NCBI GenBank assembly: GCA_031409495.1
Contig: JANNXI010000268.1
Location: 2,075-66,074 of the forward strand
Length of the DNA: 64,000 nt
Direction of reading: 5' to 3'
From: Betaproteobacteria bacterium
GTDB taxonomy: Bacteria > Pseudomonadota > Gammaproteobacteria > Burkholderiales > Usitatibacteraceae
Shown piece by piece: positions 1 to 64,000 of this stretch. Numbering within the stretch: the first letter of the stretch is position 1; every line of letters begins with the position of its first letter. The notes below the pieces were generated by a model. The model made no database searches and was not told the origin of the DNA. It saw nothing but the letters and a program-made list of their open reading frames with translations. Made by a program: the position numbers and the translations under genes.

Positions 1-1694
1 TTTGCCACCGATCGCAAGCTCACCGCGATTGCCGTATCAGGCGCTGCAAAATCACGCGCGTTATCAACCAATTTGTCGAGCATTTGCACCAGCGCATCGG
101 GCACACACACGCACTGCGCCATCGCCACGCCTGCGTGTTCAAACACCATTTTTTGCTGCGGATAGGCTTGCGCATAGCCTGTAACTGCACCATTTAATAG
201 GTCTACCAAATCAATTTTCTCTTTCTCAGATGTGCTCAAGAACCGCTCTAATTGGGTACCTTCAGACAATCTAGAAATTAAACCTGATAGGCGTGTCACG
301 CCTTCATGGGCGCGATTTACGTAGGTGGTTTGCGCCTCACCTATCTCGCTGGCTTTTAAGTTATCTAACGAGCTACGCACCACAGCTACTGGCGTGCGCA
401 GCTCGTGCGCTAGGCGGCTGCCCATGTTTTCTAAGTAGTGGTTATAGCTTGATAAGCGCGTCATGGTGTTATTTAGTGCGCGCGCTAAATCACCGATTTC
501 ATCGGGGGCGATTAAATCTTTTGCGGTATGCTTATTGTGCTGAAACGATTGTGCGACGTCTAAACGGCCTTGTGCGTCAATGGCGGCATCGGCTTGTCGC
601 GATAGGCGGCGAATGCGTTGCGTTAGGCGCGCGGCGAATAAAAATAGCGTTAAAAAGCCAACCAAAAACACCACGCCGCCAACCAATAGTAGGTTCTGCA
701 GTGCGGTCGTTTTTAACAACGCAATCGCACCCGTGGTTTCTTCCACCACGGCCGCACCTACTATTTCGCCATCAGCCCAGATGGGTTGGGCGGCTGAAAG
801 TATCACGGTTTGTTTATCAATTGCTTGCCGCCATTGGGTGGAACGATTGCCCATCAACGCACGATCGGCCTGCTGCAGCACTGTACTGGCGCGGCTTACC
901 GGGTCATCGCCCACCGGATTTGTGCCAGAACCCGTGAGGGACGGCACCACCCACGACAGCAGCCGATTTAGCCACTCTGGCGGCGTAGGCAGCACGCTGC
1001 CGCTATTGCTACTACTGCCGCGCGCACCGTAAATAACGGGCTGATTAAGACTCATTTTAAAGCTACCGACAAGCGCCCGCACCTTGCCCGTTTTATCGAA
1101 CACCCACATGCGCGAGGCGTCACGTTGCACGTGTTTTAAGATACGTTCAATTTCTTCTGACGGCACATATAAGCTACCCAACTGCGACGCGGCTTCTGGG
1201 TCATCGCTGCCAAACACCGCCAAAATTTGCGCGCGCTCATTTGCAAATTCTGCCGTGATCGTGGGGTGGGCAATCGTGACTGGAGGCTGCACAGCTTGCG
1301 TCGCAACTTCAGGCTGCGGCGTCGATTTAAGTGCTGTTACCTCCACACCTGCGACGGTGCCGTCGCTGGATGGTGTCAACGGCGTTACCAATGCAGGGGC
1401 ACTTTGTGGCTCAGTCGCAATAACATCTGGCACCGCAGTCAGCGGTGCGATAGCCGGCGCACTATTTCTAACTACAGGCAGTGCTCGCCGAGCCAATAAA
1501 TACGGGCGTTCCGACAGCGTTGCCGCGAGCAGACGACTACTATCAGTTAGGCTGCGTTCTTGCGATTCACGCAAAAACGCTTCCATGCTGGTGACAAAAC
1601 GGTAGCCCAAATAGGGAATGAGCAACAGCACCAGCGACACCGCCATTAAGCGGGTGCGGATACTGCTAAAAAAACTATTGGCGTTGATTGCCAT
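1..1694 (-). CDS. sensor histidine kinase; C-terminal end cut by the window edge
   Basis: My own minus-strand translation from ATG at 1694 stays open to position 1. It is absent from the ORF track because it has no stop in the window. It starts MAINANSFFSSIRTRLMAVSLVLLLIPYLGY (TM) and has a second TM (LLLVGGVVFLVGFLTLFLF). It shows an H-box SRLAHELRTPVAVV and an N-box DKLVDNARDF. It begins 5 nt after the response-regulator stop. Confidence 0.85.
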   Translation of the reverse strand, partial: MAINANSFFSSIRTRLMAVSLVLLLIPYLGYRFVTSMEAFLRESQERSLTDSSRLLAATLSERPYLLARRALPVVRNSAPAIAPLTAVPDVIATEPQSAPALVTPLTPSSDGTVAGVEVTALKSTPQPEVATQAVQPPVTIAHPTITAEFANERAQILAVFGSDDPEAASQLGSLYVPSEEIERILKHVQRDASRMWVFDKTGKVRALVGSFKMSLNQPVIYGARGSSSNSGSVLPTPPEWLNRLLSWVVPSLTGSGTNPVGDDPVSRASTVLQQADRALMGNRSTQWRQAIDKQTVILSAAQPIWADGEIVGAAVVEETTGAIALLKTTALQNLLLVGGVVFLVGFLTLFLFAARLTQRIRRLSRQADAAIDAQGRLDVAQSFQHNKHTAKDLIAPDEIGDLARALNNTMTRLSSYNHYLENMGSRLAHELRTPVAVVRSSLDNLKASEIGEAQTTYVNRAHEGVTRLSGLISRLSEGTQLERFLSTSEKEKIDLVDLLNGAVTGYAQAYPQQKMVFEHAGVAMAQCVCVPDALVQMLDKLVDNARDFAAPDTAIAVSLRSVA

Positions 1695-1699
1695 TTAAA

Positions 1700-2389
1700 T
1701 TAAGGCTTCCAGCGATAGCCCATTCCGTACACGGTTTCAATTTCATCAAAGCTTTGATCAACTACTTGAAATTTTTTACGGATGCGCTTCATGTGGGACG
1801 TGATGGTGTTGTCGTCCACCACCATTTCGGCTTCGCGCATCAGTTGATCGCGATTCTTTACGTGACCCGGAAACTTTACCAGCGCGTGAATCATCCAAAA
1901 TTCAGTCACTGTTAAAATCACCTGCTGGTTTTTCCATTCAATATTTAGGCGATTGATGTCGAGCACCAACTCACCCCGCAGCAGCACATCTTCGGCCTTT
2001 CGCGGTTGCGCCTGCGCGTCCACGCGACGAAACAGCGCGGCAATGCGCGCCATTAAATGCGGCAGGCTTACGTCTTTGGTTAAGTAATCATCTGCACCTA
2101 AACGCAAGCCTGAAACCACATCAAAATCACTATCGCGCGCAGATAAAAAAATAATCGGCAAACTGCTCGACAACGCCCGTAAATCGCGGCACAAGGTAAA
2201 GCCGCCATCTATTTCTTGGCCTAGCCCAATATCAATAATTGCCAGTTGCGGCAGCATGGTTTTAAAGCGGGCAAAAGCATCTAGCCGATTAGAGAATGTC
2301 TCAACCGTGTAGCCACTGCGCTTAAGCGCGTCGGCATAGTTTTCACGAATGGCGGCATCATCTTCTACTAGGGCGATATTTTTACTCAT
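1700..2389 (-). CDS. OmpR-family (winged-helix) response regulator
   Basis: Receiver domain MSKNIALVEDD...LAIIDIGL...ADDYLTKD and C-terminal winged helix ...TITSHMKRIRKKF...ETVYGMGYRW. The likely start is the internal ATG at 2389 (MSKNIAL), not the track start at 2443. Confidence 0.9.
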   Translation of the reverse strand: MSKNIALVEDDAAIRENYADALKRSGYTVETFSNRLDAFARFKTMLPQLAIIDIGLGQEIDGGFTLCRDLRALSSSLPIIFLSARDSDFDVVSGLRLGADDYLTKDVSLPHLMARIAALFRRVDAQAQPRKAEDVLLRGELVLDINRLNIEWKNQQVILTVTEFWMIHALVKFPGHVKNRDQLMREAEMVVDDNTITSHMKRIRKKFQVVDQSFDEIETVYGMGYRWKP

Positions 2390-2739
2390 GGCGATTATCT
2401 CAAGAAGTGTTTTGCTTCGATGTATGCAGTGTAGCAAAGCCAATGCCCCAATAAACTGCCACGCAAGCTAAATCATTTTTCTGCCACATTTCGCCAGCAT
2501 TAGCGCAGCATTGACTGTAATTTTGAGCAGATTGCATAGGCTAAATAGCATCTGTTCTAACCCACAACTTTTTCATGAAGGCATCCCATGAACCAAGCCC
2601 CTACTGCAACTTTTAAATTACCGTTTGTTGTTGATGCTGCAAAAATATTGCTTGGTGCTTGTGCTGCAGGCGTGGTGGCGAGTGCGGGTTTAAGTTTAGG
2701 CGTATTGGCATTGGCACAGTAGCGCGGTGCCCAAAAAAG

Positions 2740-2771
2740 CACGAAAAAAGGGCGCATATTAATATGCGCCC
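2740..2771 (-). terminator. rho-independent terminator of the flavodoxin-like gene
   Basis: Perfect palindrome GGGCGCATATTAATATGCGCCC (2750-2771). On the minus strand it is followed by a T-run (the A-run at 2744-2749 on plus). It lies about 40 nt after the stop at 2810. Confidence 0.7.
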
Positions 2772-2809
2772 GAATGACTTGCAACTGCACCTACACAAAA
2801 CCAAAAAAA

Positions 2810-3343
2810 TTAGGCCCGCAATTTTGCGGCTACTGTCAAAACTCGTTTACCGTAGGCTGACGCCGTATCCAAATCACCCTGCGGTATGCTCGCTGCTGGC
2901 TCTTGCGCTCCCACCTGCGCCATCAAACCAGAGTTGGAGCCAATTCGATTGATCGTCCCGTCGTTCATTGCGGGTTGCCCGACCCAAATCATTCCTTGCT
3001 GCATGGCTAGGGTAATGAAATATTGGATAGTGGACAATTTATCGCCGCTTGGACTGGCGGAGATCGTGAATCCACCTGCCACTTTGTCTTTCCACGCGCT
3101 CGTAAACCACCGTTTGCTTGTGGCATCTGCAAATTTTTTAAATTGCCAACTTGCCATGCCCATATAAGTAGGGCTGCCCATAATGATGGCATCAGCGGCG
3201 TCAAGACTTGCCCAATGCGAGTCGGAAATATTACCCTCTGCATCGATTTGAATAAGTTCAGCACCCGCGCCTTGCGCTACAAACTCGGCAACTCTCTGGG
3301 TATGGCCATAGCCTGAATGATATACAACGACAATTTTCGACAT
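2810..3343 (-). CDS. flavodoxin-like NAD(P)H-dependent (quinone) oxidoreductase, WrbA-type
   Basis: MSKIVVVYHSGYGHTQRVAE...IIMGSPTYMG is the flavodoxin-fold FMN-binding signature. Size is about 177 aa. Confidence 0.8.
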   Translation of the reverse strand: MSKIVVVYHSGYGHTQRVAEFVAQGAGAELIQIDAEGNISDSHWASLDAADAIIMGSPTYMGMASWQFKKFADATSKRWFTSAWKDKVAGGFTISASPSGDKLSTIQYFITLAMQQGMIWVGQPAMNDGTINRIGSNSGLMAQVGAQEPAASIPQGDLDTASAYGKRVLTVAAKLRA

Positions 3344-3362
3344 CAAATTTTTCCTAAAATAA

Positions 3363-4064
3363 TTAAGCTGCTAAATCAAACACGATTACCTCTGCGTCTA
3401 CGCCTTCATTCAAAATTAGTGCATTCTCCTGCGCAATTTTTAGCGCATCGCCCGCAGCTAGCGCGACCCCATTTACCAACAGTTGCCCGCGCACGACATG
3501 CACATAAGCAAGCCGCTTTGGGTCTAGCACCAACGAAGCGTTTTCAGCGCCGTCAAACAGCCCCGCATACATGCGCGCGTCCGCCTGAATATGCACGCTG
3601 CCGTCCACGCCGCCCAGGCTTGCAACTAGCCGTAACTGCCCGCGTTTAACGGCGGGTGCAAAAGTTTTTTGCTCGTAACTAGGCGCAATATTGTTGGTAT
3701 TGGGCTCAATCCAAATCTGTAAAAAATGCGTGGTTTTGCCCGGTGCGTGATTAAATTCAGAATGCGTAATGCCGCTGCCAGCACTCATGCGCTGTACATC
3801 ATTTGGCGGAATAGATTCGATATTACCAAGGCTATCTTTATGGCCCACTGCACCTTCCAACACATAGGTGATAATTTCCATATCGCGATGGCCATGCGTA
3901 CCGAAGCCACGTGCAGGCTCAATCTGGTCTTCGTTAATCACACGCAAATTTCCCCAGCCCATATTGGCGGCGTCGTGATAGCCCGCAAAACTGAATGAAT
4001 GGAAACTTTTTAGCCAGCCATGATCTGCATAGCCACGATCCTGCGATTTTCTGACGGTCAACAT
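3363..4064 (-). CDS. pirin family protein
   Basis: RGYADHGWLKSFHSFSFAGY...GFGTHGHRDMEIITYVLEG...THSEFN. The cupin metal-ligand His/Glu pattern is typical of pirins (YhhW-like). Confidence 0.9.
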   Translation of the reverse strand: MLTVRKSQDRGYADHGWLKSFHSFSFAGYHDAANMGWGNLRVINEDQIEPARGFGTHGHRDMEIITYVLEGAVGHKDSLGNIESIPPNDVQRMSAGSGITHSEFNHAPGKTTHFLQIWIEPNTNNIAPSYEQKTFAPAVKRGQLRLVASLGGVDGSVHIQADARMYAGLFDGAENASLVLDPKRLAYVHVVRGQLLVNGVALAAGDALKIAQENALILNEGVDAEVIVFDLAA

Positions 4065-4170
4065 TTTTGGCTTCTCCTTTAATGTCGAAATTTTAACGCC
4101 ACCAAACCATCAAAACAATCTACTATAATTGATGATTACCTTCAAATAATTTGAATAAACAGGATTCCCT

Positions 4171-5142
4171 ATGGTGCAACAAGTTCGCAATTTGCTTACC
4201 CCAGAAACCTTAACCATGCTGCAGGCCATTGCCCGCGAGGGCTCATTGGCAGGGGCTGCGCGGGTGATGGGCTTAGTGCCTAGCGCGGTGACTTATCGTG
4301 TCCGCCAGCTGGAAGAAGGTTTGGATGTATTGCTGTTTGATCGCAGCGCGCGCAAAGCCAGCCTCACAGCTGCAGGGCAAGAGCTTTTAACCGAGGGCGA
4401 CCATATTTTGGCGCAGCTTGAGGCCGTAGCGCAGCGGGTGAAGCGCGTGGCTACTGGCTGGGAGCCAAAGCTAATCATTGCGGTAGATAGCTTAATTTTG
4501 CAGCGCACCTTGCTCGAGTTATGCGAAGCATTTTTTGCCTTAAACCCACCCACGCAACTAAAACTGCAGCGCGAAACCCTCAGCGGTACATGGGAAGCGT
4601 TGGCAGAAGGCCAAGCCGATTTGGCAATCGGCGGGGTAGCCGAACAAACGGCGTCACCAAGCATCCGCATAAAACCGATGGGAGATGTGCCGTTTGTGTT
4701 TGCAGTAGCCCCGCATCATCCGCTAGCACTCGCTACCGAGCCGCTATCGGATGCCACGTTGGCGCAGCACCGCGCGGTAGCCGTAGCCGACAGCACGCGT
4801 CGCGGTAACGGTTTAAGCCTTGGGTTGCTTGCGGGGCAATCTGTGCTCACCGTGTCCGACATGCAAACGAAGCTAGATGCCCAATTGCGGGGCTTAGGCA
4901 GCGGGTTTGTACCGCTTTGCATGGCGCAGCCCTACATTAACAGCGGGCTATTAGTGGCGAAGCAAACCGAACGTGCGGCAAGGATAGTTACCGTGAGCTA
5001 TGCCTGGCGGGCGGCACAAGTAACGCTTAAAAAGTCACAGGCCAAAGATCATCCCCACGACAAAATGCCCGGACGCGCCCTCCAATGGTGGCTAGATCAG
5101 TTGGCCAACAGCACCACCCGCCATGCCTTGTTGCACGCTTAA
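4171..5142 (+). CDS. LysR-family transcriptional regulator
   Basis: N-terminal HTH (LQAIAREGSLAGAARVMGLVPSAVTYRVRQLEE) followed by a LysR substrate-binding region. It is divergent from the pirin gene. Confidence 0.9.
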   Translation: MVQQVRNLLTPETLTMLQAIAREGSLAGAARVMGLVPSAVTYRVRQLEEGLDVLLFDRSARKASLTAAGQELLTEGDHILAQLEAVAQRVKRVATGWEPKLIIAVDSLILQRTLLELCEAFFALNPPTQLKLQRETLSGTWEALAEGQADLAIGGVAEQTASPSIRIKPMGDVPFVFAVAPHHPLALATEPLSDATLAQHRAVAVADSTRRGNGLSLGLLAGQSVLTVSDMQTKLDAQLRGLGSGFVPLCMAQPYINSGLLVAKQTERAARIVTVSYAWRAAQVTLKKSQAKDHPHDKMPGRALQWWLDQLANSTTRHALLHA

Positions 5143-5242
5143 AAATATATTGCTATTGCTTTAACCCGTTTGATGGTCATGCCGCGATTAAGCTACACCA
5201 AGCGCATTTTTAGCGCAATTTCCATCCACTATTGGAGGCAAC

Positions 5243-8200
5243 ATGAACAAAAATAACAAATGGTCACGCAAGCTTTTAGCCATAGTGAGTGCTACGAGTG
5301 TAGCCAGCGCGCTCAGCGTCGTTGGTCTGGTCAGCATTGCCGCCGTACCCTCAGCCCCAGTAGTGCAGCCACTTCCGTCTTTGCTACGTCATACCCCGCC
5401 AGCATTGGGCGATGCGACCGCACCGCCGCGGCGTAAAATAATGCCCAATATTGAAATGCCGCGGCCGCCCATGCTCACTTGGCCGCGCGCGGTTGAAAGT
5501 AACCTATTACCCGCTGAATTAAAGCTTTTACGGGTGGAAGCCAGCGTACAAGGCGGCTTTGCACAAACCACTTACGACATCACGGTAAGCAACCCGAACA
5601 ATCGGCTGATGGAAGGCGAGCTCCAATTTCCGCTACAAGACGGGCAGGACATTATTAGCTTTGCAATGGAAGTAAACGGCGTGTTGCGCGAGGCCATGCC
5701 GGTGGACAAAGCCAAAGGCCAAGCGGTGTTTGAGGACATTGTGCGTCAACGCGTTGACCCGGGCTTATTGGAACGCACTCAGGGCAATAATTTCAAACTA
5801 CGCCTCTATCCAATACCCGCAAACGGTACTAAACGCGCAGTAATTCGCACTGGACAGAACCTACAATCGAGCGCCAACGGCTTGGCGCGTTTTGCCGTGC
5901 CGGTGAGTATTGGCGTTGCCGCGAAGCAGCTAGATGTAGAACTTAAAATTGCTGGCAATACACCAACGCTGTTGATCAATCCGTTCAACGATAAGCAGTT
6001 TGCAACTGCCTTCCGCTACAGCGGCACCAGCGCAGCTGCCGAGGTGCAAGGCACTGTGGTGTTAGATATTCCGGTGTTGCGCACAGCCGCAGCCACGGTA
6101 AGTACATTTGAAGGAAAGCGCTATTTCGTGGCCGACATTGTACTAAATGATGCCTTGGAGAAGCCCGTAAATAGGGCGCTGCCAAGGCATATTGGATTGC
6201 TGTGGGATAGCTCACTCAGTGCATCAAAGCGCAATGTTGCGCGTGAGCTGGCGTTGCTAGACGGCTACTTTGGGAAGATTAAAAATACTGAAATCACACT
6301 CACCATATTTCGCGATGCTGCTGAAACCAAGCAAAAATTTACCGTGCGCGATGGAAATTGGTCGCGGTTGCGCACCGTGCTCGAGGCCGCGCCGCGCGAT
6401 GGCGCAAGCAATCTCCACGCCGTTGATAACGCACAGAGCGTGAGCGAATATCTATTGTTCAGTGATGGTTTGTTCAACTACGGCGCCGCTTTTAATGCCG
6501 CACTACCGAGGTTTAACGCGCAGGTATACGCCGTCAATTCGGCATCTGAGCTCGATAGCGTGGTGCTGCGCCAAATTTCAGAAAGGTCAACTTTGGGCGG
6601 TCGCTTGGTTGATTTAAATAAGCAATCAGCGGAGGATGCCGTAGCGCAATTGATCGAAAAAGTACGCACCGTGCGCGACATTAAAATTAGTGGTGCGAGT
6701 GAAGTTGTGCTGGCATCAAACATCGTAAGTAACGGCAATTTAGTGGTGGCAGGCGTGCTGGATGATTTCGCGGTTAGCACCGCCAATGGCTCAAAAAGCG
6801 CTATTTCTATGGCTTTACAGCTAGATGGTGAAGCGATGCGCAACATCAATGTGCCTGTTACCGTTGACGCGGATAGCGACGGCAGCGCACGGCGTTGGGC
6901 GATGTTGCGGATAAACAACCTAGATGGCGAATATCAGCTTAACCGCGCTGAAATTCGTCGCTTAGGCAATAAATTTGCACTAGCCTCGCGCGAAACATCG
7001 TTAATCGTGCTCGGCACCGTGCAAGACTATGTGCGCCACGACATCACGCCACCGTTAATGCTACGCAAAGAATACGACGCGCTAAAAGCGCAAGGCCAAA
7101 CCGCTGCGCGCGCTGATAGGCAGAAGCATATTGATAACGTGATGGCGCGATTTAACGAGAAAGTGACTTGGTGGGAGCGCACTTATCCAAAATATCCGAT
7201 TAAAGTTGAAGCCGCTAAACGCGACATGCTGGAGCAATCAGCTACCCTAGGCATTCGCGGCTTAAGTGAAGCGGATGCTTCCCGCTCACCACCTCCGCCT
7301 GCATTTGCTCCGCCCGCTTCACCTATGGCGCCCGCAGCTAGAGCGAGCGCCCCAATGGAATCACTTGCCGAAGGCCGGGTAGGAAGCGCTTCAGCATCTA
7401 ATCGTATGGCGCAAAGCCCGCGCGCGGACATGGCTAAAGAAAAAAAGGCAACGACTCAGGGTCAATTTAACGAAACTACTGCGGCTATCACGCTAAAAAG
7501 CTGGCAGCCCAACGCACCGTATTCTGCACGGCTGCGCGAAGCGGAAGGCGATGCTGTCTATCGCGCCTACCTTGATGAAGCGCCGAGTTATAACAACAGC
7601 AGCGGCTTTTATCTGGATGCGGCGGAGATTTTGTTTGATAAAAAACAAACTGCATCGGCGTTACGCGTGCTGAGCAACTTGGCAGAAATGAACTTAGAAA
7701 ACCGTGGTTTGCTCCGCATTTTGGCCCAGCGTCTATTACAGGCTGGGCAACCTAAGTTGGCGATTCCAGTATTGCGTAGAGTGTTGTTGTTAGCGCCGAA
7801 CGAGCCACAATCGTATCGCGATTTAGGTCTTGCTTTAGCTGCGGATAAGCAATATCAGGCGGCCATCAATATGCTGTACGAAGTGGTAGAACGCCCGTGG
7901 CATAACCGTTTCCCAGAGATTGAATTGATTACTTTGGCGGATTTAAACGGCATTTTGGCCACTGCAAATGAGAAGCTTGATGTGAGCCGTATTGATCCGC
8001 GCTTTATAAAGAATATGGCGCTTGATTTACGCGCGGTGCTGACGTGGGATGCCGACAATACCGACATTGATTTATGGATTACTGACCCGCTGAACGAAAA
8101 GGTGTTTTACGGTAATCGCTTCGGGCGTCAAGGCGGCAGGATGAGCTTGGACTTTACTGGTGGTTACGGCCCTGAAGAGTTTTCATTGCGCGAAGCCGCA

Positions 8201-8389
8201 CCCGGCACCTATCGCATCGAAGCCCATTATTACGGTAGCCGCAGCCAAACTGCGAGTGGGCCTACTACCCTGCAAGTTGCGGTAACGACAGGATTTGGAC
8301 GTGGTAATGCGAAGCAAAAAGTGATTACCTTGCGCTTAAAAGACCGTGCTGAAAAAATTTATGTTGGGCAAATTGAAATCGGCAAATAA
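5243..8389 (+). CDS. exported VIT / vWA-like / TPR / DUF2135-like multidomain protein
   Basis: N-terminal hydrophobic signal/anchor. VIT-like segment (VQGGFAQTTYDITVSNPN...FKLRLYPIPANGTKR). vWA-like segment. TPR-like helices (about 7.5-7.9 kb). C-terminal DADNTDIDLWITDP...GGYGPEEF...YRIEAHYYG matches the DUF2135/YfaP-type domain as I remember it. Confidence 0.75.
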   Translation: MNKNNKWSRKLLAIVSATSVASALSVVGLVSIAAVPSAPVVQPLPSLLRHTPPALGDATAPPRRKIMPNIEMPRPPMLTWPRAVESNLLPAELKLLRVEASVQGGFAQTTYDITVSNPNNRLMEGELQFPLQDGQDIISFAMEVNGVLREAMPVDKAKGQAVFEDIVRQRVDPGLLERTQGNNFKLRLYPIPANGTKRAVIRTGQNLQSSANGLARFAVPVSIGVAAKQLDVELKIAGNTPTLLINPFNDKQFATAFRYSGTSAAAEVQGTVVLDIPVLRTAAATVSTFEGKRYFVADIVLNDALEKPVNRALPRHIGLLWDSSLSASKRNVARELALLDGYFGKIKNTEITLTIFRDAAETKQKFTVRDGNWSRLRTVLEAAPRDGASNLHAVDNAQSVSEYLLFSDGLFNYGAAFNAALPRFNAQVYAVNSASELDSVVLRQISERSTLGGRLVDLNKQSAEDAVAQLIEKVRTVRDIKISGASEVVLASNIVSNGNLVVAGVLDDFAVSTANGSKSAISMALQLDGEAMRNINVPVTVDADSDGSARRWAMLRINNLDGEYQLNRAEIRRLGNKFALASRETSLIVLGTVQDYVRHDITPPLMLRKEYDALKAQGQTAARADRQKHIDNVMARFNEKVTWWERTYPKYPIKVEAAKRDMLEQSATLGIRGLSEADASRSPPPPAFAPPASPMAPAARASAPMESLAEGRVGSASASNRMAQSPRADMAKEKKATTQGQFNETTAAITLKSWQPNAPYSARLREAEGDAVYRAYLDEAPSYNNSSGFYLDAAEILFDKKQTASALRVLSNLAEMNLENRGLLRILAQRLLQAGQPKLAIPVLRRVLLLAPNEPQSYRDLGLALAADKQYQAAINMLYEVVERPWHNRFPEIELITLADLNGILATANEKLDVSRIDPRFIKNMALDLRAVLTWDADNTDIDLWITDPLNEKVFYGNRFGRQGGRMSLDFTGGYGPEEFSLREAAPGTYRIEAHYYGSRSQTASGPTTLQVAVTTGFGRGNAKQKVITLRLKDRAEKIYVGQIEIGK

Positions 8390-8427
8390 ACTGTTTTAAT
8401 GCTCGGCTCAACAATGCAGCGTCACAA

Positions 8428-8459
8428 CGCGGAAAAAGTGGTTTTTTCCGCGTTTTTTC
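8428..8459 (+). terminator. rho-independent terminator
   Basis: CGCGGAAAAA-GTGG-TTTTTTCCGCG followed by TTTTTT, about 40 nt after the stop at 8389. Confidence 0.7.
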
Positions 8460-8505
8460 TATACGACCAAGCGCCGCCGCCCCGAAGCTCCGTTACACTG
8501 AGGGG

Positions 8506-9141
8506 ATGGATCAAAAACCACCTGAAGAAGCTTCATTTTTAACAGACGAATCGCTGATGTCGCGCTATATGCGCGGCGAAAATCAAGCTTTTAATTCGCT
8601 CTACACACGCCACAAACCCGCGCTGCTAGGCTTTATCGGGCATTTATGCGTAGGAAAACTACCGCATGAAAAAGTGGAAGAAATTTTTCAAGAAGTATGG
8701 CTAAACTTGATTCAGGGTGCCGAACGCTATGTGCCCAACATCAATGGCGCTAGTTTTCGCACCTATCTCTATACACTGGCGCATCGCCGAGTAGTAGATG
8801 GTTTTAGAGCGGCAGGCGCAACGGCCAAAGTGATTGCCGATGTGCAAGCGTGGGATGGTGAAGATGCAGGTTCTGATTTTGGTTCTAACGTAGCGCAAGG
8901 TATGGCCAGCCGTGTGGATGAACCCGACACACAGGCTGTAGCACAGCAACAAGGTGCGGCAATCATGCAAGCCTTGGCGGCATTACCGGCACCACAGCGC
9001 GAGGCGTTTTTGTTATCAGAAGATGCAGGAATGACAGTAGAAGCCATTGCGCAGGCAACTAACGTAAATGTAGAAACCGCAAAAAGTCGTTTGCGTTATG
9101 CAGTGGCAAAATTGCGCGATGCACTAAAGGATTACCTATGA
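8506..9141 (+). CDS. ECF-type RNA polymerase sigma-70 factor
   Basis: Region 2 (FNSLYTRHKPALLGFI...EEIFQEVWLNLI...FRTYLYTLAHRRVVD) and region 4 (LPAPQREAFLLSEDAGMTVEAIAQATNVNVETAKSRLRYA). Confidence 0.9.
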   Translation: MDQKPPEEASFLTDESLMSRYMRGENQAFNSLYTRHKPALLGFIGHLCVGKLPHEKVEEIFQEVWLNLIQGAERYVPNINGASFRTYLYTLAHRRVVDGFRAAGATAKVIADVQAWDGEDAGSDFGSNVAQGMASRVDEPDTQAVAQQQGAAIMQALAALPAPQREAFLLSEDAGMTVEAIAQATNVNVETAKSRLRYAVAKLRDALKDYL

Positions 9142-10217
9142 TGATTACCGGAGAGACTGTAGTAGCGTCGGCACATTTGCCACCACAGTTACCAGCGCTG
9201 CCGGGCGACGTGAATGACGCCTTGCGTAAGGCCTATGCGAAGTCGAAAACTGCGGTTGAACTACGCCCAGTCATTGACCAAACTATACTCAACGCCGCCC
9301 GCGAAAATGCGCGGCAGTCGATGCCGTTTTACAAAAAAATACCCTGGTACACCCAATTTAGTATGGCAGGTGCTGTGTTTGGCTCGCTTTTTTTAAGCTC
9401 CGTGGTGATCTACAAAACCGTGGTGCATAAGCATGACAAAGGTATTGAAGAGTTAGTCACAGCAGAAGTAGCCGTAAAAACCGAAGAAGCTCGTAAAAAA
9501 GCGCCGATGGTAGTCAGTATTTTGGCGGAGAATGGCGGCGCACCTATCCTTGCAGTGGCTCCCGCAGCGCCTGCTGTAGGTATAGCGGCACCACCACTGG
9601 ATGCGGCCAAGGCAACCCTGATGGCCTCTGCAGAGCCTATGATTCAAGCCAAAGTATTAGCGCAGCCCGCGCCTGCAGCAGCGCTTGGTGCGGTTACTGA
9701 GTCGGCGAAAGTCGTTGCAAAAGCTGATACTACGGCACGCCAGCAAGACCGCATTATTTTGGCTGATGCTGCGCCACTGGCAAACGAAGTGCGTAGTCGC
9801 CGCGCGGACGCTCCGGCAGACTCAAGAGCCGGAACAGTCACACTTTCCGGCTCAAAGAAAGAACTTGAGAAGGCCAAGGAGGCAAAGGAAGTAAGAGAAG
9901 CAAACATCGTTATCGCCGCCGCGGCACCAGCGCCAGCAGCCGTTGCATTGGCGCCGCCAGCACCGACTCCAGTAGTCGCACAAGGCTCAGTAACATCGGC
10001 AACAACGACGTTATCGGCCGCACCCGCAAGAGCTGCCGCACCCGCCATCGGTGCGACAACATCGCCGGCAGAAACCGCACAAGCGTGGCAAGCGCGAGTC
10101 GAAATTTTACAGCGGACTGGTAAAATAGCGCTCGCCAAAACTGAGCTAAAAGCGCTGTTAAAACGCTATCCAGACACCGTTTTGACGAACGACTTAAAAC
10201 GCTTGTTGGCGGATTAA
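9138..10217 (+). CDS. putative anti-sigma factor; single-pass membrane protein with an Ala/Pro-rich periplasmic region
   Basis: ATGA start/stop overlap with the sigma gene. One TM (FSMAGAVFGSLFLSSVVIY). Long low-complexity A/P-rich tail. The function is inferred from position only. Confidence 0.55.
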   Translation: MMITGETVVASAHLPPQLPALPGDVNDALRKAYAKSKTAVELRPVIDQTILNAARENARQSMPFYKKIPWYTQFSMAGAVFGSLFLSSVVIYKTVVHKHDKGIEELVTAEVAVKTEEARKKAPMVVSILAENGGAPILAVAPAAPAVGIAAPPLDAAKATLMASAEPMIQAKVLAQPAPAAALGAVTESAKVVAKADTTARQQDRIILADAAPLANEVRSRRADAPADSRAGTVTLSGSKKELEKAKEAKEVREANIVIAAAAPAPAAVALAPPAPTPVVAQGSVTSATTTLSAAPARAAAPAIGATTSPAETAQAWQARVEILQRTGKIALAKTELKALLKRYPDTVLTNDLKRLLAD

Positions 10218-10231
10218 GGCGAACAATAAGC

Positions 10232-10266
10232 GCCTGAAGACGCCTTTAAATAGGGCGTCTTCAGGC
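10232..10266 (+). terminator. REP-like palindromic element / terminator (family copy 1)
   Basis: GCCTGAAGACGCC-tttaaatag-GGCGTCTTCAGGC, 15 nt after the stop at 10217. The same palindrome recurs at 33184, 35101, 36310, 44868 and 63983. Confidence 0.75.
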
Positions 10267-10304
10267 AAAGTAAAATTGATGCAGCAGTATCTGAGGAGCA
10301 GCAA

Positions 10305-11528
10305 ATGGGCTTTTTTCAAGTTGTTATCGAAGCATTCCGCGCCATGAGTATGAACCGACTCCGCGCAGGCTTAACCATGCTCGGCATCATTATTGGCGTG
10401 GGGGCCGTGGTGCTGATGTTAGCCATCGGCGAATCGGTGCGCTCCGACATTAACCAGCGCATCTCCGCGATGGGCTCGAATTTATTTATCGTGTTTCCCG
10501 GCACACAAACATCCAACGGCGTCCGCGCGGGTCGCGGTGCCGCGCAAACGCTGACGCAGGCCGATGCACAGGCGCTTGCAAAAATAGACAACGTGGAGTT
10601 TAGTGCGCCAATTTTAAGCCAACCGTTTCAGCTCGCTGCGGGCAACAACAACTGGAACGCCATGGTGTGGGGCGTTACACCCGAGTATTTTTCGATTAAA
10701 ACATGGGAAACCGAACAAGGTAGTTTATTTGGTGAAGTGGAAATGCGCTCGATCTCACGCGTAGTGGTGCTTGGTCGTACGGTTGCACGCACGCTCTATG
10801 GTGAGATGAACCCCGTGGGGCAAATGCTGCGCATTCGCGGCAAGCCATTTGAAGTGGTTGGCGTGTTATCCAACAAAGGCAGTGATTTAGGCGGTAATGA
10901 TCAAGACGACGCCGTGTTCGTACCCTTAAGTGCCGCCCGCCAGCAGCTTATGCGCACCTGGTTTCCGGGCTCGGTTAATTTGATTATGGTGCAATCAGCG
11001 AACGCCGATCGCATGAAGGATGTGGAATACGACATACAGCAAACACTTAGAATTCGCCATCGCATTCGCGAAGATCAAGAAGATGATTTTACCGTGCGCG
11101 ACTTATCGGCCATCGCCGAAGCGGCCCAAGGCATCGCCACCATGCTAACCCTGCTGCTCGGCGCCATCGGCTCTATTTCATTGCTCGTTGGCGGCATTGG
11201 CATCATGAATATCATGCTGGTATCAGTGACTGAGCGCACCAGGGAAATCGGTATCAGAATGGCACTAGGCGCTAAACGCCGCGACGTGTTGCTGCAGTTT
11301 TTAACCGAAGCGATCGTCATTTGCGTTTGCGGGGGCGCGCTGGGTGTAGCGATGGCCTACGCGGGCAGCATGGCCATTACAAAACTTTCACCACTGGCAG
11401 TCACTATCACCGCGTCCGGTATCGTTATCGCGTTTACGTTTTCGGCTGCGATCGGGATATTTTTTGGATTTTATCCAGCAAAACGCGCATCAGCACTGAA
11501 GCCGGTGGAGGCGTTAAGGTATGAGTAA
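10305..11528 (+). CDS. MacB/FtsX-family ABC transporter permease (no ATPase domain or adjacent ATPase gene)
   Basis: N-terminal TM, MacB-like periplasmic core, and a C-terminal FtsX-type 3-TM bundle (GGIGIMNIMLVSVTERTREIGIRMALGAKRRDVLLQFL). Confidence 0.85.
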   Translation: MGFFQVVIEAFRAMSMNRLRAGLTMLGIIIGVGAVVLMLAIGESVRSDINQRISAMGSNLFIVFPGTQTSNGVRAGRGAAQTLTQADAQALAKIDNVEFSAPILSQPFQLAAGNNNWNAMVWGVTPEYFSIKTWETEQGSLFGEVEMRSISRVVVLGRTVARTLYGEMNPVGQMLRIRGKPFEVVGVLSNKGSDLGGNDQDDAVFVPLSAARQQLMRTWFPGSVNLIMVQSANADRMKDVEYDIQQTLRIRHRIREDQEDDFTVRDLSAIAEAAQGIATMLTLLLGAIGSISLLVGGIGIMNIMLVSVTERTREIGIRMALGAKRRDVLLQFLTEAIVICVCGGALGVAMAYAGSMAITKLSPLAVTITASGIVIAFTFSAAIGIFFGFYPAKRASALKPVEALRYE

Positions 11529-11545
11529 TGCGGGCTTGTACTTAG

Positions 11546-12358
11546 TTAAGCTAAAAATGCCTTAAACGCCCGCAAAAATGGCGCACTGATACGCAAAACA
11601 TCTGGATTGTTGCGCAACTGTATCAGTCCGGCCCCCGATTCATCGCGCTCTACCATCAACACTTCGCGCAGATTTACCACAGTAGATCGATGCACCTGCA
11701 AAAAAACCGCGGGATCGAGTTTTTGCAGTAGCGTCTTTAGTGATTCCTCAATTAAATGTTCACCGTTGCGGCTCACTACCCGCGTGTACTTGTTATCTGA
11801 CTGCAAAAAAACGACATCATCGACTGCAACTAGCTGGGTGCGGCGGCCAGCACTTGCAGCTAACCAACGTAAATAAGCGACGGGTTGCAGCTTGGGTTGG
11901 AGTTGGGGCAAGTCCCGCAACACGGGTTGCAGATCACCAGAAGGTAACGTGATCCGATTTCTCAACCGATCTATGCTGCGTTGCAGTCGTTCAGACGACA
12001 GCGGTTTCAACATATAGTCCACGGCGCCGCGATCGAACGCCGGTATTGCAAACGCATCGTAGGCAGTTACAAACACCACACGCGTTTCGTCGGGCAGTGC
12101 CTGCGCCAGCTCTAGGCCAGATTGGCCGGGAAGGTTTATATCAACAAAAGCGCAATGTGGTGCAGCGTGCGCCGCACCCTCCTGACAAGCCAATAAAGCT
12201 TCTTCCGCCGAGCCAAAAGCCCGTATTTCACCAAAGTCGGGCGCGAGTGTTGCAAGGAGCGCAACGAGCTCATCACGCAAACGTGGTTCATCCTCAACGA
12301 CTAGCACCCATCCGCCATTGCTGTGATCACCATAGTTCAGCTTTTCATCAGTTGCCAC
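11546..12358 (-). CDS. LytR/AlgR (LytTR) family response regulator
   Basis: Receiver (VLVVEDEPRLRDEL...VDYMLKP) plus a LytTR DNA-binding domain (VFLQSDNKYTRVVSRNGEHLIEESLKTL...FLQVHRSTVVNL). Confidence 0.9.
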   Translation of the reverse strand: MATDEKLNYGDHSNGGWVLVVEDEPRLRDELVALLATLAPDFGEIRAFGSAEEALLACQEGAAHAAPHCAFVDINLPGQSGLELAQALPDETRVVFVTAYDAFAIPAFDRGAVDYMLKPLSSERLQRSIDRLRNRITLPSGDLQPVLRDLPQLQPKLQPVAYLRWLAASAGRRTQLVAVDDVVFLQSDNKYTRVVSRNGEHLIEESLKTLLQKLDPAVFLQVHRSTVVNLREVLMVERDESGAGLIQLRNNPDVLRISAPFLRAFKAFLA

Positions 12359-12402
12359 GCAATTACTCCGCTAAGCGTTTAGCTATTTTCATCGTTGATA
12401 AG

Positions 12403-13665
12403 TCATTGCGTGGGTAGCCGCAACGTGGCGCGCACGCCACTTGCATCGCTACCCGTAGCGCTACTTGTATCACCACCTGCATGGCGATCTTCAATTTGCA
12501 TCTGCGCAACACCGCCATAGATTAGCAGCAACCGTTCGCGCAAGTTGCTCAATCCGCCCATGCTACCCATTCCGCGGTCTGGCAGCATCGCTAATACAGG
12601 CCCGTCATTATCAACTTCAATAACAAGTGCCGCACCATCCTGACTGCAGGTTACTGAAATTAAACCCGAACCATTGATACGTTCAATCCCGTGCTTTATT
12701 GCATTTTCAACTAGGATTAAAACACTTGCATTCGGGACCAACAGCTTGTGCAGTGACGCATCACTACTAATTACATATCGAAGGCGCTCGCCTAGCCGTA
12801 TTTGCATAATTTTTAAGTAGGCCTCAACTTTCTTTAACTCATCTGCCAGACTAATGGTTGTGCTTGCAGCAGTCTGGCTATTGGCACGCAAAAATTCGAT
12901 CAACGCATCAAGCATTGATTGCGCAACCAGCGGGCTTGCGGTGATACTAGCGCGCAAATGTGCCAAGGTATTGAATAAAAAATGCGGCTCAATCTGCGCA
13001 CGTAACAGCTGCAACTCTGCCTGCTCCGCACGCGCTCGCAATGCACCTTGTTGGTCAAGTGCATCGGCAACATCGTGTTGTGCGCGAACCCGCGTCCAAA
13101 TGGCCGCCCGCAGCGCTTCAACCTGCCGCGCACCTCGGCCCGCCTCAACCCAAAACAGCGCGTACAGCCAAGCATGCATGGGCTCGCAACTGATTTGTAA
13201 TGTGCTTCGCGTCGAAGGGTGCGCGCCGCCGTCATCCGCCGCGATAATCGTTAACTCATCGCTGCGCAACGTACGCAATCCAGTAGGCTTTACGCCACGC
13301 TCCAAAATATGTGCGGTCATTTCATTTGACGTCACGCGCTGTTCAACTGCACCAAACACAGACGTCACCGCTGCAACAGCAATTCGCATGGCTTGCGTTG
13401 CTGGTAGGTCAAGGCTCAGTGATTGGCGCTGCCCCGAAACTAGGGGGTTTGCGGTTGTTTTAGCGCCCCAAGAGGCTGCGACTAGTGACCGATATTGCAC
13501 CACTGCGGCCGCCGTGCCAATGCCGAAGGCAATCCATGGAAAAACCAGCAGCGCTGCAAGAAACGCGACGCTCATGCTAAAAATTGCCGTGATGGCCACC
13601 AACAACACCCACCACACCACGCCAATCCTTAACATCAACACGACATACGGTAACCCTACTTTCAT
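12403..13665 (-). CDS. LytS/YehU-type sensor histidine kinase
   Basis: His_kinase motif EPHFLFNTLAHLRA and ATPase motif ILVENAIKHGI. N-terminal TM pair. Confidence 0.85.
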   Translation of the reverse strand: MKVGLPYVVLMLRIGVVWWVLLVAITAIFSMSVAFLAALLVFPWIAFGIGTAAAVVQYRSLVAASWGAKTTANPLVSGQRQSLSLDLPATQAMRIAVAAVTSVFGAVEQRVTSNEMTAHILERGVKPTGLRTLRSDELTIIAADDGGAHPSTRSTLQISCEPMHAWLYALFWVEAGRGARQVEALRAAIWTRVRAQHDVADALDQQGALRARAEQAELQLLRAQIEPHFLFNTLAHLRASITASPLVAQSMLDALIEFLRANSQTAASTTISLADELKKVEAYLKIMQIRLGERLRYVISSDASLHKLLVPNASVLILVENAIKHGIERINGSGLISVTCSQDGAALVIEVDNDGPVLAMLPDRGMGSMGGLSNLRERLLLIYGGVAQMQIEDRHAGGDTSSATGSDASGVRATLRLPTQ

Positions 13666-14444
13666 TGCTGCTGCCCTTTGCTATTTTTAGACGGCGGTTG
13701 CACTGGAGGCGGCGTATTTTTACCGGCATCAAGCTCGATAGATTTCACCATTTTACCGTTGTCATCCAGTAGCTGCACACTTGGCTTACCATCGGCTGTT
13801 ACCAGCAACATCAACCGGGGTCTACCTTGCGCATCGGCTAAGCTTAGTGCGGATGCGCCATCACCGGTAGTGCCAAGCCGCACGCGATTATTGGGCAGCT
13901 GGCGCAGCTCACGCATTTGCGCGATGGCGGCGTCCCGCGCGGCTGGCTCAAGACCGCGAATAGTCTTCATGCGTTCTGCGCGTTGCATCAGGTCCAATTG
14001 CGTGCCATCTGCTTCGTCGTTGATAGCAAACATGCTAAACGCACGGCCACCGTCTTCGGCATGCAATAGCTGCATGACTTGGTCTTGTCTAAAGCGATCG
14101 AAAGTTAGACTCAAACCCGCTGACGCTTTGCCATCAGCGCCGACTGACCCTTTTTGGATCAAGCCACCATTTTCGGTGCCCTCATCATTCATAAACAGCA
14201 TGCCGGCAAATGCTTTGCGATCAGGGCGCGGTACCTCGCCGCCTTTCCAAGGTGAGCCGGGAAACTGCGCACGATTTGCAAGCACCATCCGTAAAGTACC
14301 ATCGGGCTCACGAATATTGATGCGGCCCACATCTATTTCGTCAAACTTCGTGGGTGGGGCTTTTGCAGCCATCAACAGTACGGCGGAAGTCATCACGACC
14401 ACACCTGCAGCTAATCCACATAGAAAATTGTTAGGTAGTTTCAT
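13662..14444 (-). CDS. exported/anchored hypothetical protein, first gene of the LytS/LytTR operon
   Basis: Start chosen at MKLPNNFLCGLAAGVVVMTSAVLL (GGAGAA RBS) rather than the track start at 14534. Its stop overlaps the kinase start by 4 nt. I recognise no family. Confidence 0.55.
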   Translation of the reverse strand: MKLPNNFLCGLAAGVVVMTSAVLLMAAKAPPTKFDEIDVGRINIREPDGTLRMVLANRAQFPGSPWKGGEVPRPDRKAFAGMLFMNDEGTENGGLIQKGSVGADGKASAGLSLTFDRFRQDQVMQLLHAEDGGRAFSMFAINDEADGTQLDLMQRAERMKTIRGLEPAARDAAIAQMRELRQLPNNRVRLGTTGDGASALSLADAQGRPRLMLLVTADGKPSVQLLDDNGKMVKSIELDAGKNTPPPVQPPSKNSKGQQQ

Positions 14445-14753
14445 TGGTTCTCCGATTATAAAAATGAAGTTAGCGTGGGCGTAGGCAGACTTTAGGCCTG
14501 TCAGGGGGATTAAAAGCGCAAGTAAGCGCTGCATAGTTACCCGTTCGCCGCTTCAACACTATCTGCGTTTCGGTGCGCGGCCGCGAGCCGTTTCGGACAC
14601 AGAACACCGGTTGGCAGACGAAAGCTGCGAACCAACCGATGAAATTATTTTGAAGCGCTCGGAAGAGATGGCATATTGGATCGCGACCTCACCATTTAGA
14701 AATGTGTCCAAAATATGTATTTGGTCATCGCCAGAGCACAGTTTTCAGATAAG

Positions 14754-14775
14754 ATTGTCCATAATTTCTGACAAT
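14754..14775. promoter_or_regulatory. inverted repeat ATTGTC-N10-GACAAT upstream of the multihaem operon (candidate operator)
   Basis: 6-bp perfect arms, about 100 nt upstream of ATG 14878, in the divergent intergenic region 14445-14877. Confidence 0.25.
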
Positions 14776-14877
14776 GTAGCAATTCATTCAAATAAGCTAA
14801 TACATCTATCAACGCTAGCCGCGTAGTTGACTACTGCGGGTATAGCGCTGGATACGACTGTAGCGAGGTATGATCAA

Positions 14878-15708
14878 ATGCGTCACCGCACGTTTCTTGA
14901 GTTTGCGCGTTATCGCTATCTTAAAATTGCGGCGCTCCTTGCCGCCAATTGCGCCCTCGCCTACGGCTGGTGGCGTTATCCGCTTGGGCACTATGGCGGC
15001 ACGCCGTTAGGTTATACCTTGGGCACGATTGGTGCAGTGCTCATTTTGTGGCTGATGTGGTTCGGAATTCAAAAACGCCGTTACCGCGCTACGCAAAACC
15101 TAAAAGGCTGGTTGTCTGCGCACGTGTATTTGGGCGGCGCGCTCATCGTGGTGGCGACGTTACACTCGGGTTTTCAGGTAGGTTGGAACATCCATACACT
15201 TGCCTATTTGCTGATGCTCATCGTCATCGCGTCAGGCTTTTTTGGTGTATTCACTTACCTACGCTTCCCGCGGTTGATGACTGAAAATTTGGCGGAAGAT
15301 ACCCTTGATAGCGTGGCGCTAAAAATCGCCGATATTGATCGAGAAGCCCGTAGATTAGCGCTTGGCATGCCCGACGAAATAAATAGTGTGGTGCTGCAAT
15401 CGGTGCAGGAAACGCGCATTGGCGGCGGCGTTATCGCGCAATTACGGGAACATGTGCGCAACTGCCCAACCAGCAACGCTGTGCAGATAGTCCACGCTTA
15501 TGCTGCAAACGTTAAGGGCGAAGAGGCGCAACGCCAGCAGAGTCTCTATACCCTAATGCTCCGTAAAGAACGATTAGTGGCGCGCGCACGAACCGATGTG
15601 CGCTACAAAGCCATGATGGAAATATGGCTCTATTTTCATGTACCGACGTCGTTTGCCTTACTGGCAGCGCTGACAGCGCACATCATTGCTGTATTTTTTT
15701 ACCGTTGA
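14878..15708 (+). CDS. 5-TM membrane protein with two bis-His helices (candidate di-haem cytochrome b-like)
   Basis: The track ORF starts at TTG 14827; ATG 14878 has a GAGG 9 nt upstream. TM helices carry HVYLGGALIVVATLH and HVPTSFALLAALTAH, each a His pair 14 residues apart. Confidence 0.6.
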   Translation: MRHRTFLEFARYRYLKIAALLAANCALAYGWWRYPLGHYGGTPLGYTLGTIGAVLILWLMWFGIQKRRYRATQNLKGWLSAHVYLGGALIVVATLHSGFQVGWNIHTLAYLLMLIVIASGFFGVFTYLRFPRLMTENLAEDTLDSVALKIADIDREARRLALGMPDEINSVVLQSVQETRIGGGVIAQLREHVRNCPTSNAVQIVHAYAANVKGEEAQRQQSLYTLMLRKERLVARARTDVRYKAMMEIWLYFHVPTSFALLAALTAHIIAVFFYR

Positions 15709-15727
15709 ACGTTTAGCCTAACCATCG

Positions 15728-17647
15728 ATGAAAACTACGCTCACCACGATCACACGAAATAAAAAAGGCGAAGCCACCCTAACTTCAAGAGAAGTTACCG
15801 CTGAAACCTTACGCATCGGTCGCGGCGCTGATTGCAAACTGCATTTGTCGGATGCGCGAGTATCGCTGTTTCATGCCGAAATTATGACTAATTTTGGGCA
15901 CCCAAGTTACATCGAAGCGCGCCACGGGACGATTACCGTAGATGGCAAATCCACCACTGCGGCGGCACTCGAAGTAGGCCAGAAGATACTCATCGGACCT
16001 TTTGAACTCATCGTTTTACCGAACGCGAACGATATTGATATTGCGTTAAGCGTCGAGCTAATCGACCCGCTATCAGATGATCTTGATGCGGTGAAAAGCC
16101 AAATCAAAGCTGGACTTGCGCGCACATGGCTGTCAAAGCGGGCCTTAAGCTGGATTAGCGCGGTGAGCGTGTTGATGGTGTTTTTGGCCTGGCCCGTGTG
16201 GCATGCTCTCGAACGCGAAAAAGCGCTTTTAGTAGGAGCCAGCACGATGAAAGCACCAGATGCCAACTTGGTTAAAGCCGCCAAAGTTAAACCTGCGATC
16301 CACCCTGATGGCTCGTGGGATGTAGGCCCGCTTAGTAGCGCGCACACAAGCTTTGGCAGCAACTGCAGTGCCTGCCACCAACACCCGTTTCAGTCAGTGC
16401 AAAACCAAGCTTGTGAAGACTGTCATAAAAAAATTGGCTGGCATTTCGCACTCGATACCGCCCAATCAAAAGCCGTGCACAAAACTGTCTTTAGTGATGC
16501 CTATTGCGCTGATTGCCATCGCGATCACAAGGGCGCACTGGGATTGGTGCGAGGCGATTCTAAGCTTTGTACGGATTGCCACGGCAATCTAAAAGCCAAA
16601 CATCCGCAGACGGGGGTGTTGGACGTGGCAGACTTTAGCAAAGATCATCCGCCATTTAAGGTTTCAATGCTGCTGCGCGGCGCAGATAAGAAAAGCGCCG
16701 CGGCCCTAACACAGGCTGGCGTCCCCAACGTTCATATTGAACGCATCGCTCAAACCGACAAAACCCGCTACGTCGAATCATCTGGGCTTAAGTTTCCACA
16801 CGACGTGCACATAAGTGCCAAAGGTGTGCGCAGCCCTAGCGGCCGCGTACTCATGGAGTGCAAAAATTGCCATGAATCTGACGAAACCGGCACGCGTTTC
16901 AAACTAACCACCATGGCGGCACATTGCCAATCATGCCATTCACTAGAATTTGAGCCCAATGCCACGTCGCGCCAAGTGCCGCACGGCAAAATACCCGACG
17001 TCATCGCAACCGTGCGCGAACACTATGCCTTGGCAGCCCTCGGTCCTAACGCCGTTGACAATACCCCTGCCGCCTTTAACGCCGTTGAGCAACAACGCAG
17101 CAGCAAAACCGGAGCGCCTATTACTGCGGCGCTAAAAACACTGGCGTGGGCAAATAGCAAAGCGACGAACATCACCCAAGAGATTTTTGAAGTACGGCTG
17201 TGCTTCACCTGCCATGAAATTACCAAAACTAAAGATCTCAAAGCAAGTTTAGCCGTCAATAGCGGCGCAGCCGATGCAATAGAGGCGAATAGCCCTCCGT
17301 GGCAAATCACGCCGATTGTCATCACTCAGCATTGGCTGCCGAAATCGCGCTTTCCACACTCGGCGCACGCCACGGAGACATGCAGCAGTTGCCATGATGT
17401 GGCGAAATCAAAATTAAGTAGCGAAATTTCGATACCTAAAATCGAAAGCTGTCGCGAATGCCACGGCGGCAATGTAGTCACTAAAGATAAAGCGCCAGGC
17501 ACCTGTGAAACCTGCCACGGCTTTCACACAGGCAGCCCAAAATCTGGAGTCGCACCGATATTACCGGGCGTCAATCATCCAGCTCGTCTATTCAAAGTGG
17601 GTATCGATGCGCCACCTAAAGCGCCTACTTCGAGCGCAATTAAATGA
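15728..17647 (+). CDS. FHA domain - TM - decahaem c-type cytochrome fusion
   Basis: N-terminal FHA-like LRIGRGADCKLHLSDARVSLFHAEI...GQKILIGPFELIV. One TM (ALSWISAVSVLMVFLAWPVW). Ten CXXCH motifs: CSACH, CEDCH, CADCH, CTDCH, CKNCH, CQSCH, CFTCH, CSSCH, CRECH, CETCH. Confidence 0.85.
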   Translation: MKTTLTTITRNKKGEATLTSREVTAETLRIGRGADCKLHLSDARVSLFHAEIMTNFGHPSYIEARHGTITVDGKSTTAAALEVGQKILIGPFELIVLPNANDIDIALSVELIDPLSDDLDAVKSQIKAGLARTWLSKRALSWISAVSVLMVFLAWPVWHALEREKALLVGASTMKAPDANLVKAAKVKPAIHPDGSWDVGPLSSAHTSFGSNCSACHQHPFQSVQNQACEDCHKKIGWHFALDTAQSKAVHKTVFSDAYCADCHRDHKGALGLVRGDSKLCTDCHGNLKAKHPQTGVLDVADFSKDHPPFKVSMLLRGADKKSAAALTQAGVPNVHIERIAQTDKTRYVESSGLKFPHDVHISAKGVRSPSGRVLMECKNCHESDETGTRFKLTTMAAHCQSCHSLEFEPNATSRQVPHGKIPDVIATVREHYALAALGPNAVDNTPAAFNAVEQQRSSKTGAPITAALKTLAWANSKATNITQEIFEVRLCFTCHEITKTKDLKASLAVNSGAADAIEANSPPWQITPIVITQHWLPKSRFPHSAHATETCSSCHDVAKSKLSSEISIPKIESCRECHGGNVVTKDKAPGTCETCHGFHTGSPKSGVAPILPGVNHPARLFKVGIDAPPKAPTSSAIK

Positions 17648-19584
17648 TGAAGAAAGCCGTAAATTGGGCATCTTCAGGCAGTGCTATATTGCGATTTTGG
17701 GCGCTTTCTTTAACTTCTTTCGCGTTAGTCAGCTGCGGCAGTGGGGGTGATTCTGGATCAGGCAGCCCCGCGCCCGCGTCCCTGGTGACACCTGCCATCA
17801 CGGATTTTTTAAGTATTGAAGATGTGCAACGTATTGTTGCCCAAGGTGTGGCAGAAGCCACCATCCGTAAGCAGGCGGCGACATTCGCCGTAGTTGATCG
17901 CGTGGGTAATGTATTGGCGGTGTTCCGTATGACGGGTGCGGCTACTACTTTTAAAATCACCAGCAAACAAAACAGCAGCGATGGCGCAAAACAAATCGAT
18001 GGTGGTTTAGAAAATATTGATGTGCTGCCTGACACCTTTGCGGCCATCAGCAAAGCTATCACCGGTGCTTATTTGTCATCAAACGGCAATGCGTTTTCAA
18101 GCCGCACAGCAGGGCAAATTGTGCAAGAAAATTTTAATCCGCGCGAGGCAAATCAACCTGCCGGCCCGCTTTACGGTGTGCAATTTTCGCAGCTCTCCTG
18201 CTCTGACCTTATGCGCCGGGCTGAACACGGCACAATCGGCCCTAAACGCTCCCCGTTAGGGCTTTCCGCTGACCCTGGCGGGTTGCCAATCTACAAAAAT
18301 AATCGACTCGTTGGCGGTATCGGTGTAATCTCCGACGCGGTGTATGGGCTGGATGCCGACATTAGTGATTTTGATGATAGCAGCGATGAACGCATTGCCG
18401 TGGCCGCCACCATCGGCTATGCCGCGCCAGATGATATTCGCGGCAATCGCATCAGCGTTGATGGCCGCACGTTGCGTTATATCGATTCTGAATCAACACT
18501 AAGCAACGGCGCACCCAGCAGCGGCTATGCAAATTTAGCCGGGGCAAGTATACCAGTCGGCGGCTATTTTGACGGCGCCGTGCGCGCTGGGACCAGTTTT
18601 GGTTCAATTGCATCCGGCTACCAAGCAGATGGCGGCGTATTTGCAGCACTAAATGGCTTTGTATTGACGGACAATGATGGTAAAAATCGCTACCCAATCG
18701 TTGCTGGGGGCGATGGCTTTTTAAAGTCAAATGAAGTGAGCACGATTGCTCAAGAAGCCCTAAAAGTAGCCAACCGCGCGCGCGCGCAAATTCGTCGGCC
18801 ACTGGGCTCAGCAGCACAAGTTACCATCACCGTAGTCGATACCTTAGGCAATGCGCTCGTGCTTGTGCGTACGCCTGATGCACCTGTTTTCGGTACTGAT
18901 GTTGCATTGCAAAAAGCACGCACGGCAGTCACTTTCTCGCACCCTACATTTGCCGCCGAGCTTAGCAATTTGCCAAGCTTTACCTACCTAGGCGCGAATG
19001 GCGCAACGGTTCCTGCGTTTCGTAGCTTTAACGAATACGTAGCGGCTAGCCGCACGTTTTTTAATGACCCTACCATGCTCGCTAATGGCATCGCGTTTTC
19101 AAGCCGCGCGCTTGGTAACGCATCGCGCCCGTTTTTTCCGGATGGCATCCAAAGCACTGAAGCTGGCCCGTTCAGTACCCCGTTTAAAAACTGGAGCCCG
19201 TTTCATTTGGGTTTGCAACTCGATCTGAACTACAGCGCTATTGTGGCGGCGGCGACAGGGTCAGCGAAATTTGACTGCACAGGGCTAATCCGCGCTAAAA
19301 ACGGCATTCAGATATTTGCGGGCGCTGTGCCCATTTATCGCAATGCGCAGTTGGTGGGCGCTATTGGCATATCTGGCGACGGCATTGACCAAGATGATAT
19401 GGTCGCCTTTTTAGGTTTAAGCAATGCTGGAAAGGCCCTAAATACGGGCATCGGCAATGCACCAAAGGCAATTCGTGCGGATACATTAGTACCCCGTGGC
19501 GAAGGCACGCGCTTGCGCTACGTAAATTGTCCGGTTGCGCCATTCAATGGTTCTTCGGAACAAAATGTGTGCGAGGGCATATGA
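17644..19584 (+). CDS. lipoprotein with two DUF336/GlcG(HbpS)-like domains
   Basis: Lipobox LTSFALVSCGSGG. Two copies of the GlcG-type signature: AVVDRVGNVLAVFRMTGA ... PIYKNNRLVGGIGVISD, and TVVDTLGNALVLVRTPDA ... PIYRNAQLVGAIGISGDGIDQDD. ATGA overlap with the upstream gene. Confidence 0.7.
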   Translation: MMKKAVNWASSGSAILRFWALSLTSFALVSCGSGGDSGSGSPAPASLVTPAITDFLSIEDVQRIVAQGVAEATIRKQAATFAVVDRVGNVLAVFRMTGAATTFKITSKQNSSDGAKQIDGGLENIDVLPDTFAAISKAITGAYLSSNGNAFSSRTAGQIVQENFNPREANQPAGPLYGVQFSQLSCSDLMRRAEHGTIGPKRSPLGLSADPGGLPIYKNNRLVGGIGVISDAVYGLDADISDFDDSSDERIAVAATIGYAAPDDIRGNRISVDGRTLRYIDSESTLSNGAPSSGYANLAGASIPVGGYFDGAVRAGTSFGSIASGYQADGGVFAALNGFVLTDNDGKNRYPIVAGGDGFLKSNEVSTIAQEALKVANRARAQIRRPLGSAAQVTITVVDTLGNALVLVRTPDAPVFGTDVALQKARTAVTFSHPTFAAELSNLPSFTYLGANGATVPAFRSFNEYVAASRTFFNDPTMLANGIAFSSRALGNASRPFFPDGIQSTEAGPFSTPFKNWSPFHLGLQLDLNYSAIVAAATGSAKFDCTGLIRAKNGIQIFAGAVPIYRNAQLVGAIGISGDGIDQDDMVAFLGLSNAGKALNTGIGNAPKAIRADTLVPRGEGTRLRYVNCPVAPFNGSSEQNVCEGI

Positions 19585-21431
19585 GTAAAATGCCTACAAG
19601 ACACATGCCTGCGACGACAATACCTTCAAGCAAGCCAATTTTAAAGGCAGTGGTCTTTGCGCTGCTGAGCGCGTCGCTTTCAAGCAACTACGCACAAACA
19701 CCTCCAGTACTCCCGGTACTCCCAGTTGATAGCACAGCAAGCGATGAGGCAATCGAGCGCCAACGCCCGCAAAGTAAGCCGCTCAAATACGAACTGCCAC
19801 CAATTGATCCAAATCAAGTATCGCCACCAACGCCGCTCATGCCGCGTGAGTTAGTATCCGTGCCGGATCGTTGGCGCATCGTCGATACCTTGGGCATTAA
19901 ATTCCCTTGGTACGATCCGTACAATCACAATGTGTATAAAGGCGATAAGCCGTTTGAGCCGTTTGCTAAATGGGGCAATGACTGGTTCTTAGCGCTTTCA
20001 GCAATTTCGGACTCACTCATTGAAGCGCGGCGCTTGCCTACACCCGTGGGTGCGCAATCTACGGCTGGTGCCGACGCCAGCGATGTGTTTGGTCGCCCGC
20101 GGCAAACAGGCCTAGTGCAAACACTTATTTTCTCCGTGGGCGTAACCAAAGGCAACACCACCTTTAAGCCGCCTGACTATGAGTTTCGATTTGTGCCCGC
20201 TATTCATATTAACCATGCGCGTACACGCGAAGTACGCGCAGTGCGGGTTGATCCCCGTGAAGGTTTTAATCGCACCGATTCGCACCTTGGCATACAAGAA
20301 GCCTTTGCTGATGTGCACCTGCGCAACGTATCTGAACGCTATGATTTTGATTCGCTGCGCGTGGGCATTCAGCCCTTCACATCGGATTTTCGTGGTTTTC
20401 TGTTTCAAGATGTGCCCATTGGTGTGCGCTTGTTTGGTACCCGTGATAATAATAAATTGCAATACAACTTGGCGTACTTTCGACGCATCGAAAAGGACAC
20501 CAATAGCGGCTTAAACGATATTAATCAAACCCTGCGGCGCGATCATATACTGGCTGCAAACGTCTATAAACAGGACTTCCCCGTTCTTGGCCACACCACA
20601 CAAGCTACCATCATCCACAACATCAATCGTGAATCGAGTCGTGATTACTATGACCGCAATGGCGCGCTAGTTCGTCCAGCAGTATTGGGCGATGTACGTG
20701 GCCATAACTATCGCGTAACCTATCTTGGACTCAACGGTGACGGGCATTTTGGCAAATGGAATTTAACTACCTCTCTATATGCAGCGCTCGGTCGGGATAA
20801 TCGCCATCCGCTCGCACAAAAGCCGCAAACCATTCGTGCGGGCATGGCGGCAGCTGAACTCTCGCGCGACTTTTCATGGCTGCGCGTCCGCGCGAATGCC
20901 TTGGTTGCCTCTGGCGACAAAGACCCTTTTGATAGTCGCGCCACCGGCTTTGATGCGATTTTTGAAAACCCGCAATTTGCGGGTGCCGACACTAGCTTTT
21001 TCATTCGCCAAGCCGTCCCCTTGATTGGGGGTGGTGGCGTAGCGCTTTCTGGACGCAACGGTATTTTGCCGTCGCTGCGGTCATCAAAAGACCAAGGCCA
21101 ATCTAATTTTGTAAATCCTGGTTTAACCCTGTTGGGCGTCGGCGCAGATGCCGACCTAACGCCGCAAGTTCGGGTGATTGCCAATGTATCAAAATTGCAG
21201 TTTGTAAACACATCGGTATTGGGTGTGCTGCGTAATCAGACCCCGCCGTCAAAAGACCTAGGTGTGGATGTTTCTTTGGGAGCGCAGTATCGGCCATTTA
21301 TGTCACAGAACATTGTCTTTAATGCCTCTGCGTCGGCTTTGCTACCCGGAAAAGGGCTTAAACAGCTCTATGATGAAGGCAAGCGTGGAGCGCAATACTC
21401 AGTTTTACTAAATCTAGTGCTCACATATTAA
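19581..21431 (+). CDS. putative outer-membrane beta-barrel protein
   Basis: Start at ATG 19581 (ATGA overlap with the upstream stop) gives MSKMPTRH...ILKAVVFALLSASLSSNYAQ, a signal peptide. Alternating amphipathic segments and a C-terminal ...YSVLLNLVLTY aromatic terminus. I did not recognise the family. Confidence 0.6.
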   Translation: MSKMPTRHMPATTIPSSKPILKAVVFALLSASLSSNYAQTPPVLPVLPVDSTASDEAIERQRPQSKPLKYELPPIDPNQVSPPTPLMPRELVSVPDRWRIVDTLGIKFPWYDPYNHNVYKGDKPFEPFAKWGNDWFLALSAISDSLIEARRLPTPVGAQSTAGADASDVFGRPRQTGLVQTLIFSVGVTKGNTTFKPPDYEFRFVPAIHINHARTREVRAVRVDPREGFNRTDSHLGIQEAFADVHLRNVSERYDFDSLRVGIQPFTSDFRGFLFQDVPIGVRLFGTRDNNKLQYNLAYFRRIEKDTNSGLNDINQTLRRDHILAANVYKQDFPVLGHTTQATIIHNINRESSRDYYDRNGALVRPAVLGDVRGHNYRVTYLGLNGDGHFGKWNLTTSLYAALGRDNRHPLAQKPQTIRAGMAAAELSRDFSWLRVRANALVASGDKDPFDSRATGFDAIFENPQFAGADTSFFIRQAVPLIGGGGVALSGRNGILPSLRSSKDQGQSNFVNPGLTLLGVGADADLTPQVRVIANVSKLQFVNTSVLGVLRNQTPPSKDLGVDVSLGAQYRPFMSQNIVFNASASALLPGKGLKQLYDEGKRGAQYSVLLNLVLTY

Positions 21432-21439
21432 GGCTGAAG

Positions 21440-24400
21440 ATGCGTGCGTTTATAACCCTAATTTTTTGCGTTCCGTTCCTAAGCTTAGGACTCGCTTTTA
21501 CGCTCGCCAATGCTAACGCCAACGCTACGGTTGGCCCCGTGGCCGCTGCTACGCCGCAAAAAGCGACTCACCTCAAACATCCCGCTGCGCCCGCGCGCCA
21601 AACCGCAAAAGACGCTGAGTTAAAATCTGCTGGCTGCGTAACTTGCCATACCGGCACGGATAAACACACCATGCACGCCAACCCGGCAGTGGTATTAGGT
21701 TGCACCGATTGTCACGGCGGTGATGTGGGCGTGGCTAAACCCAAAGATGCGATTTATAAGGGTGTGGGCGACGCCCAATATAGTGCCGCGATGAATCGCG
21801 CCCACGTAAATCCGACTTTTCCGAAAGCGTGGAACTATCCATCATCTGCCAATCCTGAAAGCAGCTACACCCTGCTGAACCGCGAAAATAAAGACTATGT
21901 GCGCTTTATCAACCCCGGTGATTTACGGGTCGCGCGGGAAGCCTGCGGTGCTTGCCACCTAGAAACCGTGCAAGCGGTAGAACGTAGCTTGATGTCCACC
22001 AGCGCCATGCTTTGGGGGGGGGCAGCATACAACAATGGTATCTTGCCTTATAAGCGCTATATTTTAGGCGAATCCTATACCGCCGATGGTGTGGGCGCTT
22101 CGATTAAGAACCCCGTGCCAGTGAATGAGCATATGACAAAAATGGGCATATTGCCTGCGCTTACTGCCTTACCTGCATGGGAAACCGTGGCACCCGGTGA
22201 TGTGTTCCGCGTATTTGAGCGCGGCGGGCGCGTTATTAATTCTGGCTTTCCTGAAATTGGTCTACCCAACAGCACAGGGGTACTGCAAAAGCTTGACGAA
22301 CCGGGCCGGCCGGATATTAAACAATCCAATCGTGGCCCCGCGACGGGTCAACGCATTGCCGTGCCGGTTTTAAACATCGCTAAAACGCGCTTGAATGATC
22401 CGCACCTTTGGTTTCTCGGCACCAACGACCAGCCCGGCGATTACCGCTCGTCCGGCTGCACCGCTTGCCATACCGTTTACGCTAACGATCGCGACCCGAA
22501 GCGTGCCGGGTTTTACGGCAAATACGGTAATGAAGGCAAATCAATCAGCGTTGATCCGACGATTTCCAAAACTGAGTCTGGACACCCACTAAAACACGAA
22601 TTTACCCGCGCGATACCCTCGTCGCAATGCATGGTTTGCCATATGCATCAACCCAATATTTTCGTCAATAGCTTTTACGGCACCACGATGTGGGATTACG
22701 AATCAGATGCACCGGCAATGTGGCCGAAGCAGCAAAAATATCCAACTGATACAGAGATTAGCAAAATACTTAAGCGCAACCCGGAAGAGGCGGCCACTCG
22801 GGGCTTGTGGGGAAATGCAGATTTCTCTAAAAAAGTTTCGGAACTGAACCCGACGCTTAAAGATGGCCAGTTTGCCGATTACCACGGCCACGGCTGGAAT
22901 TTTCGCTATGTGTATAAGCGCGATCGCAAAGGCACCCTGTTGGACAAAGACAGTAAACCGGTAGCCGATAATGATCCCGAAAAATTCAAAAAAGCGGTGC
23001 ATTTGACGTCCATCCATTTGGATATTGGCATGCAATGCGTTGACTGCCATTTTGTTCAGGACGCGCATGGCAATGGCCATATTTATGGCGAAGTAGCCGC
23101 TGCCGTAGAAATTGATTGCGCCGATTGCCACGGCACCGCCAATAAACTGCCGACACTGCGCACCAGCGGCCCTGCGGCAAAACCGGGTGGCCGTGATTTG
23201 CTCACCCTACGCACGCAAGATGGCCGTAAACGCTTTGAATGGAAAGATGACAAGCTCTATCAACGCTCAGCCCTTGACCCGAAACTTGAATGGCAGATGA
23301 GTTTAGTCAAAAACAGCGTGACCGAAGGCCATCCCGAATACAACGAAAAAGCGGCACGCGCTAAGCTGATGCATAGCGGACAGGCGGGCAAAGATGGCGC
23401 TTGGGGCGTGAGCAAAAACGCAGTTAATCCGAACGCGGATTATGCGCACAATGAAGACAAGATGACCTGCTATTCTTGCCATCTTTCATGGACCACATCT
23501 TGCGGCGGCTGCCACTTGCCGATTCAAGCGAACGCCAAAACCGATCGCCTGCATTATGAAGGTGGTGAGACCCGCAACTTCGCTACCTATAACCCGCAAG
23601 TTGCCAGAGATGATATGTTCCAACTGGGTAAGCACGGCACGGTAAAAGGCTCGCGCATTACGCCGGTGCGGTCTAGCTCGGCGCTAGTTTTAAGCTCAAC
23701 AAATTCAAACCGTGAAAAAATTTATATACAACAACCGCCGATAGCTTCTAGCGGATTCTCCTCCCAAGCCTTTGCCCCGCACTATCCGCATACTGAGCGC
23801 AAGACTGAAACCAAGACGTGTAGCGATTGCCACCTCAGCACCGCCAACGATAACAACGCCATCATGGCGCAGTTACTTCTGCAGGGCACTAATTTCGTCA
23901 ACTTTATCGGCTTTAATGCTTGGGTAGGCAGCGCTAAAAATATAGAAGCCGTGCAGGTTACTGAATGGGATGAACCACAATCAGTGATCGGCAGCTATCT
24001 GCAAAAATATGCTTATCCCGATTACTTTGCAAGCCACGAAAAGCGCAGCTTAGAACTGCCCGAAGCGCACGACCATTCCACAGGCGGCGCGGCGCGTTGC
24101 ATCGCTCTACGGGGCGAATATTTGTTTGTAGCCGAAGGTGAAGGTGGCTTCAGAGTTTATGACGTCGCTAACATCGCCAACAAAGGCGTATCACAACGCA
24201 TTATCACCGCGCCGTTTTCACCACTTGGTCAAGACGCCCACATCGCCAGCAAAAACGCGACTTGCATGGCGCTACCCACCAATCAACCCATCGCACCCGA
24301 GCGTAACAAGGGCGACCTAATGCGCATTACCAACGAAGAACAACCTTTCCACCCCATGTATCACTACGCCTTCATTGTCGATGCGGTTGAGGGCTTAATC

Positions 24401-25237
24401 GTCACGAATGTCGATACCTTTGCTGATGGCGAGCCGCGCAATAATTTTTTAAAGCGCAACCTAACCTGGAACGAAAACGGCGTGCTGAAAGGTGCGCGGC
24501 ACATCACCCTAGGCGGCCATTATGCGTACATAGCAACCGATATGGGCTTAGTTATTTTGAACTTAGATGATCCGCTAAAGCCCCGTATTTCAGCCACCTT
24601 GCCACTATCTGACATGCGTGATAGCGCCCTGCAGTTCCGTTATTTATTCGTCACAACAGCTGCAGGCTTACAAACAGTTGACATCACTTCACCCACGCAA
24701 CCTGAACTAATCACCTCCGCTAACATCGCACTTGGTGATGCACGCGGCGTGTATGTCGCGCGCACCTACGCCTATGTAGCAGCAGGCAAAGATGGCTTAG
24801 TTATTATTGATATTGAAAAGCCACAAACACCAAAAATTGCCACCCGTTTCACCGCCGATGGGAAGCTCAACGATGCGCAGGCCGTCGTCGTTGGGTCTAC
24901 CAATGCTTCCCTGTTTGCCTATGTAGCCGACGGCACGAACGGCTTAAAAGTAGTACAGCTGACCAGCCCTGATTCGCAGCCAAAATTTTATGGCTTTTCC
25001 CCCGAACCTAAACCGCAACTCATTGCGTGGCGCAAAACAAAATCACCTGCACTTGGAATTGCAAAAGGCCTAGATCGTGACCGTGCAGTCGATGAAACAG
25101 GCGGCCAAATCGCGGTTTTTGGGCGAATTGGTTCACGCCCGTTCAACGCCTCCGAAATGGCGAAGTTCTATAAGAATCCCGATGGTAGTTTGTGGACGGT
25201 ATCAGACGAAATAAAGAAAGTAGGCGTACAAAAATGA
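21440..25237 (+). CDS. exported decahaem c-type cytochrome with C-terminal LVIVD-repeat beta-propeller
   Basis: Signal peptide MRAFITLIFCVPFLSLGLAFTLANA. Ten CXXCH motifs: CVTCH, CTDCH, CGACH, CTACH, CMVCH, CVDCH, CADCH, CYSCH, CGGCH, CSDCH. The C-terminal 400 aa hold repeated GGFRVYDVANI / GLVILNLDDPLKP / GLQTVDITSPTQP / GLVIIDIEKPQTP / GLKVVQLTSP units, typical of LVIVD repeats. Confidence 0.85.
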   Translation: MRAFITLIFCVPFLSLGLAFTLANANANATVGPVAAATPQKATHLKHPAAPARQTAKDAELKSAGCVTCHTGTDKHTMHANPAVVLGCTDCHGGDVGVAKPKDAIYKGVGDAQYSAAMNRAHVNPTFPKAWNYPSSANPESSYTLLNRENKDYVRFINPGDLRVAREACGACHLETVQAVERSLMSTSAMLWGGAAYNNGILPYKRYILGESYTADGVGASIKNPVPVNEHMTKMGILPALTALPAWETVAPGDVFRVFERGGRVINSGFPEIGLPNSTGVLQKLDEPGRPDIKQSNRGPATGQRIAVPVLNIAKTRLNDPHLWFLGTNDQPGDYRSSGCTACHTVYANDRDPKRAGFYGKYGNEGKSISVDPTISKTESGHPLKHEFTRAIPSSQCMVCHMHQPNIFVNSFYGTTMWDYESDAPAMWPKQQKYPTDTEISKILKRNPEEAATRGLWGNADFSKKVSELNPTLKDGQFADYHGHGWNFRYVYKRDRKGTLLDKDSKPVADNDPEKFKKAVHLTSIHLDIGMQCVDCHFVQDAHGNGHIYGEVAAAVEIDCADCHGTANKLPTLRTSGPAAKPGGRDLLTLRTQDGRKRFEWKDDKLYQRSALDPKLEWQMSLVKNSVTEGHPEYNEKAARAKLMHSGQAGKDGAWGVSKNAVNPNADYAHNEDKMTCYSCHLSWTTSCGGCHLPIQANAKTDRLHYEGGETRNFATYNPQVARDDMFQLGKHGTVKGSRITPVRSSSALVLSSTNSNREKIYIQQPPIASSGFSSQAFAPHYPHTERKTETKTCSDCHLSTANDNNAIMAQLLLQGTNFVNFIGFNAWVGSAKNIEAVQVTEWDEPQSVIGSYLQKYAYPDYFASHEKRSLELPEAHDHSTGGAARCIALRGEYLFVAEGEGGFRVYDVANIANKGVSQRIITAPFSPLGQDAHIASKNATCMALPTNQPIAPERNKGDLMRITNEEQPFHPMYHYAFIVDAVEGLIVTNVDTFADGEPRNNFLKRNLTWNENGVLKGARHITLGGHYAYIATDMGLVILNLDDPLKPRISATLPLSDMRDSALQFRYLFVTTAAGLQTVDITSPTQPELITSANIALGDARGVYVARTYAYVAAGKDGLVIIDIEKPQTPKIATRFTADGKLNDAQAVVVGSTNASLFAYVADGTNGLKVVQLTSPDSQPKFYGFSPEPKPQLIAWRKTKSPALGIAKGLDRDRAVDETGGQIAVFGRIGSRPFNASEMAKFYKNPDGSLWTVSDEIKKVGVQK

Positions 25238-26637
25238 TATTACAAACAACTTTGTGGCGCATCGTCATTTGCTGTTTTTTTTGTGCCGCCACTAGCACCA
25301 TCACGGCACAAGCCACCTTACCCTATCATTCCAAAAATGAAACCTTGGGTACCGTCACCTGCGCATCCAGCTTATGCCATGGGGCGATCAAGCAGTGGAA
25401 AGAATCAAATGTCCTGCAGAACGAATACCTTACTTGGTCGCGCACGGATAAGCATGCTCGCGCCTACAGCGTGCTGCTAAACGACCGTTCTAAGCGCATC
25501 GTCAAAAATTTAAATTTGCCTCAGCCAGCGCACGAAGCCAAAATTTGCCTTGATTGCCACGCGCACGTGGTACCCGAAGATAAGCGTGGAGACCGCTTTG
25601 TACTGAGCGATGGCATAACGTGCGAAAGCTGCCACGGCCCCGCTGAAAAGTGGATAAAAACACATGTAGAACCAGCGCAAAAGGGTGTAAGTCAACACGA
25701 AAAAAATATTGCAGATGGGATGTATTCAACTTCCGACGCCGTGAGCCGCGCCAGCCTTTGTATGTCTTGCCACTTTGGCAATCAAGATAAATTCGTCAAT
25801 CACCGCATTATGGCCGCAGGCCACCCGCGCTTAAGCTTCGAGCTCGATACCTTTACTGAATTGGCGCCCAAGCACTTTGTGATTGACGACGACTATGCAG
25901 CACGCAAGCAAGTATGGGATGGTGCAAAAACCTGGGGCGTGGGCCAAGCCTTAGCGGTAGCCGAAACCATGCGGATGCTGCAAGATCCAAAACACGGGCG
26001 CGACGGTTTGTTTCCTGAACTAGTGCTGTTCGATTGTCACGCCTGCCACCACCCCATGGCTGAAAATCGCTGGCAACCAAAATCGGCGCTGGGCAATCGC
26101 GTGGCACCGGGTTTGGTACGCTTAAATGATTCCAGCATGTTGATGCTGCGGGCGATTGCGAGCGTGATTGATCCTAAATTAGGCGCTTCAGTAAGCGCGC
26201 AAACGCAAAAATTGCATCGCGCTATTGCGGGCGAAGCCAATGGCATAGCCGATGCAATGGTTGAGGCGCGCAACTTGCAAGCACTGGCCCACGCCGCCGC
26301 CCGCGTCATTGCCGAAACCAACTTTACCAGCACCACCATGCAAAATGTGCTGCAGCGCCTCGTTCAAGACGGCGCTCAAAGCGGTTATACCGATTTCGCG
26401 GTGGCCGAACAAGCAACACTTGCCATTGGTAGTATCGGTGCCTTTTTAGCCAAGCGTGGCGCGCTGCCGCAGCCGCGCGAATTTAATGCGCAGCTAAAAA
26501 AGTTAAATCTCATCTTAAAAAATGACGAGCAATTTAAGCCTGCTGAATTCGCGCATTTGCTTAAAGGCTTAAGCGTTTACGCCGCCGTAAAACTAACCAA
26601 CAAAGCGCAAGTAGCCGCAACCGGAGCTAAGCCATGA
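25234..26637 (+). CDS. exported multihaem c-type cytochrome (c554-like N-terminus)
   Basis: Start at ATG 25234 (ATGA overlap) gives the signal peptide MILQTTLWRIVICCFFCAATSTITAQA. Motifs are CLDCH, CESCH, CMSCH, CHACH plus CASSLCH (CX4CH). The C-terminal half is helical. Confidence 0.75.
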   Translation: MILQTTLWRIVICCFFCAATSTITAQATLPYHSKNETLGTVTCASSLCHGAIKQWKESNVLQNEYLTWSRTDKHARAYSVLLNDRSKRIVKNLNLPQPAHEAKICLDCHAHVVPEDKRGDRFVLSDGITCESCHGPAEKWIKTHVEPAQKGVSQHEKNIADGMYSTSDAVSRASLCMSCHFGNQDKFVNHRIMAAGHPRLSFELDTFTELAPKHFVIDDDYAARKQVWDGAKTWGVGQALAVAETMRMLQDPKHGRDGLFPELVLFDCHACHHPMAENRWQPKSALGNRVAPGLVRLNDSSMLMLRAIASVIDPKLGASVSAQTQKLHRAIAGEANGIADAMVEARNLQALAHAAARVIAETNFTSTTMQNVLQRLVQDGAQSGYTDFAVAEQATLAIGSIGAFLAKRGALPQPREFNAQLKKLNLILKNDEQFKPAEFAHLLKGLSVYAAVKLTNKAQVAATGAKP

Positions 26638-29078
26638 CCATGCAAACTGAGCCAACCGTTGAGACCTTTGATATCGCCATTATCGGCTCTGGGCCTGCAG
26701 GTATTTCTGCTGCAGGGCGCGCAGCAGAACTAAAAATCCCGCACGTGCTATTAGAAGCGCAAGCTAACCACTTTGCCGACACTATTTTTAAATACCAGCG
26801 CGGTAAACACGTGATGGCTGAGCCAGCGATTTTGCCCTTGCGTAGCCCGCTGGATTTTGGTGAGGGCAAGCGCGAAGCAATATTAGGTGTTTGGGAAACC
26901 CAGCTAAAAGCATTAGGGGTCAACCTGCAATTCAATGCGCAAGTAAGCGGCATAAAAGGTGAAAAAGGCAATTTTGAAATTTCGCTAGCAAGCGGCAAAA
27001 CCATCCGCGCCAAGCATATTGTGCTTGCCATCGGATTACAGGGAAATTTACGCAAACTAGGCGTGCCGGGTGAAGATTTGCCCAACATTCAGTACCAGCT
27101 TGATGATCCAGATGAATTTGATGATGAAACCATTATTGTGGTGGGTGCTGGTGACGCTGCGATCGAAAATGCGCTGGCTCTGACCAAGCAAAATCGGGTT
27201 ATTTTAACAAACCGTAGCGAGGAGTTTGCGCGGGTTAAAGATGGTAACGCCGCACTAATTTTAGCTGCGGACAAAGCCGATAAAGTATCAGTGCGCTACA
27301 GCACTTCGGTCGCGCGGGTAGAGGCTACCGAAATCACCGCCACAAATAAATTTCCATTGCTATTCGTTGCCAACACCCCGGCTGGTCAGGAAAACATTCC
27401 GTGTCATCGCATTATTGCGCGCTTAGGTGCGATTGCGCCGCGCAAGTTGGTTGAAAGTTTTGGGATTGCGTTTCCTAACGCCAATATGGACGCAGTGCCG
27501 GCTTTATCAGAACGCTACGAATCGAACGTACCTGGCTTGTATATTATTGGTGCATTGGGCGGCTATCCCCTAATAAAACAAGCGATGAATCAAGGCTATG
27601 AAGCCATTGAATACATACTAGGTAATAACGTTGAACCAGCTGATGAGCCGGTTTTGCGCGCAAAGTTTAAAGGCATAAAAATTGCTAGCGTTGCTGAAGC
27701 GGTACAAGGCATTCAACACAGTGTGCCACTGCTTTCAAGCCTGACACAACTGCAATTGCGCGAGCTGTTAATGGAAAGCGAAATACATGCCTTAGACGCC
27801 AATCAAGTTGTGTTCAATCGCAATGATTACACCAATTCTTTCTACTCTATTGTTAGTGGAAAAGTTACCGTTGAATTCACCGATGCTAAAGGTGTAGCGG
27901 TAAAGTTTGAACTGGGCCAGGGCGAGTTTTTTGGTGAGATGGGCCTGTTGTCGGGCCGCCGTCGCACGGCTACAATTCGCACCTGTGCCCAAACGCAACT
28001 GCTCGAAACCCCACGGCGGAGCATGTTGAAGCTGCTGGCCTCCGTTGAATCAGTACGCAAAACCCTCGACACAGTAATGATGAAGCGGGTGGTGCGGCAA
28101 ACATTATCTCAAGACTTATGGGATCACCAAGTAGAGGAACTGGTTAAAACCGCTACGCTCAAACGCTACGCCACCAATGAAGCGCTGTTTAAAGAGGGCG
28201 ATAAAGCCGATGGCTTACACCTGATTCGGCGCGGCTCAGTCACGGTATCGCGCACCATCGGCGGCAAAGAAATTGTATTATCCTATGTTGCCGCAGGAAA
28301 TTATGTGGGTGAAATGGCAATGCTTTCTAACGCACCCCGCTCAGCCACCGTGCGCGCTGCTGTGCCCACTGAAGTGATCTTGTTGGAAGCGAAAATGCTG
28401 GCCAACGTAATGTCTGATCACACCGTGATTCAAAAGCGCATGAGCGTAGAATCGATGCAGCGTATTAAAAGCAATCAAGCCATGGAGACCAAATCGGAAT
28501 CCGGCAACATTATCTCTTTCCTGATGCAGCAAGGCTTGGGCGAAGCCACCGATGTGTTGCTCATTAACGAAAGCTTGTGCATACGCTGCAACAATTGTGA
28601 AAAAGCCTGTGCCGATACGCACGATGGCACTTCACGCTTAAACCGTGAAGCCGGTCCCACATTTGCGCAAATTCACGTACCCACATCTTGTCGCCACTGT
28701 GAGCACCCGCATTGCATGAAAGATTGCCCGCCAGACGCCATTAGGCGTTCTGCAAACGGTGAAGTCTATATTGCAGATACGTGCATCGGGTGCGGCAATT
28801 GCGAGCGCAATTGCCCTTACGGCGTGATTCAAATGGCAGCGTCTGACCCAAACCCAAAACGGCCGTCGCTTATTTCTTGGCTCATGCTGGGCCTAGGGCA
28901 AGAACCGGGGGTAGCTAAGGTCAACAAAGATAAAACGCTACCGAAGAAAGCCGTTAAGTGCGACATGTGCAAAGACCAAAAAGGCGGCGCTGCGTGCGTG
29001 CGGTCGTGCCCTACCGGTGCGGCGACACGGGTAGCACCAGAGAAATTTTTGGAATATACACGCGGTGGCGCGCAGTAA
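26634..29078 (+). CDS. FAD/NAD(P)-binding oxidoreductase - 2x cyclic-nucleotide-binding domain - polyferredoxin fusion
   Basis: FDIAIIGSGPAGISAAGRAAE and IIVVGAGDAAIENA dinucleotide folds. Two cNMP signatures, FGEMGLLSGRRRTATIRT and VGEMAMLSNAPRSATVRA. Cys clusters CIRCNNCEKAC, CRHCEHPHCMKDCP, CIGCGNCERNCP, CDMC...CVRSCP. ATGA overlap with the upstream gene. Confidence 0.85.
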   Translation: MTMQTEPTVETFDIAIIGSGPAGISAAGRAAELKIPHVLLEAQANHFADTIFKYQRGKHVMAEPAILPLRSPLDFGEGKREAILGVWETQLKALGVNLQFNAQVSGIKGEKGNFEISLASGKTIRAKHIVLAIGLQGNLRKLGVPGEDLPNIQYQLDDPDEFDDETIIVVGAGDAAIENALALTKQNRVILTNRSEEFARVKDGNAALILAADKADKVSVRYSTSVARVEATEITATNKFPLLFVANTPAGQENIPCHRIIARLGAIAPRKLVESFGIAFPNANMDAVPALSERYESNVPGLYIIGALGGYPLIKQAMNQGYEAIEYILGNNVEPADEPVLRAKFKGIKIASVAEAVQGIQHSVPLLSSLTQLQLRELLMESEIHALDANQVVFNRNDYTNSFYSIVSGKVTVEFTDAKGVAVKFELGQGEFFGEMGLLSGRRRTATIRTCAQTQLLETPRRSMLKLLASVESVRKTLDTVMMKRVVRQTLSQDLWDHQVEELVKTATLKRYATNEALFKEGDKADGLHLIRRGSVTVSRTIGGKEIVLSYVAAGNYVGEMAMLSNAPRSATVRAAVPTEVILLEAKMLANVMSDHTVIQKRMSVESMQRIKSNQAMETKSESGNIISFLMQQGLGEATDVLLINESLCIRCNNCEKACADTHDGTSRLNREAGPTFAQIHVPTSCRHCEHPHCMKDCPPDAIRRSANGEVYIADTCIGCGNCERNCPYGVIQMAASDPNPKRPSLISWLMLGLGQEPGVAKVNKDKTLPKKAVKCDMCKDQKGGAACVRSCPTGAATRVAPEKFLEYTRGGAQ

Positions 29079-29138
29079 GGTAGCTACGGCATCATCAGCG
29101 CTTACAACACCGCAGCGGCTTCATCAGGTCCCGTCGTC

Positions 29139-30359
29139 TCAAAATAGTCCTAAGAATTTCTTGCGCATGGTTGCTACGTTTTGTTCGGCCATCTTTATTA
29201 GCGCGTGCATCGCTTCGGTGTTTTGTTTTTCATCAAGTGCAATCGCTTTTTGCGCAAATTCAACTGCCTTTACATACTGGTCACGCGTATCGAATTTACA
29301 GGCGACTTGGGCGCGCAAGGCGTGCAGTTCGCTTAGTTTAGTGTTGTCGCCCACCTTATATTTATAGTCACAGTAATCGGCTTCGTCTGCCCACCTCCTT
29401 GCCTGTTGCCAATTTTCAATTTGGACATTTAACCTAGCCAAGCGCATCGCAACTATAAAATTGCTGTCGGTGTAGTAGAGCTTTTCATAGTCAGCCCCCG
29501 CTCGTTTTACGTTGTTTAAGTGTTGGGCATACAGATCACCACGATTCATATACATATCTCGCACTGCTAGATCATCTATATTGTCATTACAAGCCAAGAT
29601 GCCCGCACAATAGGTCTTTTCGGCTTGTTCAAACTTGCCAAAGCAATGATAATTCCAGCCATAATTATTCCAAAGTGCAGCTTCTTTCGGCAAGCGTTGC
29701 AGTGCATTTTCAAACGTCGCGCGCATCGCTGGCCAATCGTCCATCGCGGAATACACTTCAGCTAAATCTGTCACCATGTCGGAATATTGGCGGTGCTCGC
29801 CTTGCAACGACTGTTGCGCCTTGCTAGGCAACGCCGCAAAATCGGCAAGCACTTTTTTAAGAACAATAATTGCTTCTGGGTAGCGCTCAGCCTTACGCAG
29901 GCTCTTTCCCCAAAAGCCAAAATGAAAAAATGCATCCTCCTCCTCGCACTTAAAATCGACGGCATCACCATAAACATTTGAATACGCGCTGCCGGCTTCG
30001 ACATGACGACCCAATTCATGCAGCAATCGTGCGCGACCGGTCAAGTTTTCATAAAACGCGCTGTAGCGAATACTGATTTCTTCATAGGTTAAAGCCAGCG
30101 CATAGTCCGGCTTTACGCGATTTGCACAATTGTGATGTGCCATGCCGGCGATGTGCGCATGGTTATTGACGGCACTGCCTTCGCCTTGATCTAAATAGGC
30201 TTGAAACAGTGCGCAGGCCCGTAAATAGGCCTCTCGCGCAAATACCTGATATGGCATTCCAAAATCATCTTCCCCGTCATCTTCATCACGCTCGTCAAGA
30301 AGCTCATTTATTTTTACGCCAGCGTTGTAATAGTCGTAGGCAACTCCGCCATCAAGCAT
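29139..30359 (-). CDS. TPR-repeat protein
   Basis: Helical-repeat sequence with W/Y/A spacing typical of TPR (e.g. ALWNNYGWNYHCFGKFEQAEKTY). Start placed at MLDGG (30359), downstream of the neighbouring stop at 30394. Confidence 0.6.
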   Translation of the reverse strand: MLDGGVAYDYYNAGVKINELLDERDEDDGEDDFGMPYQVFAREAYLRACALFQAYLDQGEGSAVNNHAHIAGMAHHNCANRVKPDYALALTYEEISIRYSAFYENLTGRARLLHELGRHVEAGSAYSNVYGDAVDFKCEEEDAFFHFGFWGKSLRKAERYPEAIIVLKKVLADFAALPSKAQQSLQGEHRQYSDMVTDLAEVYSAMDDWPAMRATFENALQRLPKEAALWNNYGWNYHCFGKFEQAEKTYCAGILACNDNIDDLAVRDMYMNRGDLYAQHLNNVKRAGADYEKLYYTDSNFIVAMRLARLNVQIENWQQARRWADEADYCDYKYKVGDNTKLSELHALRAQVACKFDTRDQYVKAVEFAQKAIALDEKQNTEAMHALIKMAEQNVATMRKKFLGLF

Positions 30360-30393
30360 TATCGGGAAATTAACCGGAAACGGTAAATTGGCG

Positions 30394-31341
30394 TTAATCC
30401 GAACACAAATAGCGTGCCTGATTAAACACATCGTTCGTGGCAGTTGCAAAATATTCCTCGAAAAAATGGATGCTTTTTTCTACGTTGCCTAAATTACCCC
30501 AAGCGCGCGCAAGCACTAAATTAGCGGTGCTGCAACCTGCATCAAGTACCAGCGCTTTTTCAGCCAATACGATACATTTTTGAAACAACACAGTGTCACT
30601 GCAGTCGCATAAATCAACACGCAAATAGGTGGTGTCCATATGCAACAGCGCGTAGGCCACGTACAACGTTGGATTTTCCACCTTAGCTACATTGATGGTT
30701 TGTTCAAGAAGTTCCGTGTGCAGCTGCGATGCAGCTTGGCTCTCCCACACCGCTGCGCCGTTGAAGCAGTCAGCGGCAAGATCATATCGTTGCAGCGTAA
30801 ATGCCAGTAGTCCCGTTTCGCTCAATACCTGCGCATCATCGGGCGCATGCTTAAGTGCTTCGACGTAGCATTCAAGTGCCAGCTCAGACTGATTTGATCG
30901 CTGCAAAAATCTGGCCTTCTCAGCTAGGGCGCAGCGCATTTTGGGATCAATCTCGGTTCTAGGGTGCAGCGCAGTGTTGGCGCCAGCGGTGTCAGTGGCG
31001 TAAGTGGCTGCGAATTGTGGAATCAACGCCATCCAGCGATCAAAGTACGCCAATGCCTGCGAAATGTGGCCGCACTGCTCGTGGGCTAACAGTGCAATGC
31101 CAATCGCACGCACGGACTGATCAAAGGTGGGTGACCGCCCCAGTACGTTTTCCACATCTGCGATTATCGCCGCGTAGTTTGGTGGCTCGCTTTGCGCAAA
31201 TGCTTGCGTTCGTAGAAAATAGCCCTCAAGATGATTGGGCTTTAACGCAAGAGCGGATGTTAAGTCATCCAATATAGGTCGTGCGTCAAAAATTGGGCTG
31301 TCGCCGTTTTGCCACAGCCCATACCTGCTAGCTGCACGCAA
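30394..31341 (-). CDS. TPR-repeat protein, possibly frameshifted at its 5' end
   Basis: TPR-like repeats (AYFDRWMALIP..., ALECYVEALKHAPDDA...). A 29-codon TPR-like N-terminus (VEKIIIEAEDLFDTGRFTDAIALLTPLSP*) lies upstream in another frame at 31368-31457. Confidence 0.55.
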   Translation of the reverse strand: MRAASRYGLWQNGDSPIFDARPILDDLTSALALKPNHLEGYFLRTQAFAQSEPPNYAAIIADVENVLGRSPTFDQSVRAIGIALLAHEQCGHISQALAYFDRWMALIPQFAATYATDTAGANTALHPRTEIDPKMRCALAEKARFLQRSNQSELALECYVEALKHAPDDAQVLSETGLLAFTLQRYDLAADCFNGAAVWESQAASQLHTELLEQTINVAKVENPTLYVAYALLHMDTTYLRVDLCDCSDTVLFQKCIVLAEKALVLDAGCSTANLVLARAWGNLGNVEKSIHFFEEYFATATNDVFNQARYLCSD

Positions 31342-31465
31342 ATAGTAAGCCTCGCTTTGCGACGTATTTATGGTGATAAAGGTGTTAATAGCGCGATGGC
31401 GTCAGTGAATCGACCCGTGTCGAATAAGTCTTCAGCTTCAATTATAATTTTTTCCACTTAGCTAT

Positions 31466-31709
31466 CCAGGTAGTTTGAAAGCGATGCGTGGTTTCAAGCG
31501 TACCGCAAAAATCCAGTTCAACACTTTCCGCGTAGTGCATAAGTAAGCATTGTTTGCATCTCATCATTTGTATGCCTTTCATCTAATCCAGGTAGTTTGA
31601 AAGCGATGCGTTGTTTCAAGCGTACCGCAAAAATCCAGTTCAACACTTTCCGCGTAGTGCATAAGTAAGCATTGTTTGCATCCCATCGTTTGTATGCCTT
31701 TCATCTAAT
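31466..31709 (+). repeat. tandem direct duplication, 2 x 122 bp
   Basis: 31466-31587 and 31588-31709 differ at 3 positions. The second copy ends 17 nt before ATG 31727. Confidence 0.95.
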
Positions 31710-31726
31710 TCAGAGAGATCCACCTC

Positions 31727-32650
31727 ATGAAATTTAAATCAACCCCCAGTTTTCCTAAAACCAACGCAATCAACATTCTGCTCACACCGCTATTATTGGC
31801 GCTTAGCGCCGCAAGCTATGCTCAAACCCCCGCGGTCGAGGCGACTCCGGTCAGTCCAAGCACATTTTCGTCAAAGCTATTGCTCACTGGTGGCGTTTCC
31901 AGCATTGAAGGTGCGGCAGGCGGCGGATTGACCCCATGGGCGGTGATTGGCGGCAACGGCACAAGCGATCAGTTTGGCGCAAATGTGTTCGCCACGAATG
32001 TGCGGGCTAAAGACTACAACTTGGCCGTAGTTGGGGGCTTGATCGGTATTTACGATCGTGCAGAATTGTCGTTTGCTAAACAAACCTTTGATACCCGTAA
32101 TGTGGGCGGTTTGTTAGGGCTTGGTAATGGTTATAAATTTGAACAGCAAATTATCGGCTTAAAAGTACGGGTCGCTGGCGACGCCGTACTAGAGCAAGAT
32201 AGCGCGCTGCCGCAAATTTCAGTTGGCCTACTGCATAAAAAGAATAATCGCGGCCAATTACTGAACGCCTTGGGCATTCCTAAAGACAAAGGTACGGATG
32301 TTTATGTATCGGCCACCAAGCTATTTTTAAGCACCAGCATTTTAGTCAACGGCACGGTGCGCTTCACCAAAGCGAATCAAACTGGAATTTTAGGTTTCAA
32401 CACTGGCGGCTACAAAACAAAGCTAGAAGGCTCGATTGCCTACTTGCTGCGGCGTGACTTCGCTATCGGCGCCGAGTTTCGTGCCAAGCCCGATAAACTT
32501 GGCTTCGAGGAAAACAACTGGGCAGATTTGTTTGTAGCGTGGGCGCCAACCAAGAATGTATCGGTCACTTTAGCCTATGCCGACCTTGGCAACATCGTAA
32601 TCAAAGACAAGCAGCGCGCGACGTATTTGTCTGTACAAGTTGGCTTCTAA
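31727..32650 (+). CDS. DUF3034-like exported protein
   Basis: Signal peptide ...LLLALSAASYAQ, then LLLTGGVSSIEGAAGGGLTPWAVIGG...RAELSFAKQTFDT, which resembles the DUF3034 family as I remember it. Beta-rich. Confidence 0.6.
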   Translation: MKFKSTPSFPKTNAINILLTPLLLALSAASYAQTPAVEATPVSPSTFSSKLLLTGGVSSIEGAAGGGLTPWAVIGGNGTSDQFGANVFATNVRAKDYNLAVVGGLIGIYDRAELSFAKQTFDTRNVGGLLGLGNGYKFEQQIIGLKVRVAGDAVLEQDSALPQISVGLLHKKNNRGQLLNALGIPKDKGTDVYVSATKLFLSTSILVNGTVRFTKANQTGILGFNTGGYKTKLEGSIAYLLRRDFAIGAEFRAKPDKLGFEENNWADLFVAWAPTKNVSVTLAYADLGNIVIKDKQRATYLSVQVGF

Positions 32651-32690
32651 TTTATTCAACCCTAATTTTCAGCATCGAAAGACTAATTTC

Positions 32691-33164
32691 ATGAATCTCA
32701 CCATCACCAAACGTATTTTTGCCACCTTTGCAGCCCTTGGTATTTTAATCAGCGGCACTTTTATGGCGCAAACCGCACAAGCGCAAGAGGGCGCGCGCTT
32801 ATCGGGCACAGAAACATTTAAAGATTTCGGCGGCAAAGCCGGTCTTGAAAAAATCATGGATACGTTTTGGTTAAATTTACTTGCCGAACCAAGCATGAAG
32901 CCGTTTTTTACTGAAACTGATCCCGCGCACTTTAAGAAGCAGTTGGTCGACCAAACCTGTGAAATTATGAACGGCGGCTGCGAATACCAAGGCGGCAAAA
33001 TGAAGCCGATTCATGCGGGACATTTGATTAAGCGCGAACACTTCAATGCCTTAGTTGAGCAGCTTCAAAAGGCAATGACCACCCACAGCGTGCCGTTTGC
33101 GTCGCAAAATAAGCTGTTAGCGGCCTTAGCACCGATGCACCGTGATATCGTTACTAAGCAATAG
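32691..33164 (+). CDS. group I truncated haemoglobin with N-terminal signal peptide
   Basis: Start ATG 32691 gives MNLTITKRIFATFAALGILISGTFMAQTAQAQ (Sec-type signal). The globin core is FGGKAGLEKIMDTFWLNLLAEPSMKPFF...GGKMKPIHAGHLIKREHFNALVEQL, matching trHbN helix B/E/F signatures. Confidence 0.8.
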   Translation: MNLTITKRIFATFAALGILISGTFMAQTAQAQEGARLSGTETFKDFGGKAGLEKIMDTFWLNLLAEPSMKPFFTETDPAHFKKQLVDQTCEIMNGGCEYQGGKMKPIHAGHLIKREHFNALVEQLQKAMTTHSVPFASQNKLLAALAPMHRDIVTKQ

Positions 33165-33183
33165 TTTTTAGCATAGAAATGAC

Positions 33184-33220
33184 CTGAAGACGCCCTAAAA
33201 TAGGGCGTCTTCAGTCTTTT
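33184..33220 (+). terminator. REP-like palindrome / rho-independent terminator (family copy 2)
   Basis: CTGAAGACGCCCT-aaaat-AGGGCGTCTTCAG followed by TCTTTTT, 20 nt after the globin stop. Confidence 0.8.
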
Positions 33221-33356
33221 TAAGATTGATCAGCACGACCTGCTTGCCATTTTTTCGCCACAATCTATCCTAATTTGCACTAAATTGCTGCACAAATCGC
33301 ACACGATGTAGGCCTTAAATGAAGGTGTCGCCAACCCATCATTTAAGGACAACGCC

Positions 33357-33608
33357 ATGAAAACCTTGCAATTTAATCGCTTAAACGGTTTCAATTTATT
33401 CAGCGTAGCAGCCAGCGCAGCAGTCATGGCAGCGATAGCAGTTGCAGCTTCAGTTGTTTTTGTAAGCGTAGTAAACGAGCATGGCGCAAGTAGCCAGCCG
33501 CCGGAGCATGATGTGAAGGGCGATTTATTTGCCACTATTGAATCACAAGCCGATACCGCCGCTGCAAGTTTTTCACCACGATCATCAACATTAGAAAAAT
33601 TCGATTAA
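33357..33608 (+). CDS. small membrane/secreted hypothetical protein
   Basis: 83 aa with one hydrophobic helix (FSVAASAAVMAAIAVAASVVFVSVV). It ends 9 nt before the sigma-factor ORF. No recognisable family. Confidence 0.4.
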   Translation: MKTLQFNRLNGFNLFSVAASAAVMAAIAVAASVVFVSVVNEHGASSQPPEHDVKGDLFATIESQADTAAASFSPRSSTLEKFD

Positions 33609-33617
33609 CACCTAATT

Positions 33618-34436
33618 ATGAACCTCAGCATCACGCGCGCAACGGGCAACGCAAGTTATTCAACACGTTTAGGTCAGCGCCTAAACGCGTTTATAATTAT
33701 GCGTATGAATGAGTCAAAAAAACCTCGGGTTACAAAAGTACCAAGTCGCCTCGCCGCTTGTGTGGCTACGCCCAAGTTGGGCGATACCACCCAGGCAGAG
33801 ATTGATGCCGCTGCCGCCAACGCCAAACGCGATGCCGAAAATTTAGAGCTTTTCTCTCTGGTACAGGCGATGGCGCGGCAGGAACAACCCGCGCTTTCGT
33901 GCTTTTATGATCTCACTATGCGACGCGTTTTTACCATCGCGCAACGCATTGTGCGGCTGCCTGAATTAGCCGAAGAAGTGGTATCTGATACGTATATGCA
34001 AGTATGGCGCGAAGCGACACGCTATGATGCATCGCGAGGCCGCGTGATGGCTTGGCTGCTGATTGTTGCTCGGAGCCGCGCGCTAGACTGTTTGCGGCGT
34101 CAAGACGACACGGTAGCGCACCCTGAGCCGCACCTCCTGCAAGACATGGAAAGCGATGAACACGGCGATATGCAGCAAGCTGGTGACGCACCTAGCAACG
34201 CATCACCACCCGACTTACTCGCCACCACGGAACGTAACACCGCCTTGCACCAGGCGCTGCTGACGCTCGCGCCCATCGAGCGACAACTACTGGCGCTCGC
34301 TTTTTTTCGCGGTTTAAGTCATGCCGAAATAGCCGACCACGCCAATCTTGCGCTTGGCACCGTAAAAACCCACATTCGCCGCGCGCTAGCATCCTTGCGC
34401 GTCGTTCTTGGCGACAATGCCGCCGAATACATTTAA
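33618..34436 (+). CDS. ECF-type sigma-70 factor with extended N-terminus
   Basis: Region 2 (FYDLTMRRVFTIAQRIV...VSDTYMQVWREATRYD...WLLIVARSRALDCLRR) and region 4 (LAPIERQLLALAFFRGLSHAEIADHANLALGTVKTHIRRA). The start is uncertain: 33618, 33699 or 33705. Confidence 0.85.
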   Translation: MNLSITRATGNASYSTRLGQRLNAFIIMRMNESKKPRVTKVPSRLAACVATPKLGDTTQAEIDAAAANAKRDAENLELFSLVQAMARQEQPALSCFYDLTMRRVFTIAQRIVRLPELAEEVVSDTYMQVWREATRYDASRGRVMAWLLIVARSRALDCLRRQDDTVAHPEPHLLQDMESDEHGDMQQAGDAPSNASPPDLLATTERNTALHQALLTLAPIERQLLALAFFRGLSHAEIADHANLALGTVKTHIRRALASLRVVLGDNAAEYI

Positions 34437-35010
34437 CGAGATCGCCATGCGCGCCAAGTCAAACACACTGAGCACAATATCAAAAGGCATGACTGATAGT
34501 TTGCCGCAAAACACCATCGATGCCATCGCGGAAAATTTAGCGCTGATCGACGTAGCACCAGCGCGTAGTGCGCGCGTAAAAGCGGCACTGTTAGCTTGGT
34601 CAGTAACGGCAACCAGCATGACAACTACGCGCACCACGACGGCTACGGAGACCGAAAAAAACATCAGCACGCACCACGCATTTAATGCAGCCGATAGCGG
34701 CGGTGGCGCGAAATGGCGCGTCATTAACCCTCTTGTTTCGATGCAAATATTGCACGACGATGGTGAAACCCTGTCTTGGTACGCGCGTTTCCAGCCTGGC
34801 GGCCGCCTGCCTGCACACGACCATACAGGCGACGAAGAAAGCTTAGTCATCAGCGGCTCGTGCTATTTAAACGACAAACTGATGCAAGTAGGTGACTATC
34901 AAGTTTGCCGCGCAGGGTCTCGCCACGATAATGTGCATAGTGAACATGGCTGCATGCTGTTCATTCGCACGCCCAAGGCCATGCTGCGCAGCCACGCGCA
35001 TGCTTATTGA
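34408..35010 (+). CDS. ChrR-like cupin-domain putative anti-sigma factor (no zinc-binding anti-sigma motif seen)
   Basis: C-terminal cupin WRVINPLVSMQILHDDGETLSWYARFQPGGRLPAHDHTGDEESLVISG resembles the ChrR cupin. The N-terminus has no HxxxCxxC. An alternative start lies at 34447. Confidence 0.6.
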   Translation: MATMPPNTFNEIAMRAKSNTLSTISKGMTDSLPQNTIDAIAENLALIDVAPARSARVKAALLAWSVTATSMTTTRTTTATETEKNISTHHAFNAADSGGGAKWRVINPLVSMQILHDDGETLSWYARFQPGGRLPAHDHTGDEESLVISGSCYLNDKLMQVGDYQVCRAGSRHDNVHSEHGCMLFIRTPKAMLRSHAHAY

Positions 35011-35100
35011 TTGGCGCTTTCCAAAGCATGATTTGCGCAAGTACCGAGCAACACCAGGAACAACGCATTGGAACAACAAACAAGAGAAATTAGCAGTAAA

Positions 35101-35143
35101 AATAGCCTGAAGGTGCCCTATTTTAGGGCTTCTTCAGGCTATT
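35101..35143. repeat. REP-like palindrome (family copy 3, imperfect)
   Basis: AATAGCCTGAAGGTGCCCT-atttt-AGGGCTTCTTCAGGCTATT, with two non-Watson-Crick positions in the stem. Confidence 0.8.
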
Positions 35144-35278
35144 TCTTTTAAAAAAGCAACATTTACCCACGTTGGGGGAGGATCACCGGCTAAGTGGCTT
35201 GCTCGCATCACGAAACAAATAGGGTATATTTATTTTTTCGGCTCACCATCCAACACACCAACTTAAAAAGAAAGTCTC

Positions 35279-36286
35279 ATGTCTAATACCATAGAAGTAA
35301 CCCGTGCCATATACGAACAACGTGGTCCAGTACCACAGGAATCTATTGCTGCAGTGAAGCAAACTTTACCAGCGCTCACGCCGAGCCAAGTTCTCATTGA
35401 AGTACTGGCTTCCCCTATTAACCCTTCCGACGTGCTCACCCTTACTGGCGGCTATGGCATATTGCCACCGTTGCCTGCAGTGGGTGGCAATGAAGGCGTT
35501 GGTAAAGTTGCGGCGATTGGCGATGATGTGATGAGCCTAACTGTAGGCCAAATGGTGTTGCTGCCTGTGGGCACGGGTACGTGGTCAACACACATCGTGG
35601 CAGACGCTCGCAAAGTCATGGCTGCGCCGAAGGGCGCGGATCCTGAACAATTAAGTATGTTGACGGTAAACCCACCCACGGCATCGTTGATGCTGTCTGA
35701 GTTTGTGGACTTAAAAGAGGGTGATTGGGTCATTCAAAACGCAGCTAACTCTGGTGTGGGCGCGTATTTGGTGCAGTTAGCAAAACTACGCGGCTTAAAA
35801 ACAGTGAATATCGTGCGCCGTGATAGCGCCATTGACGGCGTTAAAGCCATGGGGGGCGATGTAGTCATCACCGACGGCAAGGGCTTCGGTAAGCGGGTGG
35901 CTGAAGCAACAGGCGGCGCAAAAATAATGCTCGGCATTGACGCGGTGGGTGGCGCTGCAACCGACCGCCTAGCGTCATGCTTGGGCGAAGGCGGCACGCT
36001 GGTTAACTACGGCATGATGAGCGGCGAACCTTGCCAGGTGTCGCCAGCTAACTTCGTGTTTCGGAACATCACCTTAAAAGGTTTTTGGCTGGCGTTTTGG
36101 TTTCGGAACGCCACGCCACAACAACAAGCCGCTACGTTTGGCAGTATTGCTAAGCTGATTGCTGAAGGCAAATTACACACGGCAATTCATGCACGTTATG
36201 GCTTGAGCCAGATTAAAGAGGCCGTGGCCGCAGCAGCAGCTGGCGAGCGCAATGGTAAGATTTTGGTGGTGCCCGGTTTAGGCTAA
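35279..36286 (+). CDS. MDR-superfamily NAD(P)H-dependent enoyl/quinone reductase
   Basis: GroES-like N-terminus (INPSDVLTLTGGYG) and Rossmann motif NAANSGVGAYLVQLAK. It resembles 2-enoyl thioester reductase-type MDR enzymes. Confidence 0.8.
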   Translation: MSNTIEVTRAIYEQRGPVPQESIAAVKQTLPALTPSQVLIEVLASPINPSDVLTLTGGYGILPPLPAVGGNEGVGKVAAIGDDVMSLTVGQMVLLPVGTGTWSTHIVADARKVMAAPKGADPEQLSMLTVNPPTASLMLSEFVDLKEGDWVIQNAANSGVGAYLVQLAKLRGLKTVNIVRRDSAIDGVKAMGGDVVITDGKGFGKRVAEATGGAKIMLGIDAVGGAATDRLASCLGEGGTLVNYGMMSGEPCQVSPANFVFRNITLKGFWLAFWFRNATPQQQAATFGSIAKLIAEGKLHTAIHARYGLSQIKEAVAAAAAGERNGKILVVPGLG

Positions 36287-36309
36287 ACTTGCTGCAGCAG
36301 CACCCTACA

Positions 36310-36352
36310 AATAGGCTGTAGATGCCCGAAAATAGGGCATCTACAGCCTATT
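36310..36352. terminator. REP-like palindrome (family copy 4), bidirectional terminator between convergent genes
   Basis: Perfect 18-bp stem AATAGGCTGTAGATGCCC-gaaaata-GGGCATCTACAGCCTATT. It differs from the family consensus by paired (compensatory) substitutions. Confidence 0.8.
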
Positions 36353-36355
36353 AAT

Positions 36356-37717
36356 TTAGATGGTTTGGAATGGGTAAACGGAACCCAGCTGCAAGATTTG
36401 GGTTAGGCTATCCAGCGCCGCGCGGGATTCATCGAGCAATTGCGGATCACCCAAATCTGCCTCAGCCATACGATCCCGATAATGCTGCTTTACCCACGTC
36501 GTAAGCGTGGTGTACAGCGCCGGGGTAAGCAACACGCCAGGATTTACGGCGGCAGCTTCGGTTGCGGTTAATTCAACGCGCAGCCGGAGGCAGGCGGGGC
36601 CGCCACCGTTGCGCATGCTTTCACGTAGATCCATCACCAGCACTTTTTTAATCGGTGTCAATGCCGCTTCCGTCAGCCCTTGTAAATAATGCCAAACCCG
36701 CGCGTTATTCTTACATTCACTCGGCACCAGCAACATCATGCTGCCATCGGCTTGGCTTAATAACTGGCTATTAAACAAATAGGAACTTACGGCGTCGGCC
36801 ACACTTACCGCGTTGCTCGGCACCACAACAGCCACAAAACTGGCGCCTTGTTTTTGCTTTAGCTCCGCGATCACAGCCGCTTGATCTAAAAACGCCTGCT
36901 CATGACAAAACAATACATTACCGTTACCAACAGCAATTACGTCGTTGTGAAACACTCCTGCGTCAATCACGTCGGGATGTTGCTGTGCGTAAACCACATG
37001 CGCGTCAGAAAGCCCGTGTAGGCGTGCCACCGCCTGCGAAGCTTCAAGGGATTGCCGCGCGGGAAAGCGCTTCGGCGCAGGTTTAGAAGTATCAAAACCA
37101 TGCGCGCCATAGACAAAAAACTCTACCCCGCGTTGACCATACTCTGCACAAAACCTGGTGTGGTTAGCCGCACCCTCGTCGCCCAAGGCCGGACAGTTTT
37201 GCAGCGCGCCGTGATGCGCAAAATATTGCGCATTGGGAAACATCGCCTGCAACAATCTGCTCGTTTGCGGATGCTCCATCGCCCGATGAAATTTATTGTT
37301 TAAATTTGCCGCAGTAAAATGTACGCGGCCATCAGCCGTATTGGCCGATGGGCTCACCGTGGCGGCGTTGGCCGTCCACATAGATGAAGCACTACACACG
37401 CTATTGAATATTGCAGGTGCATTTTTTACCGCTACGCTAATCACTTGCGCATCGCTACCAACAAAGCCTAATGCCTGCAAAGCCCCTATATTCGGGCGTT
37501 CGTGGGGTGCAAATACGCCTTGCGAAAAGCCCTGATCATGCAGGGCCTTCATTTTATCAAGCCCTTGCAGCGCGGCAAGCTTAGGGTTAGCGACTGCACC
37601 CTGATTATTGCTCGACGCAATATTGCCAAAAGATAAGCCACTGTAATTATGCGTGGGCCCGACTAAACCGTCGAAGTTAAACTCAGTAGTACGTGCTTTA
37701 GGTAATGGCGTTTGCAT
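36356..37717 (-). CDS. astB: N-succinylarginine dihydrolase
   Basis: [24 protein letters not shown] is the AstB N-terminal signature. About 450 aa, in an AST operon context. Confidence 0.92.
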
Positions 37718-37728
37718 GATTTATCTTT

Positions 37729-39213
<1,485 letters not shown>

Positions 39214-39233
39214 TTATATTTAGCCGAGTCCAT

Positions 39234-39275
39234 AGCCAACAGCCATTCGCCAACAACCATTTGCCAACAACCATT
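39234..39275. repeat. 3 x 14-bp tandem repeat in the astA-astD intercistronic spacer
   Basis: AGCCAACAGCCATT / CGCCAACAACCATT / TGCCAACAACCATT, head to tail. Confidence 0.9.
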
Positions 39276-39282
39276 AGCCTAT

Positions 39283-40335
39283 TTAGGCGCGGGCAGACAG
39301 CGCAACAATTCTCGCTTGATCCCCAGCTACCAATCCTAATGCCTTCAAGATGTCCGTATTTAGGGGAATTACAGCCTGCTCTTTTATTTGCTGAGGAGTG
39401 AGCGATGATGCGAAAACACAAGCGCGAAAATCTATTTTTTTAGTGTTGGCAACTATATATCGAGTCGGCGCTGATGCAGATTCTGGCGCATTGTCAAAAG
39501 CAGCTACCGTCACGGCAAAGCTTTGCGCGACCGCGCGGACATCATCCACATTACATTCAACTGTAGGCCCCGCATCAAAAATATCCACATGCCCTTCATA
39601 GCGAAAACCTTCACTTTCCAACATGCTGCGTGCAGGCAGCGTCGCCTCGTGGGTTTTGCCAATAACCGCCTGCGCTTCGGGTGTCAAAAATGAGCTGTAA
39701 AGCGGATGCTTGGGCATCAGCTCCGCCACAAATGATTTTTGCCCGATACCTGTTAAATAGTCGGCTTGGGAGAACTCCATGGAGAAAAAGTGGCGGCCTA
39801 AACTTTCCCAAAACGGCGATGCGCCTTTTTCGTCCGATACGCCACGCAGTTCAGCAATAATTTTCTGTGAAAACAGCGCGCGGAACTGCGCGATAAACAA
39901 GAAACGACACTTTGACAACAGCGCGCCATTTTTCCCCACCCGATATTCAGGGTCTAAAAACAAAGAACAAAGCTCGGAGTGGCCGGTGTGGTCGTTTGAT
40001 AAAAATAACGTGGGCGTTTGCGTAAAAATACCGAGCTCTTTAGACGCGTGCACCACTTGACCCACACGGTAGGAATACCAAGGCTCACGCAAGCCCACGG
40101 CTGCTGCCACAGCACAAGTACCGACAATTTTGTGCTGCGCTAAGTCTTCCAGCACAAACATGTAAATTTGCTCGGCGGGTTCCGCATCACCCGAAAAAGA
40201 CGCCACCGACGCGGCAATGCGTGCTTCCAATAACTTTTCATTATTGGGCAACGTGGTTAAACCGATGCCGGTTTTAGCGGCAAGCTGCATCAGCGCTGCT
40301 AGATCATCTGTTGCAATAGGGCGAATGCACATCAT
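39283..40335 (-). CDS. astA: arginine N-succinyltransferase (beta subunit type)
   Basis: MCIRPIATDDLAALMQLAAKTGIGLTTLP...YSYRVGQVVHAS is typical of AstA/AruG. It pairs with an upstream paralogue as in Pseudomonas aruFG. Confidence 0.88.
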   Translation of the reverse strand: MMCIRPIATDDLAALMQLAAKTGIGLTTLPNNEKLLEARIAASVASFSGDAEPAEQIYMFVLEDLAQHKIVGTCAVAAAVGLREPWYSYRVGQVVHASKELGIFTQTPTLFLSNDHTGHSELCSLFLDPEYRVGKNGALLSKCRFLFIAQFRALFSQKIIAELRGVSDEKGASPFWESLGRHFFSMEFSQADYLTGIGQKSFVAELMPKHPLYSSFLTPEAQAVIGKTHEATLPARSMLESEGFRYEGHVDIFDAGPTVECNVDDVRAVAQSFAVTVAAFDNAPESASAPTRYIVANTKKIDFRACVFASSLTPQQIKEQAVIPLNTDILKALGLVAGDQARIVALSARA

Positions 40336-40359
40336 TTTTTAAGTTTGCCTCTTATTATT

Positions 40360-41481
40360 TTAGCGCGTGGTATTTGCGGGCAAATACACCGGAACTATTC
40401 GCACATCATCGCCATTGACAATTTCTAGCGCTGCCATCATTTCTTCCGACAGCACCACCGTGTCGCCTAAGCCCGCCGCTACGTTAGCCAAGGTGGCGCG
40501 GAAGCGCTCGGTTTCGGTGTTAGCGATGATACAAAGCTGGGCATTTTCAAGCGTCCGCTGGCTTGGCAAAGTACCCAGTGATGGTACGCGCGCGGCCGCT
40601 TTAGCCGCAATGTGCAGGTTCGATGCTGTCGAAGTGTCACCGGCAATCGCACGTTTTTTTATGCTATTAAATACGCTGCGAAGCCCCGAAATACGGGCCT
40701 CTACAGTCGGTCCGCCGTCAAAAATATCAATATAGGTATCGGCTTCAAAGCCTTCATCCATCAAAATGGAAAACGGCAATTCACCCACAGGATGTAATTG
40801 ACCAATAGCTAACTTTGCATCAGCCGGCAGGAGCGGGACATAAATTGGATATTGCGGCATTAGTTCAGCAATAAAGGTTTTGCTGCGCCCGCCAGACAGC
40901 TGCTCGGCTTGCGGATAACCCATGTTAAAAAAGCGTTTGCCGACGGCATTCCAAAACGGTGAATTACCTTCGTCGTCACACACGCCCGGACTTTCAGCCG
41001 CAATGCGCTCAGGAAAGCGATTCGCATGCTCCGCCATAAATAACAGCCGCGCTCTGGACAGCAACTGCGGCAGCGTGCCATCTTGGTGTTCGGGCTTGAT
41101 ATAAAAGGACGACAGCAGCGCCAAACCAGTCAAATCATGACACAAATGCAGCGAGTGAATTTTATTAGACACCCCAAGCTGTTGGGAGGCATGCACAATA
41201 ATTTCGTTGCGGTAGCTATAAAAACGATCATGAAAGCCAGCAGACGCAACAATACCACTCGTACCAATTACTTCGCCCGTAGCGGTATTTTCCAATACAA
41301 AAAAATAGGATTCCTCACCACACACATCCACTTCAGCAGCCAAAGAATGGATTGAATTGGCAATTTTATCCCGCAGCCGGTCATGGTCAGGAGGCAAGGA
41401 GGTAATACCCACCACACTCACCGCAGCAATAGCTTCTACAGCGGACAAATCGGCAAGGCGACAGGGTCTAAGTACAATCAT
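40360..41481 (-). CDS. aruF: arginine/ornithine N-succinyltransferase (alpha subunit type)
   Basis: Start at MIVLRPCRLADLSAV (41481), 10 nt after the astC stop. Paralogue of astA (YSYRNEIIVHAS). Confidence 0.85.
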   Translation of the reverse strand: MIVLRPCRLADLSAVEAIAAVSVVGITSLPPDHDRLRDKIANSIHSLAAEVDVCGEESYFFVLENTATGEVIGTSGIVASAGFHDRFYSYRNEIIVHASQQLGVSNKIHSLHLCHDLTGLALLSSFYIKPEHQDGTLPQLLSRARLLFMAEHANRFPERIAAESPGVCDDEGNSPFWNAVGKRFFNMGYPQAEQLSGGRSKTFIAELMPQYPIYVPLLPADAKLAIGQLHPVGELPFSILMDEGFEADTYIDIFDGGPTVEARISGLRSVFNSIKKRAIAGDTSTASNLHIAAKAAARVPSLGTLPSQRTLENAQLCIIANTETERFRATLANVAAGLGDTVVLSEEMMAALEIVNGDDVRIVPVYLPANTTR

Positions 41482-41491
41482 GGCGTTCTTT

Positions 41492-42859
<1,368 letters not shown>

Positions 42860-42926
42860 TGTCGGCAGCTGCGCCACCAACCAAACACTAATTATTACAC
42901 CGCCAGTGTAATCGTGAACAAAAATT

Positions 42927-42947
42927 ACGCAATTCAGTTTTGCGACA
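42927..42947 (-). promoter_or_regulatory. candidate ArgR half-site upstream of the AST operon
   Basis: The minus strand reads TGTCGCAAAACTGAATTGCGT. As I recall, the Pseudomonas ArgR consensus is TGTCGC-N8-AA-N5. It lies 140-160 nt upstream of astC. Confidence 0.4.
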
Positions 42948-42961
42948 TGCGTTTATACAAA

Positions 42962-44068
42962 TTACGTCAACCCTACTTGTTCCGCAGCGCCTGCAGGTTC
43001 GGCACGCTCAGACACAACCGCAGCACCAACGCCATTGTGCTGAAACTGGTTATCGCGCACGAAGCGTTGGTTGCGTTGTTCGCGCGGCGTTACCTCAAAG
43101 TGGGCGCGATAAGCGCTAGAAAAATGCGGTCCCGACGAAAATCCACAGCTCAAGCCAATTTGCAAAATCGATTGGCTAGTTTGTTGCAGCAATTGCCGTG
43201 AGCGATTGAGCCGCAACTGCAAATAGTAGCGCGACGGCAAACTATCAAGGTATTGCTTAAACAGCCGCTCAAGTTGCCGCCGCGATACGCCGACGAGGCG
43301 AGCAATCTCTTCAGTGGGTAGCGGCTCTTCAAAATTCGCCTCCATCAGCGCCACAGCTTCGGTTAGCTTTGGTTGCCCACCGCCGATGCGCGCAGAAATC
43401 GGCACCCGTTGATTTTCGCTACCTGCGCGGGCACGCTCAATGCCGAAGTGTTCGATCACTTCGGCAACCAAATCAGCATCGTGGCTTCTTCGCAGAATCT
43501 CTAGCAACATGTCGAGCACTGCTGCGCCATTTGGGCAGCTCGCACTAGCCCCATCTAATTCAAACAAATTACTAGACACAATCACCGTCGGAAAATCTTC
43601 TGCAAACAGGGTTGCATAAGTCCAATCAATGGTCGCACGAAGGCCGCCCAGCAGCCCTGCCCGCGCCAGTAAGTATGCCCCAGTGCCAATACCACCCAGT
43701 GTGGGGACACCCGTATTCTGATCGCGCAAAATACGGTGATTGATACCGCGTAGCCACGCAATCACATTTTCAAATCCGCGCTGTGGCAGCGGGCTAGCGC
43801 TCAATACCAGCAGGGAACCCAATGCCCCCACATTGGCCATCGCTGTATGTACAGAAATTACCAACCCGCAACTAGACGTAACAGGGGCACCAGTCTCAGA
43901 AATTAACACTACTTCATAGCTGTCAACGGCTAATAGTTGGTTGACGACGGCATAAAGTTCAGTACAACTCGCCATTGATGCCAATGAAAATTTCGGCAGC
44001 AAAAATATGCCCAGGCGCTGCACTGCAGGCGTAAGCGCTGTTGACTGCGAGTGCACCGCGATTGCCAT
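42962..44068 (-). CDS. argR: AraC/GlxA-family transcriptional regulator, ArgR-like by synteny
   Basis: C-terminal AraC HTH (IARLVGVSRRQLERLFKQYL...SILQIGLSCGFSSGPHFSSAYRAHF). N-terminal DJ-1/PfpI-like domain. Last gene of an aotJQMOP-type operon, as in P. aeruginosa. Confidence 0.75.
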   Translation of the reverse strand: MAIAVHSQSTALTPAVQRLGIFLLPKFSLASMASCTELYAVVNQLLAVDSYEVVLISETGAPVTSSCGLVISVHTAMANVGALGSLLVLSASPLPQRGFENVIAWLRGINHRILRDQNTGVPTLGGIGTGAYLLARAGLLGGLRATIDWTYATLFAEDFPTVIVSSNLFELDGASASCPNGAAVLDMLLEILRRSHDADLVAEVIEHFGIERARAGSENQRVPISARIGGGQPKLTEAVALMEANFEEPLPTEEIARLVGVSRRQLERLFKQYLDSLPSRYYLQLRLNRSRQLLQQTSQSILQIGLSCGFSSGPHFSSAYRAHFEVTPREQRNQRFVRDNQFQHNGVGAAVVSERAEPAGAAEQVGLT

Positions 44069-44071
44069 AGG

Positions 44072-44845
44072 CTACTTCAAATTACCGGACAAAAACTGTT
44101 GCAGACGCTCACTTTGCGGCCGCGCCAGCACTTCGCGCGGGTTACCCTGCTCTTCGATGAGGCCTTTATGGAGAAATACCACGTGGTTTGATACCTCGCG
44201 CGCGAAACCCATTTCATGTGTCACCACAATCATCGTGCGGCCTTCCGCGGCCAAATCGCGCATGACTTTCAGCACTTCACCAACTAACTCTGGATCAAGC
44301 GCTGAAGTTGGCTCGTCGAAAAGCATCACTTCTGGTTCCATCGCTAGCGCACGTGCAATGGCGACCCGTTGCGCCTCACCACCCGATAAATGCGCCGGAT
44401 AGGTATCCGCGCGGTGGGACACCCCAACCCGCTCCAGTAACGCTTGAGCGCGCTCAATTGCCTGCGCCTTGCTCACGCCCAGCACATGAATCGGGGCTTC
44501 GATAATATTTTCAAGCGCGGTCATGTGCGCCCATAAGTTAAAATGCTGAAACACCATCGCAAGCTTGGTGCGCATGCGCTGCAGCTGCCCCACATCCGCG
44601 GCCTTTAATGCGCCAGCTTTGTCAGAAACAAGCTTTAACTCCTCACCACACACCGTAATTTTGCCCTCGTAAGGCGCTTCGAGCATATTGATGCAGCGGA
44701 GCATGGTGCTTTTACCGGAGCCGCTTGAACCAATCACACTAATGACGCTGCCCGCATTAGCGGAAAGCGAAACGCCACGCAGCACTTCATTACTGCCGTA
44801 GCGCTTTTTTAGATTTTCAACGAGCAGTTTTTGCATAATTTTCAA
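44072..44845 (-). CDS. aotP: basic amino-acid ABC transporter ATP-binding protein
   Basis: Walker A GSSGSGKST, signature LSGGEAQRVAIARAL, Walker B MLFDEPTSALD. Confidence 0.9.
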   Translation of the reverse strand: MKIMQKLLVENLKKRYGSNEVLRGVSLSANAGSVISVIGSSGSGKSTMLRCINMLEAPYEGKITVCGEELKLVSDKAGALKAADVGQLQRMRTKLAMVFQHFNLWAHMTALENIIEAPIHVLGVSKAQAIERAQALLERVGVSHRADTYPAHLSGGEAQRVAIARALAMEPEVMLFDEPTSALDPELVGEVLKVMRDLAAEGRTMIVVTHEMGFAREVSNHVVFLHKGLIEEQGNPREVLARPQSERLQQFLSGNLK

Positions 44846-44867
44846 TCACTTTTTATCATCAAAACCA

Positions 44868-44900
44868 CCTGAAGACGCCCTATAATAGGGCGCCTTCAGG
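44868..44900. repeat. REP-like palindrome (family copy 5)
   Basis: CCTGAAGACGCCCT-ataat-AGGGCGCCTTCAGG (one mismatch), inside the operon between aotO and aotP. Confidence 0.8.
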
Positions 44901-44909
44901 GTATCAAAA

Positions 44910-46034
44910 TTAAGCACTCAACAAGTTTCCAGTTTTAAATGCTGTCGCACTCGCTACCTTTGCCAAACGCATGCCCACGGTTGCAAAGTAACGATTCTCG
45001 CGCGCGTACAACACGCCGGAAGTTTTGCAATAAAACTGTTTTACAGCACCGCTGATTGGGTCAATTACCTCAGCAATTAAATCGCCCGCCGTTACGACAT
45101 CACCCGGCTTACGCATAAACGCCACCACGCCAGCCACATCAGCTTCAAGCGCTTCCGAACCCGCAAGTGGGGTAGCGCCATGCACTAACGCTGGCAGCAC
45201 CGGTACGGCATCTGTGGCCACTGCAACAATGCCACGGTGAATCAAAAAGTCAATTATCGCGCTCGCATCTTTAGCCGCCTGATCATGCCCCACATCCGTT
45301 TGCCCACGTAATTCAACCGTTACCGCTAAACACGCCATCGCAATAGGTGCGGCAGGAAAAGCCCCCGCCAATTGCCACCATGTTTGCGAACAGGCTTCAT
45401 CAAACGGATTATCGCCACTTTCGGTCGCCAACAAAGTAGCGTGGGCACCCATGGCACGCGCCAATGGCTCACATTGCGGCCACAAAGGTGTGCCCGTATA
45501 AAGATGCAGTACAGCGTCAGAATCACAGTGCAAATCTAGTACCGCATCGGCATCACAAGCTAGGCTCATTAATACATGGCGCATGCTCGCGAGCTCACTT
45601 GCGGGCTGATTCGCCGCTAAGTGCGCGCGCATGGCGGCGCGGATAATTTTGGTGTTTTCAGCTTCACTACTGGTTAAATTAGCGGCCAATTGGTCTTTAA
45701 TAGCTAAAAATAAAGCCGGATAATGCCGATTAAAATTTTCACCCGTGGCGGCATCAAACCGCCCCAATTGGCTGCGTAACACCGTTTGCGCCAAGCCAAT
45801 CGGGTTTGCCACTGGCACCACCACAACTTCACCGCGCAACTGTTGATTGACCTCTAAATGTGCCAGCGTTTGCCGCAAATGATGGGCGACGAGCATACCG
45901 GGAAGCTCATCGGCATGCAGAGACGCCTGAATATAAATTTTTTCACCAGCACCAGGCGTGCCATAGTGAAAGCTAACAATTTCTCGCTGCGTACCAATAT
46001 AACTGCTGCTCAGCGAATGATGTTTTTTAATCAT
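44910..46034 (-). CDS. aotO: succinylglutamate desuccinylase/aspartoacylase-family protein
   Basis: IQASLHADELPG and ...DLHCD... zinc-carboxypeptidase-like motifs. It sits between the permease and ATPase genes, as aotO does. Confidence 0.7.
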   Translation of the reverse strand: MIKKHHSLSSSYIGTQREIVSFHYGTPGAGEKIYIQASLHADELPGMLVAHHLRQTLAHLEVNQQLRGEVVVVPVANPIGLAQTVLRSQLGRFDAATGENFNRHYPALFLAIKDQLAANLTSSEAENTKIIRAAMRAHLAANQPASELASMRHVLMSLACDADAVLDLHCDSDAVLHLYTGTPLWPQCEPLARAMGAHATLLATESGDNPFDEACSQTWWQLAGAFPAAPIAMACLAVTVELRGQTDVGHDQAAKDASAIIDFLIHRGIVAVATDAVPVLPALVHGATPLAGSEALEADVAGVVAFMRKPGDVVTAGDLIAEVIDPISGAVKQFYCKTSGVLYARENRYFATVGMRLAKVASATAFKTGNLLSA

Positions 46035-46070
46035 AAATTTTGGAAATAGTTACAAGGGAAAGCATAAAAT

Positions 46071-46763
46071 TTAGTGGGCTTTGCGCACTAAATGCTTCAA
46101 AAAATGCTTTTCAGCCAAACGCGCGAGACCAACCAAGGCAAATGTCATCGCCAAATAAAACAACGCACCAATAATAAAAGCCTCATACGGCAAGTAGTGT
46201 CGCGCATTCACTTCACGCGCCACGCCCGTCAAATCCATAATCGTGACGGTGCTCGCAAGGGAGGTGCCATGCAACATCATGATGACTTCATTGCTATACG
46301 CAGGCAATGCACGACGAAACGCAGCGGGCAGCAAAATACGTACAAACATTTTGACCCGCGTCATGCCCATACTTAATGCTGCTTCCACCTCACCAATGGG
46401 CGTTGCCTTGATGGCACCAGCGAGCATTTCTGTGGTGTAGGCGCAAGTATTAATCGCAAAAGCTAATACCGCACAAAACCAAGCAGATGACAAATAAGGC
46501 CACGCGAAACTCTCACGAATCAACTCAAATTGTCCGGCGCCGTAGTAAATCAAAAATAACTGCACCAGCATCGGCGTGCCGCGAATGAGATAAGTAAAAA
46601 ACCAGATAGGTTTGCTAAACCACGGGTTGTCCGCCGCGCGCAATACCGCCAGCGGCACCGCCGCCGTTAAGCCAATAAGCAAGGCCATAAATAATAGCTG
46701 CAGCGTGACCCACGCGGCGCTCCAGTACTGCGGTAAGCTGTCCCAGATTACTTCAAAGTTCAT
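46071..46763 (-). CDS. aotM: basic amino-acid ABC transporter permease
   Basis: HisM-type permease, about 230 aa, 5 TM, with an EAA-like loop (EVEAALSMGMTRVKMFVRILLP). Confidence 0.88.
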   Translation of the reverse strand: MNFEVIWDSLPQYWSAAWVTLQLLFMALLIGLTAAVPLAVLRAADNPWFSKPIWFFTYLIRGTPMLVQLFLIYYGAGQFELIRESFAWPYLSSAWFCAVLAFAINTCAYTTEMLAGAIKATPIGEVEAALSMGMTRVKMFVRILLPAAFRRALPAYSNEVIMMLHGTSLASTVTIMDLTGVAREVNARHYLPYEAFIIGALFYLAMTFALVGLARLAEKHFLKHLVRKAH

Positions 46764-47449
46764 AATACTGCCGCCCGAACACCCCTATTTACGCGCTTTT
46801 CCAGCCAATTCAAAACTAGAATTGATACGGTCGTAAACACCAAATACAGCACCGCAGCCGCCACATAAAATGTAAATGGCTCGCGCGTGGCACCCGCTGC
46901 TTGCCCCGCCTTTTGCATCATGTCAGTCAAACCAATAACTGATACGAGGGCCGTAGACTTGATCAACACCAACCAGTTATTACTAAAACCCGGCAAGGCG
47001 TAGCGCACCATTTGCGGCAGCGTAATGCGAAAGAATATTTTGCCATTTGACATGCCATAGGCCATGCCCGCCTCCCGTTGCCCCGGAGGAATTGCCATAA
47101 GTGCACCGCGAAAAGTTTCTGTTAGGTACGCACCGAATATAAAACCTATCGTGAGCACACCTGCAACAAACGGATTGATATCGATAAAATCGCCATAGCC
47201 GAGCTTAGGTGCAAGGTGATTTACTGCTGTTTGACCGCCATAAAAAATCAACAGCATCAAAATTAAATCAGGTACGCCACGAATTACGGTGGTGTAAACC
47301 GTCGCAATGCCACGTGCCGTACGAGATTTCGATAGCTTCATCGCCGCACCTTGCAGGCCCAGTATCACCGCAATAATCAGCGAGCAAAAAGCCACGCTTA
47401 ACGTAATCAGCGAGCCTTCCAAAATACTGGGCAAGTAACCGTGGAGCAT
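46760..47449 (-). CDS. aotQ: basic amino-acid ABC transporter permease
   Basis: HisQ-type permease (QREAGMAYGMSNGKIFFRITLPQM). 4-nt overlap with aotM. Confidence 0.88.
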   Translation of the reverse strand: MLHGYLPSILEGSLITLSVAFCSLIIAVILGLQGAAMKLSKSRTARGIATVYTTVIRGVPDLILMLLIFYGGQTAVNHLAPKLGYGDFIDINPFVAGVLTIGFIFGAYLTETFRGALMAIPPGQREAGMAYGMSNGKIFFRITLPQMVRYALPGFSNNWLVLIKSTALVSVIGLTDMMQKAGQAAGATREPFTFYVAAAVLYLVFTTVSILVLNWLEKRVNRGVRAAVL

Positions 47450-48321
47450 TATTTTTTAACGGCTGGAGTGGCCGGCGCTGCGGGTGTCGCTGGAGCCGCC
47501 ACTTTCGGCGGCATCACCTTAGCTTCGGTAATGGCATCGCCATACACATCAAAATCAAAGTACTTATTTTGCAGTTTGGTATACTCGCCGTTTGCGCGAA
47601 TCACTTTAATGGCGGCATTGAATTTATCCCGAAGCACCGCATCGTTTTTACGCATCGCCACGCCAGCGCCTAAGCCAAAATACTTTTCATCTTTTAACAA
47701 CGGGCCAAAAAAACTGAAGGCTTTGCCCTGCGCCGTTTTCAAAAAGCCATTTTCAGCGACGATAGCGTCTACGAGTAACGCATCAACCCGACCTGCCACC
47801 AAATCTAAAAACGCCTCATCTTGTTTGGCGTAGCGCTTAATTTCTGAGTCTTTATAGAGCTCAGTCACATAGCGATCTTGGGTAGTAGTGCGTTGAACAC
47901 CAATTTTCTTGCCTTTCATTCCTGCTGGCGTGGTTTCAAGCTTCATACCCGACTTCGCCACAAATCGTGCTGGGGTTTGATAGTACTTATCTGAAAATGC
48001 CACTTGCTTCTTACGCTCATCAGTTATGCTCATGCTCGCGATAATAGCGTCAAACTTACGAGCGTTAAGTGCTGGAATCATGCCGTCCCAGTCTTGCTGC
48101 GTCAATGTACATTCCGCTTTCATTTCCGCACACAAGGCGTTAGCCATGTCGATATCAAAACCCTTCAGCTTGCCATCGGTACCGAGTTGGCTAAAAGGCG
48201 GAAAAGCGCCTTCAACACCAATACGGATTTTTTTCCAATCTGGTGCCTGTGCAATTGCGCTTGAAGTGGCAATCAAAAACACAGCAGTCAAGAATGTTGT
48301 GGTGCAGCGGGAAGATTTCAT
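47449..48321 (-). CDS. aotJ: periplasmic arginine/ornithine(lysine)-binding protein with a Pro/Ala-rich C-terminal tail
   Basis: Signal peptide plus KIRIGVEGAFPPFS...GFDIDMANALC...WDGMIPAL...FDAIIASMSIT (ArgT/AotJ type). The extra tail is PPKVAAPATPAAPATPAVKK. Confidence 0.88.
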   Translation of the reverse strand: MKSSRCTTTFLTAVFLIATSSAIAQAPDWKKIRIGVEGAFPPFSQLGTDGKLKGFDIDMANALCAEMKAECTLTQQDWDGMIPALNARKFDAIIASMSITDERKKQVAFSDKYYQTPARFVAKSGMKLETTPAGMKGKKIGVQRTTTQDRYVTELYKDSEIKRYAKQDEAFLDLVAGRVDALLVDAIVAENGFLKTAQGKAFSFFGPLLKDEKYFGLGAGVAMRKNDAVLRDKFNAAIKVIRANGEYTKLQNKYFDFDVYGDAITEAKVMPPKVAAPATPAAPATPAVKK

Positions 48322-48346
48322 GAGTTCAGGCCTTTAAGAATGTATG

Positions 48347-49651
48347 TTAGTTTTTAGCAGGTGGGGTTATTCTGCTTTGCAAAGCGGATTCGACGATCGG
48401 TACGTAAAGCGGTAGTTTAATTTGTACCGGAACGATGTCCAGATAAATATTTGCCACCGTGTAACGTTCGCTGCCACTTGCAGCGGTGAAGTATCCCAGA
48501 CTATTTGCACCTTTGCTAAATATAAACTCAAACCCTATGTCTGGGCGCTTTTCAGCAGCACCCTTGGGATTGAACGCCAAGCCGATGATACGTTTGTGTT
48601 TGTTATCGATTAAGTTACTCATTACTGTGTAGATAGTGTTGTCCCCCAAGATGGCTGGATAGAACGTTTCGTCACTAAAATAGGGCTTAAAACCTGCCGC
48701 GGTGTGATCGATTTTGGTACCGCTCAACTTTGCCGTGGAGGGTGTGAGCACGCCGGTGCTAAAGTTGAATTTGTCGCCGCTATCGAGATAGGTAATTTTG
48801 GCATTTTTAATATTATACTCAGCAATTTTTTTATCTGCGCTTGCATCGCGAAGATCCGCGAAAATAGCGCCTTTAGCACCAATTACCTCTATGGTGTTGC
48901 CTTGAATAATAGCGGCTGAATCTTCTTCAACACCGAGGCCTAACTTGGTGTTTGCAGTTTGCATCGCGGGCAGTAAGCGACCCAATCTACCACGCTTTAA
49001 AAAATGCTGATCCACAAACATTTCAGCGCCTGCAAATCCCAACCCCACATCTAACTCACGCTCATTACCGAGACTGCCCATCCGCGCCCCGAACTTCAAC
49101 ACGTCCAGCACATCGGGTGCGTCGCGAAACATGGTTTTACTCATGATTGCAGCGCCTGCACTTGTTCCTGCAACCACACCGCCTTTATCAAATAGATTCC
49201 AAATAGCTTCGAGCACCGGCGAACGACTGCCGTCGGCATTAACCAACGCTTGGGTAATCCGCTCTTGCGATCCACCAGAAAAAAATACGCCCTGACTTTC
49301 ATTTACTTTTCGCACTAGCGTTGGGCTACGTGCAGCCGTTTTATAACCTACCTGGGAAGCGGATTCTTTCAACATCGGCGCAACCCGAATGTGTTCAGCT
49401 ACCGCGCCGTGTTTGCTCAAAGACGCAATAATTGATTGCGCTGATTTCTCCGGATTGTCGGCAGCTGTAGCGAATACCGCAAATTTACTACCCTTGCCGC
49501 CTGCCAACGCCACAATCCGTGCCCACACTTCGTCGTTGTCCGCCTTCAGCGCACCACCGATTGGTACTGCAATACCAGCGCCGCCTGCCATCGGCGTTAG
49601 CGAAAGCCAAACCAATGTGCAGCAGAGTTGTAAAATATTTTTTAAGGACAT
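48347..49651 (-). CDS. exported peptidase S51 (cyanophycinase-like) with a C-terminal extension
   Basis: Start at MSLKNILQLCCTLVWLSLTPMAGGAG (signal). VFFSGGSQERITQAL and VVAGTSAGAAIMS match the cyanophycinase GGDQ / GxSAG Ser-nucleophile motifs. Only 25 nt separate its stop from the aotJ start. Confidence 0.75.
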   Translation of the reverse strand: MSLKNILQLCCTLVWLSLTPMAGGAGIAVPIGGALKADNDEVWARIVALAGGKGSKFAVFATAADNPEKSAQSIIASLSKHGAVAEHIRVAPMLKESASQVGYKTAARSPTLVRKVNESQGVFFSGGSQERITQALVNADGSRSPVLEAIWNLFDKGGVVAGTSAGAAIMSKTMFRDAPDVLDVLKFGARMGSLGNERELDVGLGFAGAEMFVDQHFLKRGRLGRLLPAMQTANTKLGLGVEEDSAAIIQGNTIEVIGAKGAIFADLRDASADKKIAEYNIKNAKITYLDSGDKFNFSTGVLTPSTAKLSGTKIDHTAAGFKPYFSDETFYPAILGDNTIYTVMSNLIDNKHKRIIGLAFNPKGAAEKRPDIGFEFIFSKGANSLGYFTAASGSERYTVANIYLDIVPVQIKLPLYVPIVESALQSRITPPAKN

Positions 49652-49882
49652 ATTGTCAAAAATCCGAATGATAGTAACGGCACGGCGCGGCAAAAAATTA
49701 GGGTTACGGCAGTTTGTCACAGCTCATGGCTGTGCGGTGTATCGGCACAATGAATGTGTAATTTGGCGTCGCATTCAGACAAACTAAGATCAGCAATAGC
49801 GACGCTTAAAGAGTACGCAGGCCGCACACCCCAAAATGACGCGCTAAGCATCAACTTGGTGCATTTTCAACGCAAAAACCCC

Positions 49883-49934
49883 ATGCGTTGCATTTTTACG
49901 ACAAACCTGAAACGCACCTTTCAGTTTTGCGACG
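49883..49934 (-). promoter_or_regulatory. two candidate ArgR half-sites in the divergent S51-aot / TonB-receptor intergenic region
   Basis: The minus strand reads CGTCGCAAAACTGAAAGGTGC (49934-49914) and TGTCGTAAAAATGCAACGCAT (49903-49883). Both fit xGTCGY-N8-AA-N5, with starts 31 bp apart. Confidence 0.45.
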
Positions 49935-50111
49935 CGAAGTTGTACTGAAGCGACGCCCGCCTGAGTACGGCTACTTTTTCAAAAATTGAACGCCTACACT
50001 GCAATTTGGAAAAAAGTTTGCATGGCAATGCGGAAAGTCAATTTTAAGTCACTGCCCACAAGCTGTAAGAGACCCTTAGTTTTTTCACTATTTTATGGGA
50101 GCACCGTACAA

Positions 50112-52850
50112 ATGAACCATCGTCAACTCGTTTCTTCGGCAACATCGTCAGCAAGTTTCAAACTTAAGGTTTGTGCGGTTGCCGTATCTGCAGCCATTGC
50201 AGTTATTTCGCAATCCAGTTTTGCCCAAACTCCTGCCCCAACCCCAGTCGAAGTCGCGCCGGCGAAGCCCGTGACCCAAAAAGTCGAGCGTATCGAAATT
50301 ACGGGCTCCTCTATCAAGCGCCTTGAAGGCGAGACTTCGTTACCAGTTCAAATTATCAAGAAAGAAGATATTGAGCGTACCGGCGCCACGACTGCAGCTG
50401 AGTTACTGACTAAAATTTCTGCTAGTGCTGCGGCACTAACCGACGGCGCAAGTTTTTCGGATATCGCCGGACAACGTGGCTTCAGCGGCGCCAATCTGCG
50501 CGGCATTGGCGTTTCATCCACACTCATTTTGCTCAACGGCCGTCGCGTTGCTAACTTTGCATCGCCAGGTGGTGCCAGTGGCGTTGATTTGAACGCAATC
50601 CCATCAGCCGCCATTGCTCGCGTAGAAGTGTTGAAAGACGGCGCCTCGGCTATTTATGGAACTGACGCTATTGGCGGCGTAATTAACTTCATTACCAATA
50701 CCGATTACCAGGGTTTCGATGCCTCTGCCTATGTATCCGACACCCAGCATGGCGGTGCCGGCAAAAATATTTACAGCGTTTCTGCAGGTACTGGTAGCCT
50801 TGCCCGCGATGGCTTCAATATTTTTGGTGTAATTGACTATTCAGAAAATAAAACATTACGCTCAGGCCAGCGTAAGTGGATAGGCTCTGTTTTTCAACCG
50901 GATATTAACCTAGACGTCGGTAGCTCAAACACCTACCCCGCCAACGCGCGCCGTACCCGCGCCAATGGCACAGCAACGGGTTCCCGCTTAAATCCATCAG
51001 CACCCGCTTGTAATCCACCTGCAACCATCTACGCACCAGGCAGCTTTGTTGGTGCCAGCGCTTGCTTGTACGATTACATGCAAGATACCGAGATTTTCCC
51101 AGCGTCAGAGCGCCTATCCGCGATGACTCGCGCGCAATACGTTGTCAACGCTGACCACACTTTATTTGGTGAATATTTGTACAGCAGCACTAATTCAACC
51201 TATAAAATTTCACCGCTGACCGTCACCAATTTGAACTACCCTGCCAATGGTAAATATTATCCAACTAGCTTGGGTGTAACTGGCCCGCTGCGCTTAAATT
51301 TGCGTTTATCCGAAGCCGGTGGCCGTACCAATGAAGTTGAAGCGATCACTGAACGTTTAGTATTTGGTGCAAAGGGTGTTGTGGCAGGTTGGGATTACGA
51401 TGCCGGCGTAAATATTAGTCAAAGTCGCGTAGTTGATGCTTACGTCAATGGTTATGTCGCTACGGCACCGTTTGACACCGCATTCTTAACCGGTAATATC
51501 AATCCGTTTGGCCCATCAGATGCAGCTGGCTTGGCGTTACTAAACAGCACTAAAATTAGCGATAAGGCGCGTGATTCCAAAGGCAGAACTGAAATGGTGG
51601 ACATCAAAGCATCGCGTCCTTTATTTGCTTTAGCCGGTGGCGACGCTGCAGTGGCACTTGGCTTAGAAGTACGCCGTGAGTCGCTAGCCTTCACGCCGTC
51701 AACCCTACTTGCAGCAGGGCAGATTCGTGGTGATGGCGTATCCGTAGGCTTTACGGGAAAGCGCGATGTAAATGCCGCCTACGCAGAGATGAGCCTACCA
51801 TTTACCAGCGCTATCGAGGCACAAGTTGCATTGCGTTACGATGATTACAGCGATGCCGGTAGCAGCACAAACCCTAAGTTTGGTCTCCGTTATGTGCTCA
51901 ACAAACAAGTGCTATTCCGTACGTCTTACAGCACAGGTTTCCGCGCGCCAAGCTTGGCAGATTTGTACGCGCCCTCTCGTACCGGCCAAACCAACGGCAT
52001 CTATAACGATCCATTGGGTTGCATTGTACGTGGCGCCATTAACAACACCAACAACCCTGATTACTGCGGCATTCAGCCCAGCAAGCTTACCGGCGGCAAT
52101 GCTGATTTGAAGCCGGAAAAATCGAAGCAATTCTCAATCGGCACGGCCTTTGAACCGAACAATATATTGAGTGGTAGCCTGGATTACTGGCAAATTGAAA
52201 AGACAGACGTTATTTCCGCACCAGAGGGAGTGCTGTTTACTGACCCAGTCCGTTTCGCGGAGTTTTTTAATCGCGCACCAGCAGATCCAACTCTAGGCGG
52301 TATTCCAGGCTTCATCAACTCGATCGATTCACGCTTGCGTAATTTTGCAGCGCTTAAGACAACGGGCTTTGACGTTTCGGCTGATGTGCGTTTACCTAAG
52401 AACAATTTAGGCAAATTTGGCGTGAGCTTAAACGGCACCTATGTTTTAACCTACAAAACCCAGGCAGGTTCAGGCGCTAACTTTACGAACGGCGTAGGCA
52501 TATTTGTAAATGACCAAATCGTGCAACGCTGGCGCCATACCCTCGCGTTTAACTTTGACCGTGGCCCGTTTGCAGCAACACTGACGCAAACGTTTTACAA
52601 AGGCTATCAGGATCAAAACCCATTGCAAGATGGCAGTATTCGTAACGTAGAAAACTATCAGCTTTGGGACTTAACGGGTTCATACCGCATCAACCAAAAT
52701 TTCCGCGTACGCGCTGGTATTAAAAACGTAGCGGATGCAAACCCTCCTAAATCAAATCAAGTGTTTTTCTTCTTGGCCGGTTACGACCCAAGCTACACAG
52801 ACCCACGTGGCCGTACCTTCTTTGCCAGCGCTAATTACTCGTTTAAGTAA
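50112..52850 (+). CDS. TonB-dependent outer-membrane receptor
   Basis: Start at ATG 50112 (GGGAG RBS) with a signal peptide ending SSFAQ. Plug (ERIEITGSSIKR...VQIIKKEDIERTGATTAAELL...RGIGVSSTLILLNGRR). Long barrel with C-terminal ...FFASANYSFK. Confidence 0.9.
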   Translation: MNHRQLVSSATSSASFKLKVCAVAVSAAIAVISQSSFAQTPAPTPVEVAPAKPVTQKVERIEITGSSIKRLEGETSLPVQIIKKEDIERTGATTAAELLTKISASAAALTDGASFSDIAGQRGFSGANLRGIGVSSTLILLNGRRVANFASPGGASGVDLNAIPSAAIARVEVLKDGASAIYGTDAIGGVINFITNTDYQGFDASAYVSDTQHGGAGKNIYSVSAGTGSLARDGFNIFGVIDYSENKTLRSGQRKWIGSVFQPDINLDVGSSNTYPANARRTRANGTATGSRLNPSAPACNPPATIYAPGSFVGASACLYDYMQDTEIFPASERLSAMTRAQYVVNADHTLFGEYLYSSTNSTYKISPLTVTNLNYPANGKYYPTSLGVTGPLRLNLRLSEAGGRTNEVEAITERLVFGAKGVVAGWDYDAGVNISQSRVVDAYVNGYVATAPFDTAFLTGNINPFGPSDAAGLALLNSTKISDKARDSKGRTEMVDIKASRPLFALAGGDAAVALGLEVRRESLAFTPSTLLAAGQIRGDGVSVGFTGKRDVNAAYAEMSLPFTSAIEAQVALRYDDYSDAGSSTNPKFGLRYVLNKQVLFRTSYSTGFRAPSLADLYAPSRTGQTNGIYNDPLGCIVRGAINNTNNPDYCGIQPSKLTGGNADLKPEKSKQFSIGTAFEPNNILSGSLDYWQIEKTDVISAPEGVLFTDPVRFAEFFNRAPADPTLGGIPGFINSIDSRLRNFAALKTTGFDVSADVRLPKNNLGKFGVSLNGTYVLTYKTQAGSGANFTNGVGIFVNDQIVQRWRHTLAFNFDRGPFAATLTQTFYKGYQDQNPLQDGSIRNVENYQLWDLTGSYRINQNFRVRAGIKNVADANPPKSNQVFFFLAGYDPSYTDPRGRTFFASANYSFK

Positions 52851-52911
52851 TCTCATCGCTAGTTTTGCAGCAACCGTTATGAAGTAGCACAGCAGGTCAA
52901 ATTAACGCTAC

Positions 52912-52949
52912 AAAAATCCCCGCTAGGCATGTGTCTAGCGGGGATTTTT
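52912..52949 (+). terminator. rho-independent terminator of the TonB-dependent receptor gene
   Basis: AAAAATCCCCGCTAG-gcatgtgt-CTAGCGGGGATTTTT, a 15-bp perfect stem with a T-run. Confidence 0.8.
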
Positions 52950-52977
52950 ACATTTATTTTTCGGCCAATAGCGGGCA

Positions 52978-53019
52978 TGTCGCAAAACCAACATTTCATG
53001 TCGCTTTTTGCGCGGTTAG
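52978..53019 (+). promoter_or_regulatory. tandem TGTCGC boxes exactly 21 bp apart (candidate ArgR operator) upstream of the second S51 peptidase
   Basis: TGTCGCAAAACCAACATTTCA followed by TGTCGCTTTTTGCGCGGTTAG. The hexamers start at 52978 and 52999, about 120-145 nt upstream of ATG 53122. Confidence 0.5.
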
Positions 53020-53121
53020 TTTTAGCAAGTAAGCCTATATTTAATTCAAGTTCCATGGAACGAGAACAAAGCACTTGCTGCGTTGCAGCATTTTTAACAC
53101 TATTTCAATACGGATATCAAT

Positions 53122-54789
53122 ATGCGCAATCTATTTGGCAGCATTATCGACACATTTGTAAGTGTTTTCAATATAGCGGCATTCGCTACCGCACTGGGTC
53201 TCACGCTGCTTAGCAGCTCTGCTTACGCAGCTTGCCGCACAGCGGAAGCTGAACCCAACAATAGCGACACCGCGGCTAACATCGATGTGTGCGCGGGCAC
53301 CGCCATATCCGGCACCATTAGTAGTGCATCGGACTTTGACTGGTACAAACTTACCGTCACAGCCCCCGGCACAATTTCTATCAGTCTTAGCCATGCCACC
53401 GGCATAGATCTTGACTGGTACCTATACAAGGCTACTGGAGGCTATATCGCTTACGCCTCCACTTCAGCCAACCCAGAAGCAGGCAGCAAAGCGGTCACCA
53501 CTACTGGCACCTACTATATTCGCGTTAAAAACTATTCCGGCTCGGGCAACTACAGTTTAACTGTGTCGGGACCAATAGCGGCTGGTGGCGGCGGATTACC
53601 TGTACCCACATTTGGCACCTTCAGCGTACCGACTAAAAACCCTGGAGATGCCCCATTTACGGCTGTTGCACCAACTAGCAATAGCTCTGGCGCATTTAGC
53701 TTTACCAGTAGCAACACCGCTGTGGCTACTGTATCCGGCAGCACCATTACTGTCGTAGCTGCAGGAAGCTCAACCATTACTGCGAACCAAGCCGCCACGG
53801 CAACTTATGCTGCCGGCAGCACTAGCGCTACGCTAGCCGTTGGCGCCGCTGTTTGGCCTTGCACACTCCCCACTGGCGTAAACTTAGGCCGCATCGGCAG
53901 CGCAACGGACGTATCACCTGCCACTACGGGCGGCTTTGTATTAATGGGTGGTGGTTCAGATGTTGACGCGGCATTGCAATGGATGATCGGTAAATCCGGT
54001 GGCGGTGACGTACTAGTGTTGCGTTCAACCGGCACCAATGGCTATAACAGCTATCTTCAAGGCTTAGGCACCGTTAATTCTGTGCAGACTTTATTGGTCG
54101 ACAATGCCACCGAAGGCAACAATGCGTGCGTAGGTGAAACGATTAGACGCGCGGAAATGGTGTTTATAGCGGGCGGCGATCAACAAAACTATGTCGATTT
54201 TTTCAAAGGCAAAGCGGTTGGCTCAGCGCTCAACCATTTAATCAACACCAAGAGAGCACCTATCGGCGGCACCAGCGCTGGCATGGCCATCTTAGGGCAG
54301 TACTATCACCCGGGCGGGGCGGCTAATGATTCTTCTTCCCTAGCTAATCCCACTGGAGTTGCTATCGGCAATAATTTCTTGAGCAGCACGTTGCTCAATA
54401 ACGTCATCACCGACACCCACTTCAGTCAGCGCACCCGTCAAGCGCGACTAAGTGCCATGTTAGCAAGCACCATTTACAACTTTGGGGTGACATGGCAAAA
54501 CATGCGTGGCATTGCCTGCGATGAAGGTACGGCCTACGCCCTTGACGCCGCTGGCACTGGTAGAGTATTTGGCAGTAATGCTTGCTTTTTTGTGAAGCCA
54601 ACTGGGGCACCAGAAACATTGGCTGCTAACACTGCCCTCACTTGGAATTTAAACTTTTTAGCGTTAAATGTTTACCGCGTGCCGGGTACCACCACCGGCA
54701 CCAACACCTTCAACATGAACACCTTTAGCGGGACCGGTGGAACGACACAGGCATGGTCTGCTTCAAACGGCACCTTCACGATTCGTTAA
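53122..54789 (+). CDS. exported PPC-like domain - Ig-like domain - peptidase S51 (cyanophycinase-like) protein
   Basis: Signal peptide. EPNNSDTAANI...SDFDWYKLTV...YYIRVKNYSGSGNYSLTVSG resembles a bacterial pre-peptidase C-terminal-type domain. FTSSNTAVATVSGSTITVVAAGSSTITA is BIG2-like. MVFIAGGDQQNYVDFF and IGGTSAGMAILGQ are S51 motifs. Confidence 0.75.
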   Translation: MRNLFGSIIDTFVSVFNIAAFATALGLTLLSSSAYAACRTAEAEPNNSDTAANIDVCAGTAISGTISSASDFDWYKLTVTAPGTISISLSHATGIDLDWYLYKATGGYIAYASTSANPEAGSKAVTTTGTYYIRVKNYSGSGNYSLTVSGPIAAGGGGLPVPTFGTFSVPTKNPGDAPFTAVAPTSNSSGAFSFTSSNTAVATVSGSTITVVAAGSSTITANQAATATYAAGSTSATLAVGAAVWPCTLPTGVNLGRIGSATDVSPATTGGFVLMGGGSDVDAALQWMIGKSGGGDVLVLRSTGTNGYNSYLQGLGTVNSVQTLLVDNATEGNNACVGETIRRAEMVFIAGGDQQNYVDFFKGKAVGSALNHLINTKRAPIGGTSAGMAILGQYYHPGGAANDSSSLANPTGVAIGNNFLSSTLLNNVITDTHFSQRTRQARLSAMLASTIYNFGVTWQNMRGIACDEGTAYALDAAGTGRVFGSNACFFVKPTGAPETLAANTALTWNLNFLALNVYRVPGTTTGTNTFNMNTFSGTGGTTQAWSASNGTFTIR

Positions 54790-54810
54790 AGCCCGTTTTT
54801 AACACCCTCC

Positions 54811-54844
54811 AACGCCATCTTGCGCAAACAAGATGGCGTTTTTT
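54811..54844 (+). terminator. rho-independent terminator
   Basis: AACGCCATCTTG-cgcaaa-CAAGATGGCGTT followed by TTTT. Confidence 0.8.
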
Positions 54845-54990
54845 ATGGCGACCACGCTTGCGCAGCACGCTGTTTCAAACGCTATTTCCGCACATATTTT
54901 GAGCATAAAGTTGAATAAACCACGCGAGACGGTTATGCTTCCTGGTTGCCCAAAATAATCGGGCGTAAATGTGAAAAGTAGCTGCTACTT

Positions 54991-57900
54991 ATGGAATTAT
55001 CCTCAGAACTTGCGCGTTTTGCGCGCGCCCTTGAACGTGCTTTCGATCCTGCGACCCTTGCGCGCGGCTTAAAAGATGTAAACGAGGGAGCCGTCGTCAC
55101 TAGCACACCATCGCCCAACGGATCCGTCGTCAAAGTGCGTGGGGATGCTTACGCACCATATTTTTTTGTCCAAACGCAAATGAAGCCCGAGCGCTTCAAT
55201 TCCTCAACCTGTACTTGTCCCCTACATGGCAAATGTAGGCATGTCGTTGCGGCTTTAGCCTACACCCATACCCGCGGCCACAAAGCCAGCTTGCAAGCGC
55301 TAACTTCAGAATTAGCGCATGTTGTCGCGCCGGTAACCAACTCCAAAACACCACAAGAAATCGCGGAGGCATTTTTGCGCTTTAAACGCGAAACGCCGCC
55401 CAACGTAATCGAAATAGCAGTGGACAACGAGGCTGCCGTCACGACAAGAATTCCTGCGGTACTCGAAGATGGCCAACCGCGCTCTTGGGGTCCCGCCAGC
55501 GTTGAAGATGGGCTGTCATACAGCACGCAATCATGGATTGATAGCCTTGAGAAGCGCACAAAAATTTTCTCACTCGCGGCAGCGCATGCCGCTACGAGCG
55601 CTGTGCCAACGCCAAAACTCACGCGGCTATTTTTTGTTATCCATCTTGCCGCACCGGGTAATTTCGCGTTTCGGTCATGGCTTGAAATTAATGTGGCGCA
55701 GCAACGTAGCAATGGCGAATGGGGCAAGGTTAAGCAATGGGCAAACTGGCGCGGCCAGCTAGATGCCAACGCCATCACACTAGAAAATCCACAAGATGAA
55801 CGCATCGTTGAAATGCTCTTGGCAAGAGGATTGAATGAAGATTACGCCGCCGCCGACGTCCGCAATGTGGAATCAAGACTCTACGCACTACTGTTGAAAA
55901 CACTGGCTGAAACAGGGCGCCTCTTCACCCCAATGTCGCTAGGTCGGGCGCCATTACGACTCAAAAATACCGAGATAGTCCAACCTACCTGGGTACCACA
56001 AAAAGGCGACGCTACGCGCCTAGGTTTGCGCTTAGAAGATGGCAGCATGGCGTTTTTAATTAAAGACGGCGTATGGGCTATTGACAATGAAAACCATACT
56101 ATATTTGAGCTTAATGTCGCTGTGCCGCTGCCAGAAGTAGGCGCCCTATTTTCTGGGCCCGCGGTTTCGAAAAATGAGCTAGATTATTTGAAGATTCGTT
56201 GGGATAGCTATAACCTACCCCTCGTCCCCGATCCACGCGTAAGCGCGGTACAGATGGTGGATGCCGTACCTATGGTGCCTGTGCTCACTTTACAAACGCT
56301 TTCGCAGGCGGCCAACGCTTGGGCGCGTACGGGTTCACGCTCGATCACCGTTGAAACCGTCACGTTGATGTTTGACTACGCCGGCACCCAAGTCAAGCCG
56401 ATACCACCTGCGCCAAGCTTAATGCGCCTAAACACGCAAACTCAGGGCCATGAAATGCTGCCCCGAGACGGAAAAGCTGAGGCCACTGCACTCGAAACAA
56501 TGACGATCAATAATTTTATTCCCCTTATTCGTCACCCGCAATATGGTCAGGCCAGTGCCAACAGTATTGCCGACCCTGCTTCACCACATGTGTATGCTGC
56601 GGCCAACGGTGCAGCGTTAGCGCACTTTATCGAAGAGGAATTGCCGCTATTAGAAGCAGCAGGCTGGCGCATTCATATTGATCCCTCCTTTAAGCCTAAC
56701 TATGTCTCCATTGACGACTTTGAAGCTAGTCTTGAAGACACCGCTGGCGGTTGGTTTTCATTAACGCTAGGGGTGCGTATTGGCGATAAACGCGTGGACA
56801 TCGCACCGGTGTTGGTAGAGTTGCGCCAGCGCTACCCACATTTATTCCGGCCTACGCTGGCAACCGATCAGCCTGAGCGCGTACCAAAGCGCATCTACGT
56901 GACGATGCCTGATGGTGCGGTGGTAGCGCTTCCAGTTGAGCGGATGCGCAAAATCATGAGCACTGTCACCGATTTGTTGAGTGATAGCGCTGGCAAGCAG
57001 CATATTAAAATTGCCGCTACTGATTTAGGCCGTCTAGCCATATTGGAAGCGCTGCTTGAGAAAAACCTGCATGCCAGCAAAGCAGCGCGGGAGCGCTTAA
57101 CCTTGTTGAAAAGCTTTTCTGGATTGGAAGCGGTAGCCCCCCCTACAGATTTGCAAGCCACGCTGCGCAGTTATCAACAACACGGCTTAAATTGGCTCCA
57201 GTTTTTGCGGCAATATCAACTTGGCGGTTTGCTAGCCGATGATATGGGCCTAGGCAAAACGGTACAAACACTCGCACACATTGCGCTTGAAAAGCAAGCG
57301 GGTCGCCTGACCGCGCCAGTGCTGGTGATCGCACCCACATCGGTGGTGTTTAACTGGCGCGCTGAGTCGCAGCGGCTTACACCAAACCTGAAAATTTTGG
57401 TACTCCACGGCTTGTTGCGCGCAAAACAGTTTAGCGAAATCGCCCAACATGATTTAGTGATTACCTCCTACGCACTGTTGCCACGCGACATCACCGCGTT
57501 AGCAAAGATGAAGTTTTATTTAGTGGTGTTGGACGAAGCCCACTATGTTAAAAACGCCACGACCCAAGCTGCAAAAGCAGTACGGGCGCTTGATGTGCAG
57601 CATAGGCTTTGCTTAACGGGCACGCCGGTTGAGAATAATTTGTCAGAACTTTGGGCGCTATACGATTTTTTAATGCCCGGCTTCTTAGGAAGTACACAGA
57701 ACTTTAAACAGTACTACCGTAACCCGATCGAGAAGGATGGTAACTTAGATTTGCGCGCGCTGTTAGCTAAACGGGTCACGCCATTTTTGCTACGTCGTCG
57801 TAAAGAAGAAGTTGAAAAAGAGCTACCCGCACGTACCGACATGACGCGCATGGTCGAACTTAACGCTGCACAAACCGATTTATACGAGTCCATTCGAGTG

Positions 57901-58584
57901 GTGATGGACAAAAAGGTGCGCGATGCAATCTATACACGGGGTGAAGCCCGCAGCCGCATCGTAATTTTAGACGCACTGTTAAAACTACGCCAAGTATGTT
58001 GCGATCCACGATTAGTGCAGCTACCCCGCGCCCGCGAAGTCAAACATAGCGCTAAGCTTGAAGCCCTAATGGAGCTACTCGAGGAGTTGTTAGCAGAAGG
58101 TCGTCGCGTGTTGGTGTTCTCGCAATTTGCGCAGATGATTGCCCTCATTGGCGAGCGCTTAGATGAATCTAAAATCAAACATGCAGTACTCACGGGCCAA
58201 TCGACCAACCGCGAGCAAACGGTAACGGAATTCCAAGAAGGCGACGTTCCTGTGTTCCTGATTACGTTGAAGGCAGGTGGTGTTGGATTAAATCTAACGG
58301 CTGCCGACGCTGTGATTCACTACGATCCGTGGTGGAATCCAGCGGCCGAAGAGCAAGCCTCTGCCCGCGCCCACCGTATCGGTCAGACTCGACCAGTATT
58401 GGTGGTGAAATTGGTGGTGCGCGGCTCAGTTGAAGAACGGATTATTGCCATGCAGGAGAAAAAAGCGGCATTAGCGCGTGCCGTCACTGACAATGACGAT
58501 GCCGAAATTGACGCCTTAAGTGGTGACGATTTAGTGGCGCTATTTTCTAGCCCAGGCAGTCTGCCGTTAGAATCCGCCGAATGA
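54991..58584 (+). CDS. SWIM zinc-finger / SNF2-family helicase
   Basis: SWIM CTCPLHGKCRHVVAAL near the N-terminus. SNF2 motifs LADDMGLGKTVQT, VVLDEAHYVKN, LTGTPVENN. Helicase C (VLVFSQF..., FLITLKAGGVGLNLTAAD, DPWWNPAAEEQASARAHRIGQ). Confidence 0.9.
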   Translation: MELSSELARFARALERAFDPATLARGLKDVNEGAVVTSTPSPNGSVVKVRGDAYAPYFFVQTQMKPERFNSSTCTCPLHGKCRHVVAALAYTHTRGHKASLQALTSELAHVVAPVTNSKTPQEIAEAFLRFKRETPPNVIEIAVDNEAAVTTRIPAVLEDGQPRSWGPASVEDGLSYSTQSWIDSLEKRTKIFSLAAAHAATSAVPTPKLTRLFFVIHLAAPGNFAFRSWLEINVAQQRSNGEWGKVKQWANWRGQLDANAITLENPQDERIVEMLLARGLNEDYAAADVRNVESRLYALLLKTLAETGRLFTPMSLGRAPLRLKNTEIVQPTWVPQKGDATRLGLRLEDGSMAFLIKDGVWAIDNENHTIFELNVAVPLPEVGALFSGPAVSKNELDYLKIRWDSYNLPLVPDPRVSAVQMVDAVPMVPVLTLQTLSQAANAWARTGSRSITVETVTLMFDYAGTQVKPIPPAPSLMRLNTQTQGHEMLPRDGKAEATALETMTINNFIPLIRHPQYGQASANSIADPASPHVYAAANGAALAHFIEEELPLLEAAGWRIHIDPSFKPNYVSIDDFEASLEDTAGGWFSLTLGVRIGDKRVDIAPVLVELRQRYPHLFRPTLATDQPERVPKRIYVTMPDGAVVALPVERMRKIMSTVTDLLSDSAGKQHIKIAATDLGRLAILEALLEKNLHASKAARERLTLLKSFSGLEAVAPPTDLQATLRSYQQHGLNWLQFLRQYQLGGLLADDMGLGKTVQTLAHIALEKQAGRLTAPVLVIAPTSVVFNWRAESQRLTPNLKILVLHGLLRAKQFSEIAQHDLVITSYALLPRDITALAKMKFYLVVLDEAHYVKNATTQAAKAVRALDVQHRLCLTGTPVENNLSELWALYDFLMPGFLGSTQNFKQYYRNPIEKDGNLDLRALLAKRVTPFLLRRRKEEVEKELPARTDMTRMVELNAAQTDLYESIRVVMDKKVRDAIYTRGEARSRIVILDALLKLRQVCCDPRLVQLPRAREVKHSAKLEALMELLEELLAEGRRVLVFSQFAQMIALIGERLDESKIKHAVLTGQSTNREQTVTEFQEGDVPVFLITLKAGGVGLNLTAADAVIHYDPWWNPAAEEQASARAHRIGQTRPVLVVKLVVRGSVEERIIAMQEKKAALARAVTDNDDAEIDALSGDDLVALFSSPGSLPLESAE

Positions 58585-58607
58585 TCATTTCATAGAGAAT
58601 ACGAGCC

Positions 58608-59609
58608 ATGGAAACTTCGATGCAAACAATTACACAAACGGCACCCGGCGGTGTTGAAACAATGCTGCTCATCACGAATGCACCGATACCTGACCCAAAA
58701 CCTGATGAAGTATTAATCAAGGTTGCCTACGCCGGCGTAAACCGACCTGATGTCGCGCAACGCGCAGGCATGTACGCGCCCCCGCCTAACGCCTCACCCA
58801 TAATGGGCCTAGAAGTGTCCGGCCATGTGCTGGCGGTGGGCGCCAACGTTACTGAATGGTGCGTGGGTGATGCGGTGTGCGCCCTCACCCCGGGCGGCGG
58901 CTATGCGCAGTATTGCGTGGCGCTGGCAGCGCACTGTCTGCCGATTCCCGAGGGCTTAAGTTTGCTGGAGGCGGCAGCATTGCCTGAAAACTTTTTCACA
59001 GTATGGGTAAATGTATTCGACACCTGCAAACTAAAAGCTGGCGAGAGTTTGCTGGTGCATGGCGGTTCATCAGGCATTGGTTTAACGGCAATTCAGCTAG
59101 CCCGCGCTTTTGGCGCAACGGTTTACACCACAGTAGGCAATGACGCGAAAGCTGCGTTTTGCAAGGATCTTGGCGCAATTACCTTTAATTACAACACCCA
59201 AGATTGGGCGGCAGAATTAGCTACGCATACCGAAAAGCGAGGCGTTAATGTGATCCTCGATATGGTTGGCGGGTCATATATTGAAAAAAACCTACGCAAT
59301 TTAGCACTTGAAGGCCGCTACTGTTTCATCGCCTTTCTACAAGGCGGCAGCGCCCAAATTGATTTCCGCCCCCTAATGATGAAACGCCAAACCATCACCG
59401 GATCAACCTTGCGCGCACGGCCTGATGCGCACACGGCAGCGATTGCTGACGCGTTAAAATTGCAGGTGTGGCCGCTAATTGAAGCAGGTAAAATAAAGCC
59501 GACGATACACGCGACTTTTCCACTTGCTGATGTCGCGAAGGCACATGCGCTGATGGAGTCATCGGCTCATATTGGCAAGATTATGTTGCTTGTGGGCGGG
59601 GAAATATAA
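58608..59609 (+). CDS. qor: NAD(P)H:quinone oxidoreductase (PIG3/Qor type), intact
   Basis: EVLIKVAYAGVNRPDVAQRAGMYAPPP...MGLEVSGHV and the Rossmann motif VHGGSSGIGLTAIQLA. The last ~385 nt are duplicated at 63587-63969. Confidence 0.88.
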   Translation: METSMQTITQTAPGGVETMLLITNAPIPDPKPDEVLIKVAYAGVNRPDVAQRAGMYAPPPNASPIMGLEVSGHVLAVGANVTEWCVGDAVCALTPGGGYAQYCVALAAHCLPIPEGLSLLEAAALPENFFTVWVNVFDTCKLKAGESLLVHGGSSGIGLTAIQLARAFGATVYTTVGNDAKAAFCKDLGAITFNYNTQDWAAELATHTEKRGVNVILDMVGGSYIEKNLRNLALEGRYCFIAFLQGGSAQIDFRPLMMKRQTITGSTLRARPDAHTAAIADALKLQVWPLIEAGKIKPTIHATFPLADVAKAHALMESSAHIGKIMLLVGGEI

Positions 59610-59666
59610 AAAGTCCACTGAATTGGATATGCTATCTCGTTGCTATCCACAGAGTGTCTTCAGCTT

Positions 59667-60242
59667 TTAGACAAACTGCCTAGCCACTCCTGTGATTGCT
59701 AACCTGTATTTGAGCATTTTCAAACTAACGCCGTAGGTACTCGCGGCTGTTACATCATCTATCTTTAGCTTACGGATAGAAATGAGTGCTTCTCTCGGTA
59801 ATAAAATGCACGCGGAAAGCCAATCAGCCTGGCTCTCTTCTAGAATGTCATAACTCTCTATTAACATTAATCCCTCAGCAGACGTCAAGACCTGACGCGC
59901 ACTGTGCTTAAGTATTTGATGCGCGAGCTCATGCGCTAAGTCACTTGATTGACGAGCAACGCTGTGGGACGAATTTAGAACTATGAGCTTTTTATCACCC
60001 ACGACCAAGGTCACCGCGGACCAACAACTGGGTGTTTTTCCATCATTCCTCAGCAAAACTTCTAGGCACTCTTGCGACAAGTTTGGAATTTCATTGACGA
60101 GTAAAACCTTTATTTTCAAATGACGAGCAAGGCCTCTCAGATCAATTGACTTTTCTTTCGACGTTCCGAGTTCGGCGCGAATCTCACAAGCGTACTTTTC
60201 GCACCACGTCTTAAACCCATGATGGAAAGCACTAGTCGTCAA
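59667..60242 (-). CDS. ImmA/IrrE-family zinc metallopeptidase
   Basis: HEXXH motif in DLAHELAHQILKH. About 190 aa. It overlaps the stop of the upstream XRE gene by 11 nt (the classic XRE-ImmA pair). Confidence 0.8.
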   Translation of the reverse strand: MTTSAFHHGFKTWCEKYACEIRAELGTSKEKSIDLRGLARHLKIKVLLVNEIPNLSQECLEVLLRNDGKTPSCWSAVTLVVGDKKLIVLNSSHSVARQSSDLAHELAHQILKHSARQVLTSAEGLMLIESYDILEESQADWLSACILLPREALISIRKLKIDDVTAASTYGVSLKMLKYRLAITGVARQFV

Positions 60243-60594
60243 ACTGCTCGTCCATCATAAGCTTACTAGCAGAAACGATCATTGCAGCCAAAGCTGTCGC
60301 TGTGTCTTGACTTATCGTAGCGCTCTTTTTGAAGTGAACCTTGACCTTGAGGGATTCGCCAACGGATTGCGAACTTAATCCAAGGAGCAGCGCAGGGTCT
60401 TCACCGAGCCACTTACAAACTTTGCTGAAGGTTTCCAAATCTGGGATCTTGCCATTCTCAATTCGCGAAAGAGTTGCTGAACTAACTCCCACCTCAGTGG
60501 CAGCTTCCCTGATGCCTTTGCCCTCTCTTCGCATCAGAATTTTCTGGGCTAAAAGATCCATTTGGATTGAACTCATCGAACGTGTATCTTTCAT
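60232..60594 (-). CDS. XRE-family helix-turn-helix transcriptional regulator
   Basis: HTH IREAATEVGVSSATLSRIENGKIPDLETF. The start is uncertain: 60594 (MKDTRS) or 60576 (MSSIQ). The track start at 60735 is unlikely because it would run through the divergent promoter. Confidence 0.8.
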   Translation of the reverse strand: MKDTRSMSSIQMDLLAQKILMRREGKGIREAATEVGVSSATLSRIENGKIPDLETFSKVCKWLGEDPALLLGLSSQSVGESLKVKVHFKKSATISQDTATALAAMIVSASKLMMDEQFDD

Positions 60595-60608
60595 AATACA
60601 AAAAAGTG

Positions 60609-60637
60609 TTTGACATGTAAGACGATTTATTGTACAT
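60609..60637 (+). promoter_or_regulatory. near-consensus sigma-70 promoter for the Ubl operon
   Basis: TTGACA (60609-60614), a 17-nt spacer, then TACATT (60632-60637), about 80 nt upstream of ATG 60714. Confidence 0.55.
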
Positions 60638-60650
60638 TTCGTTTCACTGA

Positions 60651-60667
60651 TGAGACAGAGTGTCTCA
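60651..60667. promoter_or_regulatory. 17-bp perfect palindrome, candidate XRE operator
   Basis: TGAGACA-gag-TGTCTCA lies 14 nt downstream of the -10 hexamer, between the divergent XRE and Ubl genes. Confidence 0.5.
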
Positions 60668-60713
60668 CAGCGACGTAGTGGCGTCAATGCCACCTGCCAA
60701 AAAAGGACTAGAA

Positions 60714-60992
60714 ATGACTGCTGATTTCGAAACAAGTAAACAAGAGCATCGTAATGAAATTATCGTAATCGTTAATGGACGGCAAAAAGTAGTTTCCAAA
60801 GACACTTTCTTCTATTCAGAGATAGTGATACTCGCGTTTGAAAATGCTACTTTCAATGATACGACAGTATTTACCGTAACATTTTCTCGCGGGCATGACG
60901 CGGATAAACAAGCGGGCGTATTAGTGGCTGGCGATACGGTTAAGGTTAAGAAAGGAATGATATTTAATGTCACGTCAACTGATAAATCTTAG
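60714..60992 (+). CDS. multiubiquitin-type beta-grasp (ubiquitin-like) protein, single domain
   Basis: Start at ATG 60714 (AAGGA-containing RBS). IIVIVNGRQKVVSKDTFFYSEIVILAF...VKVKKGMIFNVTSTDKS matches the prokaryotic 'multiubiquitin' domain as I remember it (IxVNG...; C-terminal FNVTxTDKS). Confidence 0.65.
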   Translation: MTADFETSKQEHRNEIIVIVNGRQKVVSKDTFFYSEIVILAFENATFNDTTVFTVTFSRGHDADKQAGVLVAGDTVKVKKGMIFNVTSTDKS

Positions 60993-62145
60993 TCCAGATC
61001 TCAAAAGGCTATCGGACGAAGGCTACGACATAGAGATAAAAGCCGGATTTCTCTTTGTACATTCTGTCCCTTATTTGAACGCTAACCAAGAGCTTTGCAG
61101 TGGCACTTTGGTGTCAACTTTATCGCTCGCTGGCGACATTACAACAGTGCCCAGCGATCATGTAGTACATTTTATTGGCGAATATCCGCATCAAAAAGGA
61201 GGGGGCGAAATCACGCAGATAAAGCACGCGAATGAAACTAAATCTATCAGCGAAGGTACTGTAATTAACTTTTCTTTCTCCAACAAGCCGGCTGGAGGTT
61301 ACGCAAATTACCATGCAAAGATGACACGTTACATTGACATAATTACGGCCGAGGCAGAGTCAGCCTTTCCGCTGAGCCGAGTAACGGCCAAAAGTTTCAA
61401 ACCCATTGAAGGCAAGGCGGAGCACTCAGTTTTTCAATATCTTGACTCATCCTCAAGCCGCGGAGGCTTTCAGGCGAGCTCTCAAAAGCTGGTGGGGCTA
61501 AAGGTCGGAATAATCGGGTTAGGCGGAACCGGATCTTACATATTGGACTTAATTGCAAAAACGCCGATTGCTGAAATACATCTCTTCGATGATGACCATT
61601 TTCTACAACACAATGCGTTTCGATCACCTGGCGCGGCATCACTTTACGATCTCAAGGCTCAATTGATCAAGGTCGATTATTATCAAAAGGCGTATTCAAA
61701 ACTTCATAAAAATATCTTTGCACATCCCCTTAAGGTCACCGAGTCAAACGCCGCGGAAATGGCTCCCCTTGACTTCGTTTTCATTTGCGTCGATAGCGCA
61801 AGTTCAAGACAATTTTTAGTCCGCAAACTGGAAGAAATGCAGATATCGTTCATCGACGTAGGCATGGGAATAGTATCGGTGAACGATATGTTAATTGGGC
61901 AGGTGCGCACTACTATCAGCACAGCAAGCACGAGGGATAGCGCAATAAAATCGATTCCGCTCAGCGACACTGAGAACGATAATGAGTATGCCACGAACAT
62001 TCAGATTTGCGAACTAAATGCATTAAATGCGTGCATGGCAGTAATGAAATGGAAAAAGCAATACGGCTTTTATCAAGATCTCGAGAACGAGATTTGCAGC
62101 ATTTACGAGTTGAATACCAATTTGATTGTAAATTTGAACCAATGA
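60967..62145 (+). CDS. E2-like N-terminal domain fused to a ThiF/E1-type adenylyltransferase
   Basis: E1 core: VGIIGLGGTGSYILDLIAK (GxGxxG), FDDDHFLQHNAFRSP (D-x-D...N-x-x-R), DFVFICVDSASSR, FIDVGMG. The N-terminal ~150 aa carry HSVPYLNANQELCSG (HPN-like motif plus a Cys about 12 residues later). It overlaps the Ubl gene by 26 nt. Confidence 0.75.
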   Translation: MSRQLINLSPDLKRLSDEGYDIEIKAGFLFVHSVPYLNANQELCSGTLVSTLSLAGDITTVPSDHVVHFIGEYPHQKGGGEITQIKHANETKSISEGTVINFSFSNKPAGGYANYHAKMTRYIDIITAEAESAFPLSRVTAKSFKPIEGKAEHSVFQYLDSSSSRGGFQASSQKLVGLKVGIIGLGGTGSYILDLIAKTPIAEIHLFDDDHFLQHNAFRSPGAASLYDLKAQLIKVDYYQKAYSKLHKNIFAHPLKVTESNAAEMAPLDFVFICVDSASSRQFLVRKLEEMQISFIDVGMGIVSVNDMLIGQVRTTISTASTRDSAIKSIPLSDTENDNEYATNIQICELNALNACMAVMKWKKQYGFYQDLENEICSIYELNTNLIVNLNQ

Positions 62146-62606
62146 GAAAGCCAAAAAATTTACAGCACAGATTTGTGGAATTTATACCGAGCGATTTAGA
62201 CAAGGGTGTTGTATACATCTCAATCGAGTATGCAACCGCGACGCATTTATGCTGCTGCGGTTGCGGCTCCGAGGTGGTAACCCCTTTGTCGCCGACAGAC
62301 TGGGAAATAACCTTCGACGGCGCCTCTATATCTATCTCACCTTCTATTGGCAACTGGAACTTTGCCTGCAAATCACACTATTGGATTATTCGAAATTTCG
62401 TGCATTGGGCAGAGCCGTGGGAGATCCACAAGATCAAAGCAAATCGCGAGAAGGATGAGGCTAACAAAAACGCTTACTTTTTAATCAATAGCACTCAAAA
62501 AAATGGTGCTTCGCCAGACAAGCTTACGCCCAAAGCCACCCGCGCAACATGTAACTCAAAAAACACTTTTCTCGCTCGAATACGAAAATTACTCATGCTA
62601 AATTAA
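62142..62606 (+). CDS. DUF6527-like Cys-cluster protein
   Basis: Start at ATG 62142 (ATGA overlap with the E1 stop). FVEFIPSDL...YISIEYATATHLCCCGCGSEVVTPLSPTDWEI...SPSIGNWNFACKSHYWI. CxxC...CxxH spacing suggests a Zn knuckle/treble clef. The family name is from memory. Confidence 0.6.
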   Translation: MRKPKNLQHRFVEFIPSDLDKGVVYISIEYATATHLCCCGCGSEVVTPLSPTDWEITFDGASISISPSIGNWNFACKSHYWIIRNFVHWAEPWEIHKIKANREKDEANKNAYFLINSTQKNGASPDKLTPKATRATCNSKNTFLARIRKLLMLN

Positions 62607-62683
62607 GCTTATCCCCAATTTCAAATAACCGATTTGCCAATTATTTTCGGCAAGACACTTACACAACTCCTCAATATTCCAAC

Positions 62684-63583
62684 ATGAAAAAAACAACTCT
62701 TCAAATCGAAACTGGCATTGATAGCCTCGCTAAAATCACTACAAACATCGTCAAACTAGGCACCCTTATTGGTGCGTTCTTTGTAACTATGTATTGCTTA
62801 AGGATAGATCACTTTCCTCAAGATCTTTCTTTAGGCGATGGCTTGTTGCTGCTGCTGGCGGGCGGGGCGTTTGGAGCAGTGTATGTATTTTTTCTTGTCT
62901 GCCATATCGCTTTGGGGACCGCCCTTTTCCCAGTTACAAAATTCATATGTAAAGCAATTGTCGCATTGCCATTTTTACGCTTCGCGCAAAAAGAACATCT
63001 CCACCGATTCACGCCGTTTTCTTGGCAGTCGCTTCCATTTTCTTTTGTAGCAGTCCTATTGATTTATCTCATGGGAAGAAATGACCCAATCTTGTATTGG
63101 CTGTTGCCTTTGTGGGCTGTTGCGCTCCACATTTTTTATTCAGTATTTTCGTCCTGCGGAGACAAAATACGCATTCTCGAGGGCGCGCAAAACTCTATTG
63201 TGCACAACATCGTAAGAGCGCCTATCGACTGCAACCAAGACATTGAAACGCTTAAAAACACACGAATCGCTACCCTTGCAGCGATTGTGATCGCGCCACT
63301 AGTTGCGAGCGGCATCTACGGACAGATTCTTGACTCAGCCATGCGGCTTGCCAACGTCCGGTTAGAGTCGCCCACCATCTATCTGAAAGACCCTTACTTA
63401 GCGCTGCTCCCAAAAAATTTGATCACCAAGACCCAACGAATTTCAAAGGATTATGTGGCTTTTGAGGGTGCGAAGGTGTTCTTCAAGGGATTCGGAAAAA
63501 CGACAATTATCAGCTTTGCTGACGGAATGGTTCGGCGGCAGCTTGAAATCCCCAACGACCAGATCATCGTCGAGAATCGATAG
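62684..63583 (+). CDS. 5-TM membrane protein with a ~85-aa soluble C-terminus (candidate effector)
   Basis: Hydrophobic helices (LGTLIGAFFVTMYCL, LLLLLAGGAFGAVYVFFLVCHIALG, FSFVAVLLIYLMG, LYWLLPLWAVALHIFYSVF, IATLAAIVIAPLVASGIY). Last gene of the islet. No recognisable family. Confidence 0.6.
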   Translation: MKKTTLQIETGIDSLAKITTNIVKLGTLIGAFFVTMYCLRIDHFPQDLSLGDGLLLLLAGGAFGAVYVFFLVCHIALGTALFPVTKFICKAIVALPFLRFAQKEHLHRFTPFSWQSLPFSFVAVLLIYLMGRNDPILYWLLPLWAVALHIFYSVFSSCGDKIRILEGAQNSIVHNIVRAPIDCNQDIETLKNTRIATLAAIVIAPLVASGIYGQILDSAMRLANVRLESPTIYLKDPYLALLPKNLITKTQRISKDYVAFEGAKVFFKGFGKTTIISFADGMVRRQLEIPNDQIIVENR

Positions 63584-63586
63584 CCA

Positions 63587-63969
63587 CCCACACCGAAAAG
63601 CGCGCGTTAACGTCATCCTAGATATGGTCGGCGGTTCATACATTGAAAAAAGACCTACGCAATTTAGCGCTAGAAGGCCGCTATTGCTTCATCGCTTTTT
63701 TGCAAGGCGGCAGCGCCCAAATTGATTTCCGCCCCCTAATGATGAAACGCCAAACCATCACCGGATCAACCTTGCGCGCACGGCCTGATGCGCACAAGGC
63801 AGCGATTGCTGACGCGTTAAAATTGCAGGTGTGGCCGCTAATTGAAGCAGGTAAAATAAAGCCGACGATACACGCGACTTTTCCACTCGCTGAGGTCGCG
63901 AAGGCACATGCATTGATGGAATCATCGGCTCATATTGGCAAGATTATGTTGCTTGTGGGCGGCGAGTAG
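63587..63969 (+). pseudogene. displaced 3' fragment of qor (right direct repeat)
   Basis: It aligns to 59224-59609 at a constant offset of 4363. The 5' ~70 nt carry many substitutions plus a 1-nt deletion and a 1-nt insertion that create an in-frame stop. The remainder encodes the Qor C-terminus (...HALMESSAHIGKIMLLVGGE*). Track ORFs 63453-63725 and 63643-63969 are fragments of it. Confidence 0.85.
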
Positions 63970-63982
63970 CGTAATTTTAGTG

Positions 63983-64000
63983 CCTGAAGATGCCCTATTT
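63983..64000. repeat. REP-like palindrome (family copy 6), left arm only; cut by the window edge
   Basis: CCTGAAGATGCCCTATTT, 14 nt after the stop of the qor remnant. Confidence 0.7.

Follow-up and report, generated by a model that had tools for sequence, protein, structure and literature searches.

Our analysis identifies seven co-directional open reading frames on the forward strand, at positions 14827-29078 of the window (the whole 64,000-nucleotide stretch analysed), as one conserved and very widespread functional unit. Compared by architecture, the cluster is a soil and freshwater sister of the predicted porin-cytochrome clusters PCC4 (He et al., 2017, PMC5566968), which are the same as ptdABCDEFG (bioRxiv 10.1101/2023.11.21.568154); it has the same supply chain and a different head. 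Two proteins, the head P5 and the lipoprotein P3, are new with respect to the published clusters. We tentatively propose that the cluster is an NAD(P)H-fed, envelope-spanning electron-export chain, gated through cNMP and FHA domains and ending in an enzyme-like head, a reading that we find plausible without calling it probable.

Gene set and conservation

An earlier sequence-only reading described an eight-gene operon, but its own list also contains seven genes, and no eighth conserved gene family was found among 80 related loci. Its motif and junction counts were reproduced on recounting. There are 24 CXXCH motifs, ten in P2, ten in P5 and four in P6, plus one CX4CH in P6; by our own estimate about 0.01 such motifs would be expected by chance per 2371 residues. 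Four junctions are ATGA overlaps (17644/17647, 19581/19584, 25234/25237 and 26634/26637) and the remaining gaps are 19 nt and 8 nt, within the 8-19 nt given before. Among complete genes of the 80 related loci, which come from several classes and phyla, the haem counts of 10/10/4+1 are invariant. P5, the 1265-aa decahaem-propeller protein, has relatives in at least 567 species-representative genomes.

In 35 well-flanked loci, P4 and P5 are present throughout (35/35), P3 and P2 in 32 each, P1 and P7 in 31 each and P6 in 30. P5 is the best conserved of the seven proteins with a median identity of 63%, followed by P4 (53%), P7 (52%), P3 (49%), P6 (39%) and P2 (30%). The genes recur as two modules, a supply module of P7, P1 and P2 and an outer module of P6, P3, P4 and P5. 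The gene order P7-P1-P2 is fixed across loci, and the P7 stop lies no more than about 170 nt from the inferred P1 start in 37 of 52 loci; P7 stands at the operon end in the window and in the other loci that share its arrangement. P3, missing from three of the 35 well-flanked loci, is always directly upstream of P4 where present. P6 is variable in its placement, preceding P3, following P5 or lying on the other strand.

Most hosts are Beta-, Gamma- and Alphaproteobacteria of soil and freshwater. Judged by record titles, they include sphingomonads, Lysobacterales and methanotrophs, and many of them are aerobes; most carriers belong to taxa not known as lithotrophs. Sphingobium subterraneum and Stagnimonas aquatica are among the carriers in culture. 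The window itself also holds heterotroph genes, namely genes for arginine catabolism and a TonB-dependent receptor.

The seven proteins

P1 (14878..15708, 276 aa) is an inner-membrane protein with features of a di-haem cytochrome b. Its reading frame also opens at an upstream TTG (14827), from which the residue numbers H99/H271 and H113/H285 are counted; ATG 14878 is most likely the start, judged from the sequence, because homologues begin MRHRT. About five transmembrane segments are present, four above the hydropathy threshold and the first judged by eye. TM3 and TM5 each carry a WX3HX13H motif (W95-H113 and W267-H285) and TM4 carries SGXXG (S136-G140), and all of 49 homologues retain the four histidines and SGXXG. 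The TM4-TM5 loop of about 120 aa is predicted to be cytoplasmic by the positive-inside rule. Pfam Ni_hydr_CYTB matches 13 of 13 family members (best E 7e-6, below the gathering score) and Ferric_reduct (PF01794) 4 of 13 (best E 0.17, below threshold); a PDB sequence search returned no homologue. Since the best, if sub-threshold, match is to a family of quinone-reactive cytochromes b rather than to Ferric_reduct, a quinol link is possible.

P2 (15728..17647) combines a cytoplasmic FHA domain (residues ~19-96; PF00498, 24.7 bits, above cut-off), one transmembrane helix (~139-161) and a periplasmic decahaem domain with CXXCH motifs at 213-597, a layout retained in nearly all homologues. All ten CXXCH motifs are kept in 49 homologues together with ten further histidines, nine at 100% and H547 at 95%, which fits electron-transfer haems that are all bis-His ligated. 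The third member of the supply module, P7 (26634..29078, 814 aa), has, from N- to C-terminus, a TrxR/YpdA-like domain for FAD and NAD(P)H (12-321), two cNMP-binding domains in tandem (~380-610) and a ferredoxin domain of the HycB/DmsB type (643-805) with four [4Fe-4S] motifs, whose sixteen cysteines are 100% conserved among homologues. Pfam recovers Pyr_redox_2, two cNMP_binding domains and Fer4. The FAD domain has no well-conserved cysteine pair. P7 contains no signal or Tat motif, its N-terminus opening directly at the GSGPAG fold, and on its sequence it is cytoplasmic. A cytoplasmic location, the lack of a conserved cysteine pair and an Fe-S domain resembling HycB-type electron wires would suit P7 to a role in electron supply.

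In the outer module, P6 (25234..26637) is a periplasmic c554-like cytochrome (Pfam Cytochrome_C554, 38 bits, above cut-off) with four CXXCH and one CX4CH motif and a haem-free C-terminal half. Its sequence suggests that it is probably a pentahaem protein, because the CX4CH and five other histidines are invariant: all five motifs and the five further histidines are 100% conserved in 50 homologues. P3 (17644..19584) is a lipoprotein with the lipobox LVSC and no Asp at +2, and carries tandem HbpS-like/DUF336 (GlcG/EfgA/PduO-C) domains. PF03928 matches over three stretches at 93 bits, and PDB sequence matches are to EfgA/GlcG, NahX, PduO-C and HbpS. Four cysteines are conserved in P3 homologues, and no histidine reaches 95%.

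P4 (19581..21431, 616 aa) is an outer-membrane beta-barrel protein, with a signal peptide, a conserved Pro-rich N-terminal extension (~60-132), a barrel (~133-616) and a C-terminal tyrosine. Its best-conserved element is a 70-residue insert within the barrel (446-515). The AF2 model is of low confidence (pLDDT 55, pTM 0.56) and has 18 strands; its best Foldseek match is AlgE (E 1e-14), followed by OccK/OprD, and MtrB is absent from the top 50 matches. P4 belongs to no Pfam or NCBIfam family, and a Pfam search with P4 plus 29 homologues gave, even at E<=1, a single marginal hit, to Alginate_exp (1/30, E 0.07). P4 has no CXXCH motif. The sequence-only reading held that a barrel too small or plugged would speak against a conduit; about 18 strands, the AlgE and OccK/OprD matches and the internal insert provisionally describe such a barrel, as far as a low-confidence model allows. 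On this model, P4 looks too small to act as a classic Mtr conduit. For an outer-membrane barrel P4 is very highly conserved, which may mean that a partner covers its surface.

P5 (21440..25237, 1265 aa) is Sec-exported and joins an N-terminal decahaem c domain (CXXCH motifs at 66-798) to a C-terminal LVIVD beta-propeller (~876-1207; Pfam 78.7 bits) with about seven blades by our own count. An alignment of 21 sequences, 40-80% identical to the window protein, shows no variation in nine of the ten CXXCH motifs and at least 90% conservation of the first. The AF2 model (pLDDT 70, pTM 0.78) is mostly above 90 in the propeller, and the top 50 Foldseek matches are nearly all beta-propellers, among them AztD, WD40, LRP, cd1 nitrite reductase and BtuG; Foldseek gave no informative match for the cytochrome domain. 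No PDB sequence homologue was found, with NrfA, NrfB and ActA weak at E~0.01. Signal peptides are of type I among 79 homologues, none of which has a convincing lipobox. LVIVD repeats have been described as features of cell-surface proteins, so P5 could lie outside the cell. Two features make P5 look like an enzyme or a specific partner: the highest median identity of the seven and a low haem density, with one haem to about 126 aa when the whole protein is counted. Its conserved histidines suffice for ten bis-His haems, and a catalytic site was not identified.

Every domain named in the sequence-only reading is thus present, on Pfam, motif, TM and lipobox evidence for P1-P7 and on AF2 for the barrel, and the topology signals agree with its placement of the parts in cytoplasm, inner membrane, periplasm and outer membrane.

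Relation to known systems

The closest resemblance, compared by architecture only, is to PCC4/ptd. P1 corresponds to PtdF, a 5-TM protein with two WX3HX13H motifs (TM3, TM5) and SGXXG (TM4), motifs described for the PCC3 and PCC4 inner-membrane proteins (He et al., 2017, PMC5566968). The decahaem P2 corresponds to PtdG, the tetrahaem P6 to PtdD, the porin P4 to PtdB, and P7 to PtdC plus PtdE, an FAD/NAD(P) oxidoreductase and a cNMP/4Fe-4S protein whose domain types are here fused, with four Fe-S motifs against two clusters reported for PtdE. The head is different: PtdA is an NrfA-family pentahaem protein with a beta-sandwich, whereas its porin-adjacent place is here taken by the 1265-aa decahaem protein with an LVIVD propeller, the profile of which matches NrfA only at E~0.01. 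No PtdA-like NrfA-family pentahaem gene is found among the seven or conserved in the 80 loci. The DUF336 lipoprotein P3 is an addition, and the haem signature is 10/10/4+1 compared to 5/4/10 in ptd. PCC4/ptd hosts are marine Alpha- and Gammaproteobacteria, Zetaproteobacteria, Hyphomicrobium, Nitrospirales and Planctomycetes (PMC5566968; bioRxiv 10.1101/2023.11.21.568154), in contrast to the mainly soil and freshwater hosts of the present cluster. The NHC cluster of Ferrigenium straubiae and other Gallionellaceae (bioRxiv 10.64898/2026.01.22.701106; Table S6, PMC5566968) encodes a multihaem protein with a cytosolic FHA and one TM, a ~300-aa 5-TM protein and a ~800-aa [4Fe-4S]/redox protein, a trio with the architecture of P2, P1 and P7. 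It has nine haems instead of the ten in P2 and no counterpart of the porin, P3, P5 or P6. Of the parts that the earlier reading did not know from characterised systems (the barrel, the propeller cytochrome, the DUF336 protein and the two signalling domains), P5 and P3 are new; the others match the architecture of the published PCC4/ptd and NHC clusters.

The earlier separation of the cluster from Mtr/Pio, Geobacter Pcc/Ext and Cyc2 was borne out, as no family test was passed in Pfam or NCBIfam. As in MtrCAB, MtoAB and PioAB, a barrel gene stands beside decahaem genes and the whole envelope is covered, but P4 has no MtrB_PioB match and about 18 modelled strands (low confidence) against 26 in MtrB of the solved MtrCAB structure. 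The MtrA/DmsE decahaem family (TIGR03508) scores 17 bits on P2 and 22 bits on P6 against a cut-off of 192, and the MtrC/OmcA-type surface lipoprotein decahaem domain Mtrc-MtrF_II-IV_dom 22.5 bits on P5 and 25.6 on P2 against 30. Unlike MtrCAB, the cluster has no lipoprotein cytochrome, P5 having a type-I signal peptide, and its inner-membrane entry is the di-haem b protein P1 with the cytoplasmic flavo-Fe-S protein P7 instead of a CymA/NapC-type quinol dehydrogenase. Cyc2 is a monohaem cytochrome-porin fusion in one polypeptide, and P4 lacks CXXCH; among the Pfam and NCBIfam models covered, the sole similarity to Geobacter Pcc (Omb/Oma/Omc) or Ext proteins is that of P5 to NCBIfam ExtM, which scores 72 bits where 800 is the cut-off and covers a haem-motif stretch only.

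P1 shares with the ferric-reductase-domain proteins, eukaryotic NOX/FRE and bacterial MsrQ/YedZ, two b haems held by HX13H pairs on two helices and stacked across the membrane, and a putative cytoplasmic NAD(P)H flavoprotein donor. Its Ferric_reduct match is negligible, however; the dehydrogenase P7 is separate and combines a TrxR-like domain with a four-cluster ferredoxin in place of a fused FNR-like domain, and electrons would be accepted by 25 c-type haems in a chain. The P4 model is structurally closest to AlgE and OccK/OprD, barrels of 18 strands whose loops occlude the lumen, but these have only ~10-13% sequence identity to P4, which differs in its conserved 70-aa N-terminal extension and in lying in a cytochrome operon without polysaccharide genes.

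Proposed direction and purpose of electron flow

In the export chain that we propose, P7 would oxidise NAD(P)H at its FAD and pass electrons through its four [4Fe-4S] clusters to the cytoplasmic face of P1. Two stacked b haems (H99/H271, H113/H285) would then carry them across the inner membrane, following the logic of NOX/FRE/MsrQ-type ferric-reductase-domain proteins. In the periplasm, P2, a decahaem protein anchored in the membrane, and P6, soluble and c554-like, would hand them on to an outer-membrane module consisting of P3 (lipoprotein), P4 (barrel) and P5. There, P5 would act as a conserved, enzyme-like head that reacts with the terminal substrate; P4, rather than sheathing a cytochrome, would be AlgE/OprD-like and gated, and would let substrate or product through or serve as their docking site. 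Post-translational gating of the flow may fall to the cNMP domains in P7 and to the FHA domain of P2 in the cytoplasm, in keeping with the signalling genes that recur near the cluster. The proposal builds on the observed gene set, motifs, topology signals, conservation and synteny, to which we add by inference which way electrons flow, that P7 contacts P1, what the barrel does and that P5 is catalytic. From general bioenergetics, outward flow should be favoured by both redox potential and membrane potential. The fixed gene order and the abutting P7 stop and P1 start would support the coupling of P7, P1 and P2; in a PCC4 cluster, an Fe-S gene and the inner-membrane-protein gene are annotated as a single gene (He et al., PMC5566968).

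The sequence-only reading saw an extracellular electron-transfer conduit. In its classic porin-cytochrome form, also proposed in the published PCC4/ptd models (PMC5566968; bioRxiv 10.1101/2023.11.21.568154), P1 would exchange electrons with quinones, P2 and P6 would wire the periplasm, a cytochrome would contact or thread P4, and P5 at the cell surface would reduce or oxidise minerals (Fe, Mn), humics or electrodes. The envelope-spanning parts list agrees with this, as do a multihaem gene always adjoining the barrel gene, the surface association described for LVIVD propellers and the outer-membrane-type lipoprotein P3. The best Pfam match of P1 is moreover to the cytochrome b561 family, which is quinone-reactive. 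We nevertheless consider such a conduit unlikely: the AlgE/OprD-like model of P4, though of low confidence, argues against a cytochrome in the barrel, which also holds a conserved insert; MtrB_PioB is unmatched and DmsE/MtrA-family scores are far under cut-off; P5 is not a lipoprotein and no secretion genes are conserved near the cluster in the 80 loci; and P7, present in 31/35 well-flanked loci, is left without a role. The many aerobes among the hosts, and the heterotroph genes in the window, fit metal respiration poorly.

Electrons might instead be taken up, with P5 oxidising a donor in the periplasm or outside the cell, for example Fe(II), Mn(II), reduced humics or a reduced compound of sulfur or nitrogen, and with P6, P2 and P1 passing electrons inward to quinone, or via P7 to NAD(P)+. 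Cytochromes of the c554 type are the electron acceptors of hydroxylamine oxidoreductase in nitrifiers. Inward flow has been proposed for PCC4 and the Gallionellaceae NHC module, which were found in iron oxidisers (PMC5566968; bioRxiv 10.64898/2026.01.22.701106), and ptd is reported in Nitrospirales (bioRxiv 10.1101/2023.11.21.568154). This direction seems improbable to us, given that inward transfer through a two-haem transmembrane stack should oppose the membrane potential and that NAD(P)+ reduction from haem potentials should be uphill. Linkage to cyc2, mto or RuBisCO genes was not seen in the 80 loci, and neither the presumed lifestyle of most carriers nor the arginine-catabolism and TonB-dependent receptor genes of the window's organism point to lithotrophy. 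Least of all do we expect a redox sensor, in which the cytochromes and the HbpS-like P3 would sense envelope redox state or oxidant and signal inward through FHA and cNMP domains, instead of supporting a metabolic flux of electrons. An inventory of 25 c haems, two b haems, four Fe-S clusters and FAD exceeds known sensors by far, the conserved gene set includes no output domain (kinase, DNA-binding or GGDEF), and the LytS/LytTR pair adjoining the cluster in the window is not kept beside it in related loci. What favours sensing is that HbpS-like proteins, among the PDB matches of P3, are redox sensors in Streptomyces, that the chain contains two signalling domains, FHA in P2 and tandem cNMP in P7, and that genes for PP2C, a double-FHA protein and a CHASE2 cyclase recur nearby in 7 to 10 of the 80 loci.

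Gene content and cofactor motifs of the cluster

Translation of the ORFs in the window resolved seven co-directional genes, P1 to P7, on the plus strand. P1 (14827/14878-15708) encodes an inner-membrane protein with a match to the Pfam/NCBIfam prokaryotic cytochrome b561 family that falls below threshold. It is followed by P2 (15728-17647), which combines an FHA domain with c3/c7-type haem domains, P3 (17644-19584), an HbpS-like/DUF336 protein, and P4 (19581-21431), a candidate outer-membrane barrel without a Pfam/NCBIfam family. P5 (21440-25237) contains LVIVD repeats, P6 (25234-26637) is matched by cytochrome c554, and P7 (26634-29078) carries Pyr_redox_2, two cNMP_binding and 4Fe-4S dicluster domains. 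The sequence-only reading had announced eight genes, although its own list also holds seven. Apart from this count its description is correct and the feature is real: the four ATGA overlaps are present in the translated ORFs (the remaining gaps are 19 nt and 8 nt), the haem motifs number ten CXXCH in P2, ten in P5 and four plus one CX4CH in P6, and each domain call is matched by Pfam/NCBIfam.

Hydropathy analysis placed four transmembrane segments of P1 above threshold, and a fifth, weaker segment at about residues 31-50 was read by eye. P2 has one transmembrane helix after a 138-residue cytoplasmic N-terminus, P3 has a lipobox, P5 and P6 have signal peptides, and P7 has none. In the homologue alignments, the SGXXG motif and four histidines of P1 are 100% conserved. 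By the positive-inside rule the N-terminus of P1 is predicted to lie inside, and H99/H271 would hold a haem on the cytoplasmic side and H113/H285 one on the periplasmic side. The ten CXXCH motifs of P2 are conserved together with ten further histidines (nine at 100%, one at 95%), a pattern that fits wiring haems with bis-His ligation. Likewise, all five haem motifs of P6 and five further histidines are invariant. P3 has four conserved cysteines and no histidine at the 95% level. P7 retains four [4Fe-4S] motifs (16 cysteines, 100% conserved), and the alignment shows no well-conserved cysteine pair in its FAD domain. In the PDB, the FAD domain of P7 is related to YpdA/TrxR, the tandem cNMP part to PKA/PKG regulatory domains and the ferredoxin part to HycB-type four-cluster proteins.

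Conservation of the cluster and its outer module

P5 and P4 each match about 8000 of the 90%-identity clusters in the metagenome protein collection. The best 120 matches are 70-100% identical for P5 and 73-91% for P4, and the source names shown for these relatives are only "hypothetical protein" or "LVIVD repeat". In a set of 1.84 billion representatives of 50%-identity clusters, P5 has 1911 matches at E<=1e-30, about 20 among the best of them being full-length (40-63% identity). A third, profile-based homologue search led back to the 70-80% identical clade, with little gain in diversity. Looking up the exact P5 sequence yielded no contig. Scanning one genome per GTDB species brought up relatives of P5 in at least 567 genomes. 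The best 80 of these carriers belong to Beta-, Gamma- and Alphaproteobacteria, with Acidobacteriota and Bacteroidia MAGs, and include isolates of Sphingomonas, Sphingobium, Stagnimonas, Fontimonas and Hyphococcus; Sphingobium subterraneum DSM 102255, Sphingobium algorifonticola, Sphingomonas caeni and Stagnimonas aquatica are cultured carriers.

We searched the related loci with the seven proteins using tblastn. Two modules emerge, one always ordered P7-P1-P2, the other P3-P4-P5 with P6 before, after or on the opposite strand. The order with P7 last, as in the window, is common to the closest, mostly betaproteobacterial, relatives. Where P5 is flanked by 9 kb or more on either side (35 loci), P4 and P5 always occur, P3 and P2 are each found in 32 loci, P1 and P7 each in 31, and P6 in 30. 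In 37 of 52 loci the stop codon of P7 directly adjoins the inferred start of P1. All-against-all ORF clustering across 81 loci yielded no eighth conserved family. Four loci (L026, L056, L058 and L061) from Methylobacter, Methylococcales, Steroidobacteraceae and unclassified gammaproteobacterial MAGs have a more divergent barrel (38-47% identity) and lack P3, which is thus dispensable in one sub-clade.

Some genes occur occasionally beside the cluster: among 80 loci, ccm/CycH and a metallophosphoesterase each in 11, PP2C in 10, a double-FHA protein in 8 and a CHASE2 cyclase in 7. The PP2C, double-FHA, cyclase and metallophosphoesterase genes fit the FHA domain of P2 and the cNMP domains of P7; examples of PP2C, double-FHA, CHASE2 adenylate/guanylate cyclase and metallophosphoesterase neighbours lie at L020:9648-10745, L022:9994-11013, L008:17653-19911 and L051:7616-8485. 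In the betaproteobacterial loci examined, ccmABC and CycH stand divergently upstream of the cluster (L001:1-3444, L002:1076-3252), a position occupied by unrelated genes in the window.

Haem counts in complete P2, P5 and P6 genes of related loci are always 10/10/4+1, and the P2 layout of cytoplasmic FHA, single transmembrane helix and decahaem domain is found in nearly all homologues. Median identities are ranked P5 (63), P4 (53), P7 (52, close to P4), P3 (49), P1 (43), P6 (39) and P2 (30). In this ranking P5 and P4 show the constraint expected of an enzyme or a specific complex, and the relay cytochromes have drifted.

For P4, AF2 produced a weak model (pLDDT 55, pTM 0.56), with 18 strands within residues 135-615, a helical insert at 446-512 and an N-terminal extension that is unfolded yet conserved. 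Foldseek ranked AlgE first (E 1e-14), then OccK/OprD and other 16-18-strand channels; a Pfam search at lenient thresholds gave no family. The best-conserved region is the insert (446-515), at 75% against 48-55% for the barrel. Residues 60-132 (window 19758-19976) form a Pro-rich extension, nearly invariant among close homologues and with pLDDT of about 30, that may fold only on a partner or within the barrel. The P5 model is better (pLDDT 70, pTM 0.78), and its propeller, of about seven blades as counted from the strand list, lies mostly above 90. Nearly all structural matches of P5 in the PDB are beta-propellers, including AztD, cd1 nitrite reductase and BtuG; because these dominate a Foldseek search of the whole model, the cytochrome domain is without a match. 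Against PDB sequences the haem domain reached NrfA, NrfB and ActA at E of about 0.01 only, and we found no usable PDB sequence relative of P1 or P5. P5 homologues carry ordinary Sec signal peptides. Because the barrel is small and carries an insert, and because P5 is conserved like an enzyme, we favour a terminal oxidoreductase served by a channel over an Mtr-style wire in a sheath.

Relation to known clusters and proposed direction of electron flow

The sequence-only reading had set the cluster apart from Mtr, Pcc and Cyc2 systems, a judgement that our analysis upholds. The closest published arrangement is PCC4, in which a porin goes together with redox proteins, a 5-TM protein and three cytochromes of the periplasm that bear 4, 5 and 10 haems (He et al., 2017, PMC5566968). 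That 5-TM protein has the exact WX3HX13H/SGXXG motifs seen in P1 (PMC5566968). For Gallionellaceae the same study listed porin-less trios in which a multihaem cytochrome and a PCC4-like membrane protein stand with a redox partner about 800 aa long (He et al., 2017, PMC5566968), and a PCC4-like cluster has been named ptdABCDEFG in an ODZ preprint and is uncharacterised (10.1101/2023.11.21.568154). A 2026 Ferrigenium preprint describes an FHA-TM-nonahaem cytochrome, a 5-TM protein and a [4Fe-4S] protein, and calls the combination of FHA with multihaem previously unreported (10.64898/2026.01.22.701106).

In architecture the supply chain is that of PCC4/ptd: PtdC and PtdE resemble the fused P7, PtdF resembles P1 and PtdG resembles P2, while PtdD corresponds to P6 and the porin to P4. 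The head is PtdA there and P5 here, and the lipoprotein P3 is extra here. Identity with PCC4/ptd is rejected since the head protein and haem counts differ. We likewise rejected PCC3, whose repetitive cytochromes have 22-39 aa per haem compared with 64-127 here, and the Methylococcus surface cytochrome MCA0338, a c553o/PKD-domain protein and therefore unrelated to P5. Neither a decahaem-LVIVD protein nor a DUF336 lipoprotein appears in the PCC4, ptd or Ferrigenium descriptions, and literature searches on LVIVD with haem, decahaem with propeller, and multihaem with Sphingomonadaceae found no description of the seven-gene variant. The cluster is best understood as a sister system to PCC4/ptd and as a variant of a class already noticed yet uncharacterised, in which the decahaem-LVIVD head and the DUF336 lipoprotein are new.

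The genetic tie between P7, the cytoplasmic NAD(P)H flavo-Fe-S protein, and the di-haem b protein P1 suggests outward electron export resembling that of NOX, FRE and MsrQ. Which way the electrons flow, whether NAD(P)H or quinol supplies them, where P5 sits and what its substrate is are inferences rather than observations. Redox and membrane potential would both favour outward flow, so that export would spend rather than conserve energy. Such spending would suit the hosts of the cluster, which are known mostly as aerobic heterotrophs; the window itself encodes the arginine succinyltransferase pathway and a TonB-dependent receptor. A more far-reaching reading is that the system is a bacterial counterpart of eukaryotic NOX/FRE, in which electrons pass from cytoplasmic NAD(P)H through flavo-Fe-S and di-haem b centres and a 25-haem relay to the outer membrane under cyclic-nucleotide and phospho-threonine switching, and by which aerobic soil and freshwater bacteria deliver reducing power beyond the cytoplasm at the expense of energy. 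We consider this more far-reaching reading unlikely. Its candidate uses would be the reductive uptake of iron or manganese, deliberate generation of extracellular superoxide, or removal of an external oxidant by destroying it.

What makes this very large family of interest is how abundant it is, which hosts carry it, and that the model of NAD(P)H export can be tested. Many carriers are not regarded as electroactive (sphingomonads, Lysobacterales, Burkholderiales, methanotrophs). Were NAD(P)H-fed export true, it would constitute a route by which reducing power crosses the Gram-negative envelope independently of quinone and under signal gating, and would give PCC4/ptd and the Gallionellaceae FHA-multihaem module (NHC) a shared frame of a common supply chain with exchangeable heads. 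The system is a concrete candidate behind unexplained extracellular redox activity in aerobes, and cultured carriers permit direct testing.

Other genes of the window

Divergent from the operon, on the minus strand (11546-14534), lie genes for a LytS-type histidine kinase, a LytTR response regulator and a 290-aa family-less protein. Neither these nor the downstream TPR, DUF3034 and globin genes had a tblastn match in any related locus, which places both groups outside the system. As none of the three divergent genes had a match beside the cluster in 80 loci, any regulatory link would be specific to the window's organism. An Rfam search of the window returned nothing, and promoter and terminator scans yielded no more than expected by chance. 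Near the cluster, and not conserved with it, 31727-35010 encodes the DUF3034 protein, a bacterial-like globin and then an ECF sigma factor; a ChrR-like (Cupin_7) anti-sigma protein accompanies the sigma factor, as is known from singlet-oxygen stress responses. A 1048-aa VIT/DUF2135 protein, an ECF sigma factor and a 359-aa family-less protein follow one another at 5243-10217. At 59667-63583 the G+C content falls to 44-45%; this segment encodes a minus-strand IrrE-like M78 peptidase with an HTH protein, a DUF6791-ThiF (E1-like) protein and two family-less ORFs, and has the look of an island gained by horizontal transfer and possibly linked to defence.

Follow-up and report, generated by a model that had tools for sequence, protein, structure and literature searches.

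Of the steps in many extracellular electron-transfer and iron-oxidation pathways, the passage of electrons across the inner membrane is the one least understood. CbcL of Geobacter and Tmc/Hmc of Desulfovibrio bring together a membrane cytochrome b and a periplasmic multihaem cytochrome c, with or without a cytoplasmic Fe-S protein. The family treated here has been recorded in three papers. He et al. (2017, PMC5566968) gave WX3HX13H, occurring twice, plus SGXXG as the signature of the PCC3/PCC4 inner-membrane protein (IMP), which they compared with NOX/FRD and cytochrome b, and tabulated the family in their Supplementary Table 6 as rows of MHC (9 haem), IMP and redox protein, with the FHA domain unmentioned. 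Hoover et al. (2023) listed a 'Forkhead-associated protein, 10 haems' from 27 genomes, and a 2026 preprint on Ferrigenium straubiae (bioRxiv 10.64898/2026.01.22.701106) discusses the family explicitly, as the nonahaem cytochrome 'NHC'.

We analysed a member of this family in the window, by which we mean the whole 64-kb stretch of DNA under study. The initial annotation had stated that an FHA domain joined to a multihaem cytochrome was not known to it from characterised respiratory systems. The family is indeed uncharacterised; the architecture itself is not novel, given the three papers and the name 'FHA domain-containing protein' that some members carry at NCBI. The FHA-cytochrome belongs to a widespread, previously noticed family with more than 300 distinct relatives and 204 matches among GTDB species genomes, whose carriers include hundreds of uncultured Burkholderiales, Lysobacteraceae, Gallionellales, Methylophilaceae, sphingomonads and others.

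Architecture of the FHA-cytochrome

The gene encodes a cytoplasmic FHA-fold domain connected through one membrane helix to a periplasmic ten-haem cytochrome (Table 1), confirming the architecture given in the initial annotation. The residue pattern on which that annotation relied is present (G31-R32, C36, L38, L40, D42, V45-S46, H49-A50 and I52, followed by G84..I87.I89-G90), and both profile and structure searches return FHA for the N-terminal domain. With a gathering cut-off of 20.7 bits, the Pfam FHA model (PF00498) is matched by the whole protein at 24.7 bits and by residues 1-135 taken separately at 28.4 bits; 64 of 67 family N-terminal domains match it at E<0.01. AlphaFold2 (AF2), with 84 homologues as input, folds residues 1-111 into an all-beta domain of 11 strands with pLDDT 91-97; an additional strand at 105-111 packs against the FHA domain with high confidence. 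The top 50 Foldseek matches in the PDB are exclusively FHA domains, the best being GarA and OdhI (target-normalised TM 0.74-0.79, E 1.5e-5). The YscD cytoplasmic-domain model (PF16697) scores 25.5-29.3 bits on the window protein, under its gathering cut-off of 33.2, and membership of the YscD family was rejected on this ground; by the criterion of E<0.01, rather than the 33.2-bit cut-off, the same model matches 66 of the 67 family N-terminal domains.

Several FHA positions are near-invariant in 300 members: G31 (99%), R32 (99%), D42 (100%), R44 (90%) and G90 (99%). Among relatives down to 28-35% identity, R10, N11, G14 and P91 are also invariant or nearly so. Relatives as distant as 28-30% identity still carry the FHA domain, and it has been lost in none of about 300 family members. 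The strong constraint on G31, R32, D42, R44 and G90 argues that the domain is functional.

The 639-aa product has no N-terminal signal peptide. Its single hydrophobic helix lies at residues 139-157, within an AF2 helix that spans 138-173, and is preceded by a conserved juxtamembrane TWLSKR motif (R138 in 97%, S136 in 79%, K137 in 74% and T133 in 56%). Haem c is attached on the periplasmic side of the membrane. From this established knowledge, together with the missing signal peptide and the conserved K137-R138 on the N-terminal side of the helix, we infer that the FHA domain must be cytoplasmic, where the initial annotation had placed it. The first CXXCH comes about 55 residues past the helix, and AF2 gives a low-confidence tether of about 45 residues between the helix and haem 1. 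Because this tether precedes haem 1, direct quinol oxidation by the FHA-cytochrome in the manner of NrfH or CymA seems unlikely.

The ten CXXCH motifs start at residues 213, 229, 260, 281, 378, 400, 492, 552, 575 and 593. All ten are invariant among 84 homologues, as are exactly ten additional histidines, so that bis-His ligation is possible for every haem. Pfam matches in this domain are to Cytochrome_C7, c3_2 and Paired_CXXCH. Assignment to better-known multihaem families was rejected on scores far under the cut-offs for MtrA/DmsE decahaem cytochromes (TIGR03508, 17 bits against 192.2), TmcA (29 bits against 114) and QrcA (24 bits against 180). NapC/NirT/NrfH membership was rejected as well, there being no NapC/NirT Pfam match at E<0.1 and haem 1 not following directly on the membrane helix.

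Table 1. Features of the FHA-cytochrome gene and its neighbours, all positions being those of the window
Feature	Coordinates	Strand	Basis or remarks
5-TM inner-membrane protein (IMP), 276 aa, putative di-haem b	14878..15708	+	Motifs
FHA-cytochrome: FHA fold, one TM helix, periplasmic decahaem cytochrome c	15728..17647	+	Whole gene, 639 aa
Cytoplasmic FHA-fold domain, residues 1-111, 11 beta strands	15728..16060	+	Pfam, AF2, Foldseek, conservation
Cytoplasmic linker, residues 112-138, ending T133-W-L-S136-K137-R138	16061..16141	+	Conservation
Single TM helix, residues ~139-160, N-in/C-out	16142..16207	+	Hydrophobicity, AF2; orientation inferred
Periplasmic decahaem domain, residues 206-600	16343..17527	+	CXXCH motifs, Pfam, AF2
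Lipoprotein, repeated HbpS/GlcG-like domains, lipobox LVSCG	17644..19584	+	Pfam, sequence features
Putative outer-membrane beta-barrel; signal peptide, ends ...LVLTY	19581..21431	+	Position, features
Decahaem cytochrome, 1265 aa, C-terminal LVIVD-repeat beta-propeller	21440..25237	+	Putative cell-surface cytochrome
c554-like periplasmic cytochrome, four CXXCH and one CX4CH	25234..26637	+	Motifs, Pfam
Flavo-Fe-S protein, 814 aa, cytoplasmic	26634..29078	+	TrxR-like FAD/NAD(P)H, two cNMP-binding domains, HycB-like 4x[4Fe-4S]

The phosphothreonine site

In the GR motif it is the Arg that chiefly binds the phosphate, and in Rad53 FHA1 mutagenesis loss of the canonical Ser or of the signature Asn reportedly abolishes phosphopeptide binding. 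In the present family the G-R motif is kept in 99-100% and H49 in 84-94%. The canonical phosphate-binding Ser, at position 46, is found in 19-21% of relatives (21% of 300 distinct members), while Ala occupies the position in 38-64% (38% of the 300). Position 47, which is Arg, Lys or Asn in canonical FHA domains, is Leu in 87% of the 300, and the signature Asn of the beta6-beta7 'NG' loop occurs in about 0-4% of relatives and is essentially absent from the 300. The window protein itself keeps G31, R32, S46 and H49 and has His66 at the position of the signature Asn. An extra Arg, R44, two residues N-terminal to the Ser position, is conserved in 90-100%. The family thus lacks the full FHA signature set of G-R, S-x-x-H and N-G: it has an FHA fold whose site appears, from its residues, to be non-canonical, the usual phosphothreonine-binding Ser and Asn having been lost in most members. 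With R32 invariant and R44 near the Ser position, the pocket may still accommodate an anion or a phosphate in an altered geometry.

A regular-expression search for the Hanks-kinase catalytic-loop motif had no match in the 64-kb window or in the 10 kb on either side of 83 related loci, and Pfam scans of roughly 46 window ORFs gave neither a kinase nor a PP2C domain. Taken with the loss of Ser and Asn across the 300 members, these results leave little support for the phosphorylation-dependent assembly or gating of electron transfer that the initial annotation had read from the domain. As this FHA domain is without the usual phosphothreonine-binding residues, docking of partners is its likelier role, rather than the reading of kinase signals.

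Partner genes and outer module

The stop codon of the FHA-cytochrome gene shares an ATGA at 17644 with the start codon of the gene that follows. On the other side lies the IMP gene: wherever the locus is not truncated by a contig end the two genes are adjacent, and in each of the 76 loci that include the region the IMP gene is directly upstream. The IMP has W78-x3-H82-x13-H96 on TM3, S119-G120-x-x-G123 on TM4 and W250-x3-H254-x13-H268 on TM5, and so shows the five TM helices and the motif placement of the PCC3/PCC4 class; the pairs H82/H96 and H254/H268 do not vary among 64-73 homologues. It also has a cytoplasmic loop of 115 residues, at about residues 130-245. The motifs, together with a weak match to Ni_hydr_CYTB (24.9 bits against a cut-off of 30.1), make it a putative di-haem cytochrome b. 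The AF2 model of the IMP shows helices and is mediocre (pLDDT 72). A fold search of the PDB with it gave no significant relatives, the best being chemoreceptor four-helix bundles at E 0.14, and a profile search of PDB sequences found nothing. In the related locus L079 (culture-BP MAG), an upstream ORF of 877 aa resembles a fusion. This reading was rejected, as Pfam finds no domains in the ORF, which has probably been over-extended.

The third constant member of what we call the triad is a flavo-Fe-S protein of about 800 aa, whose gene is always clustered with the FHA-cytochrome gene. In the window this protein has no TM helix and matches TrxR/Bdr, PKA-type cNMP domains and HycB-type four-cluster ferredoxins. 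Its gene lies here in the same operon as the other two without adjoining them, while in L071, L084, L085 and L086 it is adjacent to them. The seven-gene cluster of the window is kept in about 80 loci. The triad stands alone in L071. In L084-L086 its genes are arranged differently and accompany either this outer module or another; on one of these, a Gallionellales contig, the triad is directly upstream of MtoA-like and MtrB_PioB genes.

The triad, then, joins varying outer-membrane modules, with a porin and LVIVD decahaem cytochrome here and MtoA/MtrB-like proteins in the Gallionellales contig. The porin of the window is the putative barrel protein, so called from its position and features; it has no Pfam match. 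A link through LVIVD to the Uet cluster of Tenderiales was rejected, the LVIVD protein there being unrelated in context.

Role of the FHA domain

We lean, without great assurance, towards the view that the FHA-cytochrome is the inner-membrane haem wire of a trans-envelope conduit, with its non-canonical FHA domain as a phosphorylation-independent cytoplasmic docking or assembly module. The constant core would be three proteins: the soluble flavo-Fe-S protein, the 5-TM di-haem b-like protein and the FHA-decahaem wire, whose ten bis-His c-haems would reach from the membrane into the periplasm. The electron path that we infer, with its direction left free, would run between cytoplasmic FAD and Fe-S clusters, two b-haems through the membrane and the ten c-haems, and these would be linked onward to the outer module, which here would comprise the c554-like cytochrome, the HbpS-like lipoprotein, the barrel and the LVIVD decahaem cytochrome, and in the Gallionellales contig the MtoA/MtrB-like proteins. 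The FHA domain would serve to keep the flavo-Fe-S protein, which has no TM helix of its own, and/or the IMP's cytoplasmic loop of 115 residues bound to the complex, a role modelled on the FHA-TM-periplasmic scaffolds of type III secretion (YscD/PrgH).

Some observations, several of which also run against such docking, favour a phosphothreonine reader, in which a Hanks-type kinase encoded elsewhere would phosphorylate the IMP loop, the flavo-Fe-S protein or the cytochrome's own linker, and FHA binding would gate assembly or activity of the conduit. The GR Arg is invariant and H49 conserved, the near-invariant R44 lies beside the pocket, the window protein has kept Ser46, and PF00498 is matched above its cut-off; moreover, the best structural matches are not YscD but phosphothreonine-binding FHA domains (GarA, OdhI, Rv0020c and Rv1747). 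The two cNMP domains in the same module could be a second regulatory input, and on this argument the system is a regulated one. We nonetheless consider a phosphothreonine reader unlikely, in view of the replacement of Ser46, often by Ala, in most relatives, the Leu at position 47, the absent signature Asn and the negative kinase and phosphatase searches in the window and around the 83 loci. The docking reading has further difficulties in the YscD model, which the window protein matches only under the cut-off, and in the shorter MHC, IMP and redox-protein triads of He et al. (2017, PMC5566968): since these triads have no FHA domain, docking of a redox partner does not strictly depend on one.

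The domain might instead act within or between copies of the cytochrome, by a GarA-like self-binding of T133-W-L-S136-K-R that would be autoinhibitory, or through FHA-FHA oligomers that would bundle decahaem wires. FHA-TM-periplasmic proteins such as PrgH and YscD form rings, the linker motif is highly conserved and strand 105-111 packs confidently onto the FHA domain in the AF2 model; but positive-inside anchoring in the membrane explains TWLSKR equally well and T133 is conserved in only 56%, and we think this quite unlikely. The degenerate ligand-binding residues would fit an FHA domain that is an evolutionary relic, or one that simply serves as a cytoplasmic 'stopper', setting the orientation of the anchor helix and binding nothing specific. 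Such a reading is hard to reconcile with a domain lost in none of about 300 members and with near-invariant surface-loop residues (the G31, R32, D42, R44, G90, P91, R10, N11 and G14 listed above) persisting at such low identity, and we regard it as very improbable.

A bolder scheme, to which we attach little credence, would make the triad a split NOX-like exporter (NAD(P)H-FAD-[4Fe-4S] dehydrogenase, di-haem b and decahaem c) whose assembly is gated by a signal on the cytoplasmic side, a re-modelled R32/R44 anion site of the FHA domain recruiting the soluble dehydrogenase only when a partner is phosphorylated or cNMP is bound. If true, it would switch respiration to, or uptake from, extracellular or mineral acceptors at the level of complex assembly, and would be the first FHA-controlled respiratory conduit. 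The present data on the triad do not show an involvement of phosphorylation.

The family offers a candidate answer to the inner-membrane step, namely a constant three-protein module that is coupled to cytochrome-porin modules of at least two different sorts in the outer membrane. This inner-membrane module has two kinds of cytoplasmic regulatory-type domain, one FHA and two cNMP, and if either kind controls assembly it would be a new way to switch respiration. The triad is directly testable, with constructs, partners and point mutants defined.

Comparison with known systems

N-terminal cytoplasmic FHA domains followed by a single TM helix and a periplasmic domain are also the plan of YscD/PrgH/EscD of type III secretion, TagH/Fha of type VI secretion and GltG of gliding motility. 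The window protein has weak matches to the Yop-YscD_cpl, GltG and TagH models, all far under the family cut-offs, and it has a decahaem cytochrome where those scaffolds have periplasmic ring-building or secretion domains. FHA domains of the YscD type are likewise not known to carry phosphothreonine-binding residues.

CbcL and Tmc/Hmc resemble the triad in pairing a periplasmic multihaem c with a membrane b-type subunit, and Tmc/Hmc also in having a cytoplasmic Fe-S subunit and in moving electrons across the inner membrane. They differ in not being known to have an FHA domain or an FAD/cNMP protein, and the window protein shows no significant sequence membership by the TmcA and QrcA models. The tetrahaem quinol dehydrogenases NapC/NirT/NrfH/CymA share a single N-terminal helix that anchors a periplasmic multihaem domain, an analogy drawn by the 2026 preprint (bioRxiv 10.64898/2026.01.22.701106). 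Unlike the FHA-cytochrome they are without a cytoplasmic domain, and their haem 1 lies at the membrane surface, whereas here it follows the flexible tether.

The window locus resembles PCC3 and PCC4 (He et al. 2017, PMC5566968) in encoding a barrel together with multihaem cytochromes and a 5-TM protein, about 300 aa long, that carries two WX3HX13H motifs and SGXXG. The cytochromes of PCC4 further include ones with 4, 5 and 10 haems, and an Fe-S gene (PF13247) lies by its IMP gene; these likenesses are ones of motifs and published descriptions rather than of sequence homology. The published PCC3 cytochromes, which are of low complexity, have median haem numbers of 21-34; the description of PCC4 includes no extracellular cytochrome, and no FHA, LVIVD or HbpS-like component is mentioned for either.

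A close counterpart is the cluster of the Ferrigenium NHC, He et al. (2017) and Hoover et al. (2023), which has the same cytoplasmic FHA domain, one TM helix and periplasmic domain of 9-10 haems, with the same 5-TM and ~800-aa [4Fe-4S] neighbours. There are differences: the window protein has ten haems against nine in the Ferrigenium NHC, its identity to the ~550-aa subfamily with Gallionellales members is about 33-35% (measured against L071 and L079), and its triad is split, the flavo-Fe-S gene standing at the far end of the seven-gene operon beyond the genes for the HbpS-like lipoprotein, barrel, LVIVD decahaem and c554-like cytochrome. All the defining parts of the published Gallionellaceae triad are nevertheless present, namely a ~550-aa FHA/TM cytochrome with 9-10 CXXCH motifs (here 639 aa and ten), an adjacent 5-TM protein with two HX13H motifs and a clustered Fe-S protein of about 800 aa, the match being by features and homologues rather than by direct alignment to the IMG genes. 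Gallionellales and Gallionella homologues were recovered through L071, and in both L071 and L084 the gene order of the triad is that of the published Gallionellaceae description.

FHA fold, topology and haem ligands

The FHA-cytochrome gene, whose 639-aa product joins an N-terminal FHA fold, one TM helix and a decahaem domain, is a genuine ORF; homologues begin at the same Met-Lys, 19 nt separate its start from the stop of the upstream gene, and its stop codon shares the ATGA at 17644 with the start codon of the downstream gene. Pfam-A FHA (PF00498; gathering cut-off, 20.7 bits) scored 24.7 bits with the whole protein and 28.4 bits with residues 1-135; the T3SS YscD cytoplasmic domain model PF16697 fell short of its 33.2-bit cut-off, at 25.5-29.3 bits. 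In an AlphaFold2 model computed with 84 homologues, residues 1-111 form eleven beta strands (pLDDT 91-97). The top 50 Foldseek matches of the model in PDB are FHA domains only, led by GarA/OdhI (E 1.5e-5; target-normalised TM 0.74-0.79), and PDB sequence searches agree. The single hydrophobic helix spans 139-157 (138-173 in the model). A cytoplasmic FHA domain is implied by three points: no signal peptide was found on the protein, K137-R138 sit just before the helix, and haem c attachment is periplasmic. The initial annotation had described an FHA pattern, one TM helix and ten CXXCH motifs; the HMM and structure searches it proposed bear out the FHA fold, and its description is confirmed in every detail.

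The ten CXXCH motifs (residues 213, 229, 260, 281, 378, 400, 492, 552, 575 and 593) are invariant across the 84 homologues, as are exactly ten further His (206, 239, 267, 307, 358, 361, 419, 544, 547 and 600), a pattern that fits ten bis-His haems. A tether of ~45 residues, modelled with low confidence, lies between the TM helix and haem 1.

The operon and its partner proteins

Seven genes keep one fixed order in about 80 loci, often adjoined by ccm haem-maturation genes.

Features of the window and of two related loci
Feature	Position (strand)	Description
Divergent genes	11546-14534 (-)	LytS-type histidine kinase, LytTR response regulator, single-TM 290-aa protein
Gene 1, IMP	14878-15708 (+)	Membrane protein, ~276 aa
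Gene 2, FHA-cytochrome	15728-17647 (+)	FHA-decahaem cytochrome
Gene 3		HbpS/GlcG-like lipoprotein, ~640 aa
Gene 4		Putative outer-membrane barrel, ~620 aa; signal peptide, C-terminal aromatic residue
Gene 5		Decahaem cytochrome, ~1260 aa, LVIVD repeats
Gene 6	25234-26637 (+)	c554-like cytochrome, ~450 aa; four CXXCH, one CX4CH (residue 57, long ORF)
Gene 7, flavo-Fe-S protein	26634-29078 (+)	Cytoplasmic protein, ~810 aa
Low-GC region	59667-63583	GC 0.44-0.45
L003 (related locus)	2368-4602	CHASE2-guanylate/adenylate cyclase
L084 (Gallionellales metagenome contig)	4595-13807	Triad, MtoA-like multihaem cytochrome, MtrB_PioB porin

The IMP, modelled with five helices, has the invariant motifs W78-x3-H82-x13-H96 and W250-x3-H254-x13-H268 on TM3 and TM5, and S119-G120-x-x-G123 on TM4. 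This signature is identical to that defined by He et al. 2017 (PMC5566968) for PCC3 and PCC4 inner-membrane proteins, and compared there with the di-haem ferric-reductase/NOX domain and cytochrome b. Within its conserved cytoplasmic loop (~115 residues) is a conserved Cys-Pro-Thr motif whose Cys, C196 (276-aa numbering), is invariant. No PDB relative of the IMP was found by sequence or by fold. Its start is likely the ATG at 14878, a TTG at 14827 being less likely.

The 814-aa flavo-Fe-S protein, always in the cluster with the FHA-cytochrome, combines a thioredoxin-reductase-like FAD/NAD(P)H module, two PKA/CRP-type cNMP-binding domains and a C-terminal module matching HycB-type four-cluster ferredoxins; no TM helix was found in it. 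No cyclic-nucleotide-regulated redox enzyme built in this way seems to have been characterised. At one locus, L003, the cyclase gene lies ~5 kb upstream of the cluster and could supply the cNMP sensed by this putative sensor.

The divergent genes beside the operon are not conserved beside the cluster in other loci, with only weak response-regulator matches (27% identity) in three Arenimonas loci. In the low-GC region, possibly a mobile or defence island, an M78 peptidase (IrrE-like) is paired with an HTH gene; a DUF6791+ThiF-family gene and a 299-aa ORF without Pfam matches follow.

Distribution, modularity and earlier reports

The survey of FHA-multihaem fusions that had been suggested finds the architecture widespread: a 5.8-billion-protein collection holds more than 330 relatives of the window protein (141 when a distant family member was the query), and a scan of GTDB species genomes yielded 204 encoding stretches. 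An exhaustive search with the FHA domain alone as profile returned 822 proteins at E<=1e-10; of the 84 full-length sequences in the top 148, 71 have 9-10 CXXCH. The same search found tandem-FHA proteins (P0156, P0161, P0165, P0204, P0208 and P0229; 450-926 aa, 3-7 FHA copies) whose FHA resembles the FHA-cytochrome subfamily and which have no haem motifs. Carriers, almost all MAGs, fall in Burkholderiales (Usitatibacteraceae, Casimicrobiaceae and others), Arenimonas, Lysobacteraceae, Moraxellaceae, Methylophilaceae, Gallionellales, Gallionella, Sulfurisoma, Sulfuriflexus, Sphingobium, Croceibacterium and a few Vicinamibacteria, under database names such as 'cytochrome c3 family protein' and sometimes 'FHA domain-containing protein'. 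Relatives keep the FHA domain even down to 28-30% identity, so it was already present in the family's ancestor.

The initial annotation knew of no such architecture in characterised respiratory systems; the family is indeed experimentally untouched, but the fusion is already in print. He et al. 2017 (PMC5566968) described the triad in Gallionella ES-2 and two other Gallionellaceae as a cytochrome of 544-556 aa (nine haems, against ten in the window protein), a 5-TM IMP of 308-310 aa and a redox protein of 796-805 aa; the FHA domain went unnoticed, and a role in extracellular electron transfer was considered less likely as no porin gene lay nearby. In Hoover et al. 2023 a table lists, for 27 Gallionellaceae genomes, a cytochrome cluster named 'Forkhead-associated protein', which has ten CXXCH. 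The Ferrigenium straubiae preprint of 2026 (bioRxiv 10.64898/2026.01.22.701106) describes an 'NHC' with a cytosolic FHA, a 5-TM neighbour and a [4Fe-4S] neighbour, expressed in all four growth conditions, and calls FHA plus multihaem previously unreported. The window version, with ten haems, a seven-gene operon and an LVIVD cytochrome, is one more member of an already noticed family.

Rearranged loci keep the triad while the outer genes vary: a Methylophilaceae contig has only the flavo-Fe-S protein, IMP and FHA-cytochrome (nine haems), and contigs from Croceibacterium and Sulfuriflexus have the three triad genes side by side, the outer genes being placed differently. The triad is therefore a module that pairs with two or more kinds of porin-cytochrome module at the outer membrane, and this answers the no-porin objection. 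In L084 it lies immediately upstream of the MtoA-like cytochrome and porin, which suggests that it can serve the Mto iron-oxidation complex as inner-membrane partner.

Discussion

Novelty is modest, since the fusion has already been published; what appears to be new here is how broad the family is, that its pThr site is degenerate, and that the triad is modular and physically linked to porin-cytochrome modules. What makes it interesting is an inner-membrane module for extracellular electron transfer that is open to testing and has two cytoplasmic regulatory-type domains.

The initial annotation read the fusion as phosphorylation-dependent assembly or gating. Three motifs supply the canonical FHA site (Rad53 FHA1, GarA): G-R gives its Arg, S-x-x-H its Ser together with the following residue, and the N-G loop its Asn; the His in S-x-x-H is structural. 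Measured in 84 close relatives and then in 300 distinct members, G31 and R32 are 99-100% conserved and H49 84-94%, and the window protein keeps Ser46, as a canonical switch would; but position 46 is Ser in only 19-21% (Ala in 38-64%, also Asn, Gly, Arg or Glu), position 47 is Leu in 87-95%, and the signature Asn position holds Gly, Ala, Asp or a gap, with Asn in 4% or less (His66 in the window protein). A profile-to-GarA alignment gives identical substitutions. Among the ~46 window ORFs scanned with Pfam there are histidine kinases and response regulators but no Ser/Thr kinase or PP2C, and a search for the Hanks-kinase catalytic-loop motif across the window and within +/-10 kb of 83 related genes found none. 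With this degenerate site and no linked kinase found, a canonical phospho-switch is unlikely. Strong constraint falls elsewhere (D42, 100%; R44, 90-100%; G90, 99%; also P91, R10, N11 and G14). R44, two residues ahead of the Ser position, may point into the pThr pocket by strand geometry, making an altered anion site possible.

We rather envisage the FHA-cytochrome as the triad's periplasmic wire, anchored in the membrane and exchanging electrons with a b-type partner; the long tether predicted before haem 1 favours such exchange and argues against NrfH/CymA-style direct quinol oxidation. Electrons would flow either in NAD(P)H-driven export or from metal oxidation into the membrane. The soluble Fe-S flavoprotein would have to be held at the membrane, and two cytoplasmic elements, the FHA domain and the IMP loop of 115 residues, are on offer for this. 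FHA-TM-periplasmic proteins (YscD/PrgH, TagH, GltG) recur as scaffold subunits in trans-envelope machines, and the YscD-type FHA too is known to lack pThr-binding residues. By this analogy, phosphorylation-independent docking or assembly is a somewhat better than even reading of the FHA domain; we hold the conduit role with more confidence, and any specific docking partner with less. The FHA-cytochrome gives weak matches to YscD, TagH and GltG models; it shares with these proteins and PrgH the same FHA-TM-periplasmic layout, and its family, in not conserving the Ser and Asn of the pThr site, resembles YscD-type FHA.

Follow-up and report, generated by a model that had tools for sequence, protein, structure and literature searches.

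What is the function of two exported S51 peptidases encoded on either side of a TonB-dependent receptor gene, next to genes for arginine uptake and degradation? The arrangement occurs in a freshwater-sediment bacterium, in the 64,000-nt stretch of DNA analysed here (the window), where the described gene content and coordinates were verified. We propose, with a probability of about 0.72, that it is an arginine-controlled cyanophycin utilisation locus linking extracellular scavenging to import and arginine catabolism. The initial annotation had suggested extracellular cyanophycin scavenging. This reading is supported by the identity of AotO as a CphZ homologue, by the synteny between the receptor gene and cphE, and by conserved ARG boxes. 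The features of the locus, in window coordinates, are:

36356–37717, minus strand: astB, N-succinylarginine dihydrolase, terminal gene of the AST operon (TIGR03241, 732.5 bits, cut-off 538.3)
37729–39204, minus strand: astD, succinylglutamate-semialdehyde dehydrogenase (TIGR03240, 738 bits, cut-off 579.3)
39283–40335, minus strand: astA/aruG, arginine N-succinyltransferase (TIGR03244, 489.9 bits, cut-off 391)
40360–41535, minus strand: aruF-like arginine/ornithine succinyltransferase subunit (TIGR03243, 384.7 bits, cut-off 284.35)
41492–42787, minus strand: astC/aruC, succinylornithine transaminase (TIGR03246, 643.4 bits, cut-off 609.95)
42962–44068, minus strand: argR-like AraC-family regulator, end of the aot operon (HTH_18/HTH_AraC)
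44072–44845, minus strand: aotP, ABC ATPase (ABC_tran; HisP-like, 412 bits)
44868–44900, minus strand: 15-pair hairpin between aotO and aotP
44910–46034, minus strand: aotO, M14/AstE-AspA family, predicted CphZ-type cyanophycin dipeptide (beta-Asp-Arg) hydrolase (match to PDB 8EIN/8EIP)
46071–46763, minus strand: aotM, ABC permease (BPD_transp_1; HisM-like)
46760–47449, minus strand: aotQ, ABC permease (BPD_transp_1; HisQ-like)
47449–48321, minus strand: aotJ, periplasmic Lys/Arg/Orn-type binding protein (TIGR01096, 274.5 bits, cut-off 256.35)
48347–49651, minus strand (ORF 48347–49720): S51-1, 434 aa, likely ATG at 49651, identical to called protein P0124
50112–52850, plus strand (ORF 49986–52850): TonB-dependent receptor (TBDR), likely ATG at 50112, plug and beta-barrel domains
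52912–52949, plus strand: 17-pair terminator hairpin 3′ of the TBDR gene
53122–54789, plus strand: S51-2, with PPC, Big_2 and Peptidase_S51 domains (Pfam)
54811–54840, plus strand: 12-pair terminator hairpin 3′ of S51-2, end of the locus

The layout drawn in the initial annotation held in all its main points. Both peptidases flanking the receptor match Pfam Peptidase_S51, and signal-peptide-like N-termini were found in S51-1, TBDR, S51-2 and AotJ and not in AotO (as called by a hydrophobicity heuristic, not SignalP). S51-1 apparently heads the aot operon, its stop codon lying 25 nt from the aotJ ATG. On the minus strand it is followed by aotJ, aotQ, aotM, aotO, aotP and the AraC-type regulator, and then by the expected AST genes in the order astC, aruF, astA/aruG, astD and astB, all above their NCBIfam cut-offs. 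The AST operon lacks astE, and none follows astB. Beyond the terminator hairpin of S51-2 lies an SNF2 helicase gene.

S51-1 scored 133.2 bits with the NCBIfam cyanophycinase equivalog TIGR02069 (cut-off 126.6) and matched the cyanophycinases of PDB entries 7UQV and 3EN0. It retains the catalytic Ser-His-Glu residues and the Q/D/R/R/R pocket; Q129, S164, D214, Q215, H216, R220, R222, R225 and E243 were invariant in 35/35 homologues. The distances from Q to S, S to H and H to E are 35, 52 and 27 residues, compared with 35, 53 and 27 in the characterised CphEal and 31, 42 and 27 in CphB. The C-terminal extension of ~170 aa noticed earlier in one peptidase is real: about 150–190 residues follow the catalytic Glu and the TIGR02069 match, and they match no Pfam family at E ≤ 10. 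The CphE enzymes of P. anguilliseptica BI and P. alcaligenes DIP1 (PMC3235067) share with S51-1 a Sec signal, a length of about 420–434 aa (CphB has 271), the triad, the pocket, the residue spacing and the long C-terminal extension; Thr223 of CphEal is replaced by Gln in S51-1. These features identify S51-1 as a predicted CphE-type exported cyanophycinase, its place beside the Pseudomonas enzymes being suggested by architecture.

The initial annotation had stated that the window contains no isoaspartyl dipeptidase. This is wrong in substance, because aotO encodes a predicted cytoplasmic CphZ-type beta-Asp-Arg dipeptidase. AotO aligns with AbCphZ (PDB 8EIN/8EIP) across residues 10–362 with an E value of 1.1e-79, and all 12 residues listed as functional in CphZ (PMC9974463) are kept (H40, E43, H169, E241, D171, K359, R92, N102, R103, S206, D212 and E213). 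In P. aeruginosa, growth on beta-Asp-Arg requires AotJQMP, and AotO and AotM/AotP were shown to be necessary (Sharon et al. 2023, PMC9974463). The P. aeruginosa operon has the same order aotJ-Q-M-O-P-argR, a CphZ-type AotO with the 12 residues, a terminal AraC-type regulator, ARG boxes and nearby AST genes. P. aeruginosa is, however, described there as having no recognisable cyanophycinase, whereas in our locus a gene for a predicted secreted cyanophycinase precedes aotJ, and TBDR and a second S51 peptidase gene are attached.

The role of the receptor was approached through its neighbourhoods. Of 400 Burkholderiales genomes sampled, 16 carried cphE; they supplied 20 loci. A TBDR orthologue adjoined cphE in 13 of these loci (8 divergent, 5 in tandem with TBDR first), and nine contained TBDR, cphE and cphZ together. 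The surroundings vary: one locus (L128) has aotJQM-cphZ-aotP-TBDR-cphE in the same direction, and in two others (L124 and L133) Aot and ArgR give way to a carrier of the DcuC family and to an RpiR regulator around a TBDR-cphE-cphZ trio. Among the best matches to the receptor, itself excluded (45% identity or more), 11 of 13 adjoined cphE, and in the tree a branch with SH-aLRT 99 separated 19 cphE-linked receptors from 11 unlinked paralogues. The partnership of TBDR with cphE is conserved. TBDR was not beside cphE in the remaining 7 of the 20 Burkholderiales loci, nor in 3/3 more distant gammaproteobacterial homologues, and is therefore not obligatory. TBDR is neither a siderophore-type nor a cobalamin-type receptor: all curated NCBIfam receptor families, including those for siderophores, B12 and haem, scored far below cut-off, and neither a Fur box nor a riboswitch was found for TBDR. 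Conserved synteny is the one line of evidence that suggests beta-Asp-Arg dipeptides or short oligomers as the cargo. The dipeptide (289 Da) should pass porins, so that the requirement for a receptor is itself something that we infer.

S51-2 is the less typical peptidase. The PPC-like and Ig-like N-terminal domains ascribed to it were recovered by Pfam as PPC, which matches the collagen-binding domains of ColG/ColH, and as a weak Big_2, which rose above cut-off when the segment was searched alone. Both peptidases had been credited with GGDQ and GxSAG motifs; GTSAG is present in both, but GGDQ only in S51-2, S51-1 having GGSQ. Placement relative to CphB and CphE also gave a divided answer: S51-1 is of the CphE type by architecture, whereas S51-2 scored 66.2 bits with TIGR02069, below the cut-off, and formed its own long-stemmed third clade outside CphB and CphE. 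The cyanophycinase triad and arginine pocket are nevertheless retained in S51-2 (key residues Q354, S385, D431, T432, H433, R437, R439, R442 and E468). S51-2 probably helps to cut cyanophycin outside the cell, as judged from homology and these residues.

Candidate regulatory sites were compared with the Pseudomonas ArgR-type ARG-box consensus (PMC10963909):

42932–42947, minus strand: one ARG-box-like site, in the promoter of the AST genes, TGTCGC-N6-G-N-AT
49768–49783, plus strand: third, inverted ARG-box-like site (GTCGCATT...)
49919–49955, minus strand: pair of ARG boxes in tandem, 21-bp period, in the cphE/TBDR intergenic region
52978–53014, plus strand: pair of TGTCGC boxes at a distance of 21 bp, before S51-2, consensus AA not kept

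The tandem pair with its 21-bp distance was kept in 10 of 14 cphE/TBDR divergent regions, and GTCGCATT recurred in 8 of the 14 examined. Upstream of S51-2 orthologues tandem boxes were present in 9/18 regions, six of them unlinked to TBDR/cphE. In the 4.29-Mb genome the pattern GTCGC-N8-AA-N6-GTCGC-N8-AA has a single match, at the cphE/TBDR intergenic site; GTCGC-N16-GTCGC alone was not enriched genome-wide (19 matches versus 14 and 15 at neighbouring spacings). A 10-mer within the AST-promoter site is present three times in exact form in the window (chance expectation 0.35). The best NCBIfam match of the regulator was the paralogue GbdR, below its cut-off; operon position and the ARG boxes suggest that it is ArgR. 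Arginine-dependent co-regulation, whose absence would count against the reading of the initial annotation, is addressed at the level of sequence by conserved ArgR-type tandem boxes before cphE/TBDR and S51-2.

The proposed pathway would start with cyanophycin released from lysed producers. Homology and active-site residues suggest that exported S51-1 would cut the polymer extracellularly to beta-Asp-Arg units, probably assisted by S51-2, which would be anchored to the insoluble granule through its PPC domain. TBDR may then bring dipeptides or short oligomers through the outer membrane at low concentration, and AotJQMP would carry them across the inner membrane, as published for P. aeruginosa. 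Cytoplasmic AotO/CphZ would release Asp and Arg, an activity published for the family, and the adjacent AST genes would break down Arg. Arg-bound ArgR, acting on the tandem ARG boxes, would activate cphE-aot-argR, TBDR, S51-2 and AST as a single regulon.

A variant that we regard as unlikely makes S51-2 the sole extracellular enzyme: it would supply soluble oligomers to TBDR, and periplasmic S51-1 would trim them to dipeptides for AotJQMP, an arrangement like that of polysaccharide utilisation loci. [quoted passage not shown] However, the 13 sampled loci with cphE and TBDR had no S51-2 within 10 kb, so that there cphE itself must reach the insoluble polymer, and Pseudomonas CphE enzymes occur extracellularly and release dipeptides (PMC3235067).

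It is quite improbable that only cphE-aot(cphZ)-argR-AST forms a cyanophycin/arginine system, with an unrelated cargo for TBDR, another substrate for S51-2 (e.g. Asp-containing or isoAsp peptides) and an arginine-responsive promoter region shared for other reasons. Besides the deviating score and clade of S51-2 and the cphE loci without the receptor, this would account for the contexts of the relatives: TBDR and cphE were present in only 6/80 S51-2-centred loci, most S51-2 relatives lie outside cyanophycin contexts, those of Bacteroidota amid housekeeping genes, and TBDR paralogues (31–45% identity) stand beside rimP-nusA and other unrelated genes that share no substrate theme. Yet the adjacency of TBDR and cphE persists through changes of orientation, inner-membrane transporter and regulator, and a supported branch sets the linked receptors apart from the unlinked paralogues. 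S51-2 has equivalents of Q101, D172, R178, R180 and R183, three of which differ in E. coli PepE (T, N, K), and keeps its tandem boxes when unlinked. It also co-occurs with cphE, which was carried by 5/5 genomes with an unlinked S51-2 and by 4/6 S51-2-positive genomes of the order sample, versus 16/400 overall.

Most parts of the proposed cyanophycin utilisation locus are known; new here are the dedicated outer-membrane receptor and the second, unusual peptidase. The four-part logic is that of Xanthomonas CUT loci (TBDT, degrading enzyme, inner-membrane transporter and regulator) and of the peptide importer RagAB, but the substrate here would be a polyamide, not a carbohydrate, and a SusD/RagB partner is absent. 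The literature already contains clusters of cyanophycinase and cphZ, loci for cyanophycin utilisation and a single case in which TBDT and cyanophycinase genes adjoin. Two-gene degradation clusters, with cyanophycinase and cphZ ≤5 kb apart as here, were tabulated for 32/50 genomes (Table 1 of PMC9974463); the main text of that survey mentions no receptor, second PPC-bearing peptidase or ARG boxes. The locus of Salinivirga cyanobacteriivorans L21-Spi-D4 (Ben Hania et al. 2017, cited in PMC10206079) likewise groups cyanophycinase, dipeptidase and transporter genes for scavenging, but it belongs to Bacteroidota and has IadA/IaaA-type dipeptidases, in contrast to the classical proteobacterial TBDR, CphZ, ABC importer and ArgR control proposed here. 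In Citromicrobium sp. JLT1363 a TBDT gene adjoins a cyanophycinase gene, and cyanophycin or its products were taken as TBDT substrates from this adjacency (Tang et al. 2012, PMC3400609). That case, which resembles ours in gene adjacency, concerns one alphaproteobacterial genome and, as described, includes no conservation analysis.

Very improbably, the locus mainly recycles polymer of the cell itself or its kin (CphA1/CphA′), possibly exported as proposed for the beta-proteobacterial cphA/cphA′ polymer (Price et al. preprint), rather than cyanobacterial cyanophycin: cphB-cphA1-cphA′ on contig C284 predict that the genome makes its own cyanophycin and 4/5 cphE-positive relatives checked also have cphA1, but another genome (G384) has TBDR-cphE-aot-argR-AST with neither cphA1 nor a cphB-type match, intracellular cphB adjoins cphA1 for internal turnover, and own and scavenged polymer are not mutually exclusive sources. 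Having cphA1, which is unlinked here, the genome belongs to the rarer three-gene class (41 genomes, Table 1 of PMC9974463).

The minus strand of the window carries a single long co-directional run of genes, extending from the first S51 peptidase gene (S51-1) to astB. The order is S51-1, aotJ, aotQ, aotM, the gene in the aotO position, a hairpin, aotP and a gene for an AraC-type regulator; astC, aruF, astA/aruG, astD and astB lie downstream of the regulator, past a 174-nt promoter region. The initial annotation had placed S51-1 directly upstream of aotJ and the arginine catabolic (AST) genes downstream of the aot run; both statements hold, the first with a gap of 25 nt on the same strand. The receptor gene is divergent from S51-1, and the two are separated by 460 nt. 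The genes under study are the following:

44910..46034, minus strand, aotO/cphZ, a gene of the M14/AstE-AspA family
48347..49651, minus strand, S51-1 (cphE), S51 peptidase
50112..52850, plus strand, TonB-dependent receptor of 912 aa, with a 17-pair terminator at its end
53122..54789, plus strand, S51-2, second S51 peptidase, with its own upstream region and its own terminator

Signal peptides had been claimed for both peptidases, and by a hydrophobicity heuristic the N-termini of S51-1 and S51-2 are signal-peptide-like, as are those of the receptor and AotJ; AotO is without one. In S51-1 the hydrophobic stretch comprises residues 6-17 and is preceded by a Lys, and the same heuristic indicated no further membrane span. 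The presumed operon contains, between aotO and aotP, a GC-rich hairpin of 15 pairs followed by a weak T tail (44868-44900, minus strand); a role of this hairpin in attenuation or in RNA stability is conceivable. Directly 3′ of S51-2 lies a gene for an SNF2-family helicase-like protein of 1197 aa (54991-58584, plus strand). It occupies the corresponding position in loci L012 and L020 of the closest two relatives, has no apparent link to the locus and is regarded as unrelated to it.

S51-1 scored 133.2 bits against the NCBIfam cyanophycinase equivalog TIGR02069 (cut-off 126.6), and its solved relatives in a PDB search were cyanophycinases only (7UQV, 3EN0, 7UQW). It has more than 3,000 homologues (~415-430 aa), many of them named cyanophycinase by their source. 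Residues Q129, S164, D214, Q215, H216, R220, R222, R225 and E243 were invariant among 35 aligned homologues. According to the accessible text of PMC3235067, the corresponding residues of the characterised CphE of P. alcaligenes (CphEal) are Q136, S171, D222, T223, H224, R228, R230, R233 and E251, and the enzyme has a Sec leader and a mature size of 43.6 kDa, as against 27 kDa for CphB. S51-1 has the Ser-His-Glu triad and the Q/D/R/R/R pocket at the CphEal spacing, and a long C-terminal extension too. The two differ at the position before the catalytic His, where CphEal has T223 whereas S51-1 has Gln215, like CphB. The C-terminal extension had no Pfam match at E ≤ 10, and an Atlas search with it returned only unnamed clusters under 0.9, nothing informative. 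On its architecture and residues, rather than on measured identity to CphE, we assign S51-1 as a predicted CphE-type cyanophycinase, which would cut cyanophycin.

One statement of the initial annotation, namely that the window contains no isoaspartyl dipeptidase, has to be changed in view of the aotO gene, which is flanked by aotM and aotP as in other aot operons. Its product matched PDB entries 8EIN and 8EIP with an E value of 1.1e-79, residues 10-362 of 374 being aligned. In the accessible part of Sharon et al. 2023 (PMC9974463) these structures are described as the cyanophycin dipeptide hydrolase CphZ of Acinetobacter baylyi (AbCphZ), and AotO of P. aeruginosa is reported to have the same specific activity on the cyanophycin dipeptide β-Asp-Arg. 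The same text counts a protein as a CphZ when its coverage exceeds 70% and its identity to AbCphZ 30%, and lists twelve residues for zinc, water activation and binding of Asp and Arg whose conservation among CphZs is above 93% (AbCphZ numbering): the zinc ligands H50, E53 and H179, then E251, the Asp-binding D181 and K366, and the Arg-binding R102, N112, R113, S216, D222 and E223. All twelve are identical in the aotO product (HMMER alignment to 8EIN; the chain numbering is the published numbering minus 9, and all 12 residue types fit this offset). The genome search for an isoaspartyl dipeptidase that had been proposed yielded one Asparaginase_2/IaaA-type gene elsewhere, and no IadA. The AST operon (36356-42787) ends at astB. 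A search of the 98.6%-complete genome for AstE (TIGR03242) gave no match at E ≤ 1e-5; for succinylglutamate desuccinylation the AstE-fold AotO/CphZ is the sole nearby candidate.

Next we considered the receptor. PDB matches covered its plug domain only (residues ~49-245). Among the 25 curated NCBIfam receptor families listed, the best score was 106.4 bits against a cut-off of 316.85, and all were far below their cut-offs. Upstream of the gene no Fur box was found with up to three mismatches to the Fur consensus, and the region 42700-55200 contained no riboswitch at E ≤ 0.1. The sole Rfam match, BTnc005, was dismissed as chance (30 bits; gathering score 174.8). A siderophore or cobalamin type, which the initial annotation had named as a refuting outcome, was rejected on the sub-cut-off family scores, the missing Fur box and the missing riboswitch; the cut-off of a curated haem receptor family is not reached either. 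In eight paralogue loci (31-45% identity to the receptor) the neighbours are unrelated genes, among them rimP-nusA and those for YchF and a periplasmic binding protein, and therefore the wider family gives no hint of the substrate. The rimP-nusA neighbourhood, with a paralogue of 35-45% identity, was seen in loci L157 and L159 and probably in L163 and L164; nusA was confirmed by Pfam for L157 and L159 only.

The gene neighbourhood of cphE was more informative. Among 400 other genomes of the same order, which are mutually related, 16 had a cphE-like gene, and 20 loci covering 21 of the 22 cphE-like matches in these genomes were fetched. A receptor orthologue (41-70% identity, coverage at least 94%) directly adjoins cphE in 13 of the 20; in 8 loci the two genes are divergent, and in 5 the receptor gene precedes cphE in tandem. 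A cphZ gene lies within 10 kb of cphE in 10/20 loci, and receptor, cphE and cphZ occur together in 9/20. Three loci (L115, L116, L119) repeat the whole layout of the window, TBDR / cphE-aotJQM-cphZ-aotP-argR / AST, and in L128 the order is aotJQM-cphZ-aotP-TBDR-cphE, all on the same strand. In L124 and L133 the receptor-cphE-cphZ trio is instead accompanied by a carrier of the DcuC family and a regulator of the RpiR/SIS type; this leaves receptor, cphE and cphZ as the core, with an exchangeable inner-membrane carrier and regulator.

The linkage was also apparent from the side of the receptor. In a reverse search the 13 top receptor matches outside the own genome (≥45% identity) include 11 that adjoin cphE; in one of the two exceptions, genome G068, the receptor is beside nusA, like several paralogues. 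In a receptor tree, 19 cphE-linked receptors and 11 unlinked paralogues fall on opposite sides of a branch whose SH-aLRT support is 99 (one further row, other_L158, an extraction artefact with a very long branch, was disregarded). A class-level search outside the order, again in a 400-genome sample, found only three further, distant cphE-like genes, none (0/3) with such a receptor nearby.

Some of these loci have features of their own. L124 (2295-9151) and L133 (1818-9220) belong to another Burkholderiales family and are arranged as DcuC-family carrier, cphZ and RpiR/SIS regulator, followed by TBDR-cphE in tandem; L133 has two cphZ copies. The DcuC/YfcC-type carrier is a candidate for an alternative β-Asp-Arg importer. 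In L120 (8796-11184) two tandem cphE-like genes, with 48% and 39% identity to S51-1, adjoin the receptor. The distant cphE-like genes of other Gammaproteobacteria (L136, L137, L138; 29-35% identity) have no Ser/Glu at the aligned catalytic columns and may be pseudo-enzymes, or truncated by the ATG-only start rule.

The second peptidase has the N-terminal PPC-like and Ig-like domains that the initial annotation had assigned to it (PPC + Big_2 + S51), and its PPC domain matched the collagen-binding domains of clostridial collagenases with E values of 1e-10 to 1e-15. The only NCBIfam match of the S51 domain was cyanophycinase (TIGR02069), at 66.2 bits and thus below the cut-off of 126.6. S51-2 keeps the equivalents of the CphB triad and pocket (Q354, S385, D431, H433, R437, R439, R442, E468), with Thr432 in place of CphB Gln173, the same replacement as in CphEal. 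PepE of E. coli, in contrast, differs at three of the pocket positions that S51-2 keeps (T, N and K). In a tree of S51 domains with CphB-type, CphE-type and PepE rows, the S51-2 family formed a clade apart, with full support and a long stem (the named row is PepE of E. coli K-12 alone, the CphB- and CphE-type rows being uncharacterised; row Z_L037, an extraction artefact with a very long branch, was dropped from the later alignment). The phylogenetic placement that had been proposed thus gave a separate clade, but no joining with CphB or CphE: the clade is attached to CphB weakly, with a support of 87/28. Its residues and its place in the tree suggest that S51-2 belongs to a third group of cyanophycinase-like enzymes; it may cut cyanophycin and bind the granule by its PPC domain.

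At least 518 proteins of the S51-2 family were found at E ≤ 1e-5 among 8000 candidates scored, and relatives are encoded by 488 stretches in species-representative genomes. They comprise long forms (with Big_2), short forms and Bacteroidota forms among housekeeping genes. Receptor and cphE are present in 6 of 80 S51-2-centred loci (L012, L019, L020, L021, L023, L026), all proteobacterial. Clustering of 838 neighbouring ORFs from 70 of the 80 loci revealed no universal neighbour among the loci clustered (the ten loci L022, L044, L055, L056, L067, L075 and L078-L081 were left out; most of them are short or have the match close to an end). Despite the few linked loci, the co-occurrence of S51-2 and cphE is strong: cphE is present in 5/5 genomes with an unlinked long-form S51-2, and in 4 of 6 S51-2-positive genomes of the order sample versus 16/400 overall, the latter comparison drawing on non-independent kin and few scored candidates. 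The Bacteroidota relatives adjoin genes for thymidylate synthase, protein-L-isoaspartate O-methyltransferase (PCMT), SmpB, enoyl-CoA hydratase and similar proteins. In nine Flavobacterium-type loci (L069, L070, L074, L076, L085-L088, L091) the S51-2-like gene adjoins the PCMT gene, near smpB; this neighbourhood may reflect isoaspartyl-peptide work rather than cyanophycin, or chance synteny.

The intergenic regions were inspected for operator sites. The ARG box of P. aeruginosa is TGTCGCN6GNAA, and tandem copies are spaced by 5 bp, for a period of 21 bp (PMC10963909). At 49919-49955, in the region that separates cphE from the receptor gene, we found cGTCGC-TTCAGT-A-C-AA, 5 bp, cGTCGC-AAAACT-G-A-AA, in which the first T of each hexamer is lost. 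The composite pattern GTCGC-N8-AA-N6-GTCGC-N8-AA occurs at this single place in the 4.29-Mb genome. Of the 14 divergent cphE/TBDR regions examined, from genomes whose proteins are only 45-70% identical, 10 have on the strand of cphE two GTCGC motifs with a period of exactly 21 bp, and 8 have a third, inverted GTCGCATT box. The strict pattern TGTCGC-N8-AA gave 0 matches, the first base of the hexamers here being C or G. Upstream of S51-2 a TGTCGC pair 21 bp apart was found in 9 of 18 regions, those of the window, L012, L020 and the unlinked long-form loci L013-L018; it was found in none of the 8 short-form loci and not in L019. The AST promoter has one good half-site. A 10-mer common to the three sites has 3 copies in the window (chance expectation 0.35). 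The bare GTCGC-N16-GTCGC pattern showed no genome-wide enrichment. For the AraC-type regulator at the operon end the best NCBIfam match was the paralogue GbdR, with 300.5 bits against a cut-off of 480; the regulator is probably ArgR.

The source genome (98.6% complete, 320 contigs) also carries genes for cyanophycin synthesis. On contig C284 (~739-6480; neighbourhoods L001 and L004-L006) cphB (249 bits), cphA1 (1090.6 bits, above the 850 cut-off) and a cphA′-like gene are consecutive, so that the bacterium not only is a candidate scavenger but also produces cyanophycin itself. A cphA1 gene was present in 4 of 5 cphE-positive relatives checked. Genome G384 of the order sample has neither cphA1 nor cphB and keeps the full locus, which favours scavenging as the locus's own role. 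DNA near-identical to the window was found in freshwater-sediment metagenome runs of one study.

Parts, residues, synteny and conserved operator-like sites are read directly from the sequence, and the steps that connect them can be proposed with the help of characterised systems. As far as the accessible texts go, CphE cuts cyanophycin to β-Asp-Arg outside the cell (PMC3235067), and use of the dipeptide needs AotJQMP and AotO (PMC9974463); ArgR binds tandem ARG boxes (PMC10963909). In the window S51-1 and S51-2 would cut cyanophycin, the PPC domain of S51-2 would bind the granule, the receptor would import the dipeptide or short oligomers, and arginine released inside the cell would close a positive loop via ArgR. 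We prefer an extracellular S51-1 with uptake of small products, because S51-2 is not nearby in the 13 cphE+receptor loci of the order sample; in those genomes the cphE product has to gain access to the polymer unaided.

Lysis of cyanobacteria and other producers sets free cyanophycin, which represents a large store of fixed nitrogen. The cyanophycin dipeptide is usable by many bacteria, and scavenging at the community level has been inferred (Sharon et al. 2023, PMC9974463, accessible part). Clusters of cyanophycinase and cphZ are already known (32/50 genomes, same text), cyanophycin-scavenging clusters with transporters are in print (PMC10206079, accessible part), and a single TBDT-cyanophycinase adjacency, with the same inference drawn, is contained in the accessible part of Tang et al. 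2012 (PMC3400609). The literature searchable outside subscription papers and supplements yielded no other TBDT-cyanophycinase link, no conserved proteobacterial receptor group linked to cphE-cphZ (supplements may list such clusters), no ARG-box wiring of cutting, uptake and catabolism, no PPC-bearing S51 clade as part of the ArgR regulon, and no description of how the products cross the outer membrane or the pathway is switched on. For these the locus offers three candidates: a receptor group travelling with cphE, an ArgR operator that would tie together cutting, uptake and arginine catabolism, and a PPC-bearing S51 family.

The most far-reaching reading, tentative and with a probability of roughly 0.4, is that the receptor would be the founding member of a proteobacterial group of TonB-dependent transporters dedicated to β-Asp-Arg (oligo)peptides from cyanophycin, that S51-2 would represent a third cyanophycinase clade, tethered to the granule by its PPC domain, and that together with CphE, CphZ, the inner-membrane importer and ArgR they would constitute a 'polyamide utilisation locus'. 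If true, freshwater Burkholderiales would have, for a nitrogen polymer, an equivalent of polysaccharide utilisation loci. Genes of the cphE type were found in named relatives including Paucibacter, Roseateles and Chitinimonas, so some carriers may be culturable.
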